In this document: piece after piece, positions 1 through 64,000 of the stretch | How the letters are laid out: each line of letters starts with the position of its first letter | Numbering within the stretch: position 1 is the first letter of the stretch | Notes under the pieces: model-generated | What the model was told of the DNA's origin: nothing | Seen by the model: the letters and a program-made list of their open reading frames with translations, nothing else | The model's database searches: none | DNA from: a phage | Strand: one strand, 5' to 3' | Length of the DNA stretch: 64,000 nt | Sequence record: PZ338878.1 | Made by a program: the position numbers and the translations under genes

Positions 1-1
1 G

Positions 2-166
2 TTAGATAATTATGGTGTAGATTATCTACTTAAAATTTATGAATATTTAACATTTGAAGACTATGTACAAGATCTTCACGTTAAAGATGCGGATATTAAA
101 CGTGGTCAACAGAGAACAATAAGAGAACTGGATACGGCTATGAAAAAATTAATTCCAGATTCATAA
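2..166 (+). CDS. 3' end of an upstream gene (partial, unknown function)
   Basis: Open frame from the window edge to a TAA at about 164-166; too short for the ORF track; followed by GGAGG RBS of the next gene. Confidence 0.3.
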   Translation, partial: LDNYGVDYLLKIYEYLTFEDYVQDLHVKDADIKRGQQRTIRELDTAMKKLIPDS

Positions 167-185
167 GTAATACGGAGGATTACCC

Positions 186-2165
186 TTGTTAGAAATTAAC
201 ACTTCCAAGATTAAGAATACAGTAACGTTTACTGTAGATAAAGACAGTTTAAAAAATACTAAAGACGCAATTAAAAACCTTAAAACTTTTACAGAATCTA
301 TTGAACCATCTTTAAATATGACTAAAATGCGTCGTCAGTTTAAAAGTATGGAAGAGTATGCTAAAAGAATAAGGCAGCAAATGTCAGGTCTTGGCGGCGG
401 TAATCCTCCACCAATCCCACCAGCCGGAGGTTCAAGTGGTGGTGGAAAAGGAGGAAGTGGTAGAGGTGGTTCTGGATCTTCTGGAGGACGTAAGACACCA
501 GAGGAAAGAGCCGCAGAAGCCGCCGCTAAACGTGCAGCACTTGCTAATATGAAGCAAGACGATTTTAGTTTTAAAGCTATGCCTTTTACAAAAGCAGACA
601 GCAGAATTCTAGAAAAATCTAAAAAGATTGTAGAAGAAACTGTTGAACTTTATCGTAAAGGTGTAATCACTAGCCAACAAATGAATAATACTTTGGCTAG
701 ACAGTTAGAAGAACTACGAAGATCTCATAGAGAGAAGAATGCACAACTTCTTGATGAAGAGAGAGCTAGACGTAGAATTGCCCGTCTGCAAGAAGCAGAA
801 GATAAAAGAAGACAGCGTATCCGAGAAAGAGAAAGAAAGGATTTCGAACGTCAGCAAAGAAGAGAGAAAGAAGCAAGACAACGAGATAGACAACGTAAGC
901 TATCTGGTGTAGGTAATGCTGCTATTGCTCTTAACCCTGCTATGTTTGGTGCTGCTCTTTTAGGTGCTGGTTTATATCAAGGTATAAGCAAAATAGCTGA
1001 AAATATTACAGCGGCGGCAGAACGTATTAATATGGTTAGTAAAGGTGGTCAGAACGTACAGGTAAACCCTAACGCAATTTTAACAATGCGTACTTGGGGT
1101 GAAATGAACGGTGTAGACTCTGCCAGCATTATTAAAGCCATTGACAATATTAAAGACGTTCGTGAACGTTTAGGTAATACTGTACTCCACTCTGAATTTG
1201 ATGAAAAATCAGGTAAATGGAAAGGTGGAGATAGTGGTATTAATGAAATCATGAACCAATTTGGTTGGTCGAAAGAAGATGTTGCTAAATTCCAGAACAG
1301 ACCTCTAGACTTTGTTCAAGCACTTGTTAATGAAGGTCAAAAAAGAGGAATGAACTCCGCGCAAATTGGTCGTTTGATGGAAAACCTTGGTGATGACTTA
1401 ATGCACTACCAACGTATGTTTTTGGATAACGGTAAAGAGTACATGAAAGTCTTGGATATGTTAAAAAATTCAGGAGCAACTCTTAACGATGAAAACATCA
1501 AAGCAGCACAAGATTTTGTTAAACTAAGAGCACAAATTAGTGCAGCAGGAGAAGGTTTTACCAATAACTTACTTGTAGGGTTTATGGATGGTTTAAAATC
1601 TGCACCAGATTTTGCAGAAAATATGAAAACTTTCCAAGAAGCTGCTCGTGGTCTTGGTGAAATGTCTGGTAGTATTGTAAGTAGCCTTGCAAAAATTGCG
1701 AAATATTTCCTTGATTTTTCAAATAAGGTTGGGCCAAAAAACAATACTAAAGAAGCTGTAAGAGATTATTATAATGGTACGCAGTATGGGTACGATGCAC
1801 AGGTTGGTGGTAATCCTTGGGCTTATTGGCCTATTGGAAGAGATCAACATAAACCTGAAAATCAACCTTTAGGTGACTTTGATAGTAGTTTCTTAACTAG
1901 CGCCTTAAACCCAAGTGCTTCTAGTATTGGTTACAATAGACCTGATTTAACAGCATCTATGCTAACACCACGCCAAGGTGTTCCAGTACCGTTAAGTCTA
2001 GAGAATACGGTTGTTATCCCAGACAACGCATTCCAGATTAATGTTATTCCAGATGGTTATGGTTTTAGTAATTATCTAGATGCGACAATGAATACCAGTT
2101 TTAGTAACTTCTCACAAGGTTTAACTCTTCAGTTAAGCAGTGGACAATCTTCTACTGGTGGTTAA
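186..2165 (+). CDS. putative tail tape measure protein
   Basis: 659 aa; Gly-rich N-terminal segment, long charged coiled-coil (RRRIARLQEAEDKRRQRIRERERK...); sits immediately upstream of baseplate genes; TTG start with GGAGG RBS. Confidence 0.45.
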   Translation: MLEINTSKIKNTVTFTVDKDSLKNTKDAIKNLKTFTESIEPSLNMTKMRRQFKSMEEYAKRIRQQMSGLGGGNPPPIPPAGGSSGGGKGGSGRGGSGSSGGRKTPEERAAEAAAKRAALANMKQDDFSFKAMPFTKADSRILEKSKKIVEETVELYRKGVITSQQMNNTLARQLEELRRSHREKNAQLLDEERARRRIARLQEAEDKRRQRIRERERKDFERQQRREKEARQRDRQRKLSGVGNAAIALNPAMFGAALLGAGLYQGISKIAENITAAAERINMVSKGGQNVQVNPNAILTMRTWGEMNGVDSASIIKAIDNIKDVRERLGNTVLHSEFDEKSGKWKGGDSGINEIMNQFGWSKEDVAKFQNRPLDFVQALVNEGQKRGMNSAQIGRLMENLGDDLMHYQRMFLDNGKEYMKVLDMLKNSGATLNDENIKAAQDFVKLRAQISAAGEGFTNNLLVGFMDGLKSAPDFAENMKTFQEAARGLGEMSGSIVSSLAKIAKYFLDFSNKVGPKNNTKEAVRDYYNGTQYGYDAQVGGNPWAYWPIGRDQHKPENQPLGDFDSSFLTSALNPSASSIGYNRPDLTASMLTPRQGVPVPLSLENTVVIPDNAFQINVIPDGYGFSNYLDATMNTSFSNFSQGLTLQLSSGQSSTGG

Positions 2166-2172
2166 TGCATAA

Positions 2173-2198
2173 AGCCTCGCTTCGGCGGGGCTTTTTAT
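2173..2198 (+). terminator. rho-independent terminator-like hairpin
   Basis: AGCCTCGC-TTCG-GCGGGGCT stem-loop followed by TTTTTATTT, directly after the 186-2165 stop. Confidence 0.6.
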
Positions 2199-2203
2199 TT
2201 GTC

Positions 2204-2233
2204 TTGACAAAGAGTTGTTTTTCGTGATAAAAT
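2204..2233 (+). promoter_or_regulatory. sigma70-like promoter candidate
   Basis: TTGACA at 2204-2209, about 18 nt spacer, TAAAAT at about 2228-2233, upstream of the AAGAGG RBS of the 2281 gene. Confidence 0.3.
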
Positions 2234-2280
2234 GAGTGATAAGGGAGAATGTTTCTTATCACATTAAGAGGTAAAATTAT

Positions 2281-2991
2281 ATGGCAGCAAACACTCCAGA
2301 ACAACACGTTCAAGCGGTTTATAAAGCGGAACAAGATATAAATTCTACAAAAAACACAAATAACTCTGCCTCTACTGTGAAAGGGGAGAATGGTTTTTGT
2401 ATTTTAGCAAGTGTTTACAATAGTGCAAGTGATCAATATATTCAAAACTACCAGGCTATAGTTTTTGATGCTGTGCCAAATATCGGTGTAAAACGCCAAG
2501 CAGATGTTACTAGCTATCCTGTAGAAAATGGTGCTAATGTATCGGATCACGTTCAAGTTAAAAATAATACTTTCTCTTTATCAGGAATGATTACAGAGAC
2601 ACCTGTAAGATTGATGCGAGATATGCTATATAGTGCTGGTGTTAACGGTACTCGTATCAGTCAAGCAATTACTTACTTAGATAAAATATTTGATGAAAGA
2701 CAGCCTATCATTTTAATAACAGAACATAAGGTGTATGAGAATGTTATTTTGAAAGGCATATCATATGAATATCAAACAGAATATGCAATGCAATTTGACT
2801 TGGAATTTGAACAAGTAAGATTAGTTTCCTACGGGGAAACAAATGCTATTGCACTTAAGACAAAACCAAATAAGAATACAGGTGTTAAAAACAAGAAAGG
2901 TACTAGTCCAGATGCTGATTTGGATGCAAGAACAGGGAAAGCAACTGGTACAGAACATCTTAGTGATCACAGTGCAGATGGTAAAAAATAA
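2281..2991 (+). CDS. tail/baseplate-associated structural protein (function unknown)
   Basis: 236 aa ORF between tape measure and baseplate hub; no motif recognised. Confidence 0.4.
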   Translation: MAANTPEQHVQAVYKAEQDINSTKNTNNSASTVKGENGFCILASVYNSASDQYIQNYQAIVFDAVPNIGVKRQADVTSYPVENGANVSDHVQVKNNTFSLSGMITETPVRLMRDMLYSAGVNGTRISQAITYLDKIFDERQPIILITEHKVYENVILKGISYEYQTEYAMQFDLEFEQVRLVSYGETNAIALKTKPNKNTGVKNKKGTSPDADLDARTGKATGTEHLSDHSADGKK

Positions 2992-3002
2992 GGAGAAAAT
3001 TT

Positions 3003-3422
3003 TTGGCTATTTCATCTTATTCAAAGATCAGTAGAAGCACATCTAATAGTGGCTACAATGCAGTATTTATTGATCGAAATTTAGGTTATTATTCTTGGTA
3101 CTTACCTACAGAACAGTACCCAGACCAAACATATACGGTAACTCTCGATGGAGTAGATTATGATATACGTTTGAGATGGAATACAAGAGATCAAGCGTGG
3201 CAAATGCAATTAGGATTATCAGGAGACAACCCTAGTGTAACTTTTAAAGTAACCAATGGTTTAGATCTTCTAGAACCATATAAGTATATAGAATCTGTGC
3301 CGGATGGTCAACTCTATTTGGTAGATACTGTTAAAATAAACGGTAGACCTAATTACTATGACACAGGTGTAGATAAAAGATTTGCTTTGGTTTATATCGA
3401 CGCTCTTCCATATCAAGCATGA
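3003..3422 (+). CDS. hypothetical structural protein
   Basis: 139 aa; TTG start 7 nt after AAGGAG; position in tail module. Confidence 0.4.
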   Translation: MAISSYSKISRSTSNSGYNAVFIDRNLGYYSWYLPTEQYPDQTYTVTLDGVDYDIRLRWNTRDQAWQMQLGLSGDNPSVTFKVTNGLDLLEPYKYIESVPDGQLYLVDTVKINGRPNYYDTGVDKRFALVYIDALPYQA

Positions 3423-3438
3423 TAAAAGGAGTTTTTAA

Positions 3439-4449
3439 ATGGCAGAAGAAAGAAATTACACAAAAGCTCCTGCACCCAATCTAAACAGAGCATACAAACT
3501 GTTAATAGGTACAGCTACTAATACTAAAGAAAAAAGGACAAAAAATTCCTCTTTCAAATCTACAGTAGACTTAGATACTAAACTAGGGGATGCTAAAAAA
3601 TCAACCCCTAATTTGTATGTTATTACGGAGCACCAAATATCTTTCACAATAAGAAAAGATAATAATAAAGATCCTAATCAAGCCGAGATAACTATTTATA
3701 ACCTAAGTGATGATACTGTTAATTATATTAACAAAGGTATTCGTAACAACTTGGCTGTTGCTTTGGCAGTAGGTTATGAAGGTCAAGAGTTAATTATGAT
3801 CTTTAAGGGAACGGTGCAGTGGGTGAGTGATACCTTTAACAATACAGACAGACGTACAGTGTTACATTGTCTGGATGGTGGTATTAACATCTCCGAAGCA
3901 AGGACAAGCAGAAGTTATCCGAAAGGTACAAAAGTAAGTAAGGTTGTTAAAGATTTAGTTAAAGATTTAGGTACTACAGAAGGTAATATTCACGTAGATA
4001 CAGAGAAAACTTTATCATCTGCAACAGCTATGTGTGGGAACACATCACATTACTTAGAAAGTATCTGTAAAGGTATTGATCATAACGTGTCAATACAAGA
4101 CGGATCTGTTTACGTGACACCAAGATCACAAATGTCTAGTGCAAGATGCGCATATATTAGTGCAGAAACAGGTTTAATTGGTAGTCCAGAACCTTTCCAC
4201 AACGATATTAAACCGACACAAAAAGTAACTAAATCTTCTAAGAAAGCTAAAAAGCCTACAGATGGTGTTAAGTTCAGATGTGAAATGAACGGTGCTATCT
4301 TACCAGAAAAAACTGTTTGGCTCAAGAGCCATAACTATGATGGTGGTTTTAAGGTGGTGTCTGTTGTTCATACAGGCGATAGGGAAGGTAAAGACTGGAC
4401 AACTGAAGTAGAGTCTGTATCTGTATCTGCAATTATTAAGAAGGGCTAG
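3439..4449 (+). CDS. putative baseplate hub protein (P2 gpD / Mu gp44-like by position)
   Basis: 336 aa ORF immediately upstream of the spike gene; assignment by gene order only. Confidence 0.35.
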   Translation: MAEERNYTKAPAPNLNRAYKLLIGTATNTKEKRTKNSSFKSTVDLDTKLGDAKKSTPNLYVITEHQISFTIRKDNNKDPNQAEITIYNLSDDTVNYINKGIRNNLAVALAVGYEGQELIMIFKGTVQWVSDTFNNTDRRTVLHCLDGGINISEARTSRSYPKGTKVSKVVKDLVKDLGTTEGNIHVDTEKTLSSATAMCGNTSHYLESICKGIDHNVSIQDGSVYVTPRSQMSSARCAYISAETGLIGSPEPFHNDIKPTQKVTKSSKKAKKPTDGVKFRCEMNGAILPEKTVWLKSHNYDGGFKVVSVVHTGDREGKDWTTEVESVSVSAIIKKG

Positions 4450-4451
4450 AA

Positions 4452-5189
4452 ATGGATGCTTTAAATTTTGTAACAGCAATCCGTGGATTAATCAACGAAC
4501 AAGTTGCGGAAGTACATACATCTTTACCTGTAAGGGTAATTGGTGTAGATTATGGATCTAAGACAGTAACTTTAGAATCTATTGTAAAAAACACCAGATC
4601 TACTGAAGATGAAATAGATTACCCAACATTCCACGATGTTCCTTTTATGGTAAATGGTGGTGGTACAGGTAGAATTTCATTTCCAATTAAAGCAGGAGAT
4701 ATTGGTGTTGTTGTCTTTTCGGAAAGAGATCCGTCGAATGCTTTCCAGACAGATGGAGATACAGCCAGCAGCGGAACATTAATTCAACCTTGTGGTTTAT
4801 ATCCAGCCTGTTTTATTCCTAAGATAGCAACAGCTACAGATTCTTCAGAAGAAGTAGATTCTGAAAAAGTTGTTATCTCAAATAATAAGCAAACTTACGC
4901 TTCGTTTGATCCTAACGGTAATATATCTGTGTACAACACACAAGGTATGAAAATAGATATGACACCAAACAGTATCGTTCTTACTGATGCAGGAGGAGGA
5001 AAACTTACACTGCAAGGCGGGACTATGACATATAAAGGTGGTACTGTAAATTTAAACGGTTTAACAATCACACCTGACGGTCGTATGAAAGATAGTGGTG
5101 GCATTGGTTTACACACACATACACACCCTGTACGCGGTGTTGAAACTGGTGGTAGCACTGTTACTTCCGACAAACCAAATGGAGGTTAA
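4452..5189 (+). CDS. baseplate central spike protein (gpV-like)
   Basis: 245 aa; N-terminal OB-like region, Gly-rich beta-strand repeats, C-terminal GLHTHTHPVRG His-rich apex typical of gpV/gp138-type spikes; precedes gp25-like gene. Confidence 0.55.
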   Translation: MDALNFVTAIRGLINEQVAEVHTSLPVRVIGVDYGSKTVTLESIVKNTRSTEDEIDYPTFHDVPFMVNGGGTGRISFPIKAGDIGVVVFSERDPSNAFQTDGDTASSGTLIQPCGLYPACFIPKIATATDSSEEVDSEKVVISNNKQTYASFDPNGNISVYNTQGMKIDMTPNSIVLTDAGGGKLTLQGGTMTYKGGTVNLNGLTITPDGRMKDSGGIGLHTHTHPVRGVETGGSTVTSDKPNGG

Positions 5190-5192
5190 CAG

Positions 5193-5828
5193 ATGGGAAT
5201 ACCATTTGATTTAAAACTTGATGGTTCTAACGATTTAGTAATGGTGGATGGTGATTTAACACTAACCACAACTAAAAGTGAAATTGCAGCACAGACGCTT
5301 GGAATAACACTTAGAACTTTCCGTGGAGAATGGTTCCTCAATTCTAATTTTGGGGTTCCATATCTGCAAGAGATTATTGGTGTTGCCAAGAAGAAAGAGA
5401 TTGTTGATCGCATTTTCTTATCAACTATCGCAAGTAATGTTTATATAGATAATATCAATTCCTATACATCCTCTTATGATAGAGATGATAGGTATTACTC
5501 AATGAACGTTACTGTTACAGTTGGTGAACAAGTTGTTAGTGCTCTATTCAGTACACAGCCGTCTGAAGAATATATCTATCCAGAAGCTGGTGATGATAAT
5601 GCAGCAATCACTTGTGAAGCATTTGAAATTGTTGAATCTGCAAATAGACTCTATCGCTTTATTAACATTGTTGGTCTTCCTAAAGATACTTATTCTACTT
5701 GGTGGAATGAGTGGTCTAACGAGGCATTGCTTGAAAAATACCTTGTTAACGAAGCCAATAAAGGTCTTGCAACCAATTACAATTATGCTATAACAGCAAC
5801 AATGGGAGCTACAAATAATAATGGCTGA
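5193..5828 (+). CDS. baseplate wedge protein (gp25/GPW-like)
   Basis: N-terminal region (MGIPFDLKLDGSNDLVMVDGDLTLTTT..., GEWFLNSNFGVPYLQEIIG) resembles GPW/gp25 family; gene order. Confidence 0.55.
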   Translation: MGIPFDLKLDGSNDLVMVDGDLTLTTTKSEIAAQTLGITLRTFRGEWFLNSNFGVPYLQEIIGVAKKKEIVDRIFLSTIASNVYIDNINSYTSSYDRDDRYYSMNVTVTVGEQVVSALFSTQPSEEYIYPEAGDDNAAITCEAFEIVESANRLYRFINIVGLPKDTYSTWWNEWSNEALLEKYLVNEANKGLATNYNYAITATMGATNNNG

Positions 5829-6294
5829 TTTAACTACAATCAAGGTGTCTGATCTACCTGTAACAACATCTGTTTCAGACACAGATTATTTTGTAACAGA
5901 TCAATCAGGCATCACTAAGAAAACATCATTACGTGTTCTTCTTGCGGGTGCTGGTGTTACACGAAATCGTCTTTCTGCAAGGGGTACTGTTACAAATACC
6001 CTAGCTTTAGATATTAGCACGGCAGAGTATTTCTCTGCCACTTTATCTAGTCCAACTTGCAGTATTTCATTTAGTAATGTTCCAGTTACAACTAACATTG
6101 TTCAAAACTTTACTCTATCCCTACGTCAAGGCAGTGGAGCAAATAAAGTAACGTGGCCTCAATCTGTTAAATGGAGTTTTGGTCGCGCTCCTGTTTTGAG
6201 TTATAAACAGGGAGCTACAGATATTTTTGAATTTGTTAGTTATGATAATGGAGCTACCTGGATAGGTAGTTTAGTGATGGCAGGAGTGATTTAA
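5821..6294 (+). CDS. fibre-like structural protein
   Basis: N-terminus (SDLPVTTSVSDTDYFVTDQSGITKKTSL) shares the motif seen at the N-terminus of the 11347 tailspike (TNLPETSKVNGSDYLVLDQPDKTVKSTVSNFL). Confidence 0.45.
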   Translation: MADLTTIKVSDLPVTTSVSDTDYFVTDQSGITKKTSLRVLLAGAGVTRNRLSARGTVTNTLALDISTAEYFSATLSSPTCSISFSNVPVTTNIVQNFTLSLRQGSGANKVTWPQSVKWSFGRAPVLSYKQGATDIFEFVSYDNGATWIGSLVMAGVI

Positions 6295-9170
6295 TGTCAA
6301 GAATTAAGCACAGAATTGACAATGTTTTTCAACTGATCGATGGACATATTCAGTTCTTAGATCGTAATACAGGTTTAACTGTAGATCCTACAGTGCAACA
6401 CTATGTATTAAACCCACAAAACGTTCTAGCTAATAACAGACACTTTATAAACTGGACTGCTCAAGAAGGGCAACCAAACGGGGATGCTACAACAGAAGGT
6501 CAATCCGTGCTTGTTCTTGGTTGCGCTTATGCATACCTAGCTTCCGGCGATACAAAGTATTTAGACTCTGCTAAAAAATATTGGCAAGCCTATATAGATT
6601 ACTTCTTTGGTGGTCAACCTATCCCAGATCCGCCAGCAAAATATCGCCCTAACTGGATTATTAACGGTAAAGAACCACGTCTTGCACACTATCCTCTTAC
6701 AGATGATGGCTACCCTACACACGGAGGTTTTAAGGGTAGCTTAATGACGTGGACTAACGGTAGAACAGTTATTCCTCATGGTGCTCCACATTGGGGAGAA
6801 TACCTTGATAAAGCATGGTTTGCTTTTAATGGTAATCTAGGATGGAACTCTGTAAACGCTACAGTATATGCTGTTAATGCAGATGGAACAACAGATTGGT
6901 CTAAGAATGGAGATCAGTGGGACGTTGATTGGATCATTGATCGTCTAGGACGTAAAGTTGATTGGGATGGAAATATCTTAGAAGAAGGTTTTCCAACATC
7001 TCAATACGGAACAGTTCAACTAAAAAATACTTCTGTCAACGGTACATATAAATTTAACTACGCGACTTGTAACCCTGTTGAACACGGCGGTTATTTAATG
7101 GAGCGTAACACTATGTGGCATAACAGACCAGTTAACGTTCCGGTAGAAATGGGCTTTCAGGATAATGCGTCAGATGCCGAAACTTGGTGGTGTGATGCTA
7201 ATTACCTGATGTACCAAATTACAGGAGAAAGAAAATATTGGCTATGCTGGCAGTCTTCACTGTTAGTGTGTCAAGATTACTCAAACATTGATATGTTTGA
7301 TAAATTCTTCCGTAAATCTACATATGCAACTATTCCGTTTACAGATGGCATCTCTTACGATTATTCGTATCCATCTACAGCAATACCTAAATATTCAAGA
7401 GATACTTTAGGTTATATTGTTATTAGACAAGATGTTGCTGCTCAAACAACATTAGAACAGCAAGCCATTTGGTTTAAAGTTGATCAGAACTCTAAGTTAC
7501 GAGTTCAGTTCCAAGGTGTAGATGACGTAGGACATGGTATCCTTTTCCGTCCAGAATTGGAGCTAAGTAAGACCAAAGATGAAAATAACACAGTAACTTA
7601 CCGTTGTGGTTTACCACTAGGTACAGCTAATATGACAAGCATGGATATTCCATTATCCAGCTTTATGAGAAGTACCCCTCCGAATGGTGGAACATATATT
7701 ATCGCAGACCCGCGAATTATTGTTGACTGGGGTGACAATACTGTGGTACAATATAAGTATGTAACAGGTATTGCTGGAACTAATAATGACCAGATTGTTA
7801 CTGCATCAATGGATACGGATGGTGGTATCACTGTTGGTTTTTGGTTAACTCCTACATCAAAAGCTAATGTTAAGTCTATCACATATAGAACATATGAAGA
7901 TGACTTTAACATGACTATCACGGATGCTCAAGGTTGGAGATGGTGGGCTATGCTGCCTAAAACGCAAGGGGCATGGAGTACGAAGACTTTATCAGCCTCT
8001 GCTTTTAAGTTAAGTGCTTATCAGCCTAATCATCCAGAAACAGATCCTAAACCTTCAGCAATAAATCTTACTGCGGTAGATCAGGTAAATTTAGTTCTGG
8101 ATACGGCTCCTGTCAATGGTTTAACAGGAACAATAGATTTCTATTGTATTAACGATGTACCTGAAAGATATTCATCATCTTCTGGTGATGATTATACCAT
8201 GTACTTCCGTATCACTGTACAGGCTTCAAGTTCTCATACTGCTAAGTTAGGTGATTGTACTATTATTGACTATAAGTTAAATAGTCTTAATTACACACCA
8301 GGAATAATTCCATTCTCTAATATCAGTGACCCAAACACTGCATTATACGATGGATGGCGTGGTATTCCATACCCAGGATACCAGTATCCTTCCTTATACT
8401 GTTTCGCAGGTAGGGATATTGATTGGACACGTTTAAACAACAGTATTGATTTCTTGTATGATGCTCAAATGTGGTTTTATAACACGTTTGATCCTGTGAT
8501 GCCTGGGCCTATGGCACAAGCATATGTGTGGGATCGTTGGGATGCAAGAAAATACGGTGAACCGAATACGTTCACAATGAAACACTGGAATGAAAAAGCG
8601 TGGGATGGTTATGAAGCTCGTGCATTCTACTGTGCTTGTCATGCTGTATACGAACTTGTACAAAGAGGAGAAACACCTCCTGAAAAACTGGTAACAGTTT
8701 GTAAAAATTGGATCAACTACCTTAAATGGTTCCAAGACAATAATGATGGAAGAACACCAACTATCTTTAACCCAGATGGTACAGTTCTTGCACCTATAGA
8801 TGACTTTACTAGTCATATGTCTGCACTGTTTATGGCTGGTTGTTCAATCATGGGTTTGGCAGGTTATGATTCACAAATTCCAAACATTGGTATTGTAGCA
8901 GACAGATGTTTTGATCTGATTCAGCAAAACTATATTGTGCTTTCCCCTAACCATCCGATGAATGGTTGTTGGAGTGTTGCACCGCGTCCAGATTCAGATA
9001 ACGGAATGTTCTTTGGTTTCCATGCTGGAGAACTACTACGTGGTTTTGGTTTATATGCTTTATATCGTAAACTAAATCCTCAAAACGCCTTACCAATTTT
9101 GGACAATAGTAACATACCGACACTAACTGTTCTAACTATGAATGATATTAGTGTTGATGTAACCAAATAA
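6294..9170 (+). CDS. large virion structural protein, possibly enzymatic
   Basis: 958 aa ORF in the baseplate/fibre region; TAATG coupling to upstream gene; Trp/Tyr-rich carbohydrate-binding-like composition. Confidence 0.45.
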   Translation: MSRIKHRIDNVFQLIDGHIQFLDRNTGLTVDPTVQHYVLNPQNVLANNRHFINWTAQEGQPNGDATTEGQSVLVLGCAYAYLASGDTKYLDSAKKYWQAYIDYFFGGQPIPDPPAKYRPNWIINGKEPRLAHYPLTDDGYPTHGGFKGSLMTWTNGRTVIPHGAPHWGEYLDKAWFAFNGNLGWNSVNATVYAVNADGTTDWSKNGDQWDVDWIIDRLGRKVDWDGNILEEGFPTSQYGTVQLKNTSVNGTYKFNYATCNPVEHGGYLMERNTMWHNRPVNVPVEMGFQDNASDAETWWCDANYLMYQITGERKYWLCWQSSLLVCQDYSNIDMFDKFFRKSTYATIPFTDGISYDYSYPSTAIPKYSRDTLGYIVIRQDVAAQTTLEQQAIWFKVDQNSKLRVQFQGVDDVGHGILFRPELELSKTKDENNTVTYRCGLPLGTANMTSMDIPLSSFMRSTPPNGGTYIIADPRIIVDWGDNTVVQYKYVTGIAGTNNDQIVTASMDTDGGITVGFWLTPTSKANVKSITYRTYEDDFNMTITDAQGWRWWAMLPKTQGAWSTKTLSASAFKLSAYQPNHPETDPKPSAINLTAVDQVNLVLDTAPVNGLTGTIDFYCINDVPERYSSSSGDDYTMYFRITVQASSSHTAKLGDCTIIDYKLNSLNYTPGIIPFSNISDPNTALYDGWRGIPYPGYQYPSLYCFAGRDIDWTRLNNSIDFLYDAQMWFYNTFDPVMPGPMAQAYVWDRWDARKYGEPNTFTMKHWNEKAWDGYEARAFYCACHAVYELVQRGETPPEKLVTVCKNWINYLKWFQDNNDGRTPTIFNPDGTVLAPIDDFTSHMSALFMAGCSIMGLAGYDSQIPNIGIVADRCFDLIQQNYIVLSPNHPMNGCWSVAPRPDSDNGMFFGFHAGELLRGFGLYALYRKLNPQNALPILDNSNIPTLTVLTMNDISVDVTK

Positions 9171-9178
9171 GGAAAATA

Positions 9179-11338
9179 ATGAAACAGGCTATTTTTACTG
9201 TAACTCGAAATACGAGAGTAAATGCCAGTTCATTCAGCTATAAGACCGTCGATGGAACGGCGGTCGCTGGTAGAGATTATGTAGCTAAACAGGGAACAGT
9301 AACGTTCCCTTCTGATGCAGATTCTGCTACTGTGGTGGTTGATGTATATGAACGTCCGGCAAACTCTTTAGATCTTTATTTTACTCTTGAGATTACTAGC
9401 ATAAGTCAAAATAACATGATGATCAATGAAGAAATTCGTTGTGTTATTACGACTAATCAATCGAATACAACCCCGCTAACTTGGCCTGTTGTGAAGTCTA
9501 GAATGTTTGATCCTAAGTTTTGGACAATAGATTCTCAAGCAACAGAAAGTTGTTCTATTATCTCTAATGGTGATTCTTTCACAGCAAGAATGGTTAATAG
9601 GACAGTGGCTGGTCTTGCTGGGATTATTTGGTCAACTTACGATAAATATGATCACAAAGGATTAGGCTACCAAGAACATTCTGACTTAAGTAAAGAGAAA
9701 CTTTGGTTTAAAATGGAACTTAGTCAAGGTGTTCCTGGATTAAAAGAAGAAAAATTAATACCATCCTTAACAGTGACACTGAAGGATGAAACAGTTCATT
9801 ATGTATCTCTAAACTTTTATGCAGAAGAAGTTTCAGAAGATGGTAAGACAGCAACAATCAAATTAGATTTCTCAAACTTAAAATCGGGGCCAGAAAATGA
9901 TATTGTTGTTGACACTACACAAATAGATAATATGTTCTTCTCCTTGATCTCAACGAGGTATCAAGAAATTGAAGATATTATTCCTGTAGACAATGAGGAT
10001 CTTTCCTTTAAGTTTACCATACTGGAGCCTGATACTGGTTACAGTATGATGAATATGGGTAATTTAAATGTTCCAGCACACACCATAAGAATGTGTACAT
10101 CTTATGATGATATGTATAACCTGACCCCAGAGCGAATTATTTCTAACACCTACAGATTAGGTTATAGGGATATGATTAACCACTATAATGGTATGTCACA
10201 CTATTATCAGTTTAGTTGGGATGCTGGTTCTAATAAATGGGCTTTGAATAGAACAGAATATTTAAACCCAGCAACAGAAGCATGGTTTGATAATTTCCAC
10301 GCTAATGCAAAAGCTATGGGCTACACAGTAATGAATTCCTTAAGTTTTGAACTTATGAGTACAGTGTGTCCTGTAGAATGGGTACAACATACTTGGAATG
10401 ATGATCTTGCTGCTACAGGTTATGAGCCACCAAGTTATGTTTTATCTCCTTCAATTGATGAAGGGATGAATTATTTACAAGGTGTAATAAATAAAATAGC
10501 TTCTATATCCGCTGCTAATGATCTTCCGGTTATTATTCAGGTTGGTGAACCGTGGTGGTGGTATAACACAGCTACCAATCTACCGTGTATTTATGATTAT
10601 ACAACCAAAGTTGCATTTAATAATGAAACTGGATTGTATGCACAAGATGTTGGTACAGTTAAAAATTATAAAACTGGTACACCATATAATGAATATTATG
10701 CATTCCTATCTAAAACATTAGGACTGCGTGTTGCTAAATTTGCAACAGATACCAGATTAGCATATCCTGGAGCTAAAGTTACATTGTTACCATTTGTGCC
10801 ATCCATTTTGGGTAATGGTATGATGGAGTTTGTTAACTTCCCTAAAGATTATTATATCCCAGAGAACTTTGACTTTTATTGTTCAGAATGTTATGACTGG
10901 TTGTTGGAAGGTAAGATGGAAAAATCTTTCGACGCTATCACAATACCTAATGAGCAACTAGGTTTTAGTTACGATAAGATACATTATCTTGCAGGGTTTG
11001 TTCCAGACGCAACTCTAGCACCATTATATGGCTTTGATCCTGAATCAGACTACAGAACATATTTGTGGAAAATGATTATAGGTAATATTGTATTGAATGA
11101 TCAGAAGTTTGTTGGTTTATATCAATACATATGGGCTTACCCACAAATAATGCATGATTCAATAACTGTTCTTAATTCAAAATCCCAAGTGTTTTATATG
11201 GGTAATGTGCCTTTGAATTGCTACTTGCAAGATATCACTCTTAAACAGGTAAATGTTGAGATTGCCACTATAAGTGGAATTACATTAGCCACTAAATCTG
11301 GAGAAGATTTAGTAACAACACAAAAATTTTATATATAG
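9179..11338 (+). CDS. virion structural protein (baseplate/fibre-associated)
   Basis: 719 aa ORF tightly packed between structural genes. Confidence 0.45.
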   Translation: MKQAIFTVTRNTRVNASSFSYKTVDGTAVAGRDYVAKQGTVTFPSDADSATVVVDVYERPANSLDLYFTLEITSISQNNMMINEEIRCVITTNQSNTTPLTWPVVKSRMFDPKFWTIDSQATESCSIISNGDSFTARMVNRTVAGLAGIIWSTYDKYDHKGLGYQEHSDLSKEKLWFKMELSQGVPGLKEEKLIPSLTVTLKDETVHYVSLNFYAEEVSEDGKTATIKLDFSNLKSGPENDIVVDTTQIDNMFFSLISTRYQEIEDIIPVDNEDLSFKFTILEPDTGYSMMNMGNLNVPAHTIRMCTSYDDMYNLTPERIISNTYRLGYRDMINHYNGMSHYYQFSWDAGSNKWALNRTEYLNPATEAWFDNFHANAKAMGYTVMNSLSFELMSTVCPVEWVQHTWNDDLAATGYEPPSYVLSPSIDEGMNYLQGVINKIASISAANDLPVIIQVGEPWWWYNTATNLPCIYDYTTKVAFNNETGLYAQDVGTVKNYKTGTPYNEYYAFLSKTLGLRVAKFATDTRLAYPGAKVTLLPFVPSILGNGMMEFVNFPKDYYIPENFDFYCSECYDWLLEGKMEKSFDAITIPNEQLGFSYDKIHYLAGFVPDATLAPLYGFDPESDYRTYLWKMIIGNIVLNDQKFVGLYQYIWAYPQIMHDSITVLNSKSQVFYMGNVPLNCYLQDITLKQVNVEIATISGITLATKSGEDLVTTQKFYI

Positions 11339-11346
11339 GAGTAAAA

Positions 11347-13662
11347 ATGTCAACTACAATTACTAATTTACCCGAAACATCAAAAGTTAATGGTTCTGAT
11401 TACCTGGTTTTAGACCAACCTGATAAGACTGTTAAAAGCACAGTTTCCAACTTTCTTACTAACACTGGGGTGGTTGCTGCGGGGAGTTATACACCTAGAA
11501 CATTAGCCGATAGATTTGCTGATGTATTTAACGTTAAAGACTTTGGTGCAATTGGTGATGGAGTTACCGATGATACAGCAGCACTGCAAGCAGCAATAGG
11601 CGCAGCAGCAACTTCTGGTGTAAAACTGATATGGCCTGCTGGTACTTACTTGTTCACCAAACTTAGTAGCACTATTAGATATGGAGCATACAATTGGGAG
11701 GCAATAGGTCACGTAGAGCTTATCAGCACAGCTAACCCTGTCGGTGAAGCAGGTCAGGCTATACTACTAAGCGGAGCTTATAGTTCAGATCTGCTAAGTT
11801 TCGAGGAATATGATGTTAAGAAAGGTGATAGATCTATTACCTTAAATAAGGTACTTGATGCATCTACAAAAGACCTCATCGTGATTCGTAATAAGCACGT
11901 TGTACGAGGTGATCATCGTGGTAGCTGGCAAGAAGGTCAAATATCAGGTATTACAAAAGTAGAAGGAAATACCATTATGTTAGACCAGAATGCGCAGTAT
12001 TACTATAGGTCTGGTGGTAACTTCCATTTCACAGTTACTGGTGCGGAAAGTGGACGCAAGTTTTCTGCTGCTGAGTTTTCTGTTACCAACCCGCCACGTG
12101 ATGCATTATATCGTATCACAGGAACAACCGGTGTTAATGCTGGTATAACAAAGGTTGTAACAGCATATGATGATGCAACTAAGACCTTCACCATAGGTTC
12201 TGATGCAAACACAGGGTTCCCTAATACACCAGCAGTTGGTGATCAGTTCTTACTAGATAGGAAAGCAGAGGCTTGGTTGGTATACCCAGCAACTGTACAC
12301 ATTTCTGGTGACTTCGTACTTAAGACACAGCGTGGCCTTATTACAGATGCAGAAAAAGGTTCTCTCGCATGGGATGGACTTGTTCTAAGATATTGCCGTG
12401 ACAGCAAGATACAACTTGGTGGTGTACACAATTTCCCTAACTCAGGTGTTACAGTGAATATGTCATTGCGTGTTCATGTCAATGTAAGTAATATTACTGG
12501 GGCTAACAGGGTGTGGGATGGGTCAGGAGGCTCTGGTAATGCGGTATCCATTAACACCAGTAGCTTCTGCATAGTAGAAGGTCTGTCTTCGACAGGTTGC
12601 CGAAGGGGTGTAGATGTCACCGGTAGTAACTGGTCTAGTTTCTATAACATGATTAAAGACATCTCTGTGAGAGGGGGTGGCGTAGGTTTCACAGGTCAAT
12701 CTATCTTCCCACAGATAGGGTCTGCTGCTGATTGCTATGGAGTGGGCAGTCATGGCGGAGCTGTAGGTACAATGTATGATGGATGTGATTTAGTGGATTG
12801 CACTATACCATTTACCATACGTGGTTTTGATGAGAGTATTCAGAATAGTACAATTCGTGGGTATTGCTCTCAGCCAATTCGCCTGTATTACGCAAGCGGG
12901 TGCTACATTAACAATGTTACATACTCTGACGGTTTCACAGAAACTAAAGGGAGCACTAGCGAGTGGCAGACGATTACAACGACAGAGTACCGTAAGTTAC
13001 GACCAATTAGTTTCTTGACTATCACAGATACTTGGTCTTTTGAAACACCAACTGTAGTGGAGAATTGTGTTGCCAAATCTATTACTCGCTCTTTTGCTTA
13101 TGTAACAACAAAGGAAGAACAGCTAGATAACTTGGTACTTAAGGGTTGTATAGCTTATGTGGATAACTATGGCGCATCTACCACTGATGCAGCTTTCTTG
13201 CAAGTGATTGGTACTCCAGAGTTCCTAGGTAATATAGGTATGTTTGGTGGATGTGATCTTATTTTAGTTGGTTCAAACAACACAGTAAGCTCAAGTCAAA
13301 TGGTGAGAATTGCCTCCGCTTGTACTGGTATCATCCGCAGAAGTGAGACATTGTGGGAAGTAAGGATTAATTCAGGAGAGCAGAAGCGTGTGCCTCTTTC
13401 GAAAACATCTTCTATGCTTCTTGTAGATGTAGCTAACATGGGCAACCCAGGTAACTATAGTGCTTGCAATGTAATCATGGGTAAGGACGATGCAACCGAT
13501 TACTCGCCACTAAGCTCCTTCAACAAGAATAAGGTAGAGTTGCGAGATACTGGAGGGGCAACTGCCGGCACTCTTGCCTTATGGTTTTCTGGTAACAAGC
13601 TAGGAATAACTAATGGTTTCGGAGGAAAAGCTAATATACTTATAGATATTAGATCGTTCTAA
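11347..13662 (+). CDS. tailspike protein with pectate-lyase-like beta-helix domain (depolymerase 1)
   Basis: FGAIGDGVTDDTAALQAAI motif typical of pectate_lyase_3 / right-handed beta-helix tailspikes; fibre-type N-terminal motif. Confidence 0.7.
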   Translation: MSTTITNLPETSKVNGSDYLVLDQPDKTVKSTVSNFLTNTGVVAAGSYTPRTLADRFADVFNVKDFGAIGDGVTDDTAALQAAIGAAATSGVKLIWPAGTYLFTKLSSTIRYGAYNWEAIGHVELISTANPVGEAGQAILLSGAYSSDLLSFEEYDVKKGDRSITLNKVLDASTKDLIVIRNKHVVRGDHRGSWQEGQISGITKVEGNTIMLDQNAQYYYRSGGNFHFTVTGAESGRKFSAAEFSVTNPPRDALYRITGTTGVNAGITKVVTAYDDATKTFTIGSDANTGFPNTPAVGDQFLLDRKAEAWLVYPATVHISGDFVLKTQRGLITDAEKGSLAWDGLVLRYCRDSKIQLGGVHNFPNSGVTVNMSLRVHVNVSNITGANRVWDGSGGSGNAVSINTSSFCIVEGLSSTGCRRGVDVTGSNWSSFYNMIKDISVRGGGVGFTGQSIFPQIGSAADCYGVGSHGGAVGTMYDGCDLVDCTIPFTIRGFDESIQNSTIRGYCSQPIRLYYASGCYINNVTYSDGFTETKGSTSEWQTITTTEYRKLRPISFLTITDTWSFETPTVVENCVAKSITRSFAYVTTKEEQLDNLVLKGCIAYVDNYGASTTDAAFLQVIGTPEFLGNIGMFGGCDLILVGSNNTVSSSQMVRIASACTGIIRRSETLWEVRINSGEQKRVPLSKTSSMLLVDVANMGNPGNYSACNVIMGKDDATDYSPLSSFNKNKVELRDTGGATAGTLALWFSGNKLGITNGFGGKANILIDIRSF

Positions 13663-13752
13663 TGCCACTAATCAAATCAGTTAAGCAAAGTGCTGTACGC
13701 CAGAACACACAAGAGGTTATTCAGTCAGGACGTGACACTAAACAGGTTATAA

Positions 13753-13775
13753 GACCCCTCTTCGGAGGGGTTTAC
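13753..13775 (+). terminator. terminator-like hairpin
   Basis: ACCCCTC-TTCG-GAGGGGT followed by TTT, downstream of the tailspike stop. Confidence 0.45.
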
Positions 13776-13796
13776 TAGAAAAACAAAGAGGTACTT

Positions 13797-13946
13797 ATGA
13801 ACGAATTATTCTACCAAGGCGGTATTGCCCCAGGTACTACTGCCATTAGTCTTAGTGCTGCTGTACTTGTGCATTCAGCGGGTTCTGTAGACCTTGGGGA
13901 ATTAGCTGTATCTTGTGATTTAAAAAGTAATGAGAACGCACCATGA
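13797..13946 (+). CDS. small hydrophobic protein (49 aa)
   Basis: ATG 6 nt after AAAGAGG; hydrophobic core IAPGTTAISLSAAVLVHSAG; stop overlaps the start of the next ORF; not in ORF track because under 60 aa. Confidence 0.3.
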   Translation: MNELFYQGGIAPGTTAISLSAAVLVHSAGSVDLGELAVSCDLKSNENAP

Positions 13947-14188
13947 GAAAATTTTTAATAGGTATGTTTTGTACATATCCTGATAATAAAGTCAGTTCTA
14001 CTAAAGTTTGGAATGCTATTGGTATGATTGTTATGTCCAGTATGTTTATTTATTTGGGAATTGATAAAGAAATTCCTGAATGGATGGGCTGGGCTTTTGT
14101 TTTTATGATCACACCATCCAGACTAATGAAGAATTTAATAGATTTACGTTGGGGCAGATCACCTGCCCCTGATAAGGAGGATAACTAA
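13943..14188 (+). CDS. small membrane protein (two predicted TM helices)
   Basis: 81 aa with two hydrophobic stretches (IGMIVMSSMFIYLGI, WMGWAFVFMITP); ATGA coupling to downstream gene. Confidence 0.4.
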   Translation: MRKFLIGMFCTYPDNKVSSTKVWNAIGMIVMSSMFIYLGIDKEIPEWMGWAFVFMITPSRLMKNLIDLRWGRSPAPDKEDN

Positions 14189-15675
14189 TGGCAGATTATG
14201 GTTTAACAGATGCTGGTTTTGTAATTCCAACGTTTGATGATATTTTAAATAATTATATGACAGCATTGAAAAACACTTTCGGTGCAGATACAGCTACATC
14301 TGAAGATACTGTCTTTGGTCAACTGTTTCGTATTATTGCATATACAGATTACACACTTTGGGAAGGTATGCAAGGTGTTTACAATACCCAAACCTTAGAT
14401 GGTGCAGAAGGTATTTACCTTGATGAAATTTTCTCTAAAAGGGGTTTTTATCGTAAAGCTGCTTCTGCTGGTAGTGGTTATGCTTATGTTAAATCTAACA
14501 ATAAGGCAGCTTGGACTTATGAACTAAGCACAGATGTTTATTTTAATGCCGATAACGATTTGACATATTATGTCAGTGCACCAACAATGTTGAATGCTAA
14601 GATTGGAGCATATACCATTTCTAAAGCAAACGCAACAGCTTCTGGTGAAACTTCTATTACTTTCTACATTCAAAGTGCTATTGATGGTGGTCTTAACAGT
14701 AAAACATTAAGTCCTAGCAATACAAACTTTATTGTAGATCTCACGAATTTCATTAAAGCTAACGTATCAACAACAGATCGTGCTTTAGTATGGAATGATG
14801 CTAGTAATGTTTACATGGGTTATAATCCAGAAGATAATGTTAATCCAATAGGTCTAGTAACACCAGTGAAATTTTATGCATCTATTGCCATTGGTACAAA
14901 ATGGAGTGAAATTCCAGTTACGTGTTCAGACGTTGGTTATAATCCAGTAGGTACAGAAAGTATTACAGGTATTTCTTCAACGTTTACAGGCTTTTTAGAT
15001 ACAGGTAACTTCTATCCGTTCTCTCCAGGTACAGATGTTGAAACAGATGCAGAATTCCGTTCTCGTTTCAATGATAATATGGATGAAGCTAATGCTGCTA
15101 CTCGTGCTGCTATTGTTAAAGCTCTATTACTGACAGACGGTGTGACAAAGGTTAAGATTTATGATAACCCTACACTACACGATCAGGAACATGCTCCAGC
15201 TATGACATTTCAGACTATTGTGTATGGTGGTACAGCAGAAGAAGTTGCACAGGTTATTTATAATACTAAGCCTATTAACACCTTAACTTATGGTACGACA
15301 GCAATTACTATCATAACAGAAGATGGTGGTCAAGAAGTAATTCGTTTTTCTCCTGGTGATAATGCGGAATACTCACTTAAACTGGTATATCAAACTGGCA
15401 ATGGTAGTGTGTTAAGTACAACAGAAAGGGAAAATATTGTTTCTGCTCTTGCAAACTTACAGGCTTATTTTGAATTAGGCTCAACAGTAACTAACGATCA
15501 GATAAAAGGTGTAATTTATTCTGCACTTGCGTTCGGACGCTTGACTTCTCTCCGTGTTTATGTTAAACTTAATACTGAGGATGACAGTAAATATAATGAG
15601 GGAGATATCACTCCAGCGTACAATGTTGTACCATCCTTTGACCTTGATAATATTTCCTACGAGTACGGAGTCTAA
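14188..15675 (+). CDS. baseplate J-like protein
   Basis: 495 aa; position after gp25-like and before gpI-like/fibre genes; N-terminal region resembles gpJ/gp47 family. Confidence 0.5.
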   Translation: MADYGLTDAGFVIPTFDDILNNYMTALKNTFGADTATSEDTVFGQLFRIIAYTDYTLWEGMQGVYNTQTLDGAEGIYLDEIFSKRGFYRKAASAGSGYAYVKSNNKAAWTYELSTDVYFNADNDLTYYVSAPTMLNAKIGAYTISKANATASGETSITFYIQSAIDGGLNSKTLSPSNTNFIVDLTNFIKANVSTTDRALVWNDASNVYMGYNPEDNVNPIGLVTPVKFYASIAIGTKWSEIPVTCSDVGYNPVGTESITGISSTFTGFLDTGNFYPFSPGTDVETDAEFRSRFNDNMDEANAATRAAIVKALLLTDGVTKVKIYDNPTLHDQEHAPAMTFQTIVYGGTAEEVAQVIYNTKPINTLTYGTTAITIITEDGGQEVIRFSPGDNAEYSLKLVYQTGNGSVLSTTERENIVSALANLQAYFELGSTVTNDQIKGVIYSALAFGRLTSLRVYVKLNTEDDSKYNEGDITPAYNVVPSFDLDNISYEYGV

Positions 15676-15677
15676 AA

Positions 15678-16307
15678 ATGGCAGTGAGTGTTGACCATGT
15701 GACAACGTGGGATAGTATCAATGAAGATGTTAAAGACCTACTGATTGAAGATTTTAAATCTTCTCCGAACATTGTCAAACTACTCTATATCATTTCTAGC
15801 GAAAAACAAAAGATAGATCAGGCAATGATCTATCTTGCCAAACACCGCTTAATCTCTACTGCAACTGGTAAGTATTTAGATCTTATTGGTGAAGAGATGG
15901 GGATGGAGAGAAATGGTGCTACGGATGAAGAGTATCGTACAATATTAAAAATCAGGGCTTATCGTGTTGCGTCTTCTGGTACGCGAGATGATATCATTGA
16001 TATGTTCGCTCGTTTTACAGGAACAGAAAAAGAAACGATCAATACATACGTTGGATTAAATAAAACATTCGACGTATTCTTTTATAATTTGTGTCTACAA
16101 TCCGATCAGGCAGTAGCACAGTTACTTAACGTTTTCCCGATCCTAAGTAGTTATCGCTTAGGTGCGAAAGCGGGTGCAGCCTTTGGTTTCACTTCCTATT
16201 ATGCCACAAAGCCACCTCATGGTATAGGTGGTTTAGGTTCTCTTTACACAGAGGCTGAAGGAGATGATACAGGGCGAATGACTATGCTGATAGCTCAAAT
16301 AGAATAA
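15678..16307 (+). CDS. baseplate protein (gpI-like by position)
   Basis: 209 aa directly downstream of the J-like gene. Confidence 0.4.
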   Translation: MAVSVDHVTTWDSINEDVKDLLIEDFKSSPNIVKLLYIISSEKQKIDQAMIYLAKHRLISTATGKYLDLIGEEMGMERNGATDEEYRTILKIRAYRVASSGTRDDIIDMFARFTGTEKETINTYVGLNKTFDVFFYNLCLQSDQAVAQLLNVFPILSSYRLGAKAGAAFGFTSYYATKPPHGIGGLGSLYTEAEGDDTGRMTMLIAQIE

Positions 16308-16320
16308 GGAGTTACTCTTA

Positions 16321-17301
16321 ATGGCAAAGCCACAATACTACCCTGACTGGGCGACACAAACAGTAACCCTCCCAGGAACGGGAAACACAAACAAGATTAG
16401 ACCAAAAGAAACCATCCGTAATGTTGGTATGGATTTTGGTCAGATTATGACTTGTGAAGAAATGAACTGGATCTTGAACAATATTGGGTCTTGGATTCGC
16501 TATATGCAAGATGAATTCTTCCCAACATTGCCTACTACATATCTTCCTATAGTCGGTACTAAAATTACAATGGCAGGTGATGCTACAGGTGAAGTTACAT
16601 GGAATGGTAATGCTGCTGTAACATTATCTATTCAAGTCGTAGATAATAGTCATAATCACTTATCAGCTAACATTACAGACGCAACATCAAACCAAGTTGT
16701 AGGAAATGTCCTTGTTAAGCGTGATAATGGTGGTGCTATCTATGCAGGTGATATTTACACTTGTGGTACAGGTGCTACAGATCCTGCAACATTATTTTTT
16801 AGAAACTATAACGGACAAACAGTAGGCAATATGTCTTCTGAACCAGGTGCAGGTGGTCAACTCTATATTTATAGAATAAATCCATCTACTGGAGGAACAT
16901 CTTGTGGAGTCCGTTTGTATGATGCAGGTTATGTTTTAATAGACAACCCTCGTTCTAATTCTGGTCAAGATACTGGTAATGGTAATGCTCTTGTAAGATT
17001 AGATTATCTTAACTCAAGACTAAACTCATTGCAAAGTACACTGCAAAATAATATTAACAACGTTAATAGCAACTTGCAAGGCCAAATTAATAACATTAAC
17101 AATAGAGTTTCTTCTGTTGTGTCTTCTATCCGTCTAGGTACACGTATTAAAGCTGGTGTATCTGAATCTCCTTTCTATGCTGGTCACGTGATCACAGGCT
17201 GGGGTTTTGGTGATAAGAAAGAACTTCGTGGTGCTTGGTATTGGTCTGCTCCGCTACAATATTACATTAATGGTAGGTGGATAACAGTAACCAACGTTTA
17301 G
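16321..17301 (+). CDS. tail fibre protein
   Basis: 326 aa; Gly/Thr/Asn-rich beta region and C-terminal coiled coil (LNSRLNSLQSTLQNNINNVNSNLQGQINNINNRVSSV). Confidence 0.55.
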   Translation: MAKPQYYPDWATQTVTLPGTGNTNKIRPKETIRNVGMDFGQIMTCEEMNWILNNIGSWIRYMQDEFFPTLPTTYLPIVGTKITMAGDATGEVTWNGNAAVTLSIQVVDNSHNHLSANITDATSNQVVGNVLVKRDNGGAIYAGDIYTCGTGATDPATLFFRNYNGQTVGNMSSEPGAGGQLYIYRINPSTGGTSCGVRLYDAGYVLIDNPRSNSGQDTGNGNALVRLDYLNSRLNSLQSTLQNNINNVNSNLQGQINNINNRVSSVVSSIRLGTRIKAGVSESPFYAGHVITGWGFGDKKELRGAWYWSAPLQYYINGRWITVTNV

Positions 17302-17313
17302 TAAGGAGAACAC

Positions 17314-17865
17314 ATGAAAAAAGATGTTATTTACACTGGCTTTGAACTATATCAACCAGAATTGACAGAAGAAAATGTCATCTATCTTTCAATAGGTGCT
17401 GGTTTTCTTAAAGATAAAGATGGTAATGATTGGTACGAAATTCAGAAATATTTATCCAAAAATTACCCTGATGCCTATTTCTTAACTCTAGATCACAATA
17501 ATGTAGTTGTTGCAGCTACGAAAGATGTTTCTACATATTTTCCCGCTGGTCTTACTGTTCTTGTAACATACAATGTTCCAGATAAAATAGAAGAAGAAAG
17601 CAACCTAGGATCGTGGAGATATGACAATGGTAAGTTTATTTCTCATAATGGGTTTGCAATAGAAGATGCCAACCTTAAAATGGAAAAAGAATTAACTTGG
17701 GCCACAAATCAAATATCTGCAATTCAAGATTTAGAGGAATTACAAGGTTTATCTGAAGAACAAAAAGATTGGTTAGGAAAAGTTAAACTATATCGTGCAA
17801 CACTGATTCAAATTAACGTTGAAGATGCACCTAATATAACTTGGCCTACAAGACCTAAGAAATAG
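17314..17865 (+). CDS. tail fibre assembly chaperone (Tfa-like)
   Basis: 183 aa immediately after the fibre gene; C-terminus (DWLGKVKLYRATLIQINVEDAPNITWPTRP) resembles the Tfa/gpG C-terminal signature. Confidence 0.5.
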   Translation: MKKDVIYTGFELYQPELTEENVIYLSIGAGFLKDKDGNDWYEIQKYLSKNYPDAYFLTLDHNNVVVAATKDVSTYFPAGLTVLVTYNVPDKIEEESNLGSWRYDNGKFISHNGFAIEDANLKMEKELTWATNQISAIQDLEELQGLSEEQKDWLGKVKLYRATLIQINVEDAPNITWPTRPKK

Positions 17866-17874
17866 GGGTAATGT

Positions 17875-18216
17875 ATGGAGCTAACAGAAGTATGGGATAT
17901 CGCTAAAGAGGCGATTATCCCTCTTATTGGTGTAATCTGGGTGGTCTTCAAACAGAAGATAGATGATATAGCAAGTGATTTGGATAAAATGGAAGACAAA
18001 TACCGTGAACTAGAAAAGAAGTTGGTGTTTGTTGAATCCACTTATGCTACCAAAGCAGAACTTGCTCAAATGCTTAACCAGATCAACTCTACATTAATGG
18101 CAAATAATACTGCCTTAGAACAGAAGATTGAAAAAATAATGGATTTAAAAAATGCTCCTGTTCAATTAATGCTAGAGGAGATTACGAAGCGCACACAAAG
18201 TAAGGACAAAAATTAA
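17875..18216 (+). CDS. hypothetical coiled-coil protein
   Basis: 113 aa; N-terminal hydrophobic segment then charged helix; ATGA-type coupling to next gene. Confidence 0.4.
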   Translation: MELTEVWDIAKEAIIPLIGVIWVVFKQKIDDIASDLDKMEDKYRELEKKLVFVESTYATKAELAQMLNQINSTLMANNTALEQKIEKIMDLKNAPVQLMLEEITKRTQSKDKN

Positions 18217-20630
18217 TGGCGAATTTTCCAACATATCCTGCTACGACACTAGAACAAGGTGTTGATCTGGTTATATTCTCGTCTAACCAGATGCATGATG
18301 TTATTAACGGGGATGCTACAGCAACTGTAGAAACCGAAACAGGTTTAATACCTACACTGCGTAAAGCACTTGTTGATAACTTCTTCTTTAAGAGTCCTGT
18401 TGCTTGGTCAGCAGGATCAACTGAAACTGTATTTAACCAGTTACGTTATTTTGAAAACGGTATCTTGAGTGGGTACTACTATGCTCCATCTGCCACTACT
18501 GCGAACCCTGTACCTATGCAGGGTACACCTGTAGGAGACAGTAACTGGACTCTGTATGCTCTTAAAACTGAACAGTTAGCTTCAGATGTGTATCCTTGGT
18601 ATTTTAAAGGTGCTACAGGGTATGAGACAGAAATCAGTCCTCCTTATATCTTTGATAATGCTATTGTCACCATTAACGGTGTAATTCAGATTCAGGGTGA
18701 AGCATTTACTATCAAAGATAGTAAAATTATTCTGGCAGAACCATTAGGTTTAGATCCGTCTACTGGTCTACCTAACAAATTGTTTGCTTTTATTGGTAAA
18801 ACAACAGCCTCTACTTCTTACGTAGAGAAAAACCTTTTGTCATCTACCACTGGTGCAGCAATGGTTGGTCTTCCATCTGGAGGCAATCTGTTACAAGCTC
18901 AATACTTTGTAACGCCTGAGCAGTTTGGTGCAATTGGTGATGGAGTTACCGATGATACTCAAGCAATTCTAAAAACCATTACTTTCGCTAACACGAATAA
19001 CATTCAAGTACGTGCAGATAAGAATTATAGATTCACAAGCTCAATTGCTATGTCTGGTATTCGTTGGTATGGTGGTACATTCACTGGTAACGGTGGAACA
19101 ATGATTTCTACTGTGTCCTGTTGGATTGAAAACGTTCGCTTTGAAAAATGTTATGTTAAGATGTTAGGTGGTGATTGCCGATTCTATCGTAATATCTTCT
19201 CCAACGCAACATCTACAGCAGCATTTTTAATGCAAGCAATGACAAGTGAAGGTACGTTGGACTTCAGTTACAACGAAATGTATGGTTGTAAATATGCGAT
19301 CCTGCAACAAGGTACTGGAGAAGTAATGACCTATGGGCGTTACTCTAACAACTACATTCACGATATCAAAGGTGATGCTATTGAACTTAACGTAGTTCAA
19401 AAACACTACACTGAAGGTTTGATCATCGAGAATAACCACATTGCTAACGTAGATGCTTCTGGACAAGGGGCAAACTGGGGTATTGGTATTGGTGTAGCAG
19501 GTAGTGGCCCATATGGTGTTGATGCTCCTGATTCACAATATGTACGTAACTTCAGTATCGTTGGAAATAGGGTTTACAATTGCCGTCAATGTTTACACGT
19601 TGAAATGGGTAAAAACTTCACTATACGTGACAACGAAGTTTATCCTAACACAGCAGTTTCAACAGGTACAGGTTTAACTACTTGTGGTGTTGCATTATAC
19701 GGATGCCAAGATTTTGAAGTTGATGGTTTAACTGGTTATCTGCTTAATGATCCGTCTGTTTCAACACGCATGGTCTTTATTGACTGGGGTGTTAACAGTG
19801 GAAGATATGCGGGGCCACCAATTAACTTTACAATTAAGAATTTGGATATTCCAGAATCTTCAATTGAAATTGCAACGGCTGGATCAGATGCCTGGGAAAA
19901 CTCTACAATTGTTAGTAACATCAATTGTAATGTTTTTAAATGGCGTGGATTACCATCTAGCTCTACCTTTAATAATATTCGTTGCCGTAGTATTGACTTT
20001 ATTGGTCAACACGGAAGCGGAGAAGGAAGTGGTGGCGGTTTCTATACTCGCAGCCAATTCACTTATATGAAGTGGGTAGGATGTACAGCACTTAGCGGAG
20101 ATGAAACAACAGTTTCTTTTGCTAAAATCTACACGGATCGTTGCGATCAGGTTGGAAATAACTTTGGTGTTCCAACTGCTGTTGATGGTACAGGTCATCG
20201 TGGGCCAGTCTTAACCACTATTTCTGAACAATATTTTACAGATTATGATGAATTCCCAGGTGGGCGTGACTTCCCTACTGGAACAGTTATTCATTGTGCA
20301 AGCGGTAAAAAACACGTTGTTACAGTAGGTGGTGCTTTCTTTAGTAATAATGAGAAAATAAAAGCAACTGTTACAGGTCAAACCTATCTACAGTCTAATG
20401 CTTTAAACTGGGCTAGTAATGGCTACGCTAAAGCGGCAGGTACTAAGATTGTTATTCCAGGTGCAGGAGCAAATGGTGGCGATCTTGTGACAACTATAGC
20501 ACGTGCTACGTATGTGACAAATAGTTTGTACACAATAGATATTGCAGATCCAATTGTAACACCTACAGCAGAGAATACACAAATTAAAGCTCTGAACCCT
20601 GTTACTTTTGTTACTGTCAATAATGCTTAA
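18216..20630 (+). CDS. tailspike protein with pectate-lyase-like beta-helix domain (depolymerase 2)
   Basis: FGAIGDGVTDDTQAILKTI motif; 804 aa; distinct sequence from the 11347 tailspike outside the motif. Confidence 0.7.
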   Translation: MANFPTYPATTLEQGVDLVIFSSNQMHDVINGDATATVETETGLIPTLRKALVDNFFFKSPVAWSAGSTETVFNQLRYFENGILSGYYYAPSATTANPVPMQGTPVGDSNWTLYALKTEQLASDVYPWYFKGATGYETEISPPYIFDNAIVTINGVIQIQGEAFTIKDSKIILAEPLGLDPSTGLPNKLFAFIGKTTASTSYVEKNLLSSTTGAAMVGLPSGGNLLQAQYFVTPEQFGAIGDGVTDDTQAILKTITFANTNNIQVRADKNYRFTSSIAMSGIRWYGGTFTGNGGTMISTVSCWIENVRFEKCYVKMLGGDCRFYRNIFSNATSTAAFLMQAMTSEGTLDFSYNEMYGCKYAILQQGTGEVMTYGRYSNNYIHDIKGDAIELNVVQKHYTEGLIIENNHIANVDASGQGANWGIGIGVAGSGPYGVDAPDSQYVRNFSIVGNRVYNCRQCLHVEMGKNFTIRDNEVYPNTAVSTGTGLTTCGVALYGCQDFEVDGLTGYLLNDPSVSTRMVFIDWGVNSGRYAGPPINFTIKNLDIPESSIEIATAGSDAWENSTIVSNINCNVFKWRGLPSSSTFNNIRCRSIDFIGQHGSGEGSGGGFYTRSQFTYMKWVGCTALSGDETTVSFAKIYTDRCDQVGNNFGVPTAVDGTGHRGPVLTTISEQYFTDYDEFPGGRDFPTGTVIHCASGKKHVVTVGGAFFSNNEKIKATVTGQTYLQSNALNWASNGYAKAAGTKIVIPGAGANGGDLVTTIARATYVTNSLYTIDIADPIVTPTAENTQIKALNPVTFVTVNNA

Positions 20631-20633
20631 TTA

Positions 20634-20656
20634 AAAGGGGCGAAAGCCCCTTTATA
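20634..20656 (+). terminator. rho-independent terminator
   Basis: GGGGC-GAAA-GCCCC hairpin followed by TTTAT. Confidence 0.6.
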
Positions 20657-20670
20657 AAAGGAGTAGTAAA

Positions 20671-22632
20671 GTGATTTTAACACGTCCAAATAGTGCCATT
20701 GCAGACATGGTAGAGTCTCGCTATAGAAAGCGTAGAAGTTTTGCAAGTGGTTTTACCTTAAGAGATGCTCGTGAAGCATTGCTCTTTGAAGCTGACGGTA
20801 ACTACTATCAGTGGAAAGGTTCTCTACCTAAAGTTGTACCTGCTAACTCTACTCCTACATCTACTGGAGGGATTTCAGATACAGCTTGGAAAAATGTGGG
20901 TAATGCAGATGACATTGCTCAAATAGAATCAGAATTAGATGCTATTGAAGCTGAAATTGAAGATCTTAGAGAATCCATCCCAGAAGCTGGTAAATCAGCT
21001 TACCAGATTGCCGTAGACAATGGTTTCCAAGGTACTGAGACACAGTGGTTGGCTTCTTTAAAAGGTGATCCAGGTGCTCCATTAAAGCTATTAGGGACAC
21101 TATCTAATACCAACCAATTACCTACAAGTGGAAACAATGCAGGGGATGCATGGATTGTAGGCGAGAATATGTATGCTTGGGATGGTACTGCTTGGAGAAA
21201 AGTAAACTCACAGGGGCCAGAAGGTAAATCTGCTTATGAAGTATGGCTTGCAGCAGGAAATGAAGGTACAGAACTAGATTATCTTGCTTCAATTAAAGGT
21301 GATAAAGGGGAGCCTGGCCCAGAGGGGCCACAAGGTGTGCCAGGTAATAATGCTAATGGTTTTGATTACCAAGGCGCAGCTAATTCCGTTTCAGATCTTC
21401 CTTCTGCATCTCATGGAAACACATCTCAAGCATGGAGTGTTGGTACATATCTATACGTGTCAAACGGTGTAGAATGGATCAATATGGGTGCTATAGTGGG
21501 GCCAAAAGGAGATAAAGGCGACAAAGGTGATAAGGGTAACACTGGTGATTCAGCTTATCAAGTCTGGTTAAATGCTGGTAACGTTGGTACTATTGACGAA
21601 TATATTGCCTCTCTGAAAGGAGAAAAAGGTGATAAGGGAGACAAGGGTGATCAAGGTGCACAGGGTATACAAGGCTTGACGGGGCCAACTGGTGCAGGGT
21701 TGACCATTATTGACATTCTGACTAACACTTCTGAACTACCACAAACTGGAGAAGAGGGTGATGGTTATCTGATCAATAATGAACTTTGGGTCTGGTTGCA
21801 AGGAGCCACAGAGTGGACAAATGTTGGTCGTTTAGCTGGTACTCCAATCACTGCAAAAGGACACGTTGCGTCTGCAAGTGCACTTCCTCCTACAGCTAAT
21901 TACGGTGATGCTTATCTGACGGAAGATACAGGTCATCTTTACATTTACACCTATGATGAACAAACTCAAACTGCTGAATATGTAGATATGGGTAGTTTGA
22001 AAGGTGATAAGGGTGAAAAAGGTGACGCTGGTACTAACGGTACAGACGGTGCAACTTGGATTGTTAAAACAACAGATCCAATCTCTAGTGATGGTAAACA
22101 AGGTGATTATGCCTTTAATATCTCCACGGGCGAGGTGTTCTTAAAAACATCTGCAACTGTCTGGACTTCTCAAGGTACACTACCTAGTATCACAGATGCA
22201 CCTAGTGACGGTAAGACTTATGCTCGTAAAGATGGGGCATGGGAAGAACTCACTAATTCTGTAGATGGTCAAGATATAGTTCCAACAAAAGTAACAACTA
22301 ATTTTATAGAGGTTACAGCATATACCAACAATTCTGTTACAGGGGACTGGACACCTCCAGGAACACATAACATGAATGTGTTGAATCTTACTGGTAACGC
22401 TACTATAAAAGCATGGCCTGGTGTCGAAGATAGTACAAAACCTAAACCATTCTCTGCAATAGTTTATCTTATCCAAGATGCCACTGGAGGTCGTACTGTT
22501 ACTTTAGATCCATCTTACAAAGTAATTGGTTCCAGTGATATTAATACAGATCCTAACGGAGTAACAATACTACAACTAACATATTGTGGTGTTGGCGATT
22601 ACGTGGATGCTATTGTTGCTAAACGCACATAA
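20671..22632 (+). CDS. collagen-like tail fibre protein
   Basis: Gly-X-Y triplet runs (GPKGDKGDKGDKGNTGD; GEKGDKGDKGDQGAQGIQGLTGPTG) and a reiterated module SAY(Q/E)(I/V)W..AGN.GT..EY(L/I)AS(L/I)KG. Confidence 0.7.
   Translation: MILTRPNSAIADMVESRYRKRRSFASGFTLRDAREALLFEADGNYYQWKGSLPKVVPANSTPTSTGGISDTAWKNVGNADDIAQIESELDAIEAEIEDLRESIPEAGKSAYQIAVDNGFQGTETQWLASLKGDPGAPLKLLGTLSNTNQLPTSGNNAGDAWIVGENMYAWDGTAWRKVNSQGPEGKSAYEVWLAAGNEGTELDYLASIKGDKGEPGPEGPQGVPGNNANGFDYQGAANSVSDLPSASHGNTSQAWSVGTYLYVSNGVEWINMGAIVGPKGDKGDKGDKGNTGDSAYQVWLNAGNVGTIDEYIASLKGEKGDKGDKGDQGAQGIQGLTGPTGAGLTIIDILTNTSELPQTGEEGDGYLINNELWVWLQGATEWTNVGRLAGTPITAKGHVASASALPPTANYGDAYLTEDTGHLYIYTYDEQTQTAEYVDMGSLKGDKGEKGDAGTNGTDGATWIVKTTDPISSDGKQGDYAFNISTGEVFLKTSATVWTSQGTLPSITDAPSDGKTYARKDGAWEELTNSVDGQDIVPTKVTTNFIEVTAYTNNSVTGDWTPPGTHNMNVLNLTGNATIKAWPGVEDSTKPKPFSAIVYLIQDATGGRTVTLDPSYKVIGSSDINTDPNGVTILQLTYCGVGDYVDAIVAKRT
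21290..21700 (+). repeat. collagen-like G-X-Y coding repeat blocks
   Basis: Three blocks of GGN-GAT/AAA-AAR type triplet codons at about 21299-21346, 21498-21548 and 21617-21697. Confidence 0.7.
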
Positions 22633-22635
22633 TCA

Positions 22636-22660
22636 AAGCCCCTTCGGGGGCTTATTATTT
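22636..22660 (+). terminator. rho-independent terminator
   Basis: AAGCCCC-TTCG-GGGGCTT hairpin followed by ATTATTT. Confidence 0.6.
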
Positions 22661-22671
22661 AAGGAGATTAA

Positions 22672-25491
22672 ATGTATCCTATTCCTTTATTTATGTCAAC
22701 AACATCAGCTTCAGTAGTAACAGCTACATCTATAACCACTTCCTCTATTGGTATTGCAATAGTTGGTAGTAAAAAGCAACTGACATACACAGTTTCACCG
22801 GAAGATGGTGCGTTATTTGATATAGCTTTTTCATCTTCAGATAATACCAAAATGGTTATAGATAATAATGGTATGATGGAGTTTGTTGCCGAAGGTGGTT
22901 TTGATGCAATAATGACAGCTAAAAATAATTTAGGTGCTGTCTTAACTGATCAATCTGGTGGCTATGCTTCAGAATTAAGTGTGTACACTGAAAGTCTGTC
23001 TGCTATGGATGCAGGAACTACTCAACAATTGGTTGCTACAATCAGTCCAGAAGGTGCTAAAGACCTTCCAGACATGGTAATTACGTACACCACAACAGAT
23101 CCAGAAGTAGCTACTGTAAGTCCTACAGGATTAATAACTGCTCTTAAAGATGGCAGTTGCCGTATAGGTTGCACTGCAACTTATCAAGGAACAGTGGTGG
23201 CCTCTGATAGTTCTTATTTAGGTGTTAATGCTGTTCCTGTTATTTCTAATGTAACAGCCGTGGCAAACAGCTATGGAGACATTCGTGTTGCTTGGGATGT
23301 AGCTGATCCGCTAGATGGTGATACTTATACTGTAGAAGTATTAGATTTAAGTAATAACAGTGTCCAGTGGACTACAACAACCACGAATACTTACGCTTAC
23401 TTTGATATCTCTGACTCTATTCCTCTTTATGGGTTTGCTCCAACATACCTTAAAATTAGCGTTAAGAGCACCAAAGCAGCACCCGTTATCTTTAATAACT
23501 CAATAGCTACAGATGATTCATTCATTAAAGAAGTTATTGTCTTTGCTGGACAAGATAACGTAAATGCACACTTTACAGAACTATCTGGTGCAAATAAAGC
23601 AGCAATGAGTAGCACAACAGCCCGTAATGCATATGCTACGCAACGTGGTTTAGCAAATGCTGAAGTTCTCCCGTTAAATACAGCTTCTGGATCATCAGCA
23701 GCAGATAAATATGCTGACGATAAAGCTGGAACAGGTACACCAGACAACTACTGGTATGATCTGGATAACACAGCAGATGGGCCATGCTTAACTAACTTTA
23801 TCACTAAAGTCACACCTTATGCAAGTAAGGTTAAAGCGATTATTTGGGGACAAGGTGAAAATGATGCTGTATCAGCATCTTCAACTGTTGCAGGTAGATA
23901 CAGTAACACTACACGTTACCATGATGCTACGATAGCTATCTTTGATAAGATGCGTACAATAGTTCCTGCTTCTCAAGCAAAAATTGTTTGGCAGATCCTA
24001 GGACGTTCTTATTTATATGGTGTAGAAGTTAATGGTGTGGATTGGCAGAAATACAGAAATGTACAAAGAACCATCTCTACAGCACGTGACGATGTTATCA
24101 TTGGTTCTTGGGTGGATGGTGCTGAACGCTACAGTGGTTATGTTTATGAAGAAGGTATTGCTGGTCGTATCCATTATATTTCTTCTGTATACCAAACAGC
24201 AGCTACAAAACTTGCTAAATCAGCAGCAGACGGTACAGACCTAACATCAACGTCACCTGTTTGGGTTGATATGGCTGTTCCAACTGGAGCAACAGCTATT
24301 TCCCAATCTAATCAAGATATAATTTTAGCATGGGATGCTCAAGGTTATAGTAAACACTACTTCCGTAATATTAACGTCTTAACAGCATCTGTATTAACTG
24401 AACAAACCCTTAATACGAACAGTTATACGTTTACCTATGCAGATCAAGTAGAACAATATGGTTTTGCAGCAGGTACTACGGTATTTGATGTTGCATATTA
24501 TGACGAAGCAAATGATGTGTTATCTCCTTTAGTACGTTTTAATGTTAGCGTTACAGCAGGAAAAGTAGAAGATAAACCTGTCGTGATGGATTATGATTTG
24601 ACACAAGAAACTCTTCCATCAGATGTTAAGGTTAATGGTGGGAACTCTTTTGCTCGTGCTTCTGGAGATAAACTTGTAGCCACTAACACCTTGGTTGCTC
24701 CGTTGGAGTATGTTGGTACTACCCCTGTAGGTAGACGTGTAACAGCTAACACAGCTACACAAATTTTTGTCAACAACGCCTTAACAAGCGCAAGCCCGTG
24801 GGTAAAGACCAACTTAACTGTTGCAGCTTCATCTGATAACTCTCCGGCTGGAACTACTGCTAATGTATTCAAATTAACTCCGACTACAACCTCTGGTAGT
24901 CATATCTTAACTGCAACATATACTAACGCGTACAACATATCTGCCGGACGTAACTGGTCTGCCTCTGTTTTCTTGAAAGCGAACGGGATTACTAAGGCCA
25001 AACTAAGATTAAAAGCAGGAACTGAAGTTAATGAGGGTACTTTTGATTTAGCAGCAGGTACATTCGCAGGAAGTGAAGCTAATATTATATCTATGGGCAA
25101 CGGTTGGTATCGTGCTATTCTGCATAAAACAGGGATAGCCAAACAGTCCTCCATAAGTTTTGAAATAATTGCCTTGGATGCAACTGGTGCGGAGATTTTC
25201 GCTGGAGATGGTACTAGTAACCTTGCAGTTTGGTTGCCACAGCTTGAAGGTGCTTCTACAGGAGACACATCAAAAGCTGGATCGCCTTATGTCTGCACAT
25301 ATCCTGGAAATTTAGGAGGAGTATCCTTCACTATACCAAGGAACGGACATACTGGTGTGGATGTTTACTATTCCAACGGAGACGTTGTTCGTGACGTATT
25401 CTCTGGTACGGCATCTACTTGGACAATAAACTACTCCAGCTTGTACGATTGGGGATCAGTCTTTATTACAGGTTTGAAATATTACGACTAA
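22672..25491 (+). CDS. fibre/decoration protein with Ig-like region and SASA/SGNH-esterase-like domain
   Basis: 939 aa; central motifs VIVFAGQDNVNAHF and IWGQGENDA resemble sialate O-acetylesterase-type blocks; Thr/Ser-rich Ig-like N-terminal part; lectin-like C-terminus. Confidence 0.45.
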   Translation: MYPIPLFMSTTSASVVTATSITTSSIGIAIVGSKKQLTYTVSPEDGALFDIAFSSSDNTKMVIDNNGMMEFVAEGGFDAIMTAKNNLGAVLTDQSGGYASELSVYTESLSAMDAGTTQQLVATISPEGAKDLPDMVITYTTTDPEVATVSPTGLITALKDGSCRIGCTATYQGTVVASDSSYLGVNAVPVISNVTAVANSYGDIRVAWDVADPLDGDTYTVEVLDLSNNSVQWTTTTTNTYAYFDISDSIPLYGFAPTYLKISVKSTKAAPVIFNNSIATDDSFIKEVIVFAGQDNVNAHFTELSGANKAAMSSTTARNAYATQRGLANAEVLPLNTASGSSAADKYADDKAGTGTPDNYWYDLDNTADGPCLTNFITKVTPYASKVKAIIWGQGENDAVSASSTVAGRYSNTTRYHDATIAIFDKMRTIVPASQAKIVWQILGRSYLYGVEVNGVDWQKYRNVQRTISTARDDVIIGSWVDGAERYSGYVYEEGIAGRIHYISSVYQTAATKLAKSAADGTDLTSTSPVWVDMAVPTGATAISQSNQDIILAWDAQGYSKHYFRNINVLTASVLTEQTLNTNSYTFTYADQVEQYGFAAGTTVFDVAYYDEANDVLSPLVRFNVSVTAGKVEDKPVVMDYDLTQETLPSDVKVNGGNSFARASGDKLVATNTLVAPLEYVGTTPVGRRVTANTATQIFVNNALTSASPWVKTNLTVAASSDNSPAGTTANVFKLTPTTTSGSHILTATYTNAYNISAGRNWSASVFLKANGITKAKLRLKAGTEVNEGTFDLAAGTFAGSEANIISMGNGWYRAILHKTGIAKQSSISFEIIALDATGAEIFAGDGTSNLAVWLPQLEGASTGDTSKAGSPYVCTYPGNLGGVSFTIPRNGHTGVDVYYSNGDVVRDVFSGTASTWTINYSSLYDWGSVFITGLKYYD

Positions 25492-25492
25492 T

Positions 25493-25523
25493 AAAAAAGG
25501 AGCCATTAGGCTCCTTTTCTTTT
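25493..25523. terminator. bidirectional terminator at convergence of plus and minus modules
   Basis: A-tract, AAGGAGCC-ATTA-GGCTCCTT hairpin, T-tract; lies between the last plus-strand gene and the last minus-strand gene. Confidence 0.65.
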
Positions 25524-25526
25524 ATC

Positions 25527-25907
25527 TTAATCAGTGAAAATTACGCTCACATCTTCTTTAGAGAAGAGTTTATGATCTTCACCTTTTGTCTCAAGAGTTT
25601 CATACAGGTTAAGAAGTTCTGAAACATCTTTCTCTACCAGTTTCTTCAATGTTGCAATTTTCTGTTTGCGATTCTTAATACGTTCAGCTACAACCTTACG
25701 TTGGTATCCAGCAGTACGATAACCTGAGAAAGTTACACCAGTAAGACTTGCAGTTACAGGATCGTAGTGACGTTCAATCTGAAATTTATTAAAAGGTACA
25801 GCGTCATCACGAATAATCTTACCGCCATTACTTACTTGACGAAGACCAGTAACTTGTTCCAGTCGTGCCATAGAAATCTTTGGAGACAGACCAGAGTCCA
25901 AATTCAT
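25527..25907 (-). CDS. hypothetical protein
   Basis: ORF-track 25527-25958; probable start at internal Met (MNLDSG...) to avoid overlap with the methyltransferase gene. Confidence 0.45.
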   Translation of the reverse strand: MNLDSGLSPKISMARLEQVTGLRQVSNGGKIIRDDAVPFNKFQIERHYDPVTASLTGVTFSGYRTAGYQRKVVAERIKNRKQKIATLKKLVEKDVSELLNLYETLETKGEDHKLFSKEDVSVIFTD

Positions 25908-25914
25908 ACCGTTG

Positions 25915-26646
25915 TTAATCAGTGCTTTCAGGGTGATTTTGCTGTTCAGTGTACTCATTTAGTCGTTCCTCCGCTTGCTTAAAAATATTTACATCGGCTT
26001 CACAGCCTAAGTATTCTCTACCTGTTAAAAGTGCCGCAACTTGTGTTGTTGCACTTCCAGAGAAGAAGTCTAAGACTACATCTCCTTCGTTGGTATGTAT
26101 ATTAATAAGGTCACAAAACAAAGTCAAGTGTTTTTGTGTTGGATGAAAACGATCTGCTCCTTGATAGATAGGATACTCAAACACACCCTTATGGTAGGAA
26201 GCATTGAAGGTTGGCTTCGAACCTTTAACACAAACAATAGCCATCTCTTTAGCGTTACTAAGGTAGTTAACACCACTGTTGATGGGTACAGGGTTTGTTT
26301 TAATCCATTCAATAGTACGGAACATACGAAAACCAAGCGGTTCAAGGATTTCACGTAGTTCCTGGATCTTCCAGATATCATACCAAACTATGCAAGTACC
26401 ACCTTTTCTAAGCACCCTATAGGCTTCTTTGAATACTTCTTTAAAGTAAGGAATATCTACAACATCCCAGTCACCAAAGTTGTAAGATACACGGAATCTA
26501 TCCGTATCTTTTCCAGTAGGTTCTCCAGATTGAAAATTTGTGTCACGAGAAATAGCATATGGTGGGTCAGTAAGAATCAAATCTACACTATTGCTTTCGA
26601 GGGTTTGCAGGTAGTTTAATGCGGTGTTGTTTACAAATTCGCTCAT
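25915..26646 (-). CDS. DNA methyltransferase (beta-class, N6-adenine or N4-cytosine)
   Basis: N-terminal DPPY motif (LILTDPPYAI) and C-terminal AdoMet motif (VVLDFFSGSATT); no adjacent restriction endonuclease recognised. Confidence 0.75.
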   Translation of the reverse strand: MSEFVNNTALNYLQTLESNSVDLILTDPPYAISRDTNFQSGEPTGKDTDRFRVSYNFGDWDVVDIPYFKEVFKEAYRVLRKGGTCIVWYDIWKIQELREILEPLGFRMFRTIEWIKTNPVPINSGVNYLSNAKEMAIVCVKGSKPTFNASYHKGVFEYPIYQGADRFHPTQKHLTLFCDLINIHTNEGDVVLDFFSGSATTQVAALLTGREYLGCEADVNIFKQAEERLNEYTEQQNHPESTD

Positions 26647-26656
26647 TATATCTCCT

Positions 26657-26686
26657 TCAAAGAAAAGGAGCCGTTAGGCTCCTTAT
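26657..26686 (-). terminator. terminator-like hairpin between SSB and methyltransferase genes
   Basis: AAGGAGCC-GTTA-GGCTCCTT followed on the minus strand by TTTCTTTG. Confidence 0.5.
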
Positions 26687-26706
26687 ATTCACACAATATT
26701 TAATTA

Positions 26707-27654
26707 TTAGAAACAGTGCAGGAAGTTTCGACCATATTGCAAACCAATAGGAGCAAACGGGATATCATCATCGAAATCTTGAACAACAGGTTCTGGTTCT
26801 TTCGGTGCTGGCTCTTTCTTCTCTACTTTTTTAGTTTCTTTCTTAACTTCTTGTACTGGGGTAGACATTCCACGGATAGCAGCAGCTACTTTATCAGACA
26901 AAGCAAGAACTTCACGAGCAGCTTCAATAATCTCTTCTGCCGTTACAGTTTTACCTGTATGATCACGACAAGCGTTAAGAATTGCGTGTCCAACTGAAGC
27001 ACCAAGATCATAGTCAGTTACATCAACGCCACGATCTTTAGCAATTTCAGCTTTCAGAGTAACAGTTGCAGATTGTACCACACCAGCCAAGTCGAAAGCA
27101 TCACCTTTCACACCAGCACGTAGAAGCTCCAGAGCGCCGTTTACAGCGTGTCCTGTTTCAATCCCTACGGTATCACGTTTTTTGTAGTTAGGCTTGTTAC
27201 CGTCATTATTAGATGGCTTATTTCCACCTTTTGAAGAGGATTGCGCTTGCTGAACACCTTCTGTTGAAAGAATAGTGATTTTACCTTTAGAGGAGTTGTA
27301 GTATGTTTTGCCATTCCATTCGGAAGGTTTAACATCCATAGTTAGTTCTACGCCTTTTTCGATAGTAACCCACTTATCACCATCTTTAACTTGCAGGTTT
27401 TCATGTTCTGGGTGCAGTTTAACTTCACCTAGGCTAACCCAAACACCTTTATCATCAGCACCAGCACCTTTCTCTTTAATAAGCAGAGATGCTTTGTGAG
27501 TTGATTCAATTTTCTTATCTGGCTGACCTGCAACCTTAATATAAGAGACTTTCATTTCATCAAACTTATCTAGTTTGACATATTCGACAATACCTTCAGC
27601 CCAGAATGCTTCTTTTTTAGTACGGCGGTCGATTTCAGAATTAATTACTGGCAT
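26707..27654 (-). CDS. ssb: single-stranded DNA-binding protein
   Basis: Gly/Ser/Asn-rich linker and C-terminal acidic tail ending DDDIPF, the canonical SSB C-terminus. Confidence 0.75.
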   Translation of the reverse strand: MPVINSEIDRRTKKEAFWAEGIVEYVKLDKFDEMKVSYIKVAGQPDKKIESTHKASLLIKEKGAGADDKGVWVSLGEVKLHPEHENLQVKDGDKWVTIEKGVELTMDVKPSEWNGKTYYNSSKGKITILSTEGVQQAQSSSKGGNKPSNNDGNKPNYKKRDTVGIETGHAVNGALELLRAGVKGDAFDLAGVVQSATVTLKAEIAKDRGVDVTDYDLGASVGHAILNACRDHTGKTVTAEEIIEAAREVLALSDKVAAAIRGMSTPVQEVKKETKKVEKKEPAPKEPEPVVQDFDDDIPFAPIGLQYGRNFLHCF

Positions 27655-27670
27655 AAATTCTCCTCTATAA

Positions 27671-28069
27671 TTACATTACTTTAACACAAAACTCTCGTAA
27701 AAGAGTAGCGTCAGTTTCTTCCAACAGGTATTTACCAAGACCAATACCAAATCCTATTTCACCACTTTCAAAATGGAGAATTTGTATCTTTTCTCCACCA
27801 AGGTTAATTACTTTTGCTTTTCCAGGATTGTCCAAAACATCTCGTATTGTGTCCTGTAGTAGCATTAGTTCACGTTTTGTAATAGTGGTTTCAGATATCT
27901 CTTTGTCTTCTACCCGCACTGTTAAACGGTTGTATCCACCAAAGAGACATAGTATTTGAATAAAAAAGGTATTATCTTGAGGTTCAACATCTTTTTTAGT
28001 TAGTTCAAGACGATTAGTTTCTCTACTATAGAACGTCTCGACTAAGATTTTAGAACGATTGTCTGTCAT
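27671..28069 (-). CDS. hypothetical protein
   Basis: 132 aa ORF in the replication operon. Confidence 0.45.
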   Translation of the reverse strand: MTDNRSKILVETFYSRETNRLELTKKDVEPQDNTFFIQILCLFGGYNRLTVRVEDKEISETTITKRELMLLQDTIRDVLDNPGKAKVINLGGEKIQILHFESGEIGFGIGLGKYLLEETDATLLREFCVKVM

Positions 28070-28112
28070 TCAAGTCCTCATAATAACACATAATTGTAAG
28101 GTTTGTCAACAC

Positions 28113-28706
28113 TTAAATCTTAAATTCTTCGTTGTTAAACGAATCTAGTGTACGTACTTCTGGTTTTTTGGGAATGAAAACGTCTTTTACAAAGCGGAAC
28201 ATAGGGAAACGTTCTGCCATTTTACGGACGTGTGCTTCTTTACCTGTGTATCGGTGATTAATAGTGCAAATATTAGTTTTCAATGCAAAGTCAAAATCTG
28301 GATGATATACATAATTTTGACCATCCCAGTAACACAGGCAAATAGCTACGTCAAAATTCCATACGATTTCACTGCGTACACCCTCTTCCATGATCATAAA
28401 GTTAAACTTAAGATCTTTATAGTATGCTTCAAATACCCATTTCAAATGTGGTAGTTCGGCATAAGTGTGTTCTGTTTGCTTAGTAAGTTGTTTAACATTA
28501 CGTGCACCAACACCCAACATCAAAAATTTCTCTACCAGTACGGTTGTATTGTGGTTAGGCATACGCAAGTAAATGTCAATATCTTGCGCAGGTGTTTCTA
28601 ATCGCCAGTCGCGTACAGCGCCGCCAGCTACAATTGCAAACGGATCTACCAGTTGGCACATACGTAATACTTCTAAAGCGCGTACTTTTTGATCTTCAAT
28701 ATTCAT
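28113..28706 (-). CDS. Pol-beta-superfamily nucleotidyltransferase (CCA-adding/poly(A) polymerase head-domain-like)
   Basis: IVAGGAVRDWRL...AQDIDIYL matches the GG(A/S)VRD ... DxD signature of class II CCA-adding enzymes; only 197 aa. Confidence 0.5.
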   Translation of the reverse strand: MNIEDQKVRALEVLRMCQLVDPFAIVAGGAVRDWRLETPAQDIDIYLRMPNHNTTVLVEKFLMLGVGARNVKQLTKQTEHTYAELPHLKWVFEAYYKDLKFNFMIMEEGVRSEIVWNFDVAICLCYWDGQNYVYHPDFDFALKTNICTINHRYTGKEAHVRKMAERFPMFRFVKDVFIPKKPEVRTLDSFNNEEFKI

Positions 28707-28843
28707 ATTTTCTCCTATCTCTTATGGTCTTTGCGTTATTCTAGATGTTCAAACATCTAATTATGAAATGGTTTAAAAGTGCGGAACAACCTTGGCAATA
28801 ATAGATTGTCCCACATAAAAACTCCTTTAAAATCAAACAGATA

Positions 28844-31423
28844 CTAGTGACAACTGGCCCATGAGTTACCAACATCGTAACCAGCAGTGAGAGGTACATT
28901 AAGATTGTAATACTCACCAGCTTTATTAACAGCGATAGATGCTAATTCTCCAGCACGACTGTAGGCTGTAAACCAACCACCTTTCGGAGATTCATGTACG
29001 TTAGCCCAAATCTTGCCAGTACGTTTCTCTTCTTCTTCTTTCCAGGCGTTAACTTTATCCAAACATTCTTTATCAATTTTCTTTTGTTCTTCTGGATCAT
29101 CAACTTGAGTCCAACCTAAAGATTCTTTAGAGAACCATTTAAAATGCACTAGATCACGAGTTACTTCAAGCTGTGCTTCATCGTGATATGCAATCATTTG
29201 TTGAACGAATGACTTATTTTTCCAGTCATCAACAAAAAAGTCAACAGCTAATCCTTCTTCTTCGATAAGATCATCGTAGATAACCATTGCTCTTTTTGCA
29301 CAAATAACACCACCACTCTGGAACAGAGAGTTAAGTATTGCGTGTGCAGATCGTGTAGGTACTTTCCTACCATCAATACCAAGAATGTATTTCTTACCTG
29401 TTTTAACCCAAAAATCATGCAGACGTTCTTTAAGAAGCGCAAGAGGCTTTGCAGCTTCCCAGAAAGCATCGTATACAAGCTGTCCTGTATACATATCACT
29501 ACCAATAGTTTTTGCTACTTTTGCAGCTTGAGCACCATAGGTAATACCATATTTAACAGATTTAGCAGGGCTTCGTTCAAACTTACGACCAATAGTATCA
29601 GAAATACGTCGAGCCATCATTGTATGAACATCATTAGGTTTTTCCAACAATAGAGCGTTACAATATTCGTGTGGCTCCTGCTCGTACCGCCAACAGTAGT
29701 GTGATTCTATTTTTGCTTCAAGAGAATCGAAGTCATAACCAATCTGGAAGTATTTTGGAACTTCTACACCAAATAAGTTACGCATTTCATATCCGTACAG
29801 AGATGTTACACGTGGAATGTTTGCTACTAATCTATGTTTCATACGAGACGTAGCTGCATCACACGTTGCAGCAGGAGTTGGTATACGACCATCAGCCCTT
29901 ACTGCCGCCAGATAACCTTTATCGTAATCCTCTTCATCTTCTTCCCAATCAGCACCACCACCTAGAATAGAGTTTCTACGATGTTTATACGTAAGATACT
30001 GCACAATCTGCGTAGCATAAGGAAACTTTTCACCCAGTGCTTCCAAGTTAGGACAAATATCTTTCTCTTGCCCTTTTGTAAAGGAAGGGTTAGTAAGCAC
30101 TTTAACACCACGACCTTTAGCTTTAGCAATACGATCTCTTAGTTTCCATTCCAAAGTTTCTGGTGTGCACTCCAGATGATCACATCTATCCTGGCAGAAG
30201 TTAGATGCTAATGTTTGATCAACATAGTCACGAATAGCCTTCTCCATTTGTGCTTCATCTTTCTTAATCTTAGTGCCAGATTTAAGAGTGATATCTTTAT
30301 CTTTATATTCAGATGGACTCCAACCTAAACCAACTAACCAATTTTTAATATGTGTAGTGTCGTCTAAAGTAGCAGGTACTGTAGGATCACAAATAGGTTC
30401 TTCTGCTGGAATAGGTAGTTTAAACTCTTTACCTAATGCAAATAACCACCAACCATCTTCTTTTTGTACAAGTTCACCAGAATGTTTCTCTGCAAACTTT
30501 AGCATGTTACTTGAAGGTTCACCATTCTTTTTAAACTGTAGTTTAGGTGGAATGAATGATTTCAAATAACCTTTAGTAGCAGGTTTAGGAGGTAGCACAG
30601 GTTCTGCCTCTAAACGACATGCTTCCATTCGAGCATCCAGATCACGAATATTATCCTCTGCTTGTTTCATATTGAAAGCAAAGCCACGGTGCTCTTGACG
30701 TGTAATAATATCAGCTACACGTTGTTCTAAGTTAAATGGTTCAGACCACTTATTATAATCACCCCACTCTTCCATCAAATAACGGAACACTGCGGTGTTA
30801 GCTTTGTTATCGTAAATACAGTAATACAGCATATCTGCTGCAAATGTTCTAAATCTTTCAGTTTCAGGGATGTTTTTTCTAAAATCAATTTTAACATCCC
30901 CTCCAGCTTTCTTAGATAACTCTGCCAGACTATGACCACCGAAGCGATCAGGGTTTAGTGTCTTACTTAAGATCATAGTATCACAAATTTCAATGTTACT
31001 ATTACCCCAAGTATTGTACTTAATACTGTAGTTGAGTTTAAAAAATAATTTAATTGCCAGTAAGTCGAAGTTAATGATGTTGTGTCCAACTACTTTGGTA
31101 ATTTTATAGTTTGAATTACCTTTAAATTTACCTGTTCCATTTACAAAATCAGGAAAATCTTTAAGAGGGAAATGGGTATATTCTAAATGCTCATATTCCT
31201 CCAGTCGGTATTCATACTTTCCGTCAGTCTCAATATACGGACGACCATCGAAAAGATATTTATCACCATCATGGAAAGCAATAATCTCTCCAGTATCATG
31301 ACTTTCACACACAATACAGTGCATTGCAAAACTATCTTTTAAACGATATGGACTTGCCAAGTAATCTACACTTTCGTCATTAAGCAAGTTGTTACTTTCA
31401 ATGTCGAAAGTAAAAGCTCCCAT
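28844..31423 (-). CDS. DNA polymerase, family A, with 3'-5' exonuclease domain
   Basis: Exo I motif FDIESNN near N-terminus; motif B-like RSPAKSVKYGITYGAQAAK; motif C MIAYHDEAQ; AAGGAGGGAG RBS. Confidence 0.85.
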   Translation of the reverse strand: MGAFTFDIESNNLLNDESVDYLASPYRLKDSFAMHCIVCESHDTGEIIAFHDGDKYLFDGRPYIETDGKYEYRLEEYEHLEYTHFPLKDFPDFVNGTGKFKGNSNYKITKVVGHNIINFDLLAIKLFFKLNYSIKYNTWGNSNIEICDTMILSKTLNPDRFGGHSLAELSKKAGGDVKIDFRKNIPETERFRTFAADMLYYCIYDNKANTAVFRYLMEEWGDYNKWSEPFNLEQRVADIITRQEHRGFAFNMKQAEDNIRDLDARMEACRLEAEPVLPPKPATKGYLKSFIPPKLQFKKNGEPSSNMLKFAEKHSGELVQKEDGWWLFALGKEFKLPIPAEEPICDPTVPATLDDTTHIKNWLVGLGWSPSEYKDKDITLKSGTKIKKDEAQMEKAIRDYVDQTLASNFCQDRCDHLECTPETLEWKLRDRIAKAKGRGVKVLTNPSFTKGQEKDICPNLEALGEKFPYATQIVQYLTYKHRRNSILGGGADWEEDEEDYDKGYLAAVRADGRIPTPAATCDAATSRMKHRLVANIPRVTSLYGYEMRNLFGVEVPKYFQIGYDFDSLEAKIESHYCWRYEQEPHEYCNALLLEKPNDVHTMMARRISDTIGRKFERSPAKSVKYGITYGAQAAKVAKTIGSDMYTGQLVYDAFWEAAKPLALLKERLHDFWVKTGKKYILGIDGRKVPTRSAHAILNSLFQSGGVICAKRAMVIYDDLIEEEGLAVDFFVDDWKNKSFVQQMIAYHDEAQLEVTRDLVHFKWFSKESLGWTQVDDPEEQKKIDKECLDKVNAWKEEEEKRTGKIWANVHESPKGGWFTAYSRAGELASIAVNKAGEYYNLNVPLTAGYDVGNSWASCH

Positions 31424-31464
31424 TCTCCCTCCTTAAAATATTTCTAAAGTCTTAATTTGTTAAT

Positions 31465-31493
31465 ACTGTACCATAAATTAATTGTTTTGTAAA
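31465..31493 (-). promoter_or_regulatory. sigma70-like promoter candidate for the DNA polymerase gene
   Basis: On minus strand TTTACA - 17 nt - TACAGT, upstream of the polymerase RBS. Confidence 0.3.
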
Positions 31494-31509
31494 GGGGCTT
31501 TCGCCCCTT
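31494..31509 (-). terminator. GC-rich hairpin downstream of the 31514 gene
   Basis: GGGGC-TTTC-GCCCC stem-loop; weak U-tract on the minus strand. Confidence 0.4.
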
Positions 31510-31513
31510 CTTG

Positions 31514-31909
31514 TTATTTATTGTCAGCACTTAATTGTACTTTAATAAGGCAATTAGGGACACCATTGGTATTTCTCAAACCTACACGGTCAATTTTAAC
31601 TGTCCCTGTTAAGCCACTAAAAGTGGAAACAATGTTATTAATGTTTTCATCCTTACTAGCGATATCAAGAACAACTTTATCACTAACATTTTTCAACATA
31701 CGATCTACAAGCTCTCCCACAAAACCACTGGTAGTTTGAATGAGAAGGTATAGGCAACCATCCTCAAACCACAAATGTTCGCCATAAGCATAACCGTATG
31801 GTTCTAACTCCGATCCATCTTGAAATTTAAACTTGGCAATAGTTTTCGTATAATCATACCCTAACGCAGAAGGGGATACCCCATAGAGGATATTTTCGTT
31901 GTCTTTCAT
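31514..31909 (-). CDS. hypothetical protein
   Basis: ORF-track 31514-32038; start reassigned to ATG at 31909 (MKDNEN...) preceded by AAGGAG, removing overlap with the primase-helicase gene. Confidence 0.5.
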   Translation of the reverse strand: MKDNENILYGVSPSALGYDYTKTIAKFKFQDGSELEPYGYAYGEHLWFEDGCLYLLIQTTSGFVGELVDRMLKNVSDKVVLDIASKDENINNIVSTFSGLTGTVKIDRVGLRNTNGVPNCLIKVQLSADNK

Positions 31910-31919
31910 ATTTTTCTCC

Positions 31920-33692
31920 TTAATAAGAACCATCAGGAATATTCTCTGGGTTACTTGTGTATTGATCGTAATCGTGAAGTGTCGCTGTTTTAATCTCATA
32001 GAAGAAACTACCTGCTGCACCAGTCTCTGAGAACTCACGGTTCTTTAGAATGTAGCAATATGTGCGGTTACGTTCCATAGGATCTTCAGCTTGTTTATCA
32101 CGCTCCAGCGCAATTGTGATACCAGCACCTTTAGCAAGGAAGCTACTACCCATTGCATCATCTTCTACAATATGTTCATTACTATTGTTAGAAGACTTTT
32201 TAACGTGTGAAATTACAACAATGGTAATTGCGTACTCTTTCATAATGCGTTTGAGCCACGTCGCAAGTTCCTCTTGTTGTGACACGTCCATACCAGAAAG
32301 CAAGTCAGAATAAGGGTCGATAACAAGAATGGTTACTCCGAAATAAATAATCATTTCCAGAACCTTCTCTTTAATCACATCTACGTTAGCTCCACGATCA
32401 TCACAAACATAGAAACGTGGTGTTCCATCTTCTCGTTCGTAAAAATCACGAATCTTTTCTTCATTATCTTTTAAAATCTTTTCCTTCTCTTCTTTTGTTT
32501 TACGGTGAAGAGGGATGTGCAAGAATGAAGACAGTAAGTTACGAGAATACTTCTTATACGTTGCCTCCAAAGATAAAATACCAAGAGTATGTTCTGGGTG
32601 TGCAAGAATAATGTGCTTTGTAATCTCGTTAACCAACAGTGTTTTACCGATACTTGTTTTTGCAAGTATAACAGTAATTTCTTCTTCTACCAAGCCTCCA
32701 CCTAACATATTAGAAGCAACACGCATGAATGGAGGAAGGGTGATCATTTTAGCTTCCAGGCATTCCAAGGCTGCTTCATACAGTACGTTAGAAGCATAAA
32801 CACCAGCAGGTGTGTACAGTTTAGCTTTGAAAAAGCGATCAAGAAAGTGATCAATTTTTCCTTCTACTAGTGCCTGGTTAGGATCTTTAACATCCGTTAG
32901 TTCCATCACGTAAACTTTATTACGTGGTAAGATTTTAACACATTTCTCAACTGCTGCACGTCCAGCTTCATCATTATCCATACACAGAACAATCTTTTTA
33001 AATTGATCTAAGAATTTATAACGATGTTGAAGCTGCTTATGCAGAGATGTTTCGCCACAAGTACCAGATACTACAGCAGGAACAGGGTATTTACCGCCCT
33101 TGTTATAGTCTTTTAGCATCTGTGTTGCAGCCAGCATATCGTGTTCACCACCAACGATTAGAATAGTACCGCTGTGGTTACGATATTTAAACTCACCAAA
33201 AAGATCACAATCCTTTCCTGTTTCACCAATAGGATGCGAAAAATCTTTTGGATCGATACGTTGTTTATACCCAGCAATATTGTAATCTTTAGTTGTAGGG
33301 TATAATGTTGAAATTACTTCGCCAGTAGCTTCATCGTACATATAGCGTACACCGAAAGGTTTAGAGATATCTTCACGAATACCGCGATAACCTTTTGGAT
33401 TAGTTCCAGTGCTGGCTTTTAGTTTATCATGTACTTCTGGATTAAACTCACTACCCAAGATATCCTCCTCTTCAATTTCTTCGCCGTGTGCATTTAACCA
33501 TTTTTGATCAGGGATAGTAAAGCCACAAGAAAAACAATGTGCGCCTCGATGGTCTTCATCGGCATCTAAGCCATATACCATCAAATTGTTTTGTGATCGA
33601 TCACGCCCTCCTTTCATACAACGAGGACACCCAGTATGTCCTTCTTGACTTAGATCAATGTTATACCCATATTTATTTACAACATAAGACAC
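31920..33692 (-). CDS. bifunctional DNA primase/helicase (T7 gp4-like)
   Basis: N-terminal zinc ribbon (CPRCMKGG...HCFSCGF), TOPRIM-like region (ILIVGGEHDMLAATQ), DnaB-family Walker A (AKTSIGKT) and Walker B (VLVIDPYS). Confidence 0.8.
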   Translation of the reverse strand: MSYVVNKYGYNIDLSQEGHTGCPRCMKGGRDRSQNNLMVYGLDADEDHRGAHCFSCGFTIPDQKWLNAHGEEIEEEDILGSEFNPEVHDKLKASTGTNPKGYRGIREDISKPFGVRYMYDEATGEVISTLYPTTKDYNIAGYKQRIDPKDFSHPIGETGKDCDLFGEFKYRNHSGTILIVGGEHDMLAATQMLKDYNKGGKYPVPAVVSGTCGETSLHKQLQHRYKFLDQFKKIVLCMDNDEAGRAAVEKCVKILPRNKVYVMELTDVKDPNQALVEGKIDHFLDRFFKAKLYTPAGVYASNVLYEAALECLEAKMITLPPFMRVASNMLGGGLVEEEITVILAKTSIGKTLLVNEITKHIILAHPEHTLGILSLEATYKKYSRNLLSSFLHIPLHRKTKEEKEKILKDNEEKIRDFYEREDGTPRFYVCDDRGANVDVIKEKVLEMIIYFGVTILVIDPYSDLLSGMDVSQQEELATWLKRIMKEYAITIVVISHVKKSSNNSNEHIVEDDAMGSSFLAKGAGITIALERDKQAEDPMERNRTYCYILKNREFSETGAAGSFFYEIKTATLHDYDQYTSNPENIPDGSY

Positions 33693-33704
33693 ATGATTCT
33701 CCTA

Positions 33705-33974
33705 CTAAAATGATTCGTTTGTCTCCATAATATATTGCATTTCCAAATCTTCCATATGTTTCTTAAATTGGTAAACAATTTCCGATGGGGAAATATCTAT
33801 ATCAAAAAGTTCTTTTGTACCAGAATAGAACCTAATACCATCAACAATAAGGCCACCATAATAATCCCAATCACTTTCTCGTGAGAAAGGATTAGGTTCT
33901 TCATAATAGTAATCTACTTCAACAATAATAGGTTCTTTATTATCTTGTTTATACTCAAAATCAAAAGTGTTCAT
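33705..33974 (-). CDS. hypothetical protein
   Basis: 89 aa acidic, Tyr-rich ORF; stop-start overlap with neighbour. Confidence 0.4.
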   Translation of the reverse strand: MNTFDFEYKQDNKEPIIVEVDYYYEEPNPFSRESDWDYYGGLIVDGIRFYSGTKELFDIDISPSEIVYQFKKHMEDLEMQYIMETNESF

Positions 33975-34918
33975 TATAAATCCTCGATAAGCAGTCTGCG
34001 GGTTTCATTTAAATCATCAATATTGTAGTTATCTCTTACATACTTAGCAAGAGCCAATCCTTTCTCAATACAAACATCAGGAGATTCGATTAAGTATTCT
34101 ACAATATCTTTCCACTCTTTAACTGAATCAGCAAAGAAGATTAGATCTTTAAATTCTTCAGTATAGTAGTTCTCTCGTGGAGAACAAACGAGTGGCAAAC
34201 CTTTAGCACCAGCCTCAAGAATTTTTAAATTACTTTTGGCATTATTAAAATGATTATTTACTAACGGAGCTATGGAGATTTGATGACCATCGTATGCTTC
34301 CATATAACACTCATAAGGACGAATACCTTCATAAACACAATCTGGTTGAATATCTTCTTTAATTTGCAACCATTGAGCACTACTTAACTCTTCGTGATCT
34401 CTACGAAATCCACATAAAGTTAAATCTTTACCAAAAGTAGGAAGAATTGCTAAATCATGTTTATGGGTTTCACTTCCAGCCCAAACCAGTGGGCTTTTAG
34501 AATAACGATCTTTAGTAAGAACAAACTGTCCTTCATCAAAAGGTAGTCCGTTAGGCACAATATGTACATTATCATTGTATTGGCTTAATTCAACCTTTAA
34601 TGCTGGAGTTGTTGTAGTTACAAGATCGCTTCTTTCAAGGAACCATTTTAGGTCATCTCGGATTTGATTTTCAAATAATCCTTCCAGCATATGCCCTTCA
34701 GGAATAATTAAAGAATCATCCAAATCCATTACCAATTTAAACCCAAGCTGTTTAAGAGCCAGGAAACCTGGCTTTCCACGAGTTGGTACTCCATTGAATA
34801 CAAAAATATTATGCTTAGGATTAATAGTCAGTTTGCGTTTATATGGCAAAATGATTCTATGAAAGTCACATACACTATACCTTTCATGTCCACGTGTGTC
34901 AAGAATAATATTAGGCAT
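33974..34918 (-). CDS. putative glycosyltransferase (GT-B-like), paralog A
   Basis: Clear paralogy with the next ORF (LPFDEGQFVLTKDRYS...; SNLKILEAGAKGLPLVCSP); C-terminal E..K..E-like block resembles GT1-type nucleotide-sugar-binding region. Confidence 0.45.
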   Translation of the reverse strand: MPNIILDTRGHERYSVCDFHRIILPYKRKLTINPKHNIFVFNGVPTRGKPGFLALKQLGFKLVMDLDDSLIIPEGHMLEGLFENQIRDDLKWFLERSDLVTTTTPALKVELSQYNDNVHIVPNGLPFDEGQFVLTKDRYSKSPLVWAGSETHKHDLAILPTFGKDLTLCGFRRDHEELSSAQWLQIKEDIQPDCVYEGIRPYECYMEAYDGHQISIAPLVNNHFNNAKSNLKILEAGAKGLPLVCSPRENYYTEEFKDLIFFADSVKEWKDIVEYLIESPDVCIEKGLALAKYVRDNYNIDDLNETRRLLIEDL

Positions 34919-34929
34919 ATGGCTCCTTG

Positions 34930-35904
34930 TTAAAGACTTTCAATAACTTGACGACGCAGTTCATTGGCATCTGCAAGATTATAATTAAGACGAACGTGCT
35001 CTGCAAGCATCATACCACGATCTTCTGTGTATCTAGGGTTCCTCATTAGCTTGACAACTTCATAATGCCAAGATGCTTTAGAGTCTGCATAAATAACAGC
35101 CTTTGCATCTACCGGATTGAAGTACGGCAGCACAGGAGAACAGATAATAGGAAGACCCTTTGCACCTGCTTCCAAAATCTTCAAATTGCTTTTACAGTTG
35201 TTGAAGTCATTATCTACCAGAGGAGCAATTGCAATACTGTGACCGTCATACACAGACATATACTCACCTAAATTTTTAATAGCTGGTTTATACTGTGCAT
35301 TTGGAATTTTACGTTTTACTTTAACCCACTCCGCAGTAGTTAGATACTGACTATTATTTCCAACAGGTGCAGAAGGATACACTTCATACCCTGCAATTGT
35401 CAATAGTGTATCATCAAATGTATTAGCTACAAGAGATAAATCAGGTTCATGGCTTGCTCCTCCAGCCCAAATAATAGGCGTGTCAGAATAACGGTCTTTT
35501 GTCAAAGTAAATTGACCTTCATCGTAAGGTAGTGCGTTTCTAATAACGACAACATTACGATTTAAATGACGAATTTTGTAAGCCAGATATTCTGTTGTTA
35601 CAGTAACAACATCTGCTAACTTAATCATCTCTACAATAGTCTTTGAGTGATTAGTAAACACGCCAGCCATATAATGTTCAGGATTAAGTGAATAAAAGTC
35701 ATCTAAATCAACAATAATCTTAACACCTTGTGCCTTCAGGCGTTTAACTTCGTCTGATCCACGAGAATACACTCTATTAAAAACTAAAACGTCTTTCTTA
35801 GGCTTAAACGTATTTCCCGCAAATGGCATTACAATACGATGGTAATCACAACCACTGCCTAACTTATTATCACACTTAAGTACAGGAGTATTAGGATTTA
35901 CCAT
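34930..35904 (-). CDS. putative glycosyltransferase (GT-B-like), paralog B
   Basis: ORF-track 34930-35943; start probably at internal Met (MVNPNTPVL), aligning with paralog A; LPYDEGQFTLTKDRYS and SNLKILEAGAKGLPIICSP. Confidence 0.45.
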   Translation of the reverse strand: MVNPNTPVLKCDNKLGSGCDYHRIVMPFAGNTFKPKKDVLVFNRVYSRGSDEVKRLKAQGVKIIVDLDDFYSLNPEHYMAGVFTNHSKTIVEMIKLADVVTVTTEYLAYKIRHLNRNVVVIRNALPYDEGQFTLTKDRYSDTPIIWAGGASHEPDLSLVANTFDDTLLTIAGYEVYPSAPVGNNSQYLTTAEWVKVKRKIPNAQYKPAIKNLGEYMSVYDGHSIAIAPLVDNDFNNCKSNLKILEAGAKGLPIICSPVLPYFNPVDAKAVIYADSKASWHYEVVKLMRNPRYTEDRGMMLAEHVRLNYNLADANELRRQVIESL

Positions 35905-36577
35905 ATTTTTGAGCCTCCTCATAAGAGATAAAAGTTTTACCATTGCGAAGATCCTCCAGTGATTGTTTATATTGTTCCCAGTTTACACCAATCCCCTGTT
36001 CTTTCTCTTCTTTTGACAGATTCGCAAAAGGTAAAGGGTTGTCTCCAAACACATCATCAGGATGGATAAACGCCATAATTCGAATAGGACATGGTACGCC
36101 CTGAATACCTCGGTTCAAACCTGCCAGTGGAACGCGCTGAATCCACTCTGCATCTTCATATCCATAACCGTGGGTGTATGAGCGGAAATAGCCAGCTTTC
36201 TCAATAACTGCACGGGAATACATACCAAACTGGCACATACCTAGTTCCCAAATAACCACTTCACCTTCAATACCTTTTACTTTATCTTTAAAGTATTCAG
36301 GCATACCAAAGAAATCCCAGCCATTTTCCTTAGCCTGTTTTACAAAATATGTTTCCCAACCTGGCACAACCGGATAGCAATCATCATCAAAAATAAACCA
36401 GTAATCATACCCTTCATCATAAAACTTTTTCATCAGTTCATTACGGGCATATGCAACACCTTTTCGTTCCCGATCATACTGTACAACAAAAGTAGCATTA
36501 GGATCAGTCACAAGATAATCTTTAAGAGGACGCTTACCTACAGTAATAACACCAACACCAATTTTTGTATTTTCCAA
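35891..36577 (-). CDS. putative glycosyltransferase (GT-A-like, DxD motif)
   Basis: YWFIFDDDCYPV motif after an N-terminal Rossmann-like stretch. Confidence 0.45.
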   Translation of the reverse strand: MENTKIGVGVITVGKRPLKDYLVTDPNATFVVQYDRERKGVAYARNELMKKFYDEGYDYWFIFDDDCYPVVPGWETYFVKQAKENGWDFFGMPEYFKDKVKGIEGEVVIWELGMCQFGMYSRAVIEKAGYFRSYTHGYGYEDAEWIQRVPLAGLNRGIQGVPCPIRIMAFIHPDDVFGDNPLPFANLSKEEKEQGIGVNWEQYKQSLEDLRNGKTFISYEEAQKYGKS

Positions 36578-36586
36578 AATAACTCC

Positions 36587-37150
36587 TTAAATAATTTTAT
36601 TCATGTCTTGACAATGTAAAAGGTGTGAAACAGCTTTTCTAGGATCATCGTTACCTAAACGGTATGTGTGAAATAAATATAACCCACGTAGTAAACCTAG
36701 CCTTTTATTGTTAGCGTGTAATGCTTTAGAGAAAATTATATCAAACTGTATTGATCTTTCCTCAAAAGGGATTTCATTCCACAGACTCTTACGAAAGAGA
36801 AGAAAGAATCCTGCTAAGATAGCATCTGTAGGTACTTCCTCTATTGAGTTTCCCCATTCTAGATGTGCTCTTTTTGCAATCTCAATGTGGTGTAATATAT
36901 TTGGATCTTCACTTCTTTCATTATTAAATAATTGATATGTTGATCCCAATCTATTACAAGATGCACCAAGAACATCAAAATCAGGATTTGAACGGACTAT
37001 TGATTCCAACCAAGCAGGTTGTTCTGGAAGAAGAAACATTGTATCAATGTCTCTTAGGCAAATCCAACTATCTTCTGGTAAGACACTTATTGTGTCATTG
37101 ATACCTTTTCCAATATCTCCAGAAAGATAGGGAGTTATGTGAAATATCAT
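36587..37150 (-). CDS. hypothetical protein, possibly glycosyltransferase-like
   Basis: 187 aa; LRDIDTMFL acidic motif; adjacent to glycosyltransferase genes. Confidence 0.3.
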   Translation of the reverse strand: MIFHITPYLSGDIGKGINDTISVLPEDSWICLRDIDTMFLLPEQPAWLESIVRSNPDFDVLGASCNRLGSTYQLFNNERSEDPNILHHIEIAKRAHLEWGNSIEEVPTDAILAGFFLLFRKSLWNEIPFEERSIQFDIIFSKALHANNKRLGLLRGLYLFHTYRLGNDDPRKAVSHLLHCQDMNKII

Positions 37151-37207
37151 ACTCCCTCCGTATTATTACTTTAGCATTTTTAGACTAAAAAGTCCAAATG
37201 GTTTTAC

Positions 37208-37402
37208 CTATTGATTACGTTTTGCGAGTTCCATCTGGATAGCTAAACTGTGATCTCGTGCTTCCATATACTCTTTATATGTTTCATTAAGATGATCACG
37301 ACAAACATCACGCAGTTTAATCAGTTTATCTGTAGGGATACCACTAAGATCATCCCAAGACTTTACAACTTCACCAGTATCATTGATCCCAATGGTTTTC
37401 AT
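37208..37402 (-). CDS. hypothetical protein
   Basis: 64 aa ORF. Confidence 0.35.
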   Translation of the reverse strand: MKTIGINDTGEVVKSWDDLSGIPTDKLIKLRDVCRDHLNETYKEYMEARDHSLAIQMELAKRNQ

Positions 37403-37610
37403 CTACAACCTCCTTAATTGCTACAGCACAGTTTTTGCAGATACACTGCCCTTTACCTTTAGAAATCTGGATGTAAGGTTCATTTTCATTTTCGCCCTTA
37501 CGTGAGTCATATATTACAGAATTGAAGCACACAACGCAAATATTTTTTAAGATTGTATACTTATCAACTTTCTTTTTTGTTTTAAAGTTAACTTCAATAA
37601 CATCAGCCAT
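37380..37610 (-). CDS. zinc-ribbon protein
   Basis: ORF-track 37380-37658 trimmed to internal Met; CVVCFNSV ... CICKNCAV four-Cys arrangement. Confidence 0.4.
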   Translation of the reverse strand: MADVIEVNFKTKKKVDKYTILKNICVVCFNSVIYDSRKGENENEPYIQISKGKGQCICKNCAVAIKEVVDENHWDQ

Positions 37611-37888
37611 CAGTGTAACACTCCCAGTATGTTGTTTTGTGACATAACCATAGAACATTCAACATTATCGTGACTACGTGAAAAACGTTCCCAAACATCT
37701 TCATCGACTCGTAAAGCTATACAAGGATAGACGTTATCATTGATCATTTCAATTGAATAAACATCCACATTGTCTTCGTCTTCGATGAACATCATTGCAA
37801 ACTGTTCTAAATGTTTCCTAATGTAATGTACATCCTCTTCTGTAAGACCAATAACAAGATAACTTGCAACGATAACGCCATCTTTCAT
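37610..37888 (-). CDS. hypothetical protein
   Basis: 92 aa acidic ORF. Confidence 0.4.
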   Translation of the reverse strand: MKDGVIVASYLVIGLTEEDVHYIRKHLEQFAMMFIEDEDNVDVYSIEMINDNVYPCIALRVDEDVWERFSRSHDNVECSMVMSQNNILGVLH

Positions 37889-37898
37889 CTATATCTCC

Positions 37899-38408
37899 TT
37901 AGCGATAGAATTGATGTTCTTTGTAGCGGTACACTAGAACCATATCTTTTTCCCAGTGTGCTCTTATTGTAGATTTTTTAAAGTATAATGCTCCTTTTGT
38001 AATATCTAATGCAATTCGTAATTCTGGAAAATGGTTATCGAGATAAAGTAGACGTTCTGCTATAGCTTTAGCGTCTTTCCACTTATCGTGTTCCATAACG
38101 TTGAATGTCTTCGTGTAAGAGAATTGTCCTTTTTGAAACAAAACTTCTTTTATAGTATCAGGGAAATATGAATCTCTCGCCCTATTCAATACTACATTAC
38201 CAACAGCAGACATACCGCGCTTTCCTTGATTACGACTTTCTGCATAGATTGCACAAGCTAATAGATTTTCTTTACTATCACGCTTTGTACACTTGTGAAC
38301 TACTTTAGCAGTTTTTACGTTTGCAGCTTCGGCTTGCGCCACAACAGGTGTAAATGTAAAAGCAGTTAAGGATAGTAACGCAATTGCGACAAAGGTTTTT
38401 ATTGACAA
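37899..38408 (-). CDS. secreted cell-wall hydrolase, SleB/Hydrolase_2 family (candidate endolysin)
   Basis: N-terminal signal peptide (MSIKTFVAIALLSLTAFTFTPVVAQA); CAIYAESRNQGKRGMSAVGNVVLNRARDSYFPDTIKEVLFQKGQFSY resembles SleB-type hydrolases. Confidence 0.65.
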   Translation of the reverse strand: MSIKTFVAIALLSLTAFTFTPVVAQAEAANVKTAKVVHKCTKRDSKENLLACAIYAESRNQGKRGMSAVGNVVLNRARDSYFPDTIKEVLFQKGQFSYTKTFNVMEHDKWKDAKAIAERLLYLDNHFPELRIALDITKGALYFKKSTIRAHWEKDMVLVYRYKEHQFYR

Positions 38409-38471
38409 ACTTGCCTCCTATTTTGTTAAACGAACTTTTATTGTAACACAGAAGAGGCTATTTTGCAAGTG

Positions 38472-38490
38472 GAGGGGGATAATCCCCCTC
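38472..38490 (-). terminator. GC-rich hairpin (terminator or processing site)
   Basis: GAGGGGGA-TAA-TCCCCCTC perfect stem-loop between the 38501 gene and the hydrolase gene; no clear U-tract. Confidence 0.35.
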
Positions 38491-38500
38491 TTACACTCTG

Positions 38501-39103
38501 TTAGATATTGTAAACCTTTGTATGAGTTACTACACCATCTTCTACAAAATCAATACGTTCTTGATCCGTAACTAGTGCAGACAACACTTTAAATTTAATT
38601 TTTACACGTTCAAAAGCTGGTTGACCATCTTTAAGATAATTATGTTCAGTTGTCACTGTCTTGTTTACAAAATCAACTTTTGCTTTACCGTTCTCGCGTA
38701 AGTGGAATGTTTTTCCTGCTTTATACACAATTTCAACATTACCTTCGAGAGTAATTCCTTCAAAAAGTTCACCCTCTTCTTCATTTTCTTCACTTTTGAA
38801 CAGACGACGAAACTCTTCCATATCAAGATAAACAACATCTTCAGAATAACTATCAGTAAGATATGTCTTACCCTCCATTAACCCGAAATATTGCCAGATT
38901 GCCGAATAAACATCACTAGATGATCCAAGGGTTTCTCTGAGTTTAGTTCCACGGATTACTTCATAAACTTCAAAATTGAAACCAGACTGCAAAGCATCAA
39001 ACAGCACATCACTAACTTCTAAAGCATAATCTTCATTGTTGTCAATATCTACAAGAAAATTGCCGCTACGAATAAGTTTTTGACCTTCTAAAGTAATACT
39101 CAT
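38501..39103 (-). CDS. hypothetical protein
   Basis: 200 aa acidic ORF. Confidence 0.45.
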   Translation of the reverse strand: MSITLEGQKLIRSGNFLVDIDNNEDYALEVSDVLFDALQSGFNFEVYEVIRGTKLRETLGSSSDVYSAIWQYFGLMEGKTYLTDSYSEDVVYLDMEEFRRLFKSEENEEEGELFEGITLEGNVEIVYKAGKTFHLRENGKAKVDFVNKTVTTEHNYLKDGQPAFERVKIKFKVLSALVTDQERIDFVEDGVVTHTKVYNI

Positions 39104-39119
39104 TGTTTTCTCCTCTTTT

Positions 39120-39150
39120 ATTTCAAATATGCGCCCCGAAGGGCGCTATG
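39120..39150 (-). terminator. terminator-like hairpin downstream of terD-like gene
   Basis: GCGCCC-CGAA-GGGCGC followed on the minus strand by a T-rich run. Confidence 0.5.
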
Positions 39151-39167
39151 ATTTATTACTTGATGTA

Positions 39168-39764
39168 TTACTCGAACCAATCGTCGCCAGCGCCAAACGC
39201 TTTAACTACATCGTAAATGTCAAGCCCAGCTTTACCTACACCATATGCTTTCAGTTTCCATTCGCTATCTTCTCGCACCAGGGAGGCAACGTGGCAAATG
39301 GTGTTACCTGCAAGTTCTGGAGCCAAGAAGTCAAAGTCCAGCAGTTCAACATTACGTTCATCATCGAAGATTTTAAGGAAACCTTCGGTAGCGTGACCAA
39401 GGCGTTTCTTACCCGTTTCGTCATCAATAGTAATTACGAATGCAATTTCCTGTGCTTCAGCAGAGATATTATCCAGTGTAACATCAATCTGCTCCATCTG
39501 TCCTACACCATCACGAACATCTTCACCTGCAAAAGTAGAACGTTCAGGATCAAATTTCTGTGCGTAGCACACCAGGTGACGAGGAGACAACAGTTCCGGC
39601 AGACCAGATGCATTGTGTCGGCAAATCAGAGCACTAACATCCAGATCCAGTTTTTCGTTAGATTTCCAAGAGAATTCCAGACGAATGCGTTTCAGTGCTG
39701 GTGCGATCTTTTTCAGAGAAACTTTTTCGCTAGAACCTTTTTTCAGGGAAATTTTCTGAGTCAT
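39168..39764 (-). CDS. terD: TerD-domain protein
   Basis: ISLKKG...VSLKK, DLDVSAL, FAGEDVRDG, EIAFVITIDD, EWKLKAYGVG match TerD-family hallmarks. Confidence 0.8.
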   Translation of the reverse strand: MTQKISLKKGSSEKVSLKKIAPALKRIRLEFSWKSNEKLDLDVSALICRHNASGLPELLSPRHLVCYAQKFDPERSTFAGEDVRDGVGQMEQIDVTLDNISAEAQEIAFVITIDDETGKKRLGHATEGFLKIFDDERNVELLDFDFLAPELAGNTICHVASLVREDSEWKLKAYGVGKAGLDIYDVVKAFGAGDDWFE

Positions 39765-39837
39765 AATTTATTATCTCCTTTGTTGTTAATTTACGTTGTC
39801 TATTTTACTAATCTTTTCTACAAAGTCAAGCGTTTTT

Positions 39838-40632
39838 TTACGCTTTTGCTCCGAATTTTTTAACCCACTCACCAAACTCTTCAGATAACAATTTATCGTA
39901 AAGTTCTTCATCAGACAAGGACAAATCTGCAATACCGATAAAATCAACATTATCGTACTCTTTTGCCAAGTCTTTCAGGAATTTAAAGTTTGCATTACCT
40001 ACACCAACCATAAACCAGTAAACAGGCGTATTGCGGTGTTTGTTCAGTAAGCTACGTACTGCTGAAGTATCCATGTTTTCCCCGTCAGTTTGGAAGAAAA
40101 TCATTGCAGGAGTACGATCAACTTGTGCATCAGTATCTACAACCTGTTCTACAACAGTACGTGTTACTTCTACAAGTTCTTTTTTACCAGTTAGTTTAGC
40201 AAGGAAACCCTTAGCTGGGACTTCTTCATACTCAACGACTTCGCGTGTAATATTTTTCATAGGTACACTACCGAAGTATGTATCATAGATCTCCTGCATT
40301 ACTGGAGCATAAGCAGTACCACCATTGATGCAAACATTAGACATGCAAGAGCCGACATAATCATCATACACATCAGCCGTTGCAGGAGGCAGTTCAAAAG
40401 AAGAACTATTGAAAGCCCACATGTCAATCTGTGCATTGTCATCAAACTTCATACCAAACGGCAGCAGTTTACCTACAAAATCACTAACAGTGCCATCACG
40501 ATACAGCTCACACATACTACCCGAAATATCTAAGGCGCTACCGACACGAAGAACAACATCGTTAATCTTTTTCTTACGCAGAGATACAGTAAGAGTTTCT
40601 TGACGTTTTTTAAGACTGATTTTATTGGACAT
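39838..40632 (-). CDS. vWA-domain protein with TerD-like N-terminal motif (TerY/TerF-like)
   Basis: N-terminal ISLKKRQETLTVSLRK then MIDAS-type DISGSM. Confidence 0.6.
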   Translation of the reverse strand: MSNKISLKKRQETLTVSLRKKKINDVVLRVGSALDISGSMCELYRDGTVSDFVGKLLPFGMKFDDNAQIDMWAFNSSSFELPPATADVYDDYVGSCMSNVCINGGTAYAPVMQEIYDTYFGSVPMKNITREVVEYEEVPAKGFLAKLTGKKELVEVTRTVVEQVVDTDAQVDRTPAMIFFQTDGENMDTSAVRSLLNKHRNTPVYWFMVGVGNANFKFLKDLAKEYDNVDFIGIADLSLSDEELYDKLLSEEFGEWVKKFGAKA

Positions 40633-40633
40633 A

Positions 40634-40903
40634 TTATTTCTCCTTTCTGAGTGTAATGTTAGTAACTTCTAAATCCACTTCTACCATTTCTGTATCATAT
40701 GAAATACAGCTAAGTTGACCTCTTTGTGAACCGTTCAGACACATTGCTTGGTTTGTATTAACTTTAATAAACACTAAGTTTCTGAACGTATCTAAACCAG
40801 AATCTTGATACGCAACATAATATACGAATGTATCACCTGCGTCAAGTTCTCCAAAACATTTAGGTTCATCTGATTTATCGTCTTTGATATTAAATTTAAG
40901 CAC
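40634..40903 (-). CDS. hypothetical protein
   Basis: 89 aa. Confidence 0.4.
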   Translation of the reverse strand: MLKFNIKDDKSDEPKCFGELDAGDTFVYYVAYQDSGLDTFRNLVFIKVNTNQAMCLNGSQRGQLSCISYDTEMVEVDLEVTNITLRKEK

Positions 40904-41459
40904 TGTCTTCTCCTTTACCTGCCCTCCAGCCTAAATAGAAAGCCTCTCTGGTGATCTTTTGCAACTCGTTTAAAGAGATAGTTACAACTAAATTATCTTC
41001 AATTTCTAGCTTTGAGTCTTCTTCTGTCTCAATGCAAGTATTATGCACTTTGTGGTAAGGATTGTCAACACGTTTAAATTTATTATTTTCAGTGCTGAAG
41101 AAGCAATCTGGATCTTCTTCTCCATCACCCCAACCCTGGTTAGGGTCTTCTTCAGATCTTTCTGTTGGGATCTCACCTGTAAAGTGCTCTTCTAATACCA
41201 TAGCGATACCATCTCCAAGATCGGAAGAGAACATCAAATTACAAACTTCTTCCCAAGGCATAGACCACTTAAATCTTTTACGATTACCATGTTTATCTTC
41301 TTCGTTAGAGAAAACACTACCATAGCTATCATAATTGCCATACATCTCTTCAACAACTTTACCACCTTTCAAAAGAAATAGGTAGCAAGGAGAACCATCG
41401 AAAGAGGTAGAAAGAGCAGCATTGCCAGACTCTTTGCACAAGAAACTAAAACACCCCAT
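40896..41459 (-). CDS. hypothetical acidic protein
   Basis: 187 aa; C-terminal motif LNELQKITREAFYLGWRAG. Confidence 0.45.
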   Translation of the reverse strand: MGCFSFLCKESGNAALSTSFDGSPCYLFLLKGGKVVEEMYGNYDSYGSVFSNEEDKHGNRKRFKWSMPWEEVCNLMFSSDLGDGIAMVLEEHFTGEIPTERSEEDPNQGWGDGEEDPDCFFSTENNKFKRVDNPYHKVHNTCIETEEDSKLEIEDNLVVTISLNELQKITREAFYLGWRAGKGEDSA

Positions 41460-41659
41460 TATACACCAGCCTTAAGATCAATTAAAGCCAAAGTTGTTTC
41501 AGAATGTGTTTGCTCGTCTACAGGTGCAGTCATATGATAATACAAAAAGTCTTCGGCATCATACCAATCTGATTCTTGACCTTGTTTCCAACCATCAATG
41601 AAAGCATCCTCCATAATGGTTTGTAATTCTTCACGAGTTAAGTGAATATCTTTATTCAT
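41459..41659 (-). CDS. hypothetical protein sharing motif with upstream neighbour
   Basis: 66 aa; N-terminal LTREELQTIMEDAFIDGWKQG. Confidence 0.4.
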   Translation of the reverse strand: MNKDIHLTREELQTIMEDAFIDGWKQGQESDWYDAEDFLYYHMTAPVDEQTHSETTLALIDLKAGV

Positions 41660-41892
41660 TACACATTCTCCTCTTTTACCAATTCCATCGTTGAACTATC
41701 AAAACCATCTTTAGAAGAATAGGTATAGACAGAACGTAGTTCTCGCAGGACAGTAAATACATTAGGATCATCTAACCAAGCATCCTGGAGGAGAACATAA
41801 CGATCTTCATTGTCATACTGGACAGCAATCATAGAACCAGACAGTTTGTAAATTTTAATATTCATAATATATTTCTCCTTAAAGTAGACCAC
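41659..41892 (-). CDS. hypothetical protein
   Basis: 77 aa. Confidence 0.4.
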   Translation of the reverse strand: MVYFKEKYIMNIKIYKLSGSMIAVQYDNEDRYVLLQDAWLDDPNVFTVLRELRSVYTYSSKDGFDSSTMELVKEENV

Positions 41893-42982
41893 GTTTAACA
41901 GTTTGAATCATACCATCTTCAAGAGATTGCACTTCTTGAATGTAATCAATACGAGCAGCACGGGCTTCAGTGTTGATTCGGTTAGTTTCTTCCAACATTT
42001 TAACTAAGTTTTCTTGATCGCGACGTAATGTTTCAATATCCAATACTTGACGATTAGCAAGTTGCGTAGCTTCAATTTGGTTTTGTGCAGCCAGATCACT
42101 ACCCATTGCAATAGCAGCATTAAATTCATTCAGTACATTGTTCTGTGTATCGGCTGCTTTCTTCTGGCGTAGACTTTCAATATACATAGAAAAGTTTGCA
42201 GAGTAAGCAGGAATAACATTATTCACAATATTACGGGCTGATCGCATCAAACTTGCAGATACTTTCTGCATACTTTGTACACGTGGCCCCATCTGAACAC
42301 ACAGTAAACGCAAGGCTTTCAGGTCTGCAATACGAATTTCAAGCAGATCCATAGTATCACGAGTACGTTGACGCTCTTCTACTTCATTTTCAGGTAGTGT
42401 ATTAAGGCGAACTTCTTCTTTTTCATAAGTAGCTGTTAGAAGCTCTATATCCCTGTTTAAGCTAAGAGCATATTTTGCAATAGCCTCTTCTAAACGTTGC
42501 AGATATCGTAAAGAATCTTCTTCTTTTTTCAAGTCTGTTTGGAGTGTCTTTACCAAACCTTCAATACGATTATTGATGGTGTCAAATTCACCAAACAAAT
42601 CTTCTTTCATACCTAATACTTTCTTAACTAGTTTACCTAAGCCTTTAGATTGTTTAATAGAATTAGGATCAAGTTGCTTTGCTTGCTTAATAAGTGCAGT
42701 TAAACGCTCACTCATTTCATCTCCCTGAGATGAACGCTGGTGTTTAAGCACTTCCGCATTAAGGTTACGAAGAGTAAGTCCTGCATCAGCACCAACCTGT
42801 TCAATCTCTTCACGAGACATTGGAGGCAGCATTTGTACAGGTCGTGCAACAGCAGGGGCATATACAGGGCTTGCATCCATAGCAGTTGGAGCAAACAAAG
42901 ACTTACTTTTTTCTGTTGTTGCCGTGAATACACTCATTTCAGACGGTTTGCTTTTTACGGCACTGATAAAAGGACTGGACAT
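41879..42982 (-). CDS. telA: TelA-like toxic anion resistance family protein
   Basis: 367 aa, largely helical/coiled-coil, with size and pattern resembling TelA/KlaA; context with TerD/TerC. Confidence 0.55.
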   Translation of the reverse strand: MSSPFISAVKSKPSEMSVFTATTEKSKSLFAPTAMDASPVYAPAVARPVQMLPPMSREEIEQVGADAGLTLRNLNAEVLKHQRSSQGDEMSERLTALIKQAKQLDPNSIKQSKGLGKLVKKVLGMKEDLFGEFDTINNRIEGLVKTLQTDLKKEEDSLRYLQRLEEAIAKYALSLNRDIELLTATYEKEEVRLNTLPENEVEERQRTRDTMDLLEIRIADLKALRLLCVQMGPRVQSMQKVSASLMRSARNIVNNVIPAYSANFSMYIESLRQKKAADTQNNVLNEFNAAIAMGSDLAAQNQIEATQLANRQVLDIETLRRDQENLVKMLEETNRINTEARAARIDYIQEVQSLEDGMIQTVKRGLL

Positions 42983-43050
42983 TCAATTTCCTCCATATTC
43001 TTTAGTAGATGGTGATACCTCTGTACCACCATCATAACACAAATTAAGTA

Positions 43051-43902
43051 TTAAACAAACATATCTAAATAATTTGTAGTAATAAATGCTCCATCTGCTT
43101 CCAGATTAACATAACCAGTAGCATTAGTGGTTAAGAAATCCAGATCGAAGGACTCTTTAACACCCCGTACCTCAACACGAGAGATATCGAATACAGGTAG
43201 TGTAACAGCCTCTTCGTGCAATACCGTACCTTTGTAGGTTGCCTTAATGATAAACTTGATATTACCCGTTCCCGCATCATACAAAACACTTTCAAAGCCT
43301 TTGAGAGTATACTTATCACCAGAGGTGAAGTGCAAAGTTGCTTTGTTTACAGTACGTTTTTTACGAGGAGTTCCTTTCACACGTTTATGATCACTACGTT
43401 TTTTGTATTTAGGAATGAATACAAACGATACACTCTCAAGAAAAGTATCAACATCAAGGATTTTAATATCCTCTGTTGCAGCAAATTTTGAAGTCGTTGC
43501 ATCAAAATGCTTTGCTCTGCGATCATACATAAAGATATCAAACCGATCTTCTAAATCAAACAAATTGTGTATCTTAATTTCAGAATGCTTGCACATTGCA
43601 GCAACCTTAAACTCTTCAAAACGTGGGTGTTCTACAAGCTCTTCAAGTTTTACACCAAAGACAGTATATTGTTTCGAAGTTTTTTCTGGCGTTGGCATTA
43701 CAGAAGCATAATCACCGATTGCGCTTTTAAAGCAAAATTGTTCTTGACCTGTATTTTTACCAACGAATTTACAGTATTCGTCATCGTGCATACTTTCTTT
43801 GGTAGTACCAACAAACTCAAAACCATCTTTATTCTTCTCAAGAATTTCTTGATTAAAGATCCAACCTTCCAGGCGATACACTTTACCAACTTCTAGTTTC
43901 AT
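43051..43902 (-). CDS. hypothetical protein
   Basis: 283 aa; basic patch KKRSDHKRVKGTPRKKRTVNK. Confidence 0.45.
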   Translation of the reverse strand: MKLEVGKVYRLEGWIFNQEILEKNKDGFEFVGTTKESMHDDEYCKFVGKNTGQEQFCFKSAIGDYASVMPTPEKTSKQYTVFGVKLEELVEHPRFEEFKVAAMCKHSEIKIHNLFDLEDRFDIFMYDRRAKHFDATTSKFAATEDIKILDVDTFLESVSFVFIPKYKKRSDHKRVKGTPRKKRTVNKATLHFTSGDKYTLKGFESVLYDAGTGNIKFIIKATYKGTVLHEEAVTLPVFDISRVEVRGVKESFDLDFLTTNATGYVNLEADGAFITTNYLDMFV

Positions 43903-43937
43903 CTGTTTCTCCTTCTTATTTAATCTGTATTAAATTA

Positions 43938-44543
43938 TTAACGACGACGTGAGCTACTAAAACTACGTTTCGACGAAGAATAACTTTTCGAAGACTTACT
44001 ATAAGAGCTAATAGGGCTTGAGTAAGACTTACGAGCAGAGTAATCACTATTCACTTTTGTTGTTGATGGGCGTGAATACGTTTGTACACTTTGCTGCTTA
44101 ATTGTGTTTTGTTTAGTTGTTGTATATGTATTCCCTTGTTTATCATAAAAACTATGCTTTTGTGTTGTATATGATTTACTGTTAGTTGTAGGAGCAGCGT
44201 TGTTATTAATAATTGTTGTATTGCTACCGCCATCTCTATAACCACCACCGCCACTATTACCACTCAACATATGACCAAGAAGCATACCTGTAGCAAATTC
44301 ACCTACACCAGAAGAACCACTGCCGCCTCCTTGCACAACAACTGTTGAAGGCTGTGCAGGTGCTGCTTGAACAACTTGAGGTGCAGGTTGATTTACATAT
44401 TGTTCATCTACCATCTGATTTGGTGTCTGTTGGTAACGTTGGTTTTGTACATTTTCAGAATCATCACAACCTACCAGCAATGCACTACCTAAAACAACTG
44501 CAACAATAAAAGATTTAATGTTTTTCATTTGTAACCCTCTCAT
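43938..44543 (-). CDS. lipoprotein with Gly-zipper segment
   Basis: Signal peptide with lipobox (VVLGSALLVG-C); Q/P-rich linker; GGGSGSSGVGEFATGMLLGHMLSGNSGGGG; S/Y/T-rich basic C-terminus. Confidence 0.55.
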   Translation of the reverse strand: MRGLQMKNIKSFIVAVVLGSALLVGCDDSENVQNQRYQQTPNQMVDEQYVNQPAPQVVQAAPAQPSTVVVQGGGSGSSGVGEFATGMLLGHMLSGNSGGGGYRDGGSNTTIINNNAAPTTNSKSYTTQKHSFYDKQGNTYTTTKQNTIKQQSVQTYSRPSTTKVNSDYSARKSYSSPISSYSKSSKSYSSSKRSFSSSRRR

Positions 44544-44721
44544 TTAAAGTCTCGACACAATTTTTAAAATCTCTAGAGAAACAATACATCTGTTCTCCGT
44601 TCCTGTTGATAGTAATTGTATGGTTATCAACATATGTTGTCAAGATAAAAATCAAACAAAATAACCCTAAAGCAAAACAAATATTTTCAAACAGAATCCA
44701 AAGAACACGTAAAACCACCAT
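44515..44721 (-). CDS. small membrane protein
   Basis: 68 aa; N-terminal TM helix; GAGGTGA RBS; overlaps 5' end of lipoprotein ORF. Confidence 0.3.
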   Translation of the reverse strand: MVVLRVLWILFENICFALGLFCLIFILTTYVDNHTITINRNGEQMYCFSRDFKNCVETLNERVTNEKH

Positions 44722-44736
44722 CAGATCACCTCAATA

Positions 44737-44757
44737 AAGCCCCCGAAGGGGCTTAAT
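44737..44757 (-). terminator. terminator-like hairpin downstream of terC
   Basis: AAGCCCC-CGAA-GGGGCTT followed on the minus strand by TTTATT. Confidence 0.45.
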
Positions 44758-44760
44758 AAA

Positions 44761-45738
44761 TTAAGCAACAGACTGGTCTTCTTTTTCAGGGAAGATTAAA
44801 CTTGCAATAACACCCAGCCCCAGAGTACCTAACACAATATACATACTGATCGTCGGATCAATGTGTGCTGGCAGGAAACTCACTTTTGCGTGCAGAGTTT
44901 CTGCAAACGGGTGATACATCAGTTTTACACCCACAAATACCAGGACTACGATAACTGCTTTCTCCAGATGAACCAAATATTTCAGTGCAACACTAAGGAC
45001 AAAGAACAGAGCACGCAGACCTAAAATTGCACACAGCATTGAAGAAAATACAAGCAGAGGTTCTTGTGTCACTGCAATTACTGCTGGAACAGAGTCTACT
45101 GCAAAAATTACGTCAACCATTTCCATTACAAATACACAAACCAATGCAGGAGTTGCTACACGAACACCATTTTTGATTGTGAAGAACTTCTCACCATCCA
45201 TCTGATCAGATACAGGGAACAGCTTACGAACAATGCGAGTAGCCCAGTGCTTAGAGTAATCAACTTCTGCGTCATTATCTCCAGCAAATACCATTTTAGC
45301 TGCACAGAAAAGGATGACCGCACCGAAGAAGATATTAACATACCAACCCAAACTCAACAAGTAAGTGCCTACTGCTACAAACACACCTCGGAAGACAATC
45401 GCACCTGCAATACCCCAAAGTAGAATCTTGTGTTGCAAGTGTGTGCTTTTAATACCAAAACTTGCGAATACTGCCACAAATACTACTAAGTTATCTACAG
45501 AAAGAGATTTCTCCAACACATACCCACTCAAAAACAAGCTCGCAAAATCAGCACCGTGTTGGAAGTATACAAAACCATAGTAGGCTAACGATACCCCAAT
45601 CCAGAAAATTGACCAGCCAATTGCAGATTTAAATGAAATTTCTTTGTTTTCTCTGTGTCCAAAGAAATCAATACAAATCGACAAGACTAAAATACCCACT
45701 AAAACAACCACATCAATAATTGGGAAACCCAGTTGCAT
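44761..45738 (-). CDS. terC: TerC-family integral membrane protein
   Basis: 325 aa with multiple TM helices and the TerC-type LEKSLSVDNLVVF motif. Confidence 0.8.
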   Translation of the reverse strand: MQLGFPIIDVVVLVGILVLSICIDFFGHRENKEISFKSAIGWSIFWIGVSLAYYGFVYFQHGADFASLFLSGYVLEKSLSVDNLVVFVAVFASFGIKSTHLQHKILLWGIAGAIVFRGVFVAVGTYLLSLGWYVNIFFGAVILFCAAKMVFAGDNDAEVDYSKHWATRIVRKLFPVSDQMDGEKFFTIKNGVRVATPALVCVFVMEMVDVIFAVDSVPAVIAVTQEPLLVFSSMLCAILGLRALFFVLSVALKYLVHLEKAVIVVLVFVGVKLMYHPFAETLHAKVSFLPAHIDPTISMYIVLGTLGLGVIASLIFPEKEDQSVA

Positions 45739-45756
45739 TCTTTTCTCCTCTTTAAT

Positions 45757-45775
45757 GCGGAGGACAATCCTCCGC
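45757..45775 (-). promoter_or_regulatory. hairpin in terC 5' leader
   Basis: GCGGAGGA-CAA-TCCTCCGC perfect stem-loop 18 nt upstream of the terC RBS; no U-tract. Confidence 0.35.
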
Positions 45776-45815
45776 TCTATGTCGTATACTATAAACTGTT
45801 TTTAAAGAAAGTCAA

Positions 45816-46064
45816 CTAGTTCAGTTCTGTAATTTTAAGTTTATCTTCTTTGTTAATGATAGGGAAAGCTACAGCATCACCTACATCATCAATAAAGCAA
45901 ACAGCAAGACCACCTTCCACTTTGCTAACCTGACCATTAAAGGCGTGATACGGGGCAGGAACAATATCTCCATCTTCAAGGAGAATAGCCTCATAAACCT
46001 TACCAATAGTACAATCACGAGTGTTTTTAAATTTTTCAAGCACTTCAACATTTACTTTACGCAT
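45816..46064 (-). CDS. hypothetical protein
   Basis: 82 aa. Confidence 0.45.
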   Translation of the reverse strand: MRKVNVEVLEKFKNTRDCTIGKVYEAILLEDGDIVPAPYHAFNGQVSKVEGGLAVCFIDDVGDAVAFPIINKEDKLKITELN

Positions 46065-46078
46065 ATAAAGATCCTCTC

Positions 46079-46285
46079 TTATTTGTTAGATTGAAAGATA
46101 CCACGAAGTACCGCAAGAATGAACGTCACACAGACTACACTCCAAAACGTTACAGGAACATGATGCCAGTCTAAGCCGATAATGTCAATCATATAGTTGT
46201 ATGCTAAAAGCAGTAGCCAACTAGGGATTAACACAATCAAGAACACAACAATAAAACAACCTAATACTGCTAAAACACCTGCCAT
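46079..46285 (-). CDS. small membrane protein (two TM helices)
   Basis: 68 aa; VLAVLGCFIVVFLIVLIPSWLLLLAY and FWSVVCVTFILAVL. Confidence 0.45.
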   Translation of the reverse strand: MAGVLAVLGCFIVVFLIVLIPSWLLLLAYNYMIDIIGLDWHHVPVTFWSVVCVTFILAVLRGIFQSNK

Positions 46286-46294
46286 ACTTTCTCC

Positions 46295-47011
46295 TTATTT
46301 CAGTTTGTAAACAATTACATTTAAACCTTTGTTCACTAGAGTTTCTTCGATCATAAGTTTTACAATATTCCAAGAACCTCCAGCCAAACCACAACCAAGC
46401 ATTGGTAAACCTACAATTTTACCGCCTGAAGATACAACATCGTCTCCCATACTATCTAACGCATTGTAGATAGCTTCATAATTCAGGTCACGCTTACCTT
46501 CCTCACGACGACTATAACCATATTGTCCATATAAATTATAAATTGTCAAATTGTTTTCTGTATACTTAGTAAACGTACCTAATTTTTTATAATCACCACG
46601 TTTAGTGGCACAATCTGCTTTAAACGCACCAGGCCACTTGCTTTTAATTTTTGGTGCAATACCACTACCCATAGTGCAAAAACAGTTACAGCAGTGTGCT
46701 ATAGCGTCTATATCGCCTCTCTCTGCTGCTGCTAAAAGATCACCGTATACCTCAATGATACCTGGTGGATAACTTGTTACAATTTCATCTTCCCAGTACA
46801 TTTGCTCTACACCACCGATCAGTGCAAAGTTTTGTGTGATGCGATCATCAATATAATTAAGACCTGAAACATACACAGCATATTCATCCTGTGCTGTAAT
46901 GCCTTGTACACGAATTCTTAAGACACCATCTTTATCTGTTGCTACACGCCCAAAATCTTTTTCTGTAATATTGGTGATAGGATCTCCGAAAGTCGTCACT
47001 TTATTAGACAT
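46295..47011 (-). CDS. macro-domain protein (ADP-ribose binding/processing)
   Basis: ORF-track 46295-47077, start at internal ATG with AAAGGGGA RBS; GDIDAIAHCCNCFCTMGSGIAPKI and LPMLGCGLAGGSW resemble macro-domain motifs. Confidence 0.55.
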   Translation of the reverse strand: MSNKVTTFGDPITNITEKDFGRVATDKDGVLRIRVQGITAQDEYAVYVSGLNYIDDRITQNFALIGGVEQMYWEDEIVTSYPPGIIEVYGDLLAAAERGDIDAIAHCCNCFCTMGSGIAPKIKSKWPGAFKADCATKRGDYKKLGTFTKYTENNLTIYNLYGQYGYSRREEGKRDLNYEAIYNALDSMGDDVVSSGGKIVGLPMLGCGLAGGSWNIVKLMIEETLVNKGLNVIVYKLK

Positions 47012-47073
47012 AATAATCCCCTTTAACATTAGATTTGTTGATAATGTTGCTTTCAAAAAATTGACGCAGGAAA

Positions 47074-47862
47074 TCAAAGTTCTCTTTGTATTTTTTCAAT
47101 ATTATTGTAACCTTCTGCAAGGCAACCAAAGAACAGTTGTTCTACATAATACAAAGGAAGTTGTGAAAGTGCAATTTTAAAATCAACTTCGCTTTGACTC
47201 ATTAGATACTTAATAGGACGAACCAAACATTTAGCATCAGTTTCTTGCTTAATCATTTTAATAAAAGCTGCCAAGTTATTGATATAGTTGAAGTTAAGTG
47301 CAGCTTCGGTGTTGGCTTCTGTACCTTCATACTTTGCAAAGTACAGGAAAAACGTATCGTTTTCAACACCTTCTTTGTCTAAAATTTCAATAAGTTTTTC
47401 TTCGTGTGTTCCTGTAATATTAACATCATCAATGAAAATCAGAGTTTTATTACCCCAGAAATCACGATTGATAGAGAAAGTGTCACCATCGATCAAAGCC
47501 TTACGATCTTCTTTGCTAAGAAATCCATAATCATTGATATAACTCACTTTACGATGAACGATATCCCACTCTACTGCTTTACCTCCTTTGATAGAGATTA
47601 GGTAGTTGAGGTGATCTACAAAATGCTCAGATAACACTGTAGCTGCATTTTTCACATAGTTATATGGAGATGGAATAACAACAAAACTTTCATTTGCCAG
47701 TCGTTCTTCATACTTAGAAAAGAAACTTTCAGCCAAAATGCGCCCCATTCTTTTTGCTGCCTGGTTACTACCAAACTTTAGTTTGGAATAATCTGCAATA
47801 TTAAATTTTGCTTCCTTCAGGTTAGTAAAAGTATTAGCAAAATGTTGAATTTGATTACGCAT
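47074..47862 (-). CDS. phosphoribosyltransferase (PRTase)-like protein
   Basis: PRPP-binding-type motif KTLIFIDDVNITGTHEEK. Confidence 0.6.
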   Translation of the reverse strand: MRNQIQHFANTFTNLKEAKFNIADYSKLKFGSNQAAKRMGRILAESFFSKYEERLANESFVVIPSPYNYVKNAATVLSEHFVDHLNYLISIKGGKAVEWDIVHRKVSYINDYGFLSKEDRKALIDGDTFSINRDFWGNKTLIFIDDVNITGTHEEKLIEILDKEGVENDTFFLYFAKYEGTEANTEAALNFNYINNLAAFIKMIKQETDAKCLVRPIKYLMSQSEVDFKIALSQLPLYYVEQLFFGCLAEGYNNIEKIQREL

Positions 47863-48511
47863 TAATAAGTTCCTCTTTTTTAAGTTTAGCCAACAAGTCT
47901 TCTGGATTAATAATATGACAGAACTTCATCCCTATGTCAACAGCTTTTCCATCATAAATCAAACTATCTCCAACGTGTAAAATCTCCTCTGGTGCGAGAT
48001 CAAACGTTACCATTTCATCAAAAGAGAGTTTAAAAAACCTAGGATCTGGTTTACACAAGCAAAACTCATCAGAAAAATGCATAAAGTCAAATGGTAATTT
48101 TGTTAAGCCAGAATATACAGCTAAGAAACTACCTGGTACAAAATTAGTATTGCTCTTAATACTCAAAGAATAGATTGAACTCAGCTCTTCCAATTTCTTG
48201 CAAAGCTCAGGGTTCAATATTGGAGGATGTTTTATAAACATTGCTAAACAGTCTCTTTTTAACCCATCCACTTTATCAAGATCAATGTTCAAACGAGTAG
48301 AAAGTGTTTCCCAAGCATTCCTAGACGTTCCACAAATGCCTTTTTCTGCTTTTAAATCCAGGAGAGTTTTTACCTCTTTATATACGGTAGCTGCTTCTGC
48401 CTCAGAACAAGAGGCATACTCGGCAATAACCTTGTTGCGTTCTTCTGCATACAAAGGATTAGCAGTAATAAGAGTATTCCATACATCAAAAGAAATATGC
48501 TTAACAGTCAT
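47855..48511 (-). CDS. HAD-superfamily hydrolase-like protein
   Basis: ORF-track 47855-48529, start at ATG 48511 after GGAGG; motif I-like FDVWNTL, motif III K in CKPDPRFF, motif IV HVGDSLIYD. Confidence 0.5.
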   Translation of the reverse strand: MTVKHISFDVWNTLITANPLYAEERNKVIAEYASCSEAEAATVYKEVKTLLDLKAEKGICGTSRNAWETLSTRLNIDLDKVDGLKRDCLAMFIKHPPILNPELCKKLEELSSIYSLSIKSNTNFVPGSFLAVYSGLTKLPFDFMHFSDEFCLCKPDPRFFKLSFDEMVTFDLAPEEILHVGDSLIYDGKAVDIGMKFCHIINPEDLLAKLKKEELINA

Positions 48512-48513
48512 TT

Positions 48514-48669
48514 TTAATCCTCCGTCCAAAAGAATATCATCTGCTTAATTTTATTGATCTCTTGATGTAGTAACTTTCCAGCATGTGATTGATCTTTAAT
48601 ATTGACAGCAAGAATTTCAAGCTCCGTTAGTTTTTCCTGAATAGCTTTATATTCATCATCTGTAAGCAT
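48514..48669 (-). CDS. small helical protein (about 51 aa)
   Basis: Unlisted short ORF (MLTDDEYKAIQEKLTELEILAVNIKDQ...) with purine-rich RBS, filling the gap between the 48681 ORF and the HAD gene. Confidence 0.25.
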   Translation of the reverse strand: MLTDDEYKAIQEKLTELEILAVNIKDQSHAGKLLHQEINKIKQMIFFWTED

Positions 48670-48680
48670 TTTCTTCCCCT

Positions 48681-48884
48681 TTAGAATGGTAATCTTTGTA
48701 TGTCACTTATCCCCACACCCAGAAGTCTAGCAATATCCTTATCTAAAAGCAACTCTTTTTGTTCTAAAATGTTAATCAAATCTCCTAATACTTCTTTAAT
48801 GTCACGATCATTTTTAGCAACGTGACCACCTGCGGTATCAACTTTATCTTTAAAAACAAAATAATGATCCATAATACCCTCCAT
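48681..48884 (-). CDS. hypothetical protein
   Basis: 67 aa; possible start at internal Met after GGAGGG. Confidence 0.4.
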   Translation of the reverse strand: MEGIMDHYFVFKDKVDTAGGHVAKNDRDIKEVLGDLINILEQKELLLDKDIARLLGVGISDIQRLPF

Positions 48885-48912
48885 ATAAATAAAGGAGGCT
48901 TTCGCCTCCTTT
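48880..48912 (-). terminator. rho-independent terminator downstream of the ATPase gene
   Basis: AAAGGAGGC-TTTC-GCCTCCTTT followed on the minus strand by TTTATTTAT. Confidence 0.6.
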
Positions 48913-48918
48913 TATCAC

Positions 48919-50079
48919 TTAGTAAGAACGACCACCAAACACATACTCTGTGTAGTTTTTACGTTCTTTGTTTTTAATAACAACTTCAATGTTGTTACCT
49001 TTATCATCGGTGAACATAAAGTGATAACCGTCACCACCCATTGTACGAATGTGTTTTTCATCATACGTTAGCAAGATACGGTCTACACCCCAGTAGTAGT
49101 CACCTTCTTCATCTTTATCTTCTACGGTAACAATCCCTTCCATTTCAGGAAGATGCTCTTCTCCTGACTTATGATCTACAGCTACAACATAACGATTACC
49201 GCTAAACAAACCTTGTGCTGTCATACCGTCAATATCGGTATCTGACGAAACATCTGCTGTACGATCTACACCATTAACTTTCAGAAGTTTAACTTCTTTT
49301 GCAGCATAGCGGTGTTCAGTAATACTGATACCCATTAATGCAAGTGCATCAGAGAATTTGTCATTAGGATAACGGTTAAGTTCTTCTACTAATGATTGAA
49401 CAATATCAAAGTTCAAATCCACGGAGAGATTATAAAGCGTTTCAAAATCTGGTAAGAAGGCTTTGTTCTCCAGATTTTTAGCCAGATAATCATCCATAGT
49501 AGCTTTAGGTAGTTTCTTATAGCTAAAACTGTAGAAAATACGGCTAGGACGATTACGCAAAAATTCTGATACATAACCATCATTTTTAGTCAATACAAAC
49601 AGCTTGTCATAACCACCAACACCATCCAGCAGGGTAAGCAAACCATCTTGTGCATCTTTTTCAGCATACAGTTTATCAAATTCATCGATCATAATCATCA
49701 CAGGTTGTGTGATTTTAGACATAAAGTTGATAAAGCCTTCACCATTAAAAGCACTACCGATAGAAATAGTAGGAATACCCATTTCACGAAGAGCAGAAGA
49801 CAGCATTTTAGCTTGCAAAGTTTTACCGCTACCTTTCGTACCCTCAAGGAGAACACCTGTGTTTTTACCTTTGCGGCTAAGGAACGTCTTGATAATACGT
49901 TCTGATTTATCATCAGTATCACCGTATGTTACTGAAGGTACTTCCATATCATTTTTAGGATACAGGAAGAACTCACCACTTTGAGTAACACCTACACCAA
50001 AAGTTCCTGCTGGAATTTCTTCAATATCTGTACCAGACTTCTGACGCAGGAAGATTTGATTGCCGAATACTGTAAACAT
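48919..50079 (-). CDS. P-loop NTPase, AAA-like ATPase
   Basis: Walker A GVLLEGTKGSGKT, Walker B VMIMIDEFD, sensor-1-like FVLTKND, Arg-rich RNRPSR; extra N- and C-terminal regions. Confidence 0.6.
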   Translation of the reverse strand: MFTVFGNQIFLRQKSGTDIEEIPAGTFGVGVTQSGEFFLYPKNDMEVPSVTYGDTDDKSERIIKTFLSRKGKNTGVLLEGTKGSGKTLQAKMLSSALREMGIPTISIGSAFNGEGFINFMSKITQPVMIMIDEFDKLYAEKDAQDGLLTLLDGVGGYDKLFVLTKNDGYVSEFLRNRPSRIFYSFSYKKLPKATMDDYLAKNLENKAFLPDFETLYNLSVDLNFDIVQSLVEELNRYPNDKFSDALALMGISITEHRYAAKEVKLLKVNGVDRTADVSSDTDIDGMTAQGLFSGNRYVVAVDHKSGEEHLPEMEGIVTVEDKDEEGDYYWGVDRILLTYDEKHIRTMGGDGYHFMFTDDKGNNIEVVIKNKERKNYTEYVFGGRSY

Positions 50080-50099
50080 AGTTTTCTCCTCTATTTAAT

Positions 50100-50570
50100 T
50101 TAGTCAGATTCCCAAATGTTGTCTTTCTTAACCCACATTCGTTGATTATCTGAACCTCTATAACGTTTCGTTGTTGGTTGATTCATATCATACTTACCAT
50201 CTATCACTATGTCAACCAGTTTTTTAATTTTTTCTGGAATTTCTTCAAAAAGATATCCTGTATATAAGACAATATCTTTTTTGTTTCCAAAACAATCTCT
50301 TACCTTCTCAAGAACATACTCTACAGTGTCAATGTTCTCTTTGTCAAGAGGTTCACCACCTAAAACTGTTAATCCTTTAATGAAAGGTCGAGATAAATCT
50401 TCCAAGATAAGATCTAATGTTTCAACAGTGAACTCTTGTCCGTAATTATACGACCAGGCTTTCTGGTTAAAGCAGCCACGGCAACCGTGGCTACAACCGC
50501 TCACCCACAAAGAGCATCTTACACCGTCACCGTTGAGCATGTCAACAGGTTCATATCCGGCGTAATTCAA
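50100..50570 (-). CDS. nrdG: anaerobic ribonucleotide reductase activating protein
   Basis: Radical-SAM cysteine cluster CSLWVSGCSHGCRGCFN; overlaps nrdD stop. Confidence 0.8.
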   Translation of the reverse strand: MNYAGYEPVDMLNGDGVRCSLWVSGCSHGCRGCFNQKAWSYNYGQEFTVETLDLILEDLSRPFIKGLTVLGGEPLDKENIDTVEYVLEKVRDCFGNKKDIVLYTGYLFEEIPEKIKKLVDIVIDGKYDMNQPTTKRYRGSDNQRMWVKKDNIWESD

Positions 50571-52366
50571 AAATGTTTCTCCCTTTCTAGTACCTCTTGC
50601 ATTTTACCTTTGTTATAAGGGCGAGAGTTAGGGGCAGAAAGGTATCCTGACACTCTTCTGATCACAGATATGGATTCTTCTTCATGATTACCGCAACTTG
50701 GACACTCGAAGCCTTTAGCCGTTGCTTTAAATTCACCATGAAAACCACATTTGAAACACTGATCTACAGGTTGGTTCACGCCAAAATAAGGAATTTTATT
50801 GTAGGCATAATCTACAAGAGTTTCCAGTGCTTGCAAGTTATTTTTAAGGTTTGGTGTTTCTACATAACCTATGTTCCCACCATTACTAATTTGTGCAAAA
50901 CCTTCCTCATAATCCCATTTTTGGAACGGGGTAGTGTGCATCCATACAGGTTGATGGAAAGAGTTTGTCAAGTAGTCACGATCAATAGAACCAGGATAGC
51001 GATCATTTAATGCTTTGGCAAATTTATAGCACAAGGATTCTGCTGGTGTTCCATACAAACTAAAAGCTAAACCAGAACGTTCTTTAAATGTGCAACAGAT
51101 ATCCTTCATATATTGAAGGATGTTTTTACCCATTGCTTTTGGATTGGTGTTATTTGGGTATAAAATCTCCATAGCTTCTGCTAAACCTACATAACCGATA
51201 CTAATAGAGGCATAGCCACCTTCAAATAGTTTACCAATCTCTTCATTAGCTTCTAATCGAGCTAAAGCCCCTTCCATAAACAATGTAGGGTTTTGAGATG
51301 CTTTGGTATGTCTAATACGGTTAACACGTAGCATATGTGCCTTATACGCCATCTCCATATGTTGTTCCAACAGTTCAGTAAATAAGATGCCCTTTTCACG
51401 GGACTCTGCTGCAATGATAGGTAAGTTTAAAGAAACTACGCCTAAGTTGAAACGACCATCATATTTTTCACCTTGCTCTGTTGCATAGTATGACAAGAAA
51501 CTACGGCAACCCATGCTTGTGACGCGACCATCTGAAGATCCTGTAACTTCTTTGTTTAAAGGTACAGAGATAAAATCAGGATAAATGCGTTCAGCACAAC
51601 ACTCCATTGCCAGTTGCTTCAAATCATAGTTTGGATCACCAGCTTTCATGTTAACACCATCTTCCAAGAAGAAGATAACTTTAGGAAACACAGGAGTTAC
51701 CCTATCTTTTCCTAATCCTTGTTTGTGCACCATTAGGTAGTTTTTAGTGATCATTCTACCAAAAGCAGAGGTATCCAAACCTAAACTAATTGTTATAAAA
51801 GGTGACTGACCATTTACACTCATTAGGGTGTTCACCTGGTAGATTAAAGTTTGCATTGCATCATAGACCTGTTTATCTACCATACGCATAGCAATATCAT
51901 AATCGCCAACATCGGCATATATTTTATTAAAACTTGCTTTAACGTATTGACTAAGCCCAGTATCAATATGTGCACAAGTTTGTCCACCATATTGGCTAGA
52001 AGCTACTGCTTGAATAATTTGAGTTAGAACAGTAGTTGCTACACCGATAGATTTTGGTTTTTCAATATGTGCATTACCAATACGGAAACCGTTCTCAAGC
52101 ATATCTTGGTAATTTACCAGGCAACAATTAGTTAAAGGTGAGAGTAAATAATCTAAATCGTGAATGTGACCATACCCGCTTTTATGCCATTCTGCTAGAT
52201 CTTCCGGTAAAATATGGGTCATTGCCATGTGCTTGCTCAGGATACCTGCTAGTAAGTCTCGGTGAGTATTAACAATCATTGCAGGTTTGTTTGCATTTTC
52301 ACGAGTAAATTCTTCGGATGTTTGTTCGAGGAATCCGATTACATCCTCATATAGTTTTTGGGTCAT
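50567..52366 (-). CDS. nrdD: anaerobic ribonucleoside-triphosphate reductase
   Basis: ORF-track 50567-52396, start at ATG 52366 after GGAGG; C-terminal Zn ribbon CFKCGF...CPSCGN and glycyl-radical-type RVSGYL. Confidence 0.85.
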   Translation of the reverse strand: MTQKLYEDVIGFLEQTSEEFTRENANKPAMIVNTHRDLLAGILSKHMAMTHILPEDLAEWHKSGYGHIHDLDYLLSPLTNCCLVNYQDMLENGFRIGNAHIEKPKSIGVATTVLTQIIQAVASSQYGGQTCAHIDTGLSQYVKASFNKIYADVGDYDIAMRMVDKQVYDAMQTLIYQVNTLMSVNGQSPFITISLGLDTSAFGRMITKNYLMVHKQGLGKDRVTPVFPKVIFFLEDGVNMKAGDPNYDLKQLAMECCAERIYPDFISVPLNKEVTGSSDGRVTSMGCRSFLSYYATEQGEKYDGRFNLGVVSLNLPIIAAESREKGILFTELLEQHMEMAYKAHMLRVNRIRHTKASQNPTLFMEGALARLEANEEIGKLFEGGYASISIGYVGLAEAMEILYPNNTNPKAMGKNILQYMKDICCTFKERSGLAFSLYGTPAESLCYKFAKALNDRYPGSIDRDYLTNSFHQPVWMHTTPFQKWDYEEGFAQISNGGNIGYVETPNLKNNLQALETLVDYAYNKIPYFGVNQPVDQCFKCGFHGEFKATAKGFECPSCGNHEEESISVIRRVSGYLSAPNSRPYNKGKMQEVLEREKHF

Positions 52367-52379
52367 TAATCCTCCGTGG

Positions 52380-52410
52380 AAAATAAAAGCCAGCATTAAG
52401 CTGGCTTTAG
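52380..52410 (-). terminator. terminator-like hairpin upstream of nrdD
   Basis: GCCAGC-ATTAA-GCTGGC stem-loop with flanking A/T tracts, between the 52456 gene and nrdD. Confidence 0.5.
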
Positions 52411-52455
52411 GGTGGATCTTTATTTTAAATCTTTTTCGTAAGATTGTCCTTGATC

Positions 52456-53406
52456 TTAGTCAAGGTTTTTGGTAATACGTGTACAACCATCAGAAGTCAA
52501 ACCGTCAACTTGAGTTTCCCAAGTACCATGAATATTTCGGAACAATGTTGTTACACCTTTTGGTTCATTAATAATGATTGCCATAACAAGTTTAGGATCG
52601 ATAACAGACATAATCTTTTCCTCAATACCCTCTGTAATAACATTATTGCGCACAATATTAATTGCATCTTCTTGTACAGTAAGAACACTTACGTTCTTAA
52701 GAGTATATACCTGCTGTGTAGTGTAAATGATACGAACATAACTTACAGAACGAGTAGGCACAGGTTTACGCGGTCGGCGAAAACGTGGTTTTGGTGAAGA
52801 TTCAGTTTTACTTTCATCTTTTGAATAATACTCCTCAAACAGTTTAGTAAATGTTTTTACATCAACTACAAACCGATCTTTCCGATATGGAGAATTCTTA
52901 TGTGCACCATTAATACCACTGTTTTCATCGAAGAAAGTAATGTTTTCTTCAGTTGAATACATTAGATAATGATCTGCATTTTTCCAATGTGGTTGTGGAC
53001 AACGAGGATTACAAACTGAAAGCAGATAACTAATATCTTCTTCCGTGGCATCAGTATCCAGGAAACACGTATTATGCACAGTCAGTTGTACTTTTTCAGC
53101 CATATCTTTTTCTTTATCCTCATTAGCAAGATATTCAGTACGAATAATTTCCAGAAAACCTTCAGGTGTTACTTCCATAAATGTATATTCAGGATGAAGT
53201 TCCATATATTCAAATCCACAACCATCTAACTGCTGTAGAAAGTTAGGGTAGAAGAACAAATCATTAACACTGTGAATCAGATCATTGATTTCTGCTTCAG
53301 TTGTGTAGCCAAAACTCTTGTGAATTGCTTCGTTAAGAATATGCAGGATACCCATCTCTTCTGCTGCTTTTTTAACTTCCAGTTTATTAGCGTAAAATGC
53401 AATCAT
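52456..53406 (-). CDS. hypothetical protein
   Basis: 316 aa; basic patch PKPRFRRPRKPVPTR. Confidence 0.5.
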   Translation of the reverse strand: MIAFYANKLEVKKAAEEMGILHILNEAIHKSFGYTTEAEINDLIHSVNDLFFYPNFLQQLDGCGFEYMELHPEYTFMEVTPEGFLEIIRTEYLANEDKEKDMAEKVQLTVHNTCFLDTDATEEDISYLLSVCNPRCPQPHWKNADHYLMYSTEENITFFDENSGINGAHKNSPYRKDRFVVDVKTFTKLFEEYYSKDESKTESSPKPRFRRPRKPVPTRSVSYVRIIYTTQQVYTLKNVSVLTVQEDAINIVRNNVITEGIEEKIMSVIDPKLVMAIIINEPKGVTTLFRNIHGTWETQVDGLTSDGCTRITKNLD

Positions 53407-53423
53407 TATGTTCTCCTTCTAAA

Positions 53424-53858
53424 TTAGTTTAAAATTTCTTTTGCAATGGTAGAAGCAAGTTTTCCATCATATTGATTCGGATACTCTGCTTTAAGGTGTT
53501 TCATCATATCTGGCATTTTCTTGCCTGTCAAGGCAAATTCTTCAGCAATAGCTCGAAGATCATCTTCAGATAGCATTTCTGGTAAATATTTTTCCAGAGT
53601 GGTGATATCACGCATAGCTCGCTCACACTTGCTAAGGGAAGCATTAACTTTCTTAAGTGAGTCTAGTTCCTCTTTAGCGTGTGCAATACCAATCTTAACA
53701 ATGTTAATCATAATATCGTCTTCTGATTTGTTTAGATTTGCCTTTTGAGTACGAGCAAGGTCAAACTCACCAATAATATTAGTTAACAAAGCAAAAGCAC
53801 CCTTATCGGTTGTACGTGCTAAGATACGATCTGCTTTCATTTGTGTCACAATAGACAT
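53424..53858 (-). CDS. GatB/YqeY-domain protein
   Basis: 144 aa; LEKYLPEMLSEDDLRAIAEEFALTGKKMPDMMKHLKAEYPNQYDGKLASTIAKEILN closely follows YqeY-type architecture. Confidence 0.65.
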   Translation of the reverse strand: MSIVTQMKADRILARTTDKGAFALLTNIIGEFDLARTQKANLNKSEDDIMINIVKIGIAHAKEELDSLKKVNASLSKCERAMRDITTLEKYLPEMLSEDDLRAIAEEFALTGKKMPDMMKHLKAEYPNQYDGKLASTIAKEILN

Positions 53859-53870
53859 TCTATTCTCCTC

Positions 53871-54443
53871 TTATTTGCTAATGCTTTGAATTTTATTTAC
53901 AACACGGTTTATTGCCAGTGAAGCCCTAGGCTCTGCAATACCTGTTGCATAGATATAAGGATGACCTTTTGGAGACTCCCTCATACCGAATGAACCTAAT
54001 TCTAAACCATATTCATCCTCTACGTCAACCCCAATATTAGTGGGTACTAAATATGTTTTAACTCCATAATAAGTAGAGAAGAAACAGCGCATAGCGTTAG
54101 CATACTCTTCAATTGTAGCATCAGGGTAGAACTCAATCAACTCCAATTTCAAGAAAATATTAAAATGAGTATCATCTAAATTTTCTTCTGTACGGTAACA
54201 TGGTGTTAGTGCCATATACGGATTACCTGCTGCAAATTCAAAACCATCCTTCTCCATTTGCAGGAAAGATTGTTCTGCACTAGCTACATAGTATTTACCG
54301 TTAGGATGCCCTAATGGGCGATCCTCTTTATTTTCTGGTAATGTGTACGCCAGTATATCAGCATCCACGAGATATGGAACTTCTAACATTTGTGCAAATC
54401 GACCATAGTAATCAATAGCTTGAGCTATTACTGCAACATTCAT
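53871..54443 (-). CDS. hypothetical protein, possibly class II aminoacyl-tRNA-synthetase-like core
   Basis: MALTPCYRTEEN...FLKLELIEF weakly resembles class II aaRS motif 2; only 190 aa. Confidence 0.35.
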   Translation of the reverse strand: MNVAVIAQAIDYYGRFAQMLEVPYLVDADILAYTLPENKEDRPLGHPNGKYYVASAEQSFLQMEKDGFEFAAGNPYMALTPCYRTEENLDDTHFNIFLKLELIEFYPDATIEEYANAMRCFFSTYYGVKTYLVPTNIGVDVEDEYGLELGSFGMRESPKGHPYIYATGIAEPRASLAINRVVNKIQSISK

Positions 54444-54691
54444 GATCGACCTCCGCTGCGGAATGCACGTTTAGTAATGTTTGACATAGTGATCAAATCT
54501 TGAAGCGTCATATCAGGAAAATGCTGTTCAAGAACACCTTCAACAGCGCCTACAATATCTGATAACTCAATAAGTTGCATCAGCTTGCAATCTTGATCAA
54601 TAGCATCTTGAAGTTCATAAAGCTCTTCTTGAATCTTAGCAACAGAACCATATTCCTCTTTACTAATCTCCTTCAAATGATACCCTGCCAC
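54440..54691 (-). CDS. MazG-like nucleotide pyrophosphohydrolase (small all-alpha)
   Basis: EELYELQDAI and ELSDIVGAVEGVLEQ resemble MazG/HisE-type motifs. Confidence 0.45.
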   Translation of the reverse strand: MAGYHLKEISKEEYGSVAKIQEELYELQDAIDQDCKLMQLIELSDIVGAVEGVLEQHFPDMTLQDLITMSNITKRAFRSGGRS

Positions 54692-54701
54692 TTTAACCCC
54701 C

Positions 54702-57476
54702 TTAGTTTACCAGTTTATTTATGTCTGGTAAAAGATTTATTTCACCTAAAAAATCACCTTCACCTTCCTCTAGCCAACTCTCATATGCTTGTGCATGATT
54801 ATAGTTACCATCAAAAGAATCTGCAACAAATTTTTCTACAGTTTTTCGAGATGTGCCAGCGCCAAATACACCAAGTTTAATACCATTGATCGGTAAAGTA
54901 GGGCTTGTTGGTACTTTCTCTGTTGCAACACGGTTGATATCTATAATCTCTTGTACAGTTGTATTCCATTGTAAGCATTTAACACAACGGGTATGCGCTA
55001 CATACAGTAAGTTTCGCTCTGCCTCTTCTAGTCCTACCCATTCACCAGTCTTTTTATCATAGTTGGAAGGAAAATCATTAGCAACAATAACCTGATCCCA
55101 CTCCAAACCTTTAGACTTATGTGCTGTAGTCAGTGTGACTTTTGCTGTAGGAGAATTTCTATGCGTTCTAAGTGTATGTGCTATAGTGTTTGCCTTGCCA
55201 GAAACTACGATGTTTAACAAGCGTTTAGCATCTGGATCAGCCTCTGCACACTCAACAAATTCATTCCAGTCTGCGTAAGGTAATACAGTTTCATGTTTTA
55301 CTTTCTCAATATCCCCTCTCCGAAGAGCATTAACACTATCCACCATAGAGATAAAATCCCTGGTATCTACGTTAATAATAATTTCTTCCCCATCTGCAAT
55401 ACGATCCATTGCCTCCATAAGCAAGGTTAAATTCTTGCGAAAGATGATAGTGTAAGGTTTTGTATAGTCTACAACATCTGATTTGTAGCTACCTACTACA
55501 GTATCAAAGCCTTTACCAACCAAAGGATGACGCAAAGGTTCTTTATCACTTAAAATCATATTCGCAATGTTTGCCACTTTGGGGCCAAAACGGAAGCAAG
55601 CAGTTAATGGAAGCTCTGCCCCATACTTAGCTGTTTCAATCATCATATTAGAGCTACCTCTAAATTGATAAATGCAGTTGTGGCTAAGAATTTCATTGCC
55701 AAAAAAGTTAGCAGTATCTTCTACTTCAATATCATAATAGATACCCTCACTATCTACAATGTCCACAATCTCTTCTGCCGTTACAGTATCACCATCTTTT
55801 ACTAACACAGACATGCCTTTAAACAAACCCGCTGCCGGAATTAAATTATATTTGGGAGTGTTCACAGAGGACATGCATTCTTTTAAAGATGCAAACGGAA
55901 CTATTTCAAGGATCTTTTGTGCAAAACTCAATGCTTCACGATAAGAATTGAAATATTTACGTACACGGTAACGACCTTCCAATTTAGCAACACTTACGCT
56001 TACACCTGCTTCAATGAGTGAGGCATAGATTGGCATTTCACTTTCTGTCCACTCAAAGCTAACTTGTGTTCCTTTACAACCTTGTGCTCGCAAAGTCACT
56101 GTTAACATTTTTCTTGCATCTACTGCACAATTGATGCTGTGCCAATGTGGATAAGCAAAATGATAGTCTTTATCCTCTAAAAGTTTAAAACCATTTTGTC
56201 CGAATTGTTCAAAGATATTGTTGATCCTTTCTTGATTAATACCGCGTGAACTTGCTTCAAATACACAAGTAGGAATGCCATATTGTAAACTGTATGCCAT
56301 TTCTTTTTCCATAGCAGCTTCACGGTTTTCAACAATATCCAACACCCACAACTTCTGTGCTTTTTCAGAACGTGTACGTTGCCCCAGTTTAGAAAAACCT
56401 TCTTTATCATCGAATTTGTTAGTGATCCCTACTCGGAAACCTAAATCTTTTCTCCACATTAGGTATACCACCATCTGATCATCTTTCAGAACATAAGGTG
56501 AAGCCCAAATACGATGGTTATGTGTCATATCTAAAGTCTTACCTTTAGCAGTAATAATATTCCTACCTTTTGTACGTGTAGATAAAGTCTTATTTGTTAC
56601 TTTTCTAAATGTAACTTTACCGTTAGAATAAGACTCTACCTTATCACCGATTTGCAGGTCTTTCATTGTAACCTGACCATTTTCGGTATTAAGTACCGTG
56701 TTTTCTGACACACATTGGAATTCATCACCAACTACCACAATTTGTTTGGCAGATTTAGCATTCCGCAGAATAGACAAGAATGCAGGGTTAACATCCTGGA
56801 ATTCATCCCCAAAAATAATGTCATAACCAAGATCAGCACCAGACAATTCAAACAATTTTACATAGGTGTCATGCGTCATCAAAGTATCTGTGTTAGGATC
56901 AATGCGCTCTCGCCACAATTGTTTTGCATACTTAACTACTTCTGTAATTAGTTTGTGTTCGTTAATACCTTTTCTTTTAATATCTGCAAGATGTACACCA
57001 GGAAAATGTTTACGGCTGATAAAAGGATCATCCGAAAATTCAAACTTACCTACGGTTTGCTTGATCATTAAACCAATCATAGCACGAGTTAAAAGTGTTT
57101 TCCCTCGTTTATCAATAAGATTATTAATCTTAAATTTCTTTGCTATCTCACTACCTGTACCTGCAACGTTAACATACTGTCCTTCTGGTCGTGACAGTTT
57201 TGCACGTAAACGATGATCCAGGAATTGATAGCAAATGGAATGCAATGTACGGCATTCTACATTTGGTGGCATCTTACGCCGTGCTTCTTCTGCCATGCTT
57301 TTATTGAAAGCTAAGTAAAGAATGCGATCTTCTGTACTGTTAGCCAGCAAATAAAGTGTTGACGTTTTTCCTGATCCAGATTTAGCTTGGATAGTTAAAA
57401 ACCGATGATCTGGAAAAGCCTCCTTAATAGCTGTTTGCTCTTCTGTTGGAGTAAAACTCAACTCTTTCTTAGCCAT
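54702..57476 (-). CDS. UvrD/Rep-like superfamily I DNA helicase containing an intein
   Basis: ORF-track 54702-57515, start at ATG 57476; Walker A AKSGSGKTST, motif II GDEFQD, motif III split by insertion (VVVGDEFQ | intein | CIYQFRGSS). Confidence 0.75.
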   Translation of the reverse strand: MAKKELSFTPTEEQTAIKEAFPDHRFLTIQAKSGSGKTSTLYLLANSTEDRILYLAFNKSMAEEARRKMPPNVECRTLHSICYQFLDHRLRAKLSRPEGQYVNVAGTGSEIAKKFKINNLIDKRGKTLLTRAMIGLMIKQTVGKFEFSDDPFISRKHFPGVHLADIKRKGINEHKLITEVVKYAKQLWRERIDPNTDTLMTHDTYVKLFELSGADLGYDIIFGDEFQDVNPAFLSILRNAKSAKQIVVVGDEFQCVSENTVLNTENGQVTMKDLQIGDKVESYSNGKVTFRKVTNKTLSTRTKGRNIITAKGKTLDMTHNHRIWASPYVLKDDQMVVYLMWRKDLGFRVGITNKFDDKEGFSKLGQRTRSEKAQKLWVLDIVENREAAMEKEMAYSLQYGIPTCVFEASSRGINQERINNIFEQFGQNGFKLLEDKDYHFAYPHWHSINCAVDARKMLTVTLRAQGCKGTQVSFEWTESEMPIYASLIEAGVSVSVAKLEGRYRVRKYFNSYREALSFAQKILEIVPFASLKECMSSVNTPKYNLIPAAGLFKGMSVLVKDGDTVTAEEIVDIVDSEGIYYDIEVEDTANFFGNEILSHNCIYQFRGSSNMMIETAKYGAELPLTACFRFGPKVANIANMILSDKEPLRHPLVGKGFDTVVGSYKSDVVDYTKPYTIIFRKNLTLLMEAMDRIADGEEIIINVDTRDFISMVDSVNALRRGDIEKVKHETVLPYADWNEFVECAEADPDAKRLLNIVVSGKANTIAHTLRTHRNSPTAKVTLTTAHKSKGLEWDQVIVANDFPSNYDKKTGEWVGLEEAERNLLYVAHTRCVKCLQWNTTVQEIIDINRVATEKVPTSPTLPINGIKLGVFGAGTSRKTVEKFVADSFDGNYNHAQAYESWLEEGEGDFLGEINLLPDINKLVN
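55677..56714 (-). mobile_element. intein (about 346 aa) inserted in helicase motif III
   Basis: Begins with Cys after DEFQ (CVSENTVLNTENGQVTMKDLQIGDKV), ends ...FGNEILSHN followed by +1 Cys; codons checked at both junctions. Confidence 0.65.
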
Positions 57477-57477
57477 T

Positions 57478-57954
57478 TCAACCTCTCTTAATTTGTTTAA
57501 CAAGCATAGGAACAAAATCTCGTTTTAAAATTTGTTCAATAATATGATCAGGTAGCTGTTGGAAATTATAATTAAATGCTACTGTCTCACCTTTAGGTGT
57601 TTCTACCCGCACATATAGCATGTTACGAAGTTTATCCACTTGTGCTGTATATTCTAAACCACGTAATTGATGCATTGCAAACATCAAATCATCAGTTTCA
57701 GTTTGGAATCTATCCCTTGTTTGCATCAAGGATAAGGCAAAAGGTAGATTTTCCCTAAGAGCCACCTTCTTAGGCACTAATGAAGGGAAATACTCCCCAA
57801 TAACTTCCTGTGTAAGCTGAATACACTCTTTTTCAAGCTGGTTTTGTTCCTTGAGTTCACAAACACTTTTTTGTAAAGTGTTAACCTCTTTTTGCAAAGC
57901 TGCTAGTTGAGTATTTAACTTTCTTTTTTGATTACGACCAAAACGTTTAGACAT
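57478..57954 (-). CDS. hypothetical coiled-coil protein
   Basis: 158 aa; basic N-terminus and coiled coil. Confidence 0.45.
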   Translation of the reverse strand: MSKRFGRNQKRKLNTQLAALQKEVNTLQKSVCELKEQNQLEKECIQLTQEVIGEYFPSLVPKKVALRENLPFALSLMQTRDRFQTETDDLMFAMHQLRGLEYTAQVDKLRNMLYVRVETPKGETVAFNYNFQQLPDHIIEQILKRDFVPMLVKQIKRG

Positions 57955-57962
57955 ATCTCCCC

Positions 57963-58478
57963 CTAGTAAAACCCCTTAACAATTTGTATTAACTCGGCAC
58001 AACGGTTGACCAACTTTTCATCGTACAATACACGTTGTGGCATATGTTGTATAATATACTCCATTTGCTCATGCCATGTCCACTTTTCTTTTTTGTCTGG
58101 GATAACATCACTAGCACGAGAATTATCTTTTAATGTTTGTATAATCCAATTGCTTGGAAAGTGCTCTCCACCTTTCTTAAATGGTTTATAGTGGCCTAGA
58201 GTGAATTGAGAATCCCCTGTTAGAGCACCCAATTTATTTAGATGGATAATCAAACTACGAAACACGTAGTATTCATAGATGTTATCCACCGTATAGCAAG
58301 CATAATATTTCAAGATGCCCTTATCTCGCGGATACTTACCAACATCCAGATTACACCAGTTGACATTTTCTGGATCATAGTTGTGTTCCTTAAGCCATAT
58401 TTCTCTTTCATCAAAGTCTGGGTATATTACCGCCCTGCTTACAGAGTCAACAAGTGGAGATTGAGCATCAAAAAACAT
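57963..58478 (-). CDS. hypothetical protein
   Basis: 171 aa. Confidence 0.45.
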   Translation of the reverse strand: MFFDAQSPLVDSVSRAVIYPDFDEREIWLKEHNYDPENVNWCNLDVGKYPRDKGILKYYACYTVDNIYEYYVFRSLIIHLNKLGALTGDSQFTLGHYKPFKKGGEHFPSNWIIQTLKDNSRASDVIPDKKEKWTWHEQMEYIIQHMPQRVLYDEKLVNRCAELIQIVKGFY

Positions 58479-58499
58479 TATATTTTCCTTATTGGTTTA

Positions 58500-58940
58500 T
58501 TAAACGTTTTCTAAATCTTTTAAGGCATTACCCAACGTTAGAACAATAACATCGTTTGCTGCCTCTTCCCCATTGATATTGGTGAAATTTGGTGTGACAA
58601 AAGTAACCATATAAAACTCGTCCACCTGGAAGACAGCAATAACACCGTCCATCTTAACATCTTGACGAAAGGAAAAACCAATCATCTTCTCTTGCAAAGG
58701 CATATCCCCTTCCTTCATTACTGCCAGGGAGTTTTCAGGAATGTTATATTTATCTGCTCCGATGTAGATGTACGTAATGTTATCTTTATCGTGATGATAC
58801 AGGGTTGCTTTTTCCATATCTAAACCTGACAGATCAAATACGTTAATTTCTTGTGTAGTCTTCATAAATATCCTCCCAAATCCAATAATCATCTGTGTAA
58901 GTAGGATGCCTTTTATCCCACTCTGTTCTAGCCCAAGCAA
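58500..58940 (-). CDS. hypothetical protein
   Basis: ORF-track coordinates; true start probably an internal Met (MKTTQEIN...) after GGAGG. Confidence 0.4.
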   Translation of the reverse strand: MLGLEQSGIKGILLTQMIIGFGRIFMKTTQEINVFDLSGLDMEKATLYHHDKDNITYIYIGADKYNIPENSLAVMKEGDMPLQEKMIGFSFRQDVKMDGVIAVFQVDEFYMVTFVTPNFTNINGEEAANDVIVLTLGNALKDLENV

Positions 58941-59229
58941 CCGCTGCTACCAACACATCACCATGACAAGGTTGAGGTGAGCAGAAGCAAACTAAGTCTT
59001 TCCCTTCTAATTCTAACAAATCTTCAAGAGTGATTTTACCACAACGAATTTGTTCCCACAACCACTCTTTATATCTTTGTATAGTTGATCCTCGTGGTTC
59101 ATCATCCTTTAACTTAAAAGGATTTGCAAACTTTGAGGCTTTTAACCCCATATGAGGCATAGCTCTGCCAATGTACACTGCACCTTCAGGTATTACTTTA
59201 CCTAAATGGTAGAAATTTAATACTTTCAT
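58843..59229 (-). CDS. DUF4326-like protein
   Basis: ORF-track 58843-59253 trimmed to internal Met; GAVYIGRAMP...SKFANPF...GKDLVCFCSPQPCHGDVL recalled as DUF4326-type signature. Confidence 0.4.
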   Translation of the reverse strand: MKVLNFYHLGKVIPEGAVYIGRAMPHMGLKASKFANPFKLKDDEPRGSTIQRYKEWLWEQIRCGKITLEDLLELEGKDLVCFCSPQPCHGDVLVAAVAWARTEWDKRHPTYTDDYWIWEDIYEDYTRN

Positions 59230-59230
59230 A

Positions 59231-59581
59231 TTAACCCAAACACATCTGTGCAATCAAGCCCTGTATAAATTTATTAGCTTCTTTACTGTCGTAATCAGTT
59301 TCTTCTGGATATCCATCTTCATCGTACACAACTGTACCTTCAATATACCCTGCCTCAATTAAGGCACGGATCATATCAAATTGCCAGCATGAGTTACCAA
59401 ATGGACGTTTACCATTAAAACACTCTTCTTCTCTCCATAACGTAGAGAGTAGTTGTCGGAAATATTCCCGTACAGTGACAGTACCAAGATCTGAATCCTC
59501 AAACATAACATCCAGGGCATCAGGATTGCTTTTCTCTACATAAGGAATATATTTAACACCATTAATAGTTACATCAAGCAT
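59231..59581 (-). CDS. hypothetical protein
   Basis: 116 aa acidic ORF. Confidence 0.45.
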   Translation of the reverse strand: MLDVTINGVKYIPYVEKSNPDALDVMFEDSDLGTVTVREYFRQLLSTLWREEECFNGKRPFGNSCWQFDMIRALIEAGYIEGTVVYDEDGYPEETDYDSKEANKFIQGLIAQMCLG

Positions 59582-59944
59582 TTATTTCTCCTTATCATCA
59601 TATTCTAGGAACATATCTGCACGATATGCTTTACGCTCTTCAAACTTAGCAGGATCTACAACAATAAGCAATACAAGGTTAACATCTAAATACTTCTTAA
59701 CAAATAGAAATAAATCTTTTCCACAGTTAAAACCTACACCAGTATAGGCATCCCCATATTGATCTACTGATTTAATCTTCTTACTAACCGTACATTCTAT
59801 GCTATTCTTTTCTTCTTGGTATAAGGCTTTCCCACCCCAATATGTAAAGAATTTAGTACCGTCAGCACCAAGTTTAAAACCTTCTGTTGCATGTCCAGCA
59901 AATGAAAGTAAACATAACCAAGTGATCATCAGGTACTTTAGCAT
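59582..59944 (-). CDS. secreted/periplasmic protein
   Basis: ORF-track 59582-59998 trimmed to internal Met; signal-peptide-like MLKYLMITWLCLLSFAGHA-TEG. Confidence 0.45.
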   Translation of the reverse strand: MLKYLMITWLCLLSFAGHATEGFKLGADGTKFFTYWGGKALYQEEKNSIECTVSKKIKSVDQYGDAYTGVGFNCGKDLFLFVKKYLDVNLVLLIVVDPAKFEERKAYRADMFLEYDDKEK

Positions 59945-59945
59945 T

Positions 59946-60428
59946 TTAACCACCCAATTGCAAATGTTTAGAAAGAACAATATCCCACTGATCACCACAA
60001 CCGTTATCTATGCGGAACATAATGTACGTATCATCTTCTTCTACAACATATAACACCTCATAGGAATTACAACAGCCTTCCCAATTTTTAACAGCCTCTG
60101 GTGTATCATGTGTAAAAATTTCATTACCATCATACGACCAAAACAAAGGGGTGAGGTTTTCGAAGGTCAGTGAAGTAGGGTTCACTTCATCTTTAACTGC
60201 TTCCTCATACTCCTTATGCGTTTGTACTGCTTTAGTTAGTGTACTCATGTCTATCTCCTTTTCTCCTTCTTGACTATGGAGGATAGCGAACTCTCTAAAC
60301 TCCACTTCACGCCATGTTTTTAAGTAGTGCTTTATAATTTTATCAACATCTGCCTGTTCAACATTACTTTTCAAGCAATAGTAATCATGGTCTTCGCCCA
60401 TTCTACCCCATATGCTATACCTTGTCAT
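59946..60428 (-). CDS. hypothetical protein
   Basis: 160 aa. Confidence 0.45.
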   Translation of the reverse strand: MTRYSIWGRMGEDHDYYCLKSNVEQADVDKIIKHYLKTWREVEFREFAILHSQEGEKEIDMSTLTKAVQTHKEYEEAVKDEVNPTSLTFENLTPLFWSYDGNEIFTHDTPEAVKNWEGCCNSYEVLYVVEEDDTYIMFRIDNGCGDQWDIVLSKHLQLGG

Positions 60429-60696
60429 CTGATTGATCCTTTACATTGCTCTTGGTATACACAGGAATAACATCGTCGTGATCTTTATTACTTTCATCTG
60501 TTAAAGCCCAAAACAACTTACCTGCTGGATGTTTAAAGATGTAGGCAATAGGTTCCTCTTCCTGTGCTTCTTTGCTACGGATACCATCCCGCCAGGCAAG
60601 CCAAGTGTAGATCATCACTTCTTGACGTTCTTCTTCGTTAGGCCACATATGTGGTGGGAAGGTTTTATCAAACCATTGCTTAAATTCTTCGGTCAT
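60415..60696 (-). CDS. hypothetical protein
   Basis: 93 aa. Confidence 0.4.
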   Translation of the reverse strand: MTEEFKQWFDKTFPPHMWPNEEERQEVMIYTWLAWRDGIRSKEAQEEEPIAYIFKHPAGKLFWALTDESNKDHDDVIPVYTKSNVKDQSDDKV

Positions 60697-60931
60697 AATC
60701 TACTCCTTAACGTACAAAGTTAACCTCTGCTTCTTTCAGCTTTGACACTTCTACATAACCACCATGATCATCTTTAATCCATTCTTTTCCTTTACGGATG
60801 ATAACAGGGTATGTAGAGTGAGTAAGTTTAGGTACAGATCTTTTTGTTTTAGTGATAGAAATGTTTTGCATAGTAGTCTCCTTAGTAAATTTTACATAGA
60901 GTCTAGATTATTTAGTAGATAGAGTCAATAA

Positions 60932-61198
60932 CTAATTACTGTTAGATCTGTATTCTGTCTTCCATTCACAATGGTAAACTTCAACAGGTTCTAACTTCCA
61001 GTGTTCAGGAACTAATTCAGGGCAATATCTACAAAAGAGAAATAGATAGATAATTAAGACAGGTATTAAATAGTAAAATGGTATACGATCATAACCATAC
61101 TTACGAGATAACATGTAGACATATAGATAGGGTATAACAATTAATCCTATAACTATAAGTAAGAAGAGAAGTATAAACCTTAGTGTAGTAACATCCAT
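60932..61198 (-). CDS. small membrane protein (two TM helices)
   Basis: 88 aa; LRFILLFLLIVIGLIVIPYLYVYM and IPFYYLIPVLIIYLFLF. Confidence 0.45.
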   Translation of the reverse strand: MDVTTLRFILLFLLIVIGLIVIPYLYVYMLSRKYGYDRIPFYYLIPVLIIYLFLFCRYCPELVPEHWKLEPVEVYHCEWKTEYRSNSN

Positions 61199-61237
61199 AG
61201 TATTCTCCTATACAGTAATATACTCTGTTCCTGCCCC

Positions 61238-61266
61238 TCCATGAGTGGCAGGAACAATATCTATAG
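61238..61266 (-). promoter_or_regulatory. perfect 9-bp stem hairpin in intergenic region
   Basis: GTTCCTGCC-(11 nt)-GGCAGGAAC in the 164-bp gap between two minus-strand genes; no U-tract. Confidence 0.3.
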
Positions 61267-61362
61267 AGAATACTAACTCGCTTCGCTCGTCACCTTTCAG
61301 GTTTAGGGTAGCATGTTTTTCTGAAAAAGTCAATACTCTCCACAAAACTTTACAAAATACTT

Positions 61363-61635
61363 TTACATAGGTACAACAGAGTCTGTTTTGAAGTCGTACA
61401 TATGATTTACACCTGTGATTTTTGACATAGAGATTGCACGTTTAACACCTGCAATTACCTGGTCTGTCTTCTTAATCTCTTCACGGAACTTACGTACAGT
61501 TAGAGAGAAGAAACGATGATCCATCCATTGACGGTTAACACGATCACGTTTGAAGTGACGGAAATCTTCAATCTGTCTGTTACGCAAACGGCGCAGTACA
61601 TATAATAATTCATAGTAAGGGTGTTTATTTTTCAT
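61363..61635 (-). CDS. hypothetical basic protein
   Basis: 90 aa, Arg/Lys-rich. Confidence 0.4.
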   Translation of the reverse strand: MKNKHPYYELLYVLRRLRNRQIEDFRHFKRDRVNRQWMDHRFFSLTVRKFREEIKKTDQVIAGVKRAISMSKITGVNHMYDFKTDSVVPM

Positions 61636-61638
61636 AAT

Positions 61639-62067
61639 TTATTCTCCAAATCGAAAATCGTCAATATCATCAAACCATACACAATGGCGAGTCCTTTCTT
61701 TTTCTGTTGCAGACATTGTTTCAACAGCTTTAGGACTAAGCACAACAGGAATGTAACGAACAGGTCGTTCATAATAGTAGCCATACTTTTCTGTATTAGC
61801 TGCCTCAAAGACTTTACGGCGTTCTTCAAGATCTTCTATGGTGAATCCTACCATATAACCATCATGTTTGCTACCCCATCCTTCCTCACTTTCAACAATC
61901 GGGATATAAAAGCCGTTACGCGTCCCTGACGCTGGTTTTTCTTGAGCCTGAAGGCAAGCCTCCCATCCTGCTTTAAAGACGTTATAGAGCGATTTACGCA
62001 CGTTATGAGTGCCGCTTTCGCTTGCTGGATAGATTTCATTAAACTTGTCTTGGATTTGTTGTGTCAT
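61639..62067 (-). CDS. hypothetical protein
   Basis: 142 aa. Confidence 0.45.
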   Translation of the reverse strand: MTQQIQDKFNEIYPASESGTHNVRKSLYNVFKAGWEACLQAQEKPASGTRNGFYIPIVESEEGWGSKHDGYMVGFTIEDLEERRKVFEAANTEKYGYYYERPVRYIPVVLSPKAVETMSATEKERTRHCVWFDDIDDFRFGE

Positions 62068-62210
62068 ACCCGCCCCTTAGTGATTATTTGACCAGCTAAA
62101 CAAATAGCTTGTAGTACAATAAAGAAGTAGCCTAATTTTACACTACCCAATACCCAGAATGCAATGTTTGCAAACAAACAAAAAGCAATATTAAGTCTAA
62201 AGAATAACAT

Positions 62211-62477
62211 TTAATCCCCTTCATATTTAGGTAAAGGCATATATGCCACAATAGGAGGGTAATCAAAGTGAAAATGATGGTTCACCACAATAATCTTACC
62301 AGACATACTTTTATGCACTTCACAATACCCTTTTCCACCATCTTCCATTACCACCACATACTCACCTAGTGGGATATCGTATGGATCTTCTACTTTTACC
62401 CATTCTGTCATTTTGTAAACTCCTCGTAGTAAGGTAAAGCCTTGATCAGTTGTTCTGAAGTGCCATTTTGCACCCAC
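62211..62477 (-). CDS. hypothetical protein
   Basis: 88 aa. Confidence 0.4.
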   Translation of the reverse strand: MGAKWHFRTTDQGFTLLRGVYKMTEWVKVEDPYDIPLGEYVVVMEDGGKGYCEVHKSMSGKIIVVNHHFHFDYPPIVAYMPLPKYEGD

Positions 62478-62575
62478 GTAACACCATTGTCAACAGAAAC
62501 ATACCCTTTTTTGTCAATAAATTTACGCAGACAGCCAGTGAACTTATTTTTGTAGATAACCATCTTTACTCCTTG

Positions 62576-62929
62576 TTACATCCACAGGTTATGAAAATAC
62601 TTAGCAAATAAAATGCGACCTTCTAAACGATCTTGCCGCTGTTTTTCATTAACTTCTTCTGGTGGAGTTGAGTCCTTAAAAGAAGACTCCATTTTTTCAA
62701 GAATTTCTAACCAGTGTTCTGCTGCTCGTTCTTCCATATAAGGTAGATAGTCACCTTTAGCGTGTGGGTACATCCGACGAAGTAACCCACTAGGAATTTT
62801 AACATTGTTTGTGGCTATCACTTTTGCACGATACGCAGAAAGTGCATTGTAGATCAGTTTACTTAGTGTCACATCCAGATCAAGAAGATCACTCTCTTCA
62901 AATTGAATTTCATCGTGTACAATTTTCAT
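62576..62929 (-). CDS. hypothetical protein
   Basis: 117 aa. Confidence 0.45.
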   Translation of the reverse strand: MKIVHDEIQFEESDLLDLDVTLSKLIYNALSAYRAKVIATNNVKIPSGLLRRMYPHAKGDYLPYMEERAAEHWLEILEKMESSFKDSTPPEEVNEKQRQDRLEGRILFAKYFHNLWM

Positions 62930-63213
62930 CGTGCCTTCTCCCGATCTGCATCTAATTTCAACAAGAAAGCTGTATACTCTTCCGAACCTTGGTGTAAAAA
63001 CATGTGATAAGAGCTTACCAGTTTCTTCGTTGTCGTATAACGTTCCATTTCCCCAACAACACCTCCACCTAGTGTGTAGAGCACAATACCTTCAACTCCA
63101 ACATAGTTTACTACTTCAACCAAGTCTGTGTTATCCCAATAGTAGTTAGGTGACACAATAAGATCGCCCACTGCCAGTTTAATGTTTGCTACTTCGTCTT
63201 GTGAATAATACAT
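62926..63213 (-). CDS. hypothetical protein
   Basis: 95 aa; ATGA-type overlap with downstream gene. Confidence 0.45.
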   Translation of the reverse strand: MYYSQDEVANIKLAVGDLIVSPNYYWDNTDLVEVVNYVGVEGIVLYTLGGGVVGEMERYTTTKKLVSSYHMFLHQGSEEYTAFLLKLDADREKAR

Positions 63214-63225
63214 TTGGTTCTCCTC

Positions 63226-63519
63226 TCACATTAAGACACGTTTTGTGTTGATGGGTGCATTATCAAACATGTTAAGAACATTATCAAGCAGTTTTACTAA
63301 TTCATTTGTAATTTGTTCCCTTGAACGGGAGGAAGTGAGCACTTTGCTTTCACCAACAATATGCATAACTTTTATAGGAGCGTCTAAAATGATGTTGTGC
63401 TGATGATCCTCTTCAAAAGAAGCCAACCATTTCTCATTGTTACCGTGCAAGGCTACAATCACACCAAAACCGTTAATTGTTTCAGAAATATTCTTAGTTG
63501 CTAAAGTAATGTTCATCAT
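63226..63519 (-). CDS. hypothetical protein (promoter-proximal gene of the minus-strand early operon)
   Basis: 97 aa; first ORF downstream of the divergent intergenic region. Confidence 0.45.
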   Translation of the reverse strand: MMNITLATKNISETINGFGVIVALHGNNEKWLASFEEDHQHNIILDAPIKVMHIVGESKVLTSSRSREQITNELVKLLDNVLNMFDNAPINTKRVLM

Positions 63520-63575
63520 CTACCTCTTTTGTTACGATACACACAGAGTACCAGAAACTAATTTCAGATCAAGTA

Positions 63576-63603
63576 TTGACATACTGTTTTATTGTGCTAA
63601 TCT
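63576..63603 (+). promoter_or_regulatory. sigma70-like promoter candidate in divergent intergenic region
   Basis: TTGACA at 63576-63581, 16 nt spacer, TGcTAATCT extended -10-like, upstream of the AGAGGAG RBS and ATG at 63636. Confidence 0.3.
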
Positions 63604-63635
63604 TAATGCATACACAAATGAGAGGAGATAAACGA

Positions 63636-64000
63636 ATGCAAAACACCGATCTGACTTGGGTAGAAGCCAAAGAAGCAATGTTAAAAGGCAAACGTGTTAA
63701 ACATAAATACTTTTGCGAAGGGGAATGGTTTGAAATGCGTAACCGATCCCTTGTAGACGAAAAAGGAAATAACATGGAACAATGGTTCAAAAATGAAATT
63801 TGGCAGGGAACAGGTTGGTCTATAGTTGAAGATCAGCCTAGCTCAAGCGCACTGTTTAGCCCTATTATGTATCGCGTCATCGGTGCTTTAGTTGTTGATC
63901 ACGGAATTGCAGTGGAAAAAGAATGCTGGGAAGAGGTATCTTTTTTCAACCTGGCTTCTTATGCAAAAAGCCATATGCACTTGTTTGAAGAAGGTGATGA
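63636..64000 (+). CDS. hypothetical protein (5' portion; continues beyond window)
   Basis: ATG at 63636 8 nt after AGAGGAG; open to window end (MQNTDLTWVEAKEAMLKGKRVKHKYF...); absent from ORF track because no stop in window. Confidence 0.45.
   Translation, partial: MQNTDLTWVEAKEAMLKGKRVKHKYFCEGEWFEMRNRSLVDEKGNNMEQWFKNEIWQGTGWSIVEDQPSSSALFSPIMYRVIGALVVDHGIAVEKECWEEVSFFNLASYAKSHMHLFEEGD

Follow-up and report, generated by a model that had tools for sequence, protein, structure and literature searches.

Several described systems resemble the locus reported here in part. Small phage-encoded lipoproteins include Llp of T5, Cor of phi80 and N15, Bor of lambda and Ltp of TP-J34, all of them folded; Llp, Cor and Bor reside in the outer membrane, and Ltp is anchored to the cytoplasmic membrane. 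The glycine-zipper lipoproteins (OsmB, SlyB/Pcp, YmgG) are likewise small and carry a Gly-x3-Gly helix, and YgiB/YjfM of E. coli (DUF1190, PF06693, UPF0441), whose function is unknown (PMC11762307), is a lipoprotein with a Gln/Pro-rich stretch and a Ser/Thr-rich basic C-terminal region. In the Rz/Rz1 spanin arrangement, the gene for a small transmembrane (TM) protein overlaps the next gene, which encodes a lipoprotein with a Pro/Gln-rich region; T1 gp11 represents the u-spanins.

The Ter stress-response cluster (TerC, TelA, TerD, vWA/TerF, PRTase and HAD) was reportedly described by Anantharaman, Iyer and Aravind in 2012, and neither a lipoprotein nor a component resembling gp181 is known to us from bacterial Ter systems. 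Virulent phages often encode ter clusters, for which an explanation is still lacking (PMC8386662, PMC9796965). Both papers cite Whelan (1995) for the phage inhibition and colicin resistance that plasmid ter clusters bring about.

The terC-gp181-gp180 locus

The window, i.e. the whole stretch of 64,000 nt analyzed here, represents a phi92-like E. coli myophage (Justusliebigvirus). Two minus-strand ORFs are located directly 3' of terC, which is immediately upstream of the gp181 gene, and encode the homologues of gp181 and gp180 (Table 1). A lipoprotein paired with a 68-aa membrane protein beside TerC had been noticed in the initial annotation, and both ORFs and TerC were found as described there; the term 'envelope-targeting unit' is plausible for a phage lipoprotein and a small membrane protein in this position. 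The lipoprotein ORF also exists, but not with the length of 201 aa given at first: the start at 44543 (reported ORF 43938-44543) adds five codons, whereas the ATG at 44528 is preferred and yields 196 aa, given a GAGGG ribosome-binding site (RBS) 7-8 nt upstream, the equivalent MK/MN as start in all gp180 homologues, and a RefSeq length of 196 aa.

Both are real genes and not chance ORFs, as is evident from their conservation. The gp180 of the window is identical to YP_009984542 (phage PD06/PHB05), 95-100% identical across 55 phage records and 42-58% identical in further large phage contigs, and 65 phAPEC8-like records contain a divergent form. Homologues of gp181 occur in six lineages (L006, L008, L011, L012, L016 and phAPEC8) with L27, C47 and C55 invariant, and the gp181-gp180 pair is conserved in two genera. 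Neither gp180 nor gp181 had a significant match in Pfam, NCBIfam or PADLOC (weak matches only: YjbE, 0.031; DUF6693, 3.5e-4, below cutoff; and matches to the signal peptide only); the PHROG matches of gp180 were 21570 and 32479 only, both of 'unknown function', and no mention of gp180 or gp181 was found in the literature.

Table 1. Coordinates of the features at the gp180 locus (positions in the window)
Feature	Position	Strand	Evidence or remark
gp180 homologue, lipoprotein CDS, 196 aa	43938..44528	-	Stop codon 43938-43940; PHROG 21570 E = 5e-123; alignment A1
Ser/Thr/Tyr-rich polycationic tail, residues 97-196, with TTIINNN motif, ending SSSRRR	43941..44240	-	Composition; AF2 disorder
Conserved core, residues 73-96, SGVGEFATGMLLGHMLSGNSGGGG, GxxxGxxxS helix between glycine runs	44241..44312	-	A1, A2, AF2
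Gln/Pro/Val-rich acidic linker, residues 24-72, predicted disordered	44313..44459	-	Composition; pLDDT 44-55
Asp22-Asp23 (+2/+3), predicted LolCDE-avoidance/inner-membrane retention signal	44460..44465	-	A1; AcrA; PMC5727369
Signal peptide (residues 1-20) and predicted lipidated Cys21, lipobox L-V-G-C	44466..44528	-	Sequence; Cys21 invariant
14-nt overlap, gp181 stop/gp180 start, ATGAAAAACATTAA	44515..44528	-	Sequence
gp181 homologue, 68-aa membrane protein	44515..44721	-	ORF, hydrophobicity, PHROG 17591 E = 5e-45
Sigma-70-like promoter match TTGACA-17-TACAAT (11/12), inside gp181	44615..44643	-	~87 nt upstream of gp180 start
Terminator-like GC-rich hairpin, then U-rich sequence, between terC stop and gp181 RBS	44737..44754	-	Folding energy -14.6 kcal/mol
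TerC-family integral membrane protein (Phi92_gp182 homologue)	44761..45738	-	Pfam PF03741 E = 1.2e-38; annotation

The protein gp181 comprises one N-terminal hydrophobic segment (KD 2.5 over 19 residues) and a C-terminal part of ~40 aa with two invariant cysteines and no coiled coil. A similar overlap of the gp181 and gp180 frames is kept in L006, L011, L012, L016 and phAPEC8, which suggests translational coupling. The promoter match inside gp181 is possibly a host-type promoter for gp180; across six aligned phages its TTGACA does not vary and a TAnnnT hexamer is retained, with the same region also under coding constraint.

The gene order TerC-gp181-gp180-gp179-TelA is kept in Justusliebigvirus, in Phapecoctavirus and, at identities as low as 27-35%, in more distant large phages, and gp180 and gp181 are positioned between TerC and TelA, inside the Ter cluster, in all Stephanstirmvirinae examined. 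A gp180-TerC-TelA-TerD neighborhood is present in Justusliebigvirus, Phapecoctavirus, L006, L008, L011, L012 and L016 and absent around the gp180 relatives of L004, L013, L014, L017, L023, L024 and P0343; adjacency to TerC is limited to Stephanstirmvirinae and close relatives and does not extend across the wider family.

The conserved order would be expected if gp180 and gp181 were subunits of a Ter membrane module that bind the periplasmic side of TerC, where the His/Met helix of gp180 (TGMxLGHMM) might hand over or buffer TerC-exported metal; the helix motif is rich in Met and His, and TerC proteins have a part in exporting metals and in metalation on the periplasmic side (PMC10550928). We consider such a subunit unlikely. 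Outside these myoviruses the family is found without any Ter gene; in L004, the most divergent large-phage homologue, the gene lies away from TerC and without gp181; Met is not conserved family-wide in the core helix, where only GxxxG and usually His are; and the terminator-like hairpin between terC and gp181 is conserved across the aligned phages, with stem changes that keep the pairing (GCCCC/GGGGC vs GCCTCC/GGAGGC). A Ter-specific role is doubtful because the linkage to TerC is lost in L004 and in all temperate phages.

Architecture and predicted location of gp180

The N-terminus of gp180, MKNIK-SFIVAVVLGSAL-LVGC21, shows a basic n-region, a hydrophobic h-region and a lipobox of the form [LVI][ASTVI][GAS]C within the first ~35 residues, the combination by which lipoproteins (signal peptidase II substrates) were recognized here. 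Cys21 is invariant in the 22 homologues of alignment A1 and in the 38 homologues of alignment A2, in agreement with the lipobox signal peptide predicted initially.

In E. coli, retention of lipoproteins in the inner membrane is specified by Asp at position +2 and strengthened by Asp, Glu, Gln or Asn at +3 (PMC5727369). The window gp180 reads C-D-D-S and E. coli AcrA reads LTGC-DDK, with the same CDD; D22 and D23 are each at least 90% conserved in A1 and near-invariant in the window's phage clade. With this Lol-avoidance signal, as in AcrA, gp180 is therefore predicted to stay in the host inner membrane. In the family as a whole, a lipobox is present in 189/217 members, and the 28 members without it keep an N-terminal hydrophobic segment. 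Asp is found at +2 in 73 of the 189 lipobox members and 'DD' in 46 family members; because 61% of the lipobox-bearing members are without Asp at +2 (Gly or Ser there), inner-membrane retention is not a family-wide property. Lipoprotein sorting rules differ outside Enterobacterales.

The Asp-Asp signal weakens the earlier suggestion of receptor masking at the outer membrane. If gp180 were an exclusion lipoprotein like T5 Llp or Cor, its small size and phage origin would be in keeping, as would the accessory-gene ('moron') positions of its temperate relatives, similar to the slots of Llp, Cor, Bor and Ltp, and the Gly or Ser at +2 of many family members permits outer-membrane sorting in E. coli-type systems. 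However, the retention signal is the rule in the window's own clade; gp180 is predicted to be disordered and not, like these four proteins, a folded binder; and gp180 gave no match to a named exclusion-lipoprotein or defense family in Pfam, PHROG, NCBIfam or PADLOC, collections in which the presence of Llp/Cor models is unconfirmed. Moreover, phi92-like phages recognize surface glycans via several tail-fiber proteins and not one maskable protein receptor (PMC11984140). Receptor masking by gp180 thus appears improbable; among these four phage lipoproteins, it is Ltp that has the location predicted for gp180.

Downstream of the lipobox, gp180 is built of three segments, two of which bear out the initial description directly: a Gln/Pro-rich linker (residues 21-72 with 11 Q, 5 P and 8 V; 5 acidic vs 1 basic residue) and a Ser/Tyr-rich basic tail (residues 97-196 with 25 S, 14 T, 9 Y, 10 K and 7 R; 17 basic vs 3 acidic residues, net charge +14). 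Between them, G74, G76, G81, G85 and S89 are invariant in A1, and in A2 G81 does not vary and the conservation of G85 is at least 90%. The AF2 model of gp180 (38-sequence alignment) is essentially disordered, with a mean pLDDT of 55.8 and a pTM of 0.19; it contains helices at residues 2-19 and 74-89 and little else, the latter being the sole ordered element outside the signal peptide.

The 'Gly-zipper-like' stretch proposed for this region stands insofar as there is one short GxxxG-type helix, with the single motif G81xxxG85xxxS89; it does not stand as a curated glycine-zipper domain, for gp180 gave no match at E <= 0.1 to the Pfam models Rick_17kDa_Anti, Gly-zipper_Omp, Gly-zipper_YMGG and Gly-zipper_OmpA. 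Many gp180-family members have the wording 'GG(V/L/M)IGH' in common with OsmB. In contrast to the glycine-zipper lipoproteins, gp180 has one short helix and not a two-helix hairpin, has long disordered flanks, and is predicted for the inner and not the outer membrane.

The likeness to YgiB extends to a Met/Gly-rich helix, FWMPLMAGYMMGRLMGGG in YgiB vs FATGMLLGHMLSGNSGGGG in gp180. The gp180 family HMM scored 26 bits against YgiB, with 10 bits bias, and hhalign of the gp180 profile with a YgiB alignment gave a statistically weak 58% probability over 19 columns (the helix) only; a protein designated P0149 joins a DUF1190 N-domain (2.7e-24) to a gp180-type core (45 bits). Against PF06693, gp180 had no match at E <= 0.1 (YgiB itself, 2.9e-55), and comparison of the gp180 profile with the single YgiB sequence, and of A1 with alignment A4, aligned the signal peptide alone. 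Furthermore, gp180 is without the Cys-rich N-terminal domain that makes up the bulk of the DUF1190 model and has no cysteine after Cys21, it ends in RRR where YgiB ends in MGG, its +2 residue is Asp where YgiB has Glu, and it has no ATP-grasp (YgiC-like) neighbor, unlike YgiB. Membership of gp180 in YgiB/DUF1190 was rejected, the resemblance being at the level of the helix motif only.

The charge asymmetry around the helix is a family feature (median charge of the linker, -2; of the tail, +11), with opposite charge on either side kept in ~183/184 members (tail positive in 183/184) and ~188/217 members ending in two basic residues. Acidic before and basic after the helix resembles the positive-inside rule, which could mean a cytoplasmic tail and counts against the periplasmic topology that we prefer. 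The glycine-rich helix would then span the inner membrane and deliver the basic tail to the cytoplasm, e.g. for binding nucleic acid or TelA/TerD; the hydrophobic segment kept in the members without lipobox, and the label 'predicted integral membrane protein' given to YgiB-like proteins by one source, point in the same direction. Nevertheless, the hydrophobic stretch in gp180 comprises just ~13 residues and includes Glu/Asp and His, the best 19-residue window on the Hessa biological scale (computed by hand) comes to ~+10 kcal/mol, far from spontaneous Sec insertion, and the helix segment is not among the top KD hydropathy windows. The membrane-spanning arrangement has in our view a small chance of being correct.

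The gp180 family and the lysis genes

The gp180 family is large (245 representative matches, PHROG 21570/32479), widespread and nearly phage-exclusive; its architecture is sharply conserved, and neither Pfam nor NCBIfam has a model for it. In a search of 185,579 species genomes for the core motif, just 20 stretches matched, of which 5 were confirmed, and all 14 contexts examined were phage or prophage; tblastn with two divergent family members against the phage collection gave no match (low-complexity filter, short core). In big myoviruses the relatives are found within Ter clusters, and in temperate phages at moron positions: directly after Rz/Rz1, upstream of lysis cassettes, beside a tailspike gene, or in a replication module. 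Lambda carries bor directly after Rz/Rz1, in the same slot as some of the gp180 relatives.

The gene order recalls Rz/Rz1, since the gene of the small TM protein gp181 comes first and is overlapped by that of gp180, a lipoprotein whose sequence includes a Pro/Gln-rich segment; in addition, temperate-phage relatives of gp180 adjoin lysis cassettes. Under a spanin reading, gp180 would be an o-spanin, or a single-chain u-spanin, with gp181 as inner-membrane partner, the two together bringing about fusion or disruption of the outer membrane during lysis. However, gp180 is not the spanin, and a function of this kind is extremely improbable. Its Asp-Asp at +2/+3 predicts inner-membrane retention and is the wrong sorting signal for an o-spanin, the true o-spanins found here having Ala or Ser at +2. 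The periplasmic part of the putative partner is too short, since gp181 has ~40 periplasmic residues and no coiled coil and the phi92 i-spanin has 143 aa, and gp180, unlike a u-spanin such as T1 gp11, is without a C-terminal TM segment, its last 100 residues being polar and basic. Phi92-like phages already carry a separate, overlapping pair of i-spanin (143 aa) and o-spanin (109 aa, MMTGC-A) near the terminase (phi92 55670-56336, upstream of terminase); 135 related phage records share this o-spanin, among them the 55 that have gp180. Similarly, Erwinia and Raoultella prophages have Rz with embedded Rz1 besides the gp180 relative. An i-/o-spanin pair has been reported for phage BME3 (PMC12210895).

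A scan for lipobox ORFs returned gp180 alone in the window and none in the other phi92 regions scanned. The candidacy of gp180 as the phage's spanin was rejected once the actual o-spanin had been located upstream of the terminase, and with it the 'outer-membrane spanin-like component' of the initial annotation.

In phi92-like phages the gp180 gene lies ~5.5 kb from the endolysin gene, amid early or metabolic genes, and the spanin genes are tens of kb off. The endolysin of the window has a signal peptide.

Proximity to lysis genes elsewhere in the family raises a further alternative, namely a regulator of lysis timing, set in the inner membrane and facing the periplasm, that would tune the triggering of a holin, pinholin or SAR endolysin (antiholin-like, or lysis inhibition). 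Three independent temperate-phage relatives flank holin/endolysin/Rz cassettes, the L004 gene is 2 kb downstream of a Hydrolase_2 endolysin, and the signal peptide on the window's endolysin would fit. Other gp180 relatives are far from lysis genes, though, as is gp180 itself in phi92-like phages at the distances given above, and morons are also classically inserted beside lysis cassettes; we rate a lysis-timing role as quite improbable.

Proposed role and implications

We tentatively favor, while holding it to be somewhat short of an even chance, that gp180 is an inner-membrane-anchored, periplasm-facing, non-lytic envelope accessory factor with a protective function. In this reading of the sequence features, a lipid would anchor gp180 in the outer leaflet of the inner membrane of the host, facing the periplasm; apart from the anchor, the protein is predicted to be almost wholly disordered, beginning with an acidic Gln/Pro spacer of ~50 residues. 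The conserved GxxxG helix probably self-associates or dips into the membrane, and the basic Ser/Thr/Tyr tail of ~100 residues, if periplasmic, could bind anionic envelope components. The lipoprotein would be made together with gp181 from the overlapping frames, and gp180 may in addition have a host-type promoter of its own. For gp181, the prediction is a small inner-membrane protein of N-in/C-out orientation, with the two conserved cysteines in its periplasmic part. In an infected or lysogenic cell, such a factor would most likely modify or guard the interface between inner membrane and periplasm, for example against DNA entry of a second phage or against pore-forming toxins, in phi92-like phages alongside TerC, TelA, TerD and the vWA protein. 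In this way gp180 may exclude superinfecting phages or protect the membrane. For exclusion, indirect support comes from the moron positions of its relatives in temperate phages and from the phage inhibition and colicin resistance linked to plasmid ter clusters; a moron-like position is, however, compatible with numerous other functions.

A broader proposition is doubtful: gp180 might found a large class of lipid-tethered, intrinsically disordered polycationic proteins, almost confined to phages and defined by lipobox, acidic Q/P spacer, GxxxG-His helix, basic S/T/Y tail and dibasic C-terminus, which would act with partners such as gp181 as a novel type of superinfection-exclusion or membrane-guard factor at the inner-membrane/periplasm interface. 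A class of this kind, distinct from receptor-masking lipoproteins, might explain part of the phage and colicin resistance of ter clusters.

Two conserved, unannotated envelope proteins travel with TerC and TelA across a whole subfamily of therapeutic-candidate coliphages. If no exclusion or protection phenotype were found, the correction of the annotation would remain (start, sorting prediction, non-spanin, and the missed phAPEC8 gene). If exclusion or protection at the level of the inner membrane holds true, it would constitute a new mechanism class in phage-phage competition, and would provide an experimental handle on the action of the Ter module during infection.

The gp180–gp181 gene pair and its Ter cluster

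The region is 97–99% identical to phi92-like coliphages (Justusliebigvirus, Stephanstirmvirinae), and its two ORFs correspond to Phi92_gp180 and Phi92_gp181, which are annotated as hypothetical in every record (the UniRef label for gp180 is 'Lipoprotein'). Both genes are encoded on the minus strand within a phage Ter cluster, which in the direction of transcription comprises HAD hydrolase, ComF-like PRTase, macro domain/phosphatase, gp184, gp183, TerC, gp181, gp180, gp179, TelA, five small genes, vWA (TerF-like), TerD, gp171 and a Hydrolase_2 endolysin. Conserved partners of no assigned function in this full Ter module are gp171, gp175, gp179, gp183 and gp184, and a Band_7/SPFH gene is added in the more distant relatives (loci L004, L008 and L013). 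The gene for gp184 is named 'holin' in the phage BME3 record; no support for this label was seen here. Four records with 'Campylobacter phage' labels (MG065639, MG065645, MG065656, MG065689) share 98% identity with these coliphages across a 3.3-kb query and probably carry a wrong host label or represent a contaminated sample.

Positions of the features discussed; numbering is that of the window unless another locus is named
Feature	Position	Strand	Remark
Ter module	~38500-48530	-	HAD, ComF-like PRTase, macro domain, TerC, TelA, vWA, TerD
gp184	46079-46285	-	small transmembrane protein of 68 aa, hydrophobic in its N-terminal part; kept on the upstream side of TerC
TerC	44761-45738	-	
Hairpin, GC-rich with U-rich tail	44737-44754	-	directly after terC stop, before gp181 RBS
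gp181	44515-44721	-	one N-terminal transmembrane segment
Sigma-70-like promoter, TTGACA-17-TACAAT	44615-44643	-	11/12 match, inside gp181, ~87 nt upstream of gp180 start
gp180	43938-44528	-	lipoprotein
TelA	41879-42982	-	
Hydrolase_2 (SleB-like) endolysin	37899-38408	-	
i-/o-spanin pair, phi92	55670-56336 (locus L022 5670-6336)		just upstream of terminase, outside window
gp181 copy, phAPEC8 (NC_020079)	locus L019 ~6810-7014		unannotated
Lipoprotein gene gp054, phAPEC8	locus L019 6926-7438		
Split member, Raoultella scottii chromosome	locus L017 5867-6249		

gp180 and gp181 are real genes. At 95% identity or higher, gp180 is present in 55 phage records, homologues at 42–58% identity are found in other contigs (140–155 kb), and a 145-aa form occurs in 65 records of phAPEC8-like phages; L27, C47 and C55 are invariant across the gp181 homologues, which come from six lineages. 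The features that the initial annotation described for the lipoprotein and the overlapping small membrane protein are all present; the lipoprotein ORF stands, but its length is likelier 196 aa than the 201 aa proposed, because a GAGGG ribosome-binding site precedes the ATG at 44528 and this is also where homologues start. The stop of gp181 overlaps the gp180 start by 14 nt, and the phAPEC8 copy overlaps its lipoprotein start in the same manner. The annotated start of gp054 is 25 codons too early, the real start (MKKLALIL) being at locus position 7001. The sequence of gp181, with a basic N-terminus and two conserved cysteines in the C-terminal part, fits an N-in/C-out topology with a periplasmic disulfide.

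The signal peptide of gp180 comprises residues 1–20 and ends in the lipobox LVGC21; it is followed by an acidic, Gln/Pro/Val-rich linker (residues 21–72), the segment SGVGEFATGMLLGHMLSGNSGGGG (residues 73–96), and a Ser/Thr/Tyr/Lys/Arg-rich basic tail (residues 97–196; 17 basic, 3 acidic) with the C-terminal end SSSRRR. The glycine-zipper character that had been assigned to the protein holds for the spacing G81xxxG85xxxS89 in this segment, but not for a match to the glycine-zipper Pfam families.

The hairpin between terC and gp181–gp180 (-14.6 kcal/mol) is kept in six phages with stem changes that preserve pairing, and looks like a terminator or attenuator. At the promoter match, TTGACA is invariant and a TAnnnT hexamer lies at the same spacing in 6/6 aligned phages, though promoter-like sites overall were not more numerous than in shuffled controls. 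These features hint that gp180 expression is separable from that of terC and gp181. Coding constraint acts on the promoter region as well, however, and the conservation of the match may reflect either an internal promoter or this constraint alone.

A lipoprotein family and its closest named relative

A profile of the gp180 phage clade was searched against 1.84 billion representative proteins and matched 245 with E <= 1e-3, of which 37 had E <= 1e-10. The matches have one architecture in common: lipobox, Q/P spacer, a core that reads SG(V/I)G(D/E)(F/L)xTGM(I/L)LGHM(M/L)SGG, a TTV(V/I)N motif and a Ser-rich basic tail. Over 217 family members, the lipobox was found in 189 (residue +2 after the lipidated Cys: Asp in 73, Gly in 60, Ser in 33), and about 188 (among P0001-P0174 and P0340-P0381) have two basic residues (RR, KR or RK) at the C-terminus. 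This sharply conserved end may serve in avoidance of tail-specific protease or as a binding or sorting signal. The family is covered by PHROG 21570 and PHROG 32479, both labeled 'unknown function', and by no model in Pfam or NCBIfam. Across 185,579 bacterial and archaeal species, each represented by one genome, the core motif matched only 20 stretches, five of them confirmed. Named members are from Erwinia, Pantoea, Enterobacter, Raoultella, Burkholderia, Paraburkholderia and Robbsia, all annotated as hypothetical.

The closest named family is YgiB/DUF1190; no function is established for YgiB itself (PMC11762307). Features found in both gp180 and this family are a lipoprotein signal, a region rich in Q and P, a Met/Gly helix and a basic S/T tail, whereas the Cys-rich N-domain of YgiB/DUF1190 is missing from gp180, and PF06693 (DUF1190) gave no gp180 match. 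The similarity is weak, both for YgiB against the gp180 family HMM (26 bits) and by hhalign (58% probability over 19 columns). One protein of 301 aa, P0149, encoded on a metagenomic contig of up to 395 kb, carries a DUF1190 Cys-rich N-domain together with a gp180-type core, GDFLTGMLLGNMMSGGG. This suggests a module common to both families, short of proving homology, and P0149 may be an evolutionary bridge from the bacterial YgiB family to the phage lipoprotein family. Scans of gp180 with Pfam, PHROG, NCBIfam and PADLOC returned no named exclusion-lipoprotein or defence family.

Predicted location

Among 22 aligned sequences Cys21 never varies, and conservation of Asp22 and of Asp23 is 90% or higher; C-D-(D/E/S) is read in 28/28 full-length close homologues. 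Asp at +2 is the LolCDE-avoidance signal of E. coli (PMC5727369), and the inner-membrane lipoprotein AcrA has LTGC-DD (K-12 gene translated). By this rule and its C-D-D, gp180 is therefore predicted to stay in the inner membrane, facing the periplasm. The AlphaFold2 model (38-sequence alignment; mean pLDDT 55.8) is ordered only in the signal-peptide helix, helix 74–89 and a tiny hairpin, and disordered in the remainder; the small-residue face of the helix (E77, G81, G85, S89) is suited to helix-helix packing. What is shown for gp180 is a secreted protein that bears a lipobox, is disordered over most of its length and carries a signal for retention in the inner membrane; it is co-encoded with gp181, a small inner-membrane protein.

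The main alternative, that the helix spans the membrane and the tail is cytoplasmic, would account for the family-wide charge asymmetry across the helix (median net charge -2 for the spacer and +11 for the tail, the latter positive in 183/184), but is considered unlikely: at about +10 kcal/mol as a transmembrane segment (hand calculation, Hessa scale), the helix is too short and polar for Sec-dependent insertion.

A spanin-like outer-membrane role, as initially suggested for the lipoprotein, is refuted by the sorting signal, which predicts inner-membrane retention and not outer-membrane delivery, and by a separate i-/o-spanin pair in phi92. There, the i-spanin (143 aa; transmembrane segment and coiled coil) overlaps the o-spanin (109 aa; MMTGC-A), which is found in 135 phage records, 55 of them at a level of at least 99%, equal in number to the gp180 carriers. 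The phi92-type pair is named spanin complex in the BME3 paper (PMC12210895) and in several records. gp180 is the sole credible lipobox ORF in the window, and none was found in phi92 1–50 kb and 132–148 kb. The initial interpretation is supported in part: an envelope-targeting unit beside TerC is plausible, superinfection exclusion is a candidate role, and outer-membrane receptor masking is unlikely.

The signal peptide of the endolysin looks cleavable, and neither a holin nor a spanin adjoins the endolysin gene; the phi92 spanin pair lies tens of kb from it, and the lysis genes are therefore dispersed.

Genomic contexts and proposed role

All 14 contexts examined are phage or prophage. The gene lies between TerC and TelA in the large myoviruses phi92, phAPEC8, L006, L011, L012 and L016, and also in the distant L008, with a Band_7 gene inserted; in L004, the most divergent large phage, it lies 2 kb downstream of the endolysin, without gp181. 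In an Erwinia/Pantoea temperate phage (~43 kb) it directly follows holin, endolysin and Rz with embedded Rz1 (LLTGC-S), the position that bor occupies in lambda. In a Raoultella prophage it lies ahead of a SAR endolysin and Rz with embedded Rz1, and in a Burkholderia prophage it is followed, after about 560 bp, by a holin-like gene, an SLT endolysin and an Rz-like gene. Other phages have it adjoining a tailspike gene, in the replication module, or by amidoligase/ATP-grasp or ThyX/RNR genes. The Raoultella scottii member is split, with the signal peptide in one frame and core and tail in another, which points to a pseudogene or else to an error in sequencing. The scattered, accessory-gene-like distribution argues that the function is accessory, self-contained and directed at the host envelope, and speaks against both an obligate subunit of TerC and a core protein of lysis.

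Lipidated gp180 would stay at the inner membrane on its periplasmic side, where its GxxxG helix may self-associate or insert shallowly into the membrane and its polycationic tail may bind anionic envelope components. In cells that are infected or lysogenic, the gp180–gp181 pair could guard or modify the interface between inner membrane and periplasm in a non-lytic role, with secondary phage DNA entry or pore-forming toxins as the most plausible targets. We put forward this best explanation, an inner-membrane lipoprotein with an envelope-guard role, tentatively and as a whole; its functional part is the weakest. This reading fits the accessory-gene positions of the temperate relatives and the phage inhibition and colicin resistance of plasmid ter clusters (Whelan 1995, as cited in PMC8386662 and PMC9796965). 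gp180 is classed here as a phage accessory lipoprotein of a family without a curated model.

Follow-up and report, generated by a model that had tools for sequence, protein, structure and literature searches.

Juxtaposed HAD–phosphoribosyltransferase and macrodomain genes in the Ter gene block of a phi92-like phage

Results

A HAD, a PRTase and a macrodomain gene within a phage Ter block

Three co-directional minus-strand genes stand in a row in the phage DNA analysed here, a stretch of 64,000 nucleotides hereafter called the window (Table 1). They encode a HAD-superfamily hydrolase, a phosphoribosyltransferase (PRTase) of family PF15610 and a macrodomain protein (hereafter macro), in a phi92-like Justusliebigvirus of E. 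coli. An earlier note on this DNA had described the same three consecutive genes at 46295–48511 and interpreted them as one coupled pathway. Its placement of the genes and its domain calls are both borne out, the calls by Pfam and by strong PHROGs matches for all three proteins.

The HAD and PRTase genes head a co-directional stretch of ~9.4 kb (48.5 to 39.2 kb), in which TerC, TelA, vWA-TerF and TerD are encoded as well. The earlier note recognized TerC and missed the Ter genes further downstream (TelA, vWA-TerF and TerD). Two other proteins in this stretch have relatives in comparable settings. Homologues of the 68-aa hydrophobic protein likewise lie between macro and TerC at loci L008, L009 and L011, and weak relatives of the lipoprotein-like protein are found near the pair at L004 and L014, with phmmer values of ~3e-10 to which compositional bias may contribute. 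Two hairpins, both pattern matches only, suggest possible boundaries. One, located between an AAA ATPase gene and small genes 5' of HAD, may be the upstream limit of the transcription unit, and the other may be the downstream limit of the Ter block. Counts in a promoter and terminator scan were not above shuffle expectation.

Table 1. Features of the HAD–PRTase–macro locus and the Ter block of the window
Feature	Position	Strand	Evidence
9-bp GC-containing hairpin, then ATTTAT	48891..48912	-	pattern match only
HAD-superfamily hydrolase, 218 aa	47855..48511	-	Pfam Hydrolase E 8e-6; phrog_14393 E 3e-119
PF15610 'PRTase ComF-like' phosphoribosyltransferase, 262 aa in the window	47074..47862	-	Pfam PRTase_3 E 1.6e-38; phrog_13415 E 5e-152
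Run of six A, one base over relatives	47091..47096	-	alignment with EmilieFrey (5 A)
Macro protein, 238 aa	46295..47011	-	
N-terminal extension of macro, ~87 residues, predicted all-beta	46751..47011	-	model: six strands, pLDDT 50–74
Macrodomain, residues 88–238	46295..46750	-	Pfam Macro E 2.4e-7
68-aa hydrophobic protein, probably two membrane spans	46079..46285	-	translation
TerC-family integral membrane protein	44761..45738	-	Pfam TerC E 1.2e-38
Lipoprotein-like protein, Ser/Gly-rich regions, lipobox LVGC	43938..44543	-	translation
TelA-family protein	41879..42982	-	Pfam TelA E 5e-34
vWA-TerF-like protein	39838..40632	-	Pfam PF10138 E 1.2e-38
TerD-domain protein	39168..39764	-	Pfam TerD E 5e-28
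GCGCCC-TTCG-GGGCGC hairpin, just 3' of the TerD stop	39131..39146	-	pattern match only

A single extra base separates PRTase from macro

The two junctions of the trio differ in the window. GGAGGA precedes the HAD ATG (48511), and the HAD stop and PRTase start share 8 nt (ATGCGTAA), with AAAGAGGAA standing before them. This overlap had been reported correctly in the earlier note, but the abutment of PRTase and macro that it described alongside would need TTG 47077 as the macro start, which is unlikely, and rests on a frameshift specific to the window. The macro start is likely ATG 47011, which has the Shine-Dalgarno sequence AAAGGGGA 5 nt upstream, and this start leaves a spacer of 62 nt between PRTase and macro. 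We rejected overlap as evidence of coupling, since it is the local norm: 15 of the 41 junctions in the block overlap, and 28 of the 41 are spaced by no more than 15 nt.

Both the premature PRTase stop (TGA, 47076..47074) and the 62-nt spacer arise because the run 47096..47091 is longer by one A than in relatives. The window PRTase ends at residue 262, minus ~23 C-terminal residues that include the conserved Y-x-x-N-F helix. In relatives the frame reaches 47004 and the PRTase TAA overlaps the macro ATG as ATGTCTAA; the closest of them have a PRTase of 285 aa (annotated at 858 nt). Using tblastn, all 54 phage records at ≥95% identity span PRTase residues 1–285 unbroken, as a single piece, and a pattern scan of IMG/VR found the 6-A form in 0 contigs and the 5-A form in 2. 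The extra A may be a sequencing error.

PRTase and HAD proteins with intact core motifs

The PRTase matches PF15610 (PRTase_3) at 133.1 bits against a cutoff of 28.7, over model positions 14–258 of 264. Its PRPP loop, LIFIDDVNITGTHE, is intact in the window copy and conserved in the family alignment. PF15610 was the only family found in a Pfam scan, with no NAPRTase/NamPT or Prs-like match, and NCBIfam gave no match for the PRTase. Searched against PDB sequences, the PRTase profile returned one marginal PRPP-loop match and nothing more. An AlphaFold model of a 285-aa relative (pLDDT 89.7) has a type I PRTase core that matches HGPRT, PyrR and ComF. ComF gave the highest query-normalised TM score (0.42), the likeness being confined to the generic type I core (TM ~0.3–0.4). 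The PF15610 PRTase is predicted to carry out PRPP-dependent synthesis of a nucleoside-like product. The GenBank labels 'orotate PRTase' and 'Zot-like toxin' were rejected, as no match backs either.

The HAD protein carries an unusual motif I, FDVWNTL (D9-V-W11-N-T13), together with intact motifs II (SNTNF), III (KP) and IV (GDSLIYD), including the Mg-binding GDxxxxD. Present, therefore, are the residues of subfamily IA: the motif I nucleophile Asp, the motif II Ser/Thr, the motif III Lys and the acidic Mg site of motif IV. The Asp expected at nucleophile+2, the general acid/base of the DxD motif, is Trp11 (DxWxT) in all members of the family and in 2om6. That DVWNT replaces DxDGT had been observed correctly in the earlier note; the motif is moreover invariant across the family. 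In an alignment of 18 sequences, D9, W11, T13, S120, N121, K154, D182 and D187 do not vary, and judged by this alignment DVWNT is an invariant hallmark of the family, not a degenerate site. Because the general-acid Asp is invariably replaced by Trp, the exact chemistry is uncertain, and the label 'phosphatase' may therefore be wrong. All NCBIfam matches to HAD subfamilies fell far under their cutoffs. The best solved relative, PH0253 of Pyrococcus horikoshii (PDB 2om6, 'probable phosphoserine phosphatase'; E 2.5e-21, full length), shares the same FDVWNTL, but it is an archaeal structural-genomics protein with neither an established function nor a known PRTase partner, and is therefore no guide to the chemistry. 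No nucleic-acid-binding domain was detected in either the PRTase or the HAD protein.

The HAD–PRTase pair is a cassette partially linked to Ter genes

HAD lies directly upstream of PRTase wherever upstream DNA was available, across ~20 phage lineages and in rhizobial and Hymenobacter replicons. At each of the first 27 loci (27/27) it is immediately 5' of PRTase on the same strand, mostly within 15 nt, and the order is also kept in Rhizobium pRL10, a Hymenobacter plasmid, XaC1, RHph_TM61 and CcrColossus. HAD and the PF15610 PRTase form an autonomous, tightly coupled two-gene cassette.

Ter genes recur beside this cassette. Clustering the neighbours of 19 pair loci gave TelA 7, vWA-TerF 6, TerD 5 and TerC 5 + 3. 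PRTase has Ter genes as neighbours in the window and at L002, L010, L014, L016 and L030. TelA, vWA-TerF, TerC and TerD surround the pair at L002, TerD is immediately 3' of PRTase at L002, L010 and L016, and the pair on the Hymenobacter plasmid adjoins a full Ter cluster with three TerD, two vWA, PP2C, a kinase and DUF475. The linkage is partial in both directions. In the rhizobial replicons, XaC1, Rhizobium phages (RHph_TM61) and CcrColossus, the pair has no Ter gene within ~9 kb, and TelA was matched in 245 phage records, many of them belonging to groups that do not appear among the PRTase matches. The Ensifer neighbourhood of the pair (HipA, OmpW, ClpP-like) offers no functional clue. Kinship to the PRTases of enterobacterial ter plasmids was rejected, tblastn having returned only rhizobial and Hymenobacter plasmids. 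A PADLOC search (E up to 0.01) had no match for PRTase, HAD, TerC, TelA, vWA or TerD.

Pairs of this kind have been considered before. Anantharaman, Iyer and Aravind reportedly predicted in 2012 that a Ter-associated module of a PRTase and a HAD phosphoesterase makes a 'nucleoside-like metabolite'. The window pair resembles that module in a PF15610 score far over the gathering score, an obligatory HAD partner and proximity to TerC, TelA, vWA-TerF and TerD. It differs in being minimal, with no ATP-grasp, TIM-barrel lyase or TerB among the ORFs scanned, and in its carrier, which is not a jumbo phage but a virulent coliphage of ~146 kb. The predicted chemistry of the pair parallels the dual-domain ribofuranosyltransferase 7shg, in which phosphoribosyl transfer from PRPP and a dedicated phosphatase add up to net ribosyl transfer, and the window HAD profile weakly matches the 7shg HAD domain (E 0.005). 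In contrast to 7shg, the activities of the pair sit on separate polypeptides, the window HAD is without the Asp+2, and the PRTase parts have no detectable sequence kinship. CobT/CobC and BtrL/BtrP are further examples of two-step ribosylation by a PRTase and then a phosphatase. Iyer et al. (2021, PMC7824862) have already described Ter systems of phages whose 'signal biosynthesis' genes include a PRTase and a HAD. In our literature search, neither PF15610 nor these phi92 genes turned up in any experimental study.

The macro protein resembles DNA ADP-ribosyl hydrolases

Several comparisons place the macrodomain. Against PDB sequences it matched 5e3b, 2fg1 and 2afc at ~5e-15 and TARG1 at 4e-10, and DarG profiles matched it in both PADLOC (E 1e-13) and NCBIfam (E 5.5e-13). 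T4 Tk.4 aligned with it by BLASTP (E 1e-17, 30% identity over 139 residues), and tblastn matches included tk.4-annotated genes. TM scores of the macro model ranged from 0.77 to 0.90 overall (TARG1 0.87–0.90, BT1257 0.83–0.87, DarG 0.81). Equivalents of SCO6735 His24, Asn27, Gln85, Gly126 and Gly128 are kept in the segments AHCCNC, NLYGQYG and LGCGLAGG, and 29 macro homologues all share N109, Q163 and the Gly residues. Sequence and model together assign the domain to the TARG1/DarG/SCO6735 (ALC1-like) class, as an orphan putative ADP-ribosyl hydrolase homologous to T4 Tk.4 (AdfM). The comparison of structures and active sites proposed in the earlier note thus yielded a type I core for the PRTase relative, a TARG1-like macro with SCO6735 residues and a HAD with motifs I–IV present.

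Like SCO6735, macro has Gln and Ala at the positions of TARG1 Lys84 and Asp125; unlike SCO6735, it has Cys at the position of Val25, a residue whose role is ascribed to the backbone. Tk.4, SCO6735 and most phage homologues are without the ~87-residue N-terminal beta domain that the window protein bears. Unlike DarG, macro is without the DarT-binding C-terminal domain. Identity as a full-length DarG antitoxin was rejected, the match covering model positions 4–147 of 338 at 48.9 bits against a cutoff of 250, and no DarT-like gene neighbours macro.

Two of these homologues act on, or against, DNA ADP-ribosylation. SCO6735 removes thymidine-linked ADP-ribose from DNA (PMC9411070), and Tk.4 is AdfM, an anti-DarTG2 factor needed for T4 growth on DarTG2 (10.1101/2025.11.20.689424). 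By analogy, macro is a candidate anti-DarT2 or anti-ADP-ribosylation factor outside the T4 group, its anti-DarT activity being extrapolated from 30%-identical homologues.

Macro and PRTase are distributed very differently. Homologues of macro occur in 2,969 phage records versus 157 for PRTase (~19x), and macro lies 3' of PRTase only in Stephanstirmvirinae-type loci. On this distribution we rejected one conserved three-gene unit. PRTase-then-macro order is kept at 47–67% macro identity at L008, L011 and L040.

The N-terminal extension of macro has no Pfam family and is a small mobile module, previously undescribed. A word-indexed search gave two fragments only, and an exhaustive one gave three informative relatives. 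The N-domain is fused to a macrodomain in P0127 and P0129, to a MazG-like domain in P0124 and at L008 (9227–9793), and to a C-terminus of no assigned kind in P0125. The MazG call for the 188-aa L008 protein is weak (E 0.07, mainly a motif seen by eye). Just 3' of PRTase, the N-domain was seen joined to either macro or the MazG-like domain, the two fusions occupying the same position.

Discussion

We interpret the trio as two juxtaposed modules, a HAD–PRTase pair and a macrodomain, inside a phage-borne Ter gene block, a reading to which we give a probability of roughly 55%. In the pair, the PRTase would use PRPP to phosphoribosylate a base-like acceptor, and the HAD would then strip the phosphate to leave a riboside, the 'nucleoside-like metabolite' of Ter systems. 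The Ter block itself may remodel or guard the infected cell's envelope; it could, for instance, exclude superinfecting phages, help the cell to tolerate stress or interfere with host Ter. Macro would take ADP-ribose off phage DNA (DarT2-type thymidine-ADPr) or off other ADP-ribosylated targets, and this counter-defence would work without the HAD–PRTase module. The earlier interpretation is borne out only partly, since the three genes are not conserved as a set: HAD and PRTase stay together at every locus examined, and macro adjoins them only in Stephanstirmvirinae-type loci. Its Ter-linked metabolite fits the pair, which recurs beside Ter genes, but not macro, an independent family; its reversal of ADP-ribosylation as counter-defence survives in spirit for macro, given the homology to Tk.4/AdfM and SCO6735, but not for the trio as a whole.

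Could the three proteins nevertheless serve one pathway, in which macro binds, trims or recycles a ribosylated small molecule produced by PRTase and HAD, or a related ADP-ribose-like signal, with the N-domain as the tie? We consider this unlikely. PRTase-to-macro order is kept in Justusliebigvirus, in Phapecoctavirus-like (L011) and Klebsiella-phage-like (L008/L009) loci and at L040 despite the divergence of macro, PRTase stop and macro start overlap in relatives, and the N-domain just 3' of PRTase is joined to macro or a MazG-like nucleotide hydrolase. However, the region is syntenic across Stephanstirmvirinae-type genomes, so the kept order may be plain inheritance, and gene overlap is the norm locally. 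Moreover, at least 12 other phage lineages and every bacterial locus examined have the pair with no macro beside it, the macro family is the far more widespread of the two, and the conserved macro residues are those for ADP-ribose, not for a 5-phosphoribosyl compound.

The remaining alternatives assign the pair a different substrate. Salvage of NAD+ or nucleotides against NAD-depleting defences, with the PRTase acting on nicotinamide, nicotinate or a purine and HAD and macro processing by-products, is suggested by a Nudix protein (annotated NMN adenylyltransferase/Nudix) 250 nt 3' of the pair in RHph_TM61, by Nudix and macro genes within 8 kb in XaC1 and L004, and by purine PRTases being the nearest fold. 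That fold likeness extends only to the generic type I core, though, and PF15610 is the sole family match, with none to NAPRTase/NamPT, Prs-like, PADLOC or NCBIfam families. Salvage by a PRTase would be reversed if a 5'-nucleotidase were coupled to it, and the Ter linkage would be left unexplained; we regard this account as very unlikely. NARP1 and NARP2, the phage NAD+ reconstitution pathways that use Prs-like Adps, NamPT-like Namat and Nmnat, are similarly phage-encoded, potentially anti-defence and built on PRPP or ADP-ribose chemistry, but they use other enzyme families, none of which the trio matches, and a NamPT- or Prs-type (NARP-like) identity was rejected for want of any match. Still more improbable in our judgement is an RNA or macromolecular target, where the pair would ribosylate (from PRPP) and then dephosphorylate a tRNA, an RNA end or an envelope component as part of an RNA-repair or cell-surface toolkit. 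An RNA ligase, DUF2828+DUF7788, a 2H-like protein and a CCA-adding/poly(A)-polymerase-type enzyme do lie near the pair in L003, L004 and XaC1, as does an RNA ligase in L002; the PRTase is 'ComF-like', with ComF as its top structural match; and the weak HAD match to 7shg illustrates a logic of phosphoribosylation followed by dephosphorylation. Such neighbours, however, were seen only in a handful of related lineages of large phages, are of the sort that accessory-gene regions usually hold and are missing from the window and the bacterial loci, and neither protein of the pair has a detectable nucleic-acid-binding domain.

Under the two-module reading, the pair and macro are of already known kinds, and current views are not overturned. 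The kept PRTase–macro order at 47–67% macro identity, together with the alternative MazG-like fusion, leaves room for a functional tie. In a speculative and improbable extension, the pair would make the Ter riboside ligand, the phage would carry a minimal self-contained Ter machine (the pair with TerD, vWA-TerF, TelA and TerC), and macro with its N-domain, or the MazG-like protein that takes its place in sister lineages, would tune or degrade the signal. The trio would then be a signal-on/signal-off unit and not neighbours by chance.

The mechanism of Ter and TelA has been a puzzle for decades, and the predicted 'nucleoside-like metabolite' is not known to have been pinned down. The BASEL collection includes phi92-like phages, which can be grown on E. 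coli K-12 and readily engineered. With a compact Ter set and the simplest biosynthetic pair, these tractable phages offer a practical place to seek the metabolite.

A conserved gene pair within the trio

Three minus-strand open reading frames fill positions 46295-48511, where the earlier note had described a single translationally coupled trio, and encode a HAD hydrolase, a phosphoribosyltransferase (PRTase) and a macrodomain protein. The HAD stop and PRTase start overlap as claimed, sharing 8 nt (ATGCGTAA). The PRTase stop was said to abut the macro start; here the likely macro ATG sits 62 nt past it. Overlap says little about shared function, because genes throughout this block are packed closely: 15 of 41 junctions overlap and 28 of 41 are at ≤15 nt. 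The note's observation is confirmed, and its interpretation is supported in part.

Across the 6.5 kb around the trio, many Justusliebigvirus (phi92-like) coliphages of the Stephanstirmvirinae share 98-99% identity with the window, among them phi92 itself and the BASEL phage EmilieFrey, and all three proteins have very strong PHROG matches. This phage group is well sequenced and its records already carry roughly correct annotations; that of EmilieFrey lists a putative HAD-like protein, a phosphoribosyltransferase and a macrodomain protein. The parts are of known kinds: a PF15610/HAD pair linked to Ter (tellurite-resistance-type) genes, and an AdfM/SCO6735-type macrodomain. Relatives' GenBank records also label the PRTase 'orotate phosphoribosyltransferase' or 'Zot-like toxin', for neither of which we found support, and the macrodomain 'phosphatase'. 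Several near-identical genomes were deposited as 'Campylobacter phage', which appears to be a host mislabel.

Features of the trio, its N-terminal module and the Ter genes (L008 and L040 are fetched loci; other positions are in the window)
Feature	Coordinates	Strand	Evidence or remark
HAD hydrolase	48511..47855	-	ATG start after GGAGGA; PF00702, E 8e-6
PRTase	47862..47074	-	Pfam PF15610 'PRTase ComF-like', E 1.6e-38
Macrodomain protein	start ATG 47011 (likely)	-	good Shine-Dalgarno; Macro domain, E 2.4e-7
N-terminal beta domain of macro protein, ~87 residues	46751-47011	-	phi92-type
N-terminal module, other instances	L008 9227-9793; L040 1038-1730		fusions vary
TerC	45738..44761	-	Pfam E 1.2e-38
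TelA	42982..41879	-	Pfam E 5e-34
vWA-TerF	40632..39838	-	Pfam E 1e-38
TerD	39764..39168	-	Pfam E 5e-28

The real unit is the HAD-PRTase pair. The PRTase is present in 157 of 50,697 phage records. Its relatives at ~50% identity number in the hundreds, and phage contigs of 150-350 kb carry many of them. Every locus fetched for pair context (15 viral, 4 metagenomic phage contigs, 8 Ensifer/Sinorhizobium) has a HAD homolog immediately upstream of the PRTase on the same strand, usually overlapping it or at ≤15 nt. The HAD gene also lies directly upstream on Rhizobium plasmid pRL10, on a Hymenobacter plasmid, and in Xanthomonas phage XaC1, Rhizobium phage RHph_TM61 and Caulobacter phage CcrColossus.

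Predicted chemistry of the pair

AlphaFold models the full-length PRTase with confidence (pLDDT 89.7). The core of the model matches those of type I PRTases (HGPRT, E 2e-6; PyrR; H. pylori ComF, TM 0.42) and is followed by a family-specific helical region at the C-terminus; the PRPP loop LIFIDDVxITGTHE is conserved in the alignment. A PDB profile search found no solved structure that is a sequence relative of the PRTase.

The HAD protein carries all four superfamily motifs. Two residues past the nucleophile, HAD enzymes normally have the general acid/base Asp. Motif I here does read DVWNT, which the note took as a hint of altered chemistry. The departure from the motif stands, but it is a trait of the whole family: Trp occupies this position in 18 of 18 aligned members (phages, rhizobia and Hymenobacter), and an identical FDVWNTL occurs in P. 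horikoshii PH0253 (2om6, E 2.5e-21), the best match among solved structures. The Mg-binding motif IV argues for a predicted phosphoryl transfer over dehalogenation. The dual-domain ribofuranosyltransferase 7shg, a weak match to the HAD profile, is one precedent for phosphoribosyl transfer followed by dephosphorylation, a net ribosylation.

A run of six A's at 47096..47091 (minus strand), five in EmilieFrey, is the sole cause of the spacer between PRTase and macro genes. EmilieFrey, pEC-M2929-1AR.1 and ECGD1 have a 285-aa PRTase whose TAA overlaps the macro ATG, and the full-length 285-residue form is present in all 54 near-identical phage records. IMG/VR holds the five-A form alone; the six-A form was not found there and is unique to the window among the relatives checked. 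The window PRTase therefore stops ~23 residues short at its C-terminus and loses a conserved Y-x-x-N-F stretch. The extra A is either a real mutation, inactivating or hypomorphic, or a homopolymer sequencing error.

The macrodomain protein

The macro gene directly follows the PRTase in the phi92-like lineage and in those of loci L011 and L040; two extra genes intervene in L008/L009, and at other loci it is missing from the pair's neighborhood or 6-8 kb off. The macro part has homologs in 2,969 phage records, including genes annotated tk.4, and T4 Tk.4 itself is 30% identical (E 1e-17). A 2025 preprint (10.1101/2025.11.20.689424) identifies Tk.4 as AdfM, needed for T4 growth on DarTG2, and the literature describes further 'orphan antitoxin' enzymes that phages direct against DarTG. 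By sequence, SCO6735, BT1257 and TARG1 are the nearest solved structures, with DarG next; the model superposes on TARG1, BT1257 and DarG at TM 0.8-0.9, and PADLOC and NCBIfam call DarG for the macro part alone. SCO6735 strips DarT-made thymidine-linked ADP-ribose from DNA and requires Asn27, Gln85 and Gly128 (PMC9411070). The window protein has the equivalent residues, within AHCCNC, NLYGQYG and GCGLAGG, and these residues are invariant in 29 homologs. The most economical reading is that the protein would be an AdfM-like ADP-ribosyl hydrolase acting on its own.

That pair and macrodomain instead form a single pathway seems unlikely to us, though the macro protein's N-terminal module, for which there is no Pfam family, leaves some room for it. 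In the phage loci seen, this previously undescribed module always lies close downstream of the PRTase. It is joined to a macro domain in a 53%-identical lineage (protein P0129), whose gene comes straight after the PRTase, to a MazG-like all-alpha domain in L008/L009, encoded between PRTase and macro, and in P0124, and to an unassigned C-terminus in P0125. That two different nucleotide-processing enzymes share an adaptor here could point to a tie with the pair, or simply be domain shuffling.

Elsewhere in the window, a DUF4326 protein (58843-59229, minus strand; E 1.4e-21) belongs to a family predicted to link NAD+/ADP-ribose systems with DNA modification (Iyer et al. 2021, PMC7824862). Four consecutive genes at 33974-37150 (minus strand), glycosyltransferases by relatives' annotation, adjoin the genes for primase/helicase and DNA polymerase; one has Pfam support, and another has a weak, sub-threshold match to a TET-associated glycosyltransferase family. 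They may reflect DNA or surface-glycan modification. A UvrD/Rep-family helicase (54702-57515, minus strand) has 937 aa, with a Hint/intein-type insertion at ~residues 267-613; its EmilieFrey and BME3 orthologs have 578 aa, so the window genome carries an intein absent from both.

Linkage to Ter genes

Recurrent partners of the pair emerged from all-against-all neighbor clustering of 19 non-redundant loci: TelA in 7, vWA-TerF in 6, TerD in 5, in three of which it comes straight after the PRTase, and TerC in 5 plus 3. This clustering also led to TelA, vWA-TerF and TerD in the window, all confirmed by Pfam; with TerC, they place the trio at the head of a co-directional stretch of ~9.4 kb. Its limits may be marked by hairpins at 48912..48891 and 39146..39131, which are pattern matches only. 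TelA, vWA-TerF, TerC and TerD also flank the pair on contig L002. The Hymenobacter plasmid has a textbook Ter cluster (three TerD, two vWA, PP2C phosphatase, kinase, DUF475) running divergently from the pair.

Interleaved with or flanking the window's Ter genes are proteins of 200, 187 and 283 aa (38501-39103, 40896-41459 and 43051-43902, minus strand) that match no Pfam or NCBIfam family; homologs of the 283-aa one sit at the same position in L008, L009 and L011. Just downstream of TerC lies a Ser/Gly-rich lipoprotein-like protein (43938-44543, minus strand; lipobox LVGC), to which proteins near the pair in L004/L005 and L014 are weakly similar, a likeness that compositional bias may explain. 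On L002, a phage contig that is distant but also carries Ter genes, a protein of the Acb2/Tad1-hairpin family is encoded (19368-19592) ~9 kb from the pair; this is a known anti-CBASS/anti-Thoeris sponge fold.

The pair-Ter linkage is not absolute. No Ter gene lies within ~9 kb of the pair in the rhizobial replicons, XaC1, RHph_TM61 or CcrColossus; in some large phages its neighbors are instead RNA ligase, DUF2828/DUF7788, CCA-adding enzyme and Nudix. Of the 245 phage records with TelA, many come from groups without PRTase matches.

The window's layout is the arrangement that Anantharaman, Iyer and Aravind reportedly predicted in 2012, when Ter-linked PRTases and HAD phosphoesterases are said to have been proposed to make a nucleoside-like metabolite. 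Such systems were later described in a jumbo phage 'and certain other related smaller tailed phages', with a proposed role for phage Ter systems against superinfecting phages (Iyer et al. 2021, PMC7824862); terC, terD, terF and telA have been recorded in virulent phages by other papers as well, with no function assigned. What the pair makes, and what phage-borne Ter blocks do, would merit an experiment.

Follow-up and report, generated by a model that had tools for sequence, protein, structure and literature searches.

The segment between positions 53424 and 54691 of a 64,000-nucleotide stretch of phage DNA (record PZ338878.1; the whole stretch is called the window here) raises the question of which of its genes belong together, and whether their products act on tRNA or on nucleotides. 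An initial annotation had read the segment as a YqeY-domain protein flanked by a possible fragment of a class II aminoacyl-tRNA synthetase (aaRS) core and by a MazG-like pyrophosphohydrolase. In the ORF list of the window, the segment consists of exactly three ORFs, all on the minus strand (144, 190, and 83 aa), and these belong to a gene string that opens with an intein-containing UvrD helicase, continues with the 83-aa, 190-aa, and 144-aa genes, and ends in a 316-aa ORF. The features are as follows:

54440 to 54691, minus strand: gene for the 83-aa MazG/HisE-type, all-alpha NTP pyrophosphohydrolase-like subunit; GTG start; equivalent of phi92 gp197
54440 to 54454, minus strand: translational-coupling junction between the 83-aa and 190-aa genes, read directly from the sequence
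53871 to 54443, minus strand: gene for the 190-aa minimal class II catalytic core of seryl-tRNA synthetase (SerRS) type; equivalent of phi92 gp196
53424 to 53858, minus strand: gene for the 144-aa free-standing YqeY (GatB C-terminal-like) protein, identified by Pfam and phrog_1460; equivalent of phi92 gp195
52386 to 52408, minus strand: intrinsic-terminator-like hairpin closing the string of helicase, 83-aa, 190-aa, YqeY, and 316-aa genes; 9-bp stem with 5 G-C pairs and a T-rich tail

The three ORFs represent real genes and not chance reading frames, since all of them have full-length PHROG matches (E-values of 4e-71 for the 190-aa, 9e-43 for the 83-aa, and 2e-36 for the 144-aa protein) and are maintained at 97–99% across more than 50 database genomes of phi92-like phages; the region is 97–99% identical to phi92-like Escherichia coli myoviruses of the genus Justusliebigvirus, with vB_vPM_PD114 as the best match. 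Their junctions are packed as in an operon. A Shine-Dalgarno-like GGGGG run (54697–54701) precedes the GTG start of the 83-aa gene; the TGA stop of this gene (54442–54440) overlaps the ATG of the 190-aa gene (54443–54441) in an ATGA, and a GGAGG at 54454–54450, within the final codons of the 83-aa gene, lies 6 nt upstream of the 190-aa start. The 190-aa and YqeY genes are separated by 12 nt, and the latter has its own GGAG; a further 17 nt separate it from the 316-aa ORF. The hairpin at 52408–52386 is the sole strong terminator candidate on the minus strand within 52300–57700, and sits just before nrdD/nrdG.

The YqeY assignment stands: the 144-aa protein matches the Pfam YqeY model (PF09424) with 30.4 bits (cut-off 27), its residues 38–143 covering model positions 34–143 of 143. 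Pfam gave a significant match for YqeY only and NCBIfam gave none for GatB, so that the catalytic GatB domain is absent. The protein can thus not be counted as a GatB amidotransferase, and the names given in deposited records (“tRNA amidotransferase” and “aspartyl/glutamyl-tRNA synthetase”) are overstated. As to the YqeY-centered three-gene module that had been suggested, the genes are indeed adjacent, but YqeY turns out to be the lineage-specific member. It adjoins the other two genes only in loci L005, L006, and L007, which represent the phi92-like lineage and one deeply diverged contig (L005), and it is missing from most genomes that carry the pair. Among 50,697 deposited phage genomes YqeY occurs in 118, with a host spectrum (44 Vibrio, 7 Sinorhizobium, 46 Escherichia) that differs from that of the pair (112 Escherichia). 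YqeY is thus a dispensable accessory neighbor, an optional add-on in phi92-like phages; its only tested function, that of a tRNA-affinity enhancer, worked solely in cis and in one system (PMC1865053).

The conserved and evolutionarily locked unit is the pair of MazG-like protein and mini-SerRS, as indicated by linkage, by fusions, by matching genome counts and host spectra, and by the rarity of an adjacent YqeY gene. Distant homologs of the 190-aa protein were collected from long contigs and from 64 IMG/VR loci, yielding 68 loci, or 57 after dereplication; an 83-aa homolog was found in the flank of the 190-aa gene in 65 of the 68, and in 54 of the 57 dereplicated viral loci. The partner gene lies directly upstream of the mini-aaRS gene in 37 of these 57 loci, abutting or overlapping as in the window; it is found upstream within 1 kb in 10 loci, farther upstream in one, and directly downstream in three. 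Three loci encode a fusion (aaRS N-terminal, MazG-like C-terminal, no linker), and the remaining three lack the partner in the flank. When 185,579 species genomes were scanned as an independent collection, no more than 15 loci turned up, and MAG contigs accounted for nearly all of them; where the mini-aaRS ORF was intact (14 loci), the partner was adjacent or fused in 12, including three fusions. An exhaustive HMMER search of 1.84 billion proteins returned 1,592 clusters of the 190-aa family at 50% identity (1,064 of them at E ≤1e-30), and fusions with 0–4 linker residues occurred in 9 of the best 140 cluster representatives; in all, the two proteins form a single chain in about 5–6% of lineages, one example being the 266-aa protein of MaMV-DH01. 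The two proteins are present in 273 and 263 of the 50,697 deposited phage genomes, about 0.5%, with nearly identical host spectra that include Proteobacteria, Cyanobacteria, and Bacillus.

The 190-aa protein clearly belongs to the class II superfamily. It has the antiparallel beta-sheet core and the three class II motifs, namely motif 1 (a helix-strand in which a proline is invariant), motif 2 (f-R-x-E...F), and motif 3 (G-x-G-x-G/A-x-x-R), and its alignment with E. coli SerRS matches S55/E57 to T237/E239, R84/E86 to R268/E270, F97 to F287, K99 to K289, E101 to E291, E148/S151 to E355/S358, T167 to S391, and R173 to R397. We take the SerRS residues in question to be the arginines that contact the ATP phosphates, the phenylalanine that stacks on the adenine, the Mg ligands, and the contacts to the amino and hydroxyl groups of serine, as in the SerRS-adenylate structures of Thermus thermophilus. 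Eleven positions (S55, E57, R84, F97, K99, E101, D140, E148, S151, T167, and R173) are invariant in 177 diverse family members, and the residues specific to the serine site of SerRS are present as S-x-E (T-x-E in SerRS), Glu101, and Thr167. The predicted site for ATP, Mg, and serine is complete, and the core very probably still makes seryl-adenylate. Since the invariant residues map onto functional positions of SerRS, the protein is a complete, highly conserved minimal catalytic domain, 175–200 aa long throughout the family; the class II assignment proposed at the outset is borne out, but not the term “fragment.” The SerRS relationship emerges only from family profile and structure, not from single-sequence searches: with the 190-aa protein as query, no Pfam aaRS model reached its cut-off (the best, tRNA-synt_2d, scored 12.1 against 19.8 bits), NCBIfam gave no match, and phmmer against the PDB found just a chance match to FGF. 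A PADLOC search was without match, and Pfam scans of longer variants of both subunits returned no domains. The PHROG and RefSeq label of histidyl-tRNA synthetase (HisRS) was rejected, as the HisRS-specific core with its C-terminal anticodon-binding domain, by the measure of Pfam tRNA-synt_His, is lacking.

The 83-aa protein carries the invariant residues E22-E23-x2-E26-x2-D29 and E42-x2-D45 in all 23 family members compared, and E23-x2-E26 and E42-x2-D45 align with the HisE motif of the PDB match 2a7w. ExxE...ExxD is the metal signature of the all-alpha NTP pyrophosphohydrolases, reportedly defined as E-x2-E...E-x2-D by Moroz and colleagues in 2005. Taken alone, the protein scores below threshold with Pfam PRA-PH (15 bits against a gathering score of 21.3), and its own PHROG family, phrog_6408, is labeled as of unknown function; among the 23 members, 16 match PRA-PH at E ≤1 (best 5.4e-4) and four match MazG, and no other Pfam family recurs. 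The predicted structure consists of three helices (pLDDT 89.7) in the helical fold of MazG and HisE; Foldseek ranks HisE (probability 0.80) and two chains of MazG as its top three matches, all within noisy searches that returned no E-value below 1, as expected for a small helical protein. Metal signature, fold matches, and the PRA-PH and MazG hits of family members together support a MazG/HisE-type assignment at the superfamily level, in agreement with the “MazG-like” protein of the initial annotation; an activity as NTP pyrophosphohydrolase is putative.

The gene neighborhoods of the pair are heterogeneous, with a flavor of nucleotide and DNA metabolism and another of RNA repair and translation. 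Flanking-ORF clustering and Pfam scans revealed no third conserved gene, as no family occurred in more than 3 of 221 nearest neighbors; one cluster of flanking ORFs from 15 loci was rejected since it consists of antisense shadow ORFs. Genes of nucleotide metabolism accompany the pair in several phages that are unrelated to one another. NrdD/NrdG and UvrD are found near the pair in the window; in the Citromicrobium phage RXM the order is dNMP kinase, ThyX, two MazG genes, mini-aaRS, and then RNR; the mini-aaRS of the T4-like Acinetobacter phage Lazarus lies within the nrdC region, and a primase is found near the pair of a Microcystis phage. On the RNA side, the neighbors include RlaP, which repairs tRNA 3′ ends (PMC12776372), in 8 of 57 loci, the CCA-adding enzyme in 4 of 57, PTH2 and RNA ligase twice each, HisRS once, and a TyrRS/TrpRS-type gene in one locus (L004).

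Which kind of substrate the pair would act on is constrained by what the mini-core has lost. The 190-aa protein begins at motif 1, corresponding to approximately residue 170 of E. coli SerRS, and lacks the N-terminal coiled-coil arm, which is the tRNA(Ser)-recognition element of SerRS (PMC10817482). Its motif 2 loop comprises 10–12 residues across the family, compared to 18 in SerRS, with a median net charge of −3 (E. coli and Aquifex enzymes: +1 or +2); the place of SerRS Arg283 is taken by His93. The isoelectric points of the two subunits do not discriminate in this regard, since E. coli SerRS is just as acidic. The absence of the tRNA-binding elements and the acidity of the motif 2 loop speak against tRNA charging of the ordinary kind.

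The reading that we tentatively prefer, while granting it somewhat less than an even chance, is that of a nucleotide-directed two-subunit enzyme in which a tRNA-independent seryl-adenylate chemistry would be coupled to nucleotide chemistry. The 190-aa subunit A, which keeps the dimer element of motif 1, would bind ATP-Mg and serine and form seryl-adenylate, given that the arginines of motifs 2 and 3, the phenylalanine, the metal ligands, and the serine residues are retained; with the coiled-coil arm lost, along with the long and basic loop of motif 2, the acceptor of the seryl (or adenylyl) group would not be tRNA(Ser) in the canonical way. The 83-aa subunit B, with its complete ExxE...ExxD metal site, may bind or cleave a ligand that resembles a nucleoside triphosphate. 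Translational coupling, co-inheritance, and repeated fusion without linker suggest, on genomic grounds only, that A and B most likely form one complex, with sites that act on the same or on successive nucleotide substrates. By analogy to the relay from MazZ to PurZ in other phages, B could hold or produce a nucleotide to which A applies its Ser-AMP chemistry; the product might, speculatively, be an aminoacyl- or adenylyl-nucleotide, such as a seryl-nucleotide or a compound of Ap4N type, formed at an early stage of infection together with the products of nucleotide-metabolism genes. SerRS itself is said to make Ap4A from the adenylate, a result that goes back to Belrhali and colleagues in 1995. 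Several points weigh against a nucleotide-directed enzyme: the RNA-repair and translation neighbors would fit a tRNA-directed role equally well, a sensor could likewise explain why the binding residues are conserved, and the Pfam and Foldseek scores of subunit B are each below threshold. We also know of no seryl-nucleotide or DNA modification in the well-studied carriers of the pair (phi92-like, rV5-like, and T4-like Acinetobacter phages). The stronger claim, a new kind of enzyme in which a class II core of ~180 aa and a HisE/MazG subunit transfer seryl or adenylyl groups onto a nucleotide independently of tRNA, is doubtful on present evidence; if true, large phages, together with some viruses that were binned with archaeal or giant-virus MAGs, would use a new aminoacyl-nucleotide or dinucleoside-polyphosphate metabolite during infection.

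The alternative that survives best, if still rather unlikely, is a minimal split aaRS. The 190-aa core would serylate a tRNA, be it the tRNA(Ser) of host or phage or one that is atypical or has been repaired; the 83-aa partner, joined by YqeY in phi92-like phages, would supply the missing tRNA handling, and translation would be sustained late in infection or after the action of a tRNA-targeting defense. All serine- and ATP-site residues of SerRS are kept; tRNA and RNA-repair genes are neighbors at some loci, including YqeY in two deeply diverged lineages, and the insect mitochondrial SerRS2alpha/SLIMP offers a precedent for an arm-less SerRS subunit that is complemented in trans (PMC10817482). 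The short, acidic motif 2 loop and the missing arm speak against this alternative, as does the partner, whose site is the acidic metal-binding site of an enzyme and not an RNA-binding surface (median charge of the partner −3.5). The effect of YqeY on tRNA affinity was confined to cis in the one system tested, YqeY is absent from most pair genomes, and no tRNA gene was found in the window.

It is less likely still that the class II core serves as a regulator, in the way that HisZ gates HisG. The MazG/HisE-like (d)NTP pyrophosphohydrolase would then be the real catalyst, in dNTP-pool remodeling or house-cleaning, and the core a non-catalytic or slow sensor of ATP and serine that gates it. According to a review of aaRS paralogs from 2022, HisZ itself is devoid of adenylation activity, whereas no catalytic residue is missing from the phage core; its metal ligands, its adenine-stacking phenylalanine, and the arginines of motifs 2 and 3 are completely invariant among 177 diverged members, which exceeds the needs of a sensor. 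Moreover, the HisZ-HisG and HisE arrangement finds no counterpart in a conserved, linked HisG-like gene among the 221 nearest neighbors.

The initial annotation had raised the possibility that the module counters host translation shutoff or alarmone signaling, which is speculative. As a role against the stringent response, the MazG-like protein would degrade (p)ppGpp, the SerRS-like protein and YqeY would maintain the charging of tRNA(Ser), and RelA activation would be blunted; this appears very improbable. The SerRS-like nature of the core would suit it, as would E. coli MazG (PDB 3cra, “regulator of nutritional stress response”), which ranks with the best structural matches of the 83-aa model; but the closest family of the 83-aa protein is HisE/PRA-PH and not E. 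coli MazG, the mini-core lacks tRNA-binding elements, and two parallel activities would not need tight fusion. Least probable of all, by a small step, is an enzyme similar to the amino acid:carrier protein ligases, whose class II core would serylate the small helical partner as a carrier or flexible tail: the small size and helicity of the 83-aa protein, its “ELSD” motif, and the ligase analogy had brought up this possibility, but the fold matches are to MazG and HisE, with no carrier protein among the top 60, and the candidate Ser44 is not invariant.

Comparison with known systems places the pair outside the SerRS, HisRS, HisZ, and amino acid:carrier protein ligase systems. Relative to the bacterial-type SerRS of 430 aa, the phage core is ~75 residues shorter than positions 165–430 of the E. 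coli enzyme; it has neither arm nor C-terminal extension, its motif 2 loop is shorter by 6–8 residues and acidic, and a MazG-like protein is its obligate partner. The carrier protein ligases Bll0957 and Atu2573 (~300 aa) originate from the zinc-dependent SerRS of methanogens and work with a phosphopantetheinylated carrier protein, whereas the phage core resembles the bacterial type, with 190 aa, and its partner has the fold and motif of MazG/HisE. Catalytic aaRS cores without a tRNA-binding module and with a separately encoded partner are also found in the split PylSn/PylSc system. SerRS2alpha/SLIMP shares this architecture (PMC10817482); there, the separate partner is either a dedicated domain for tRNA binding or a paralog of SerRS, in contrast to the enzyme-like NTP pyrophosphohydrolase with its acidic metal site in the phages.

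The nucleotide-directed reading finds its nearest parallel in the Z-genome phages, where MazZ, an enzyme of MazG-HisE fold, feeds dGMP to the aspartate-ligating PurZ (PMC8342488). There, too, an NTP pyrophosphohydrolase of this fold is genetically linked to an ATP-dependent enzyme within nucleotide-metabolism clusters that include DatZ, and PurZ joins an amino acid to a nucleotide (PMC8342488). PurZ is a homolog of adenylosuccinate synthetase that uses aspartate, whereas the phage core is class II aaRS-like. We know of no fusion of MazZ and PurZ, whereas the mini-aaRS and its MazG-like partner are fused in some lineages. The phages with the mini-aaRS pair differ from the Z-genome phages in another respect, as to our knowledge they do not have modified bases.

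The domain resemblances themselves are not new, since existing records already carry the labels “putative seryl-tRNA synthetase,” “histidyl tRNA synthetase,” “phosphoribosyl-ATP pyrophosphatase,” and “MazG-like.” In the literature, we found no description of the obligate pairing or fusion, or of the family as a minimal SerRS core without tRNA arm; the 2022 review of aaRS paralogs does not describe the pair, and the jumbo-phage survey of Iyer et al. (2021) refers to MazG-like triphosphatases generically only. The joining of an aaRS-like core to a MazG/HisE-type partner is a domain combination that we have not found described; it is abundant, and common among large phages. At the same time, the labels “histidyl tRNA synthetase,” “seryl-tRNA synthetase,” “tRNA amidotransferase,” and “aspartyl/glutamyl-tRNA synthetase” are wrong or overstated for these proteins, and they are being propagated. 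The size of the core deserves attention as well: PylSc, the amino acid:carrier protein ligases, GlyQ, EpmA, and AsnA range from roughly 270 to 330 aa, and among natural class II synthetase-like proteins whose active site is complete we know of none that is smaller; near the size of an “urzyme,” the mini-core offers a natural test case for the minimum protein required for amino-acid activation.

Finally, a cupin-like domain (phrog_4784), weakly related to a family labeled “cysteine dioxygenase,” joins the pair in three loci. In two of them (L036 and L045) it shares a chain with the MazG-like domain, and in the third (L080) it is encoded directly downstream of the mini-aaRS, an association that hints at small-molecule chemistry.

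The pair of a MazG-like protein and a minimal, SerRS-type class II core (mini-aaRS) varies among its homologs in both domain make-up and company. Some lineages, T4-like Acinetobacter phages among them, have a MazG-like partner lengthened at the C-terminus by about 120 aa; these extensions match nothing in Pfam, and similarity between those of different lineages is undetectable. Extended partners are encoded at the following loci:

L004, 4405-5001
L024, 5357-5980
L088, 4978-5613
L071, 5001-5624, Acinetobacter phage Lazarus gp119

A second elaboration involves a cupin-like domain of about 210 aa (phrog_4784) with the motif HDHRY..F..LKG. In two jumbo-phage contigs (L036 and L045) it forms the N-terminal part of a fusion with the MazG-like partner; in a third contig (L080) it is free-standing, and its gene immediately follows that of the mini-aaRS:

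L036, 5070-5765
L045, 4953-5609
L080, 6579-7211

This domain is probably a cupin, given the weak relationship of phrog_4784 to a family that bears the label 'cysteine dioxygenase'; at some loci it may serve as a third component beside the pair. Finally, the two proteins are fused into a single chain in giant-virus bins (the IMG/VR 'GVMAG' contigs L061 and L063) and in metagenome-assembled genomes labelled Nanoarchaeota or archaeon (L079, L083, L086); either the family extends beyond bacteriophages, or phage contigs have been included in these bins.

In the window, the gene directly upstream of the pair encodes a helicase, and a UvrD-like helicase also lies upstream of the pair in 4 of the 57 dereplicated viral loci:

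54702-57515, minus strand, UvrD/Rep-type helicase with intein, 937 aa

In phage JohannJBalmer the annotation of the helicase gene is that of an intein-containing precursor; a near-identical ORF in locus L006 is the probable source of the UvrD and Intein_splicing matches that Pfam gave among the neighbors. The only lineage outside the phi92-like phages with YqeY near the pair is L005 (3743-5549), where the gene order is YqeY, a 184-aa protein, the MazG-like partner, the mini-aaRS, a Macro-domain protein and, last, an R2K ATP-grasp ligase. By eye, the 184-aa protein shows metallophosphoesterase-like motifs (DLHLSH, GDL, GNHD). In phage JohannJBalmer, the following region is annotated a few kb past nrdG:

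L001, 1-2113, macrodomain protein, phosphoribosyltransferase and HAD-like protein

The equivalent region of the window lies downstream of the 48919-50079 ORF; the set bears some resemblance to phage genes for NAD+ reconstitution or ADP-ribose handling.

Two annotations near the downstream end of the gene string look doubtful:

52456-53406, minus strand, co-transcribed 316-aa ORF
50567-52396, nrdD ORF as called mechanically

The 'ribonucleotide reductase' label given to the 316-aa ORF by PHROG 15930 and RefSeq records looks unsupported, as the ORF has no matches in Pfam, NCBIfam or PADLOC; the label may have been transferred from the adjoining nrdD/nrdG. The terminator hairpin at the end of the upstream gene string (hairpin at 52386-52408) overlaps the nrdD start called mechanically at 52396; an internal methionine (MTQKLYED...) about 30 nt downstream is probably the true start.

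GenBank records MG065639.1 and MG065689.1 (matches H28, H112 and H113) share about 99% protein identity with these E. coli phi92-like genes and are named 'Campylobacter phage A150/A110a'; their stated host, Campylobacter jejuni, looks doubtful. No tRNA genes were found in the 64-kb window. Its cumulative GC skew (1-64000) rises to about 26 kb and declines steadily thereafter, a shape consistent with two gene blocks transcribed in opposite directions.
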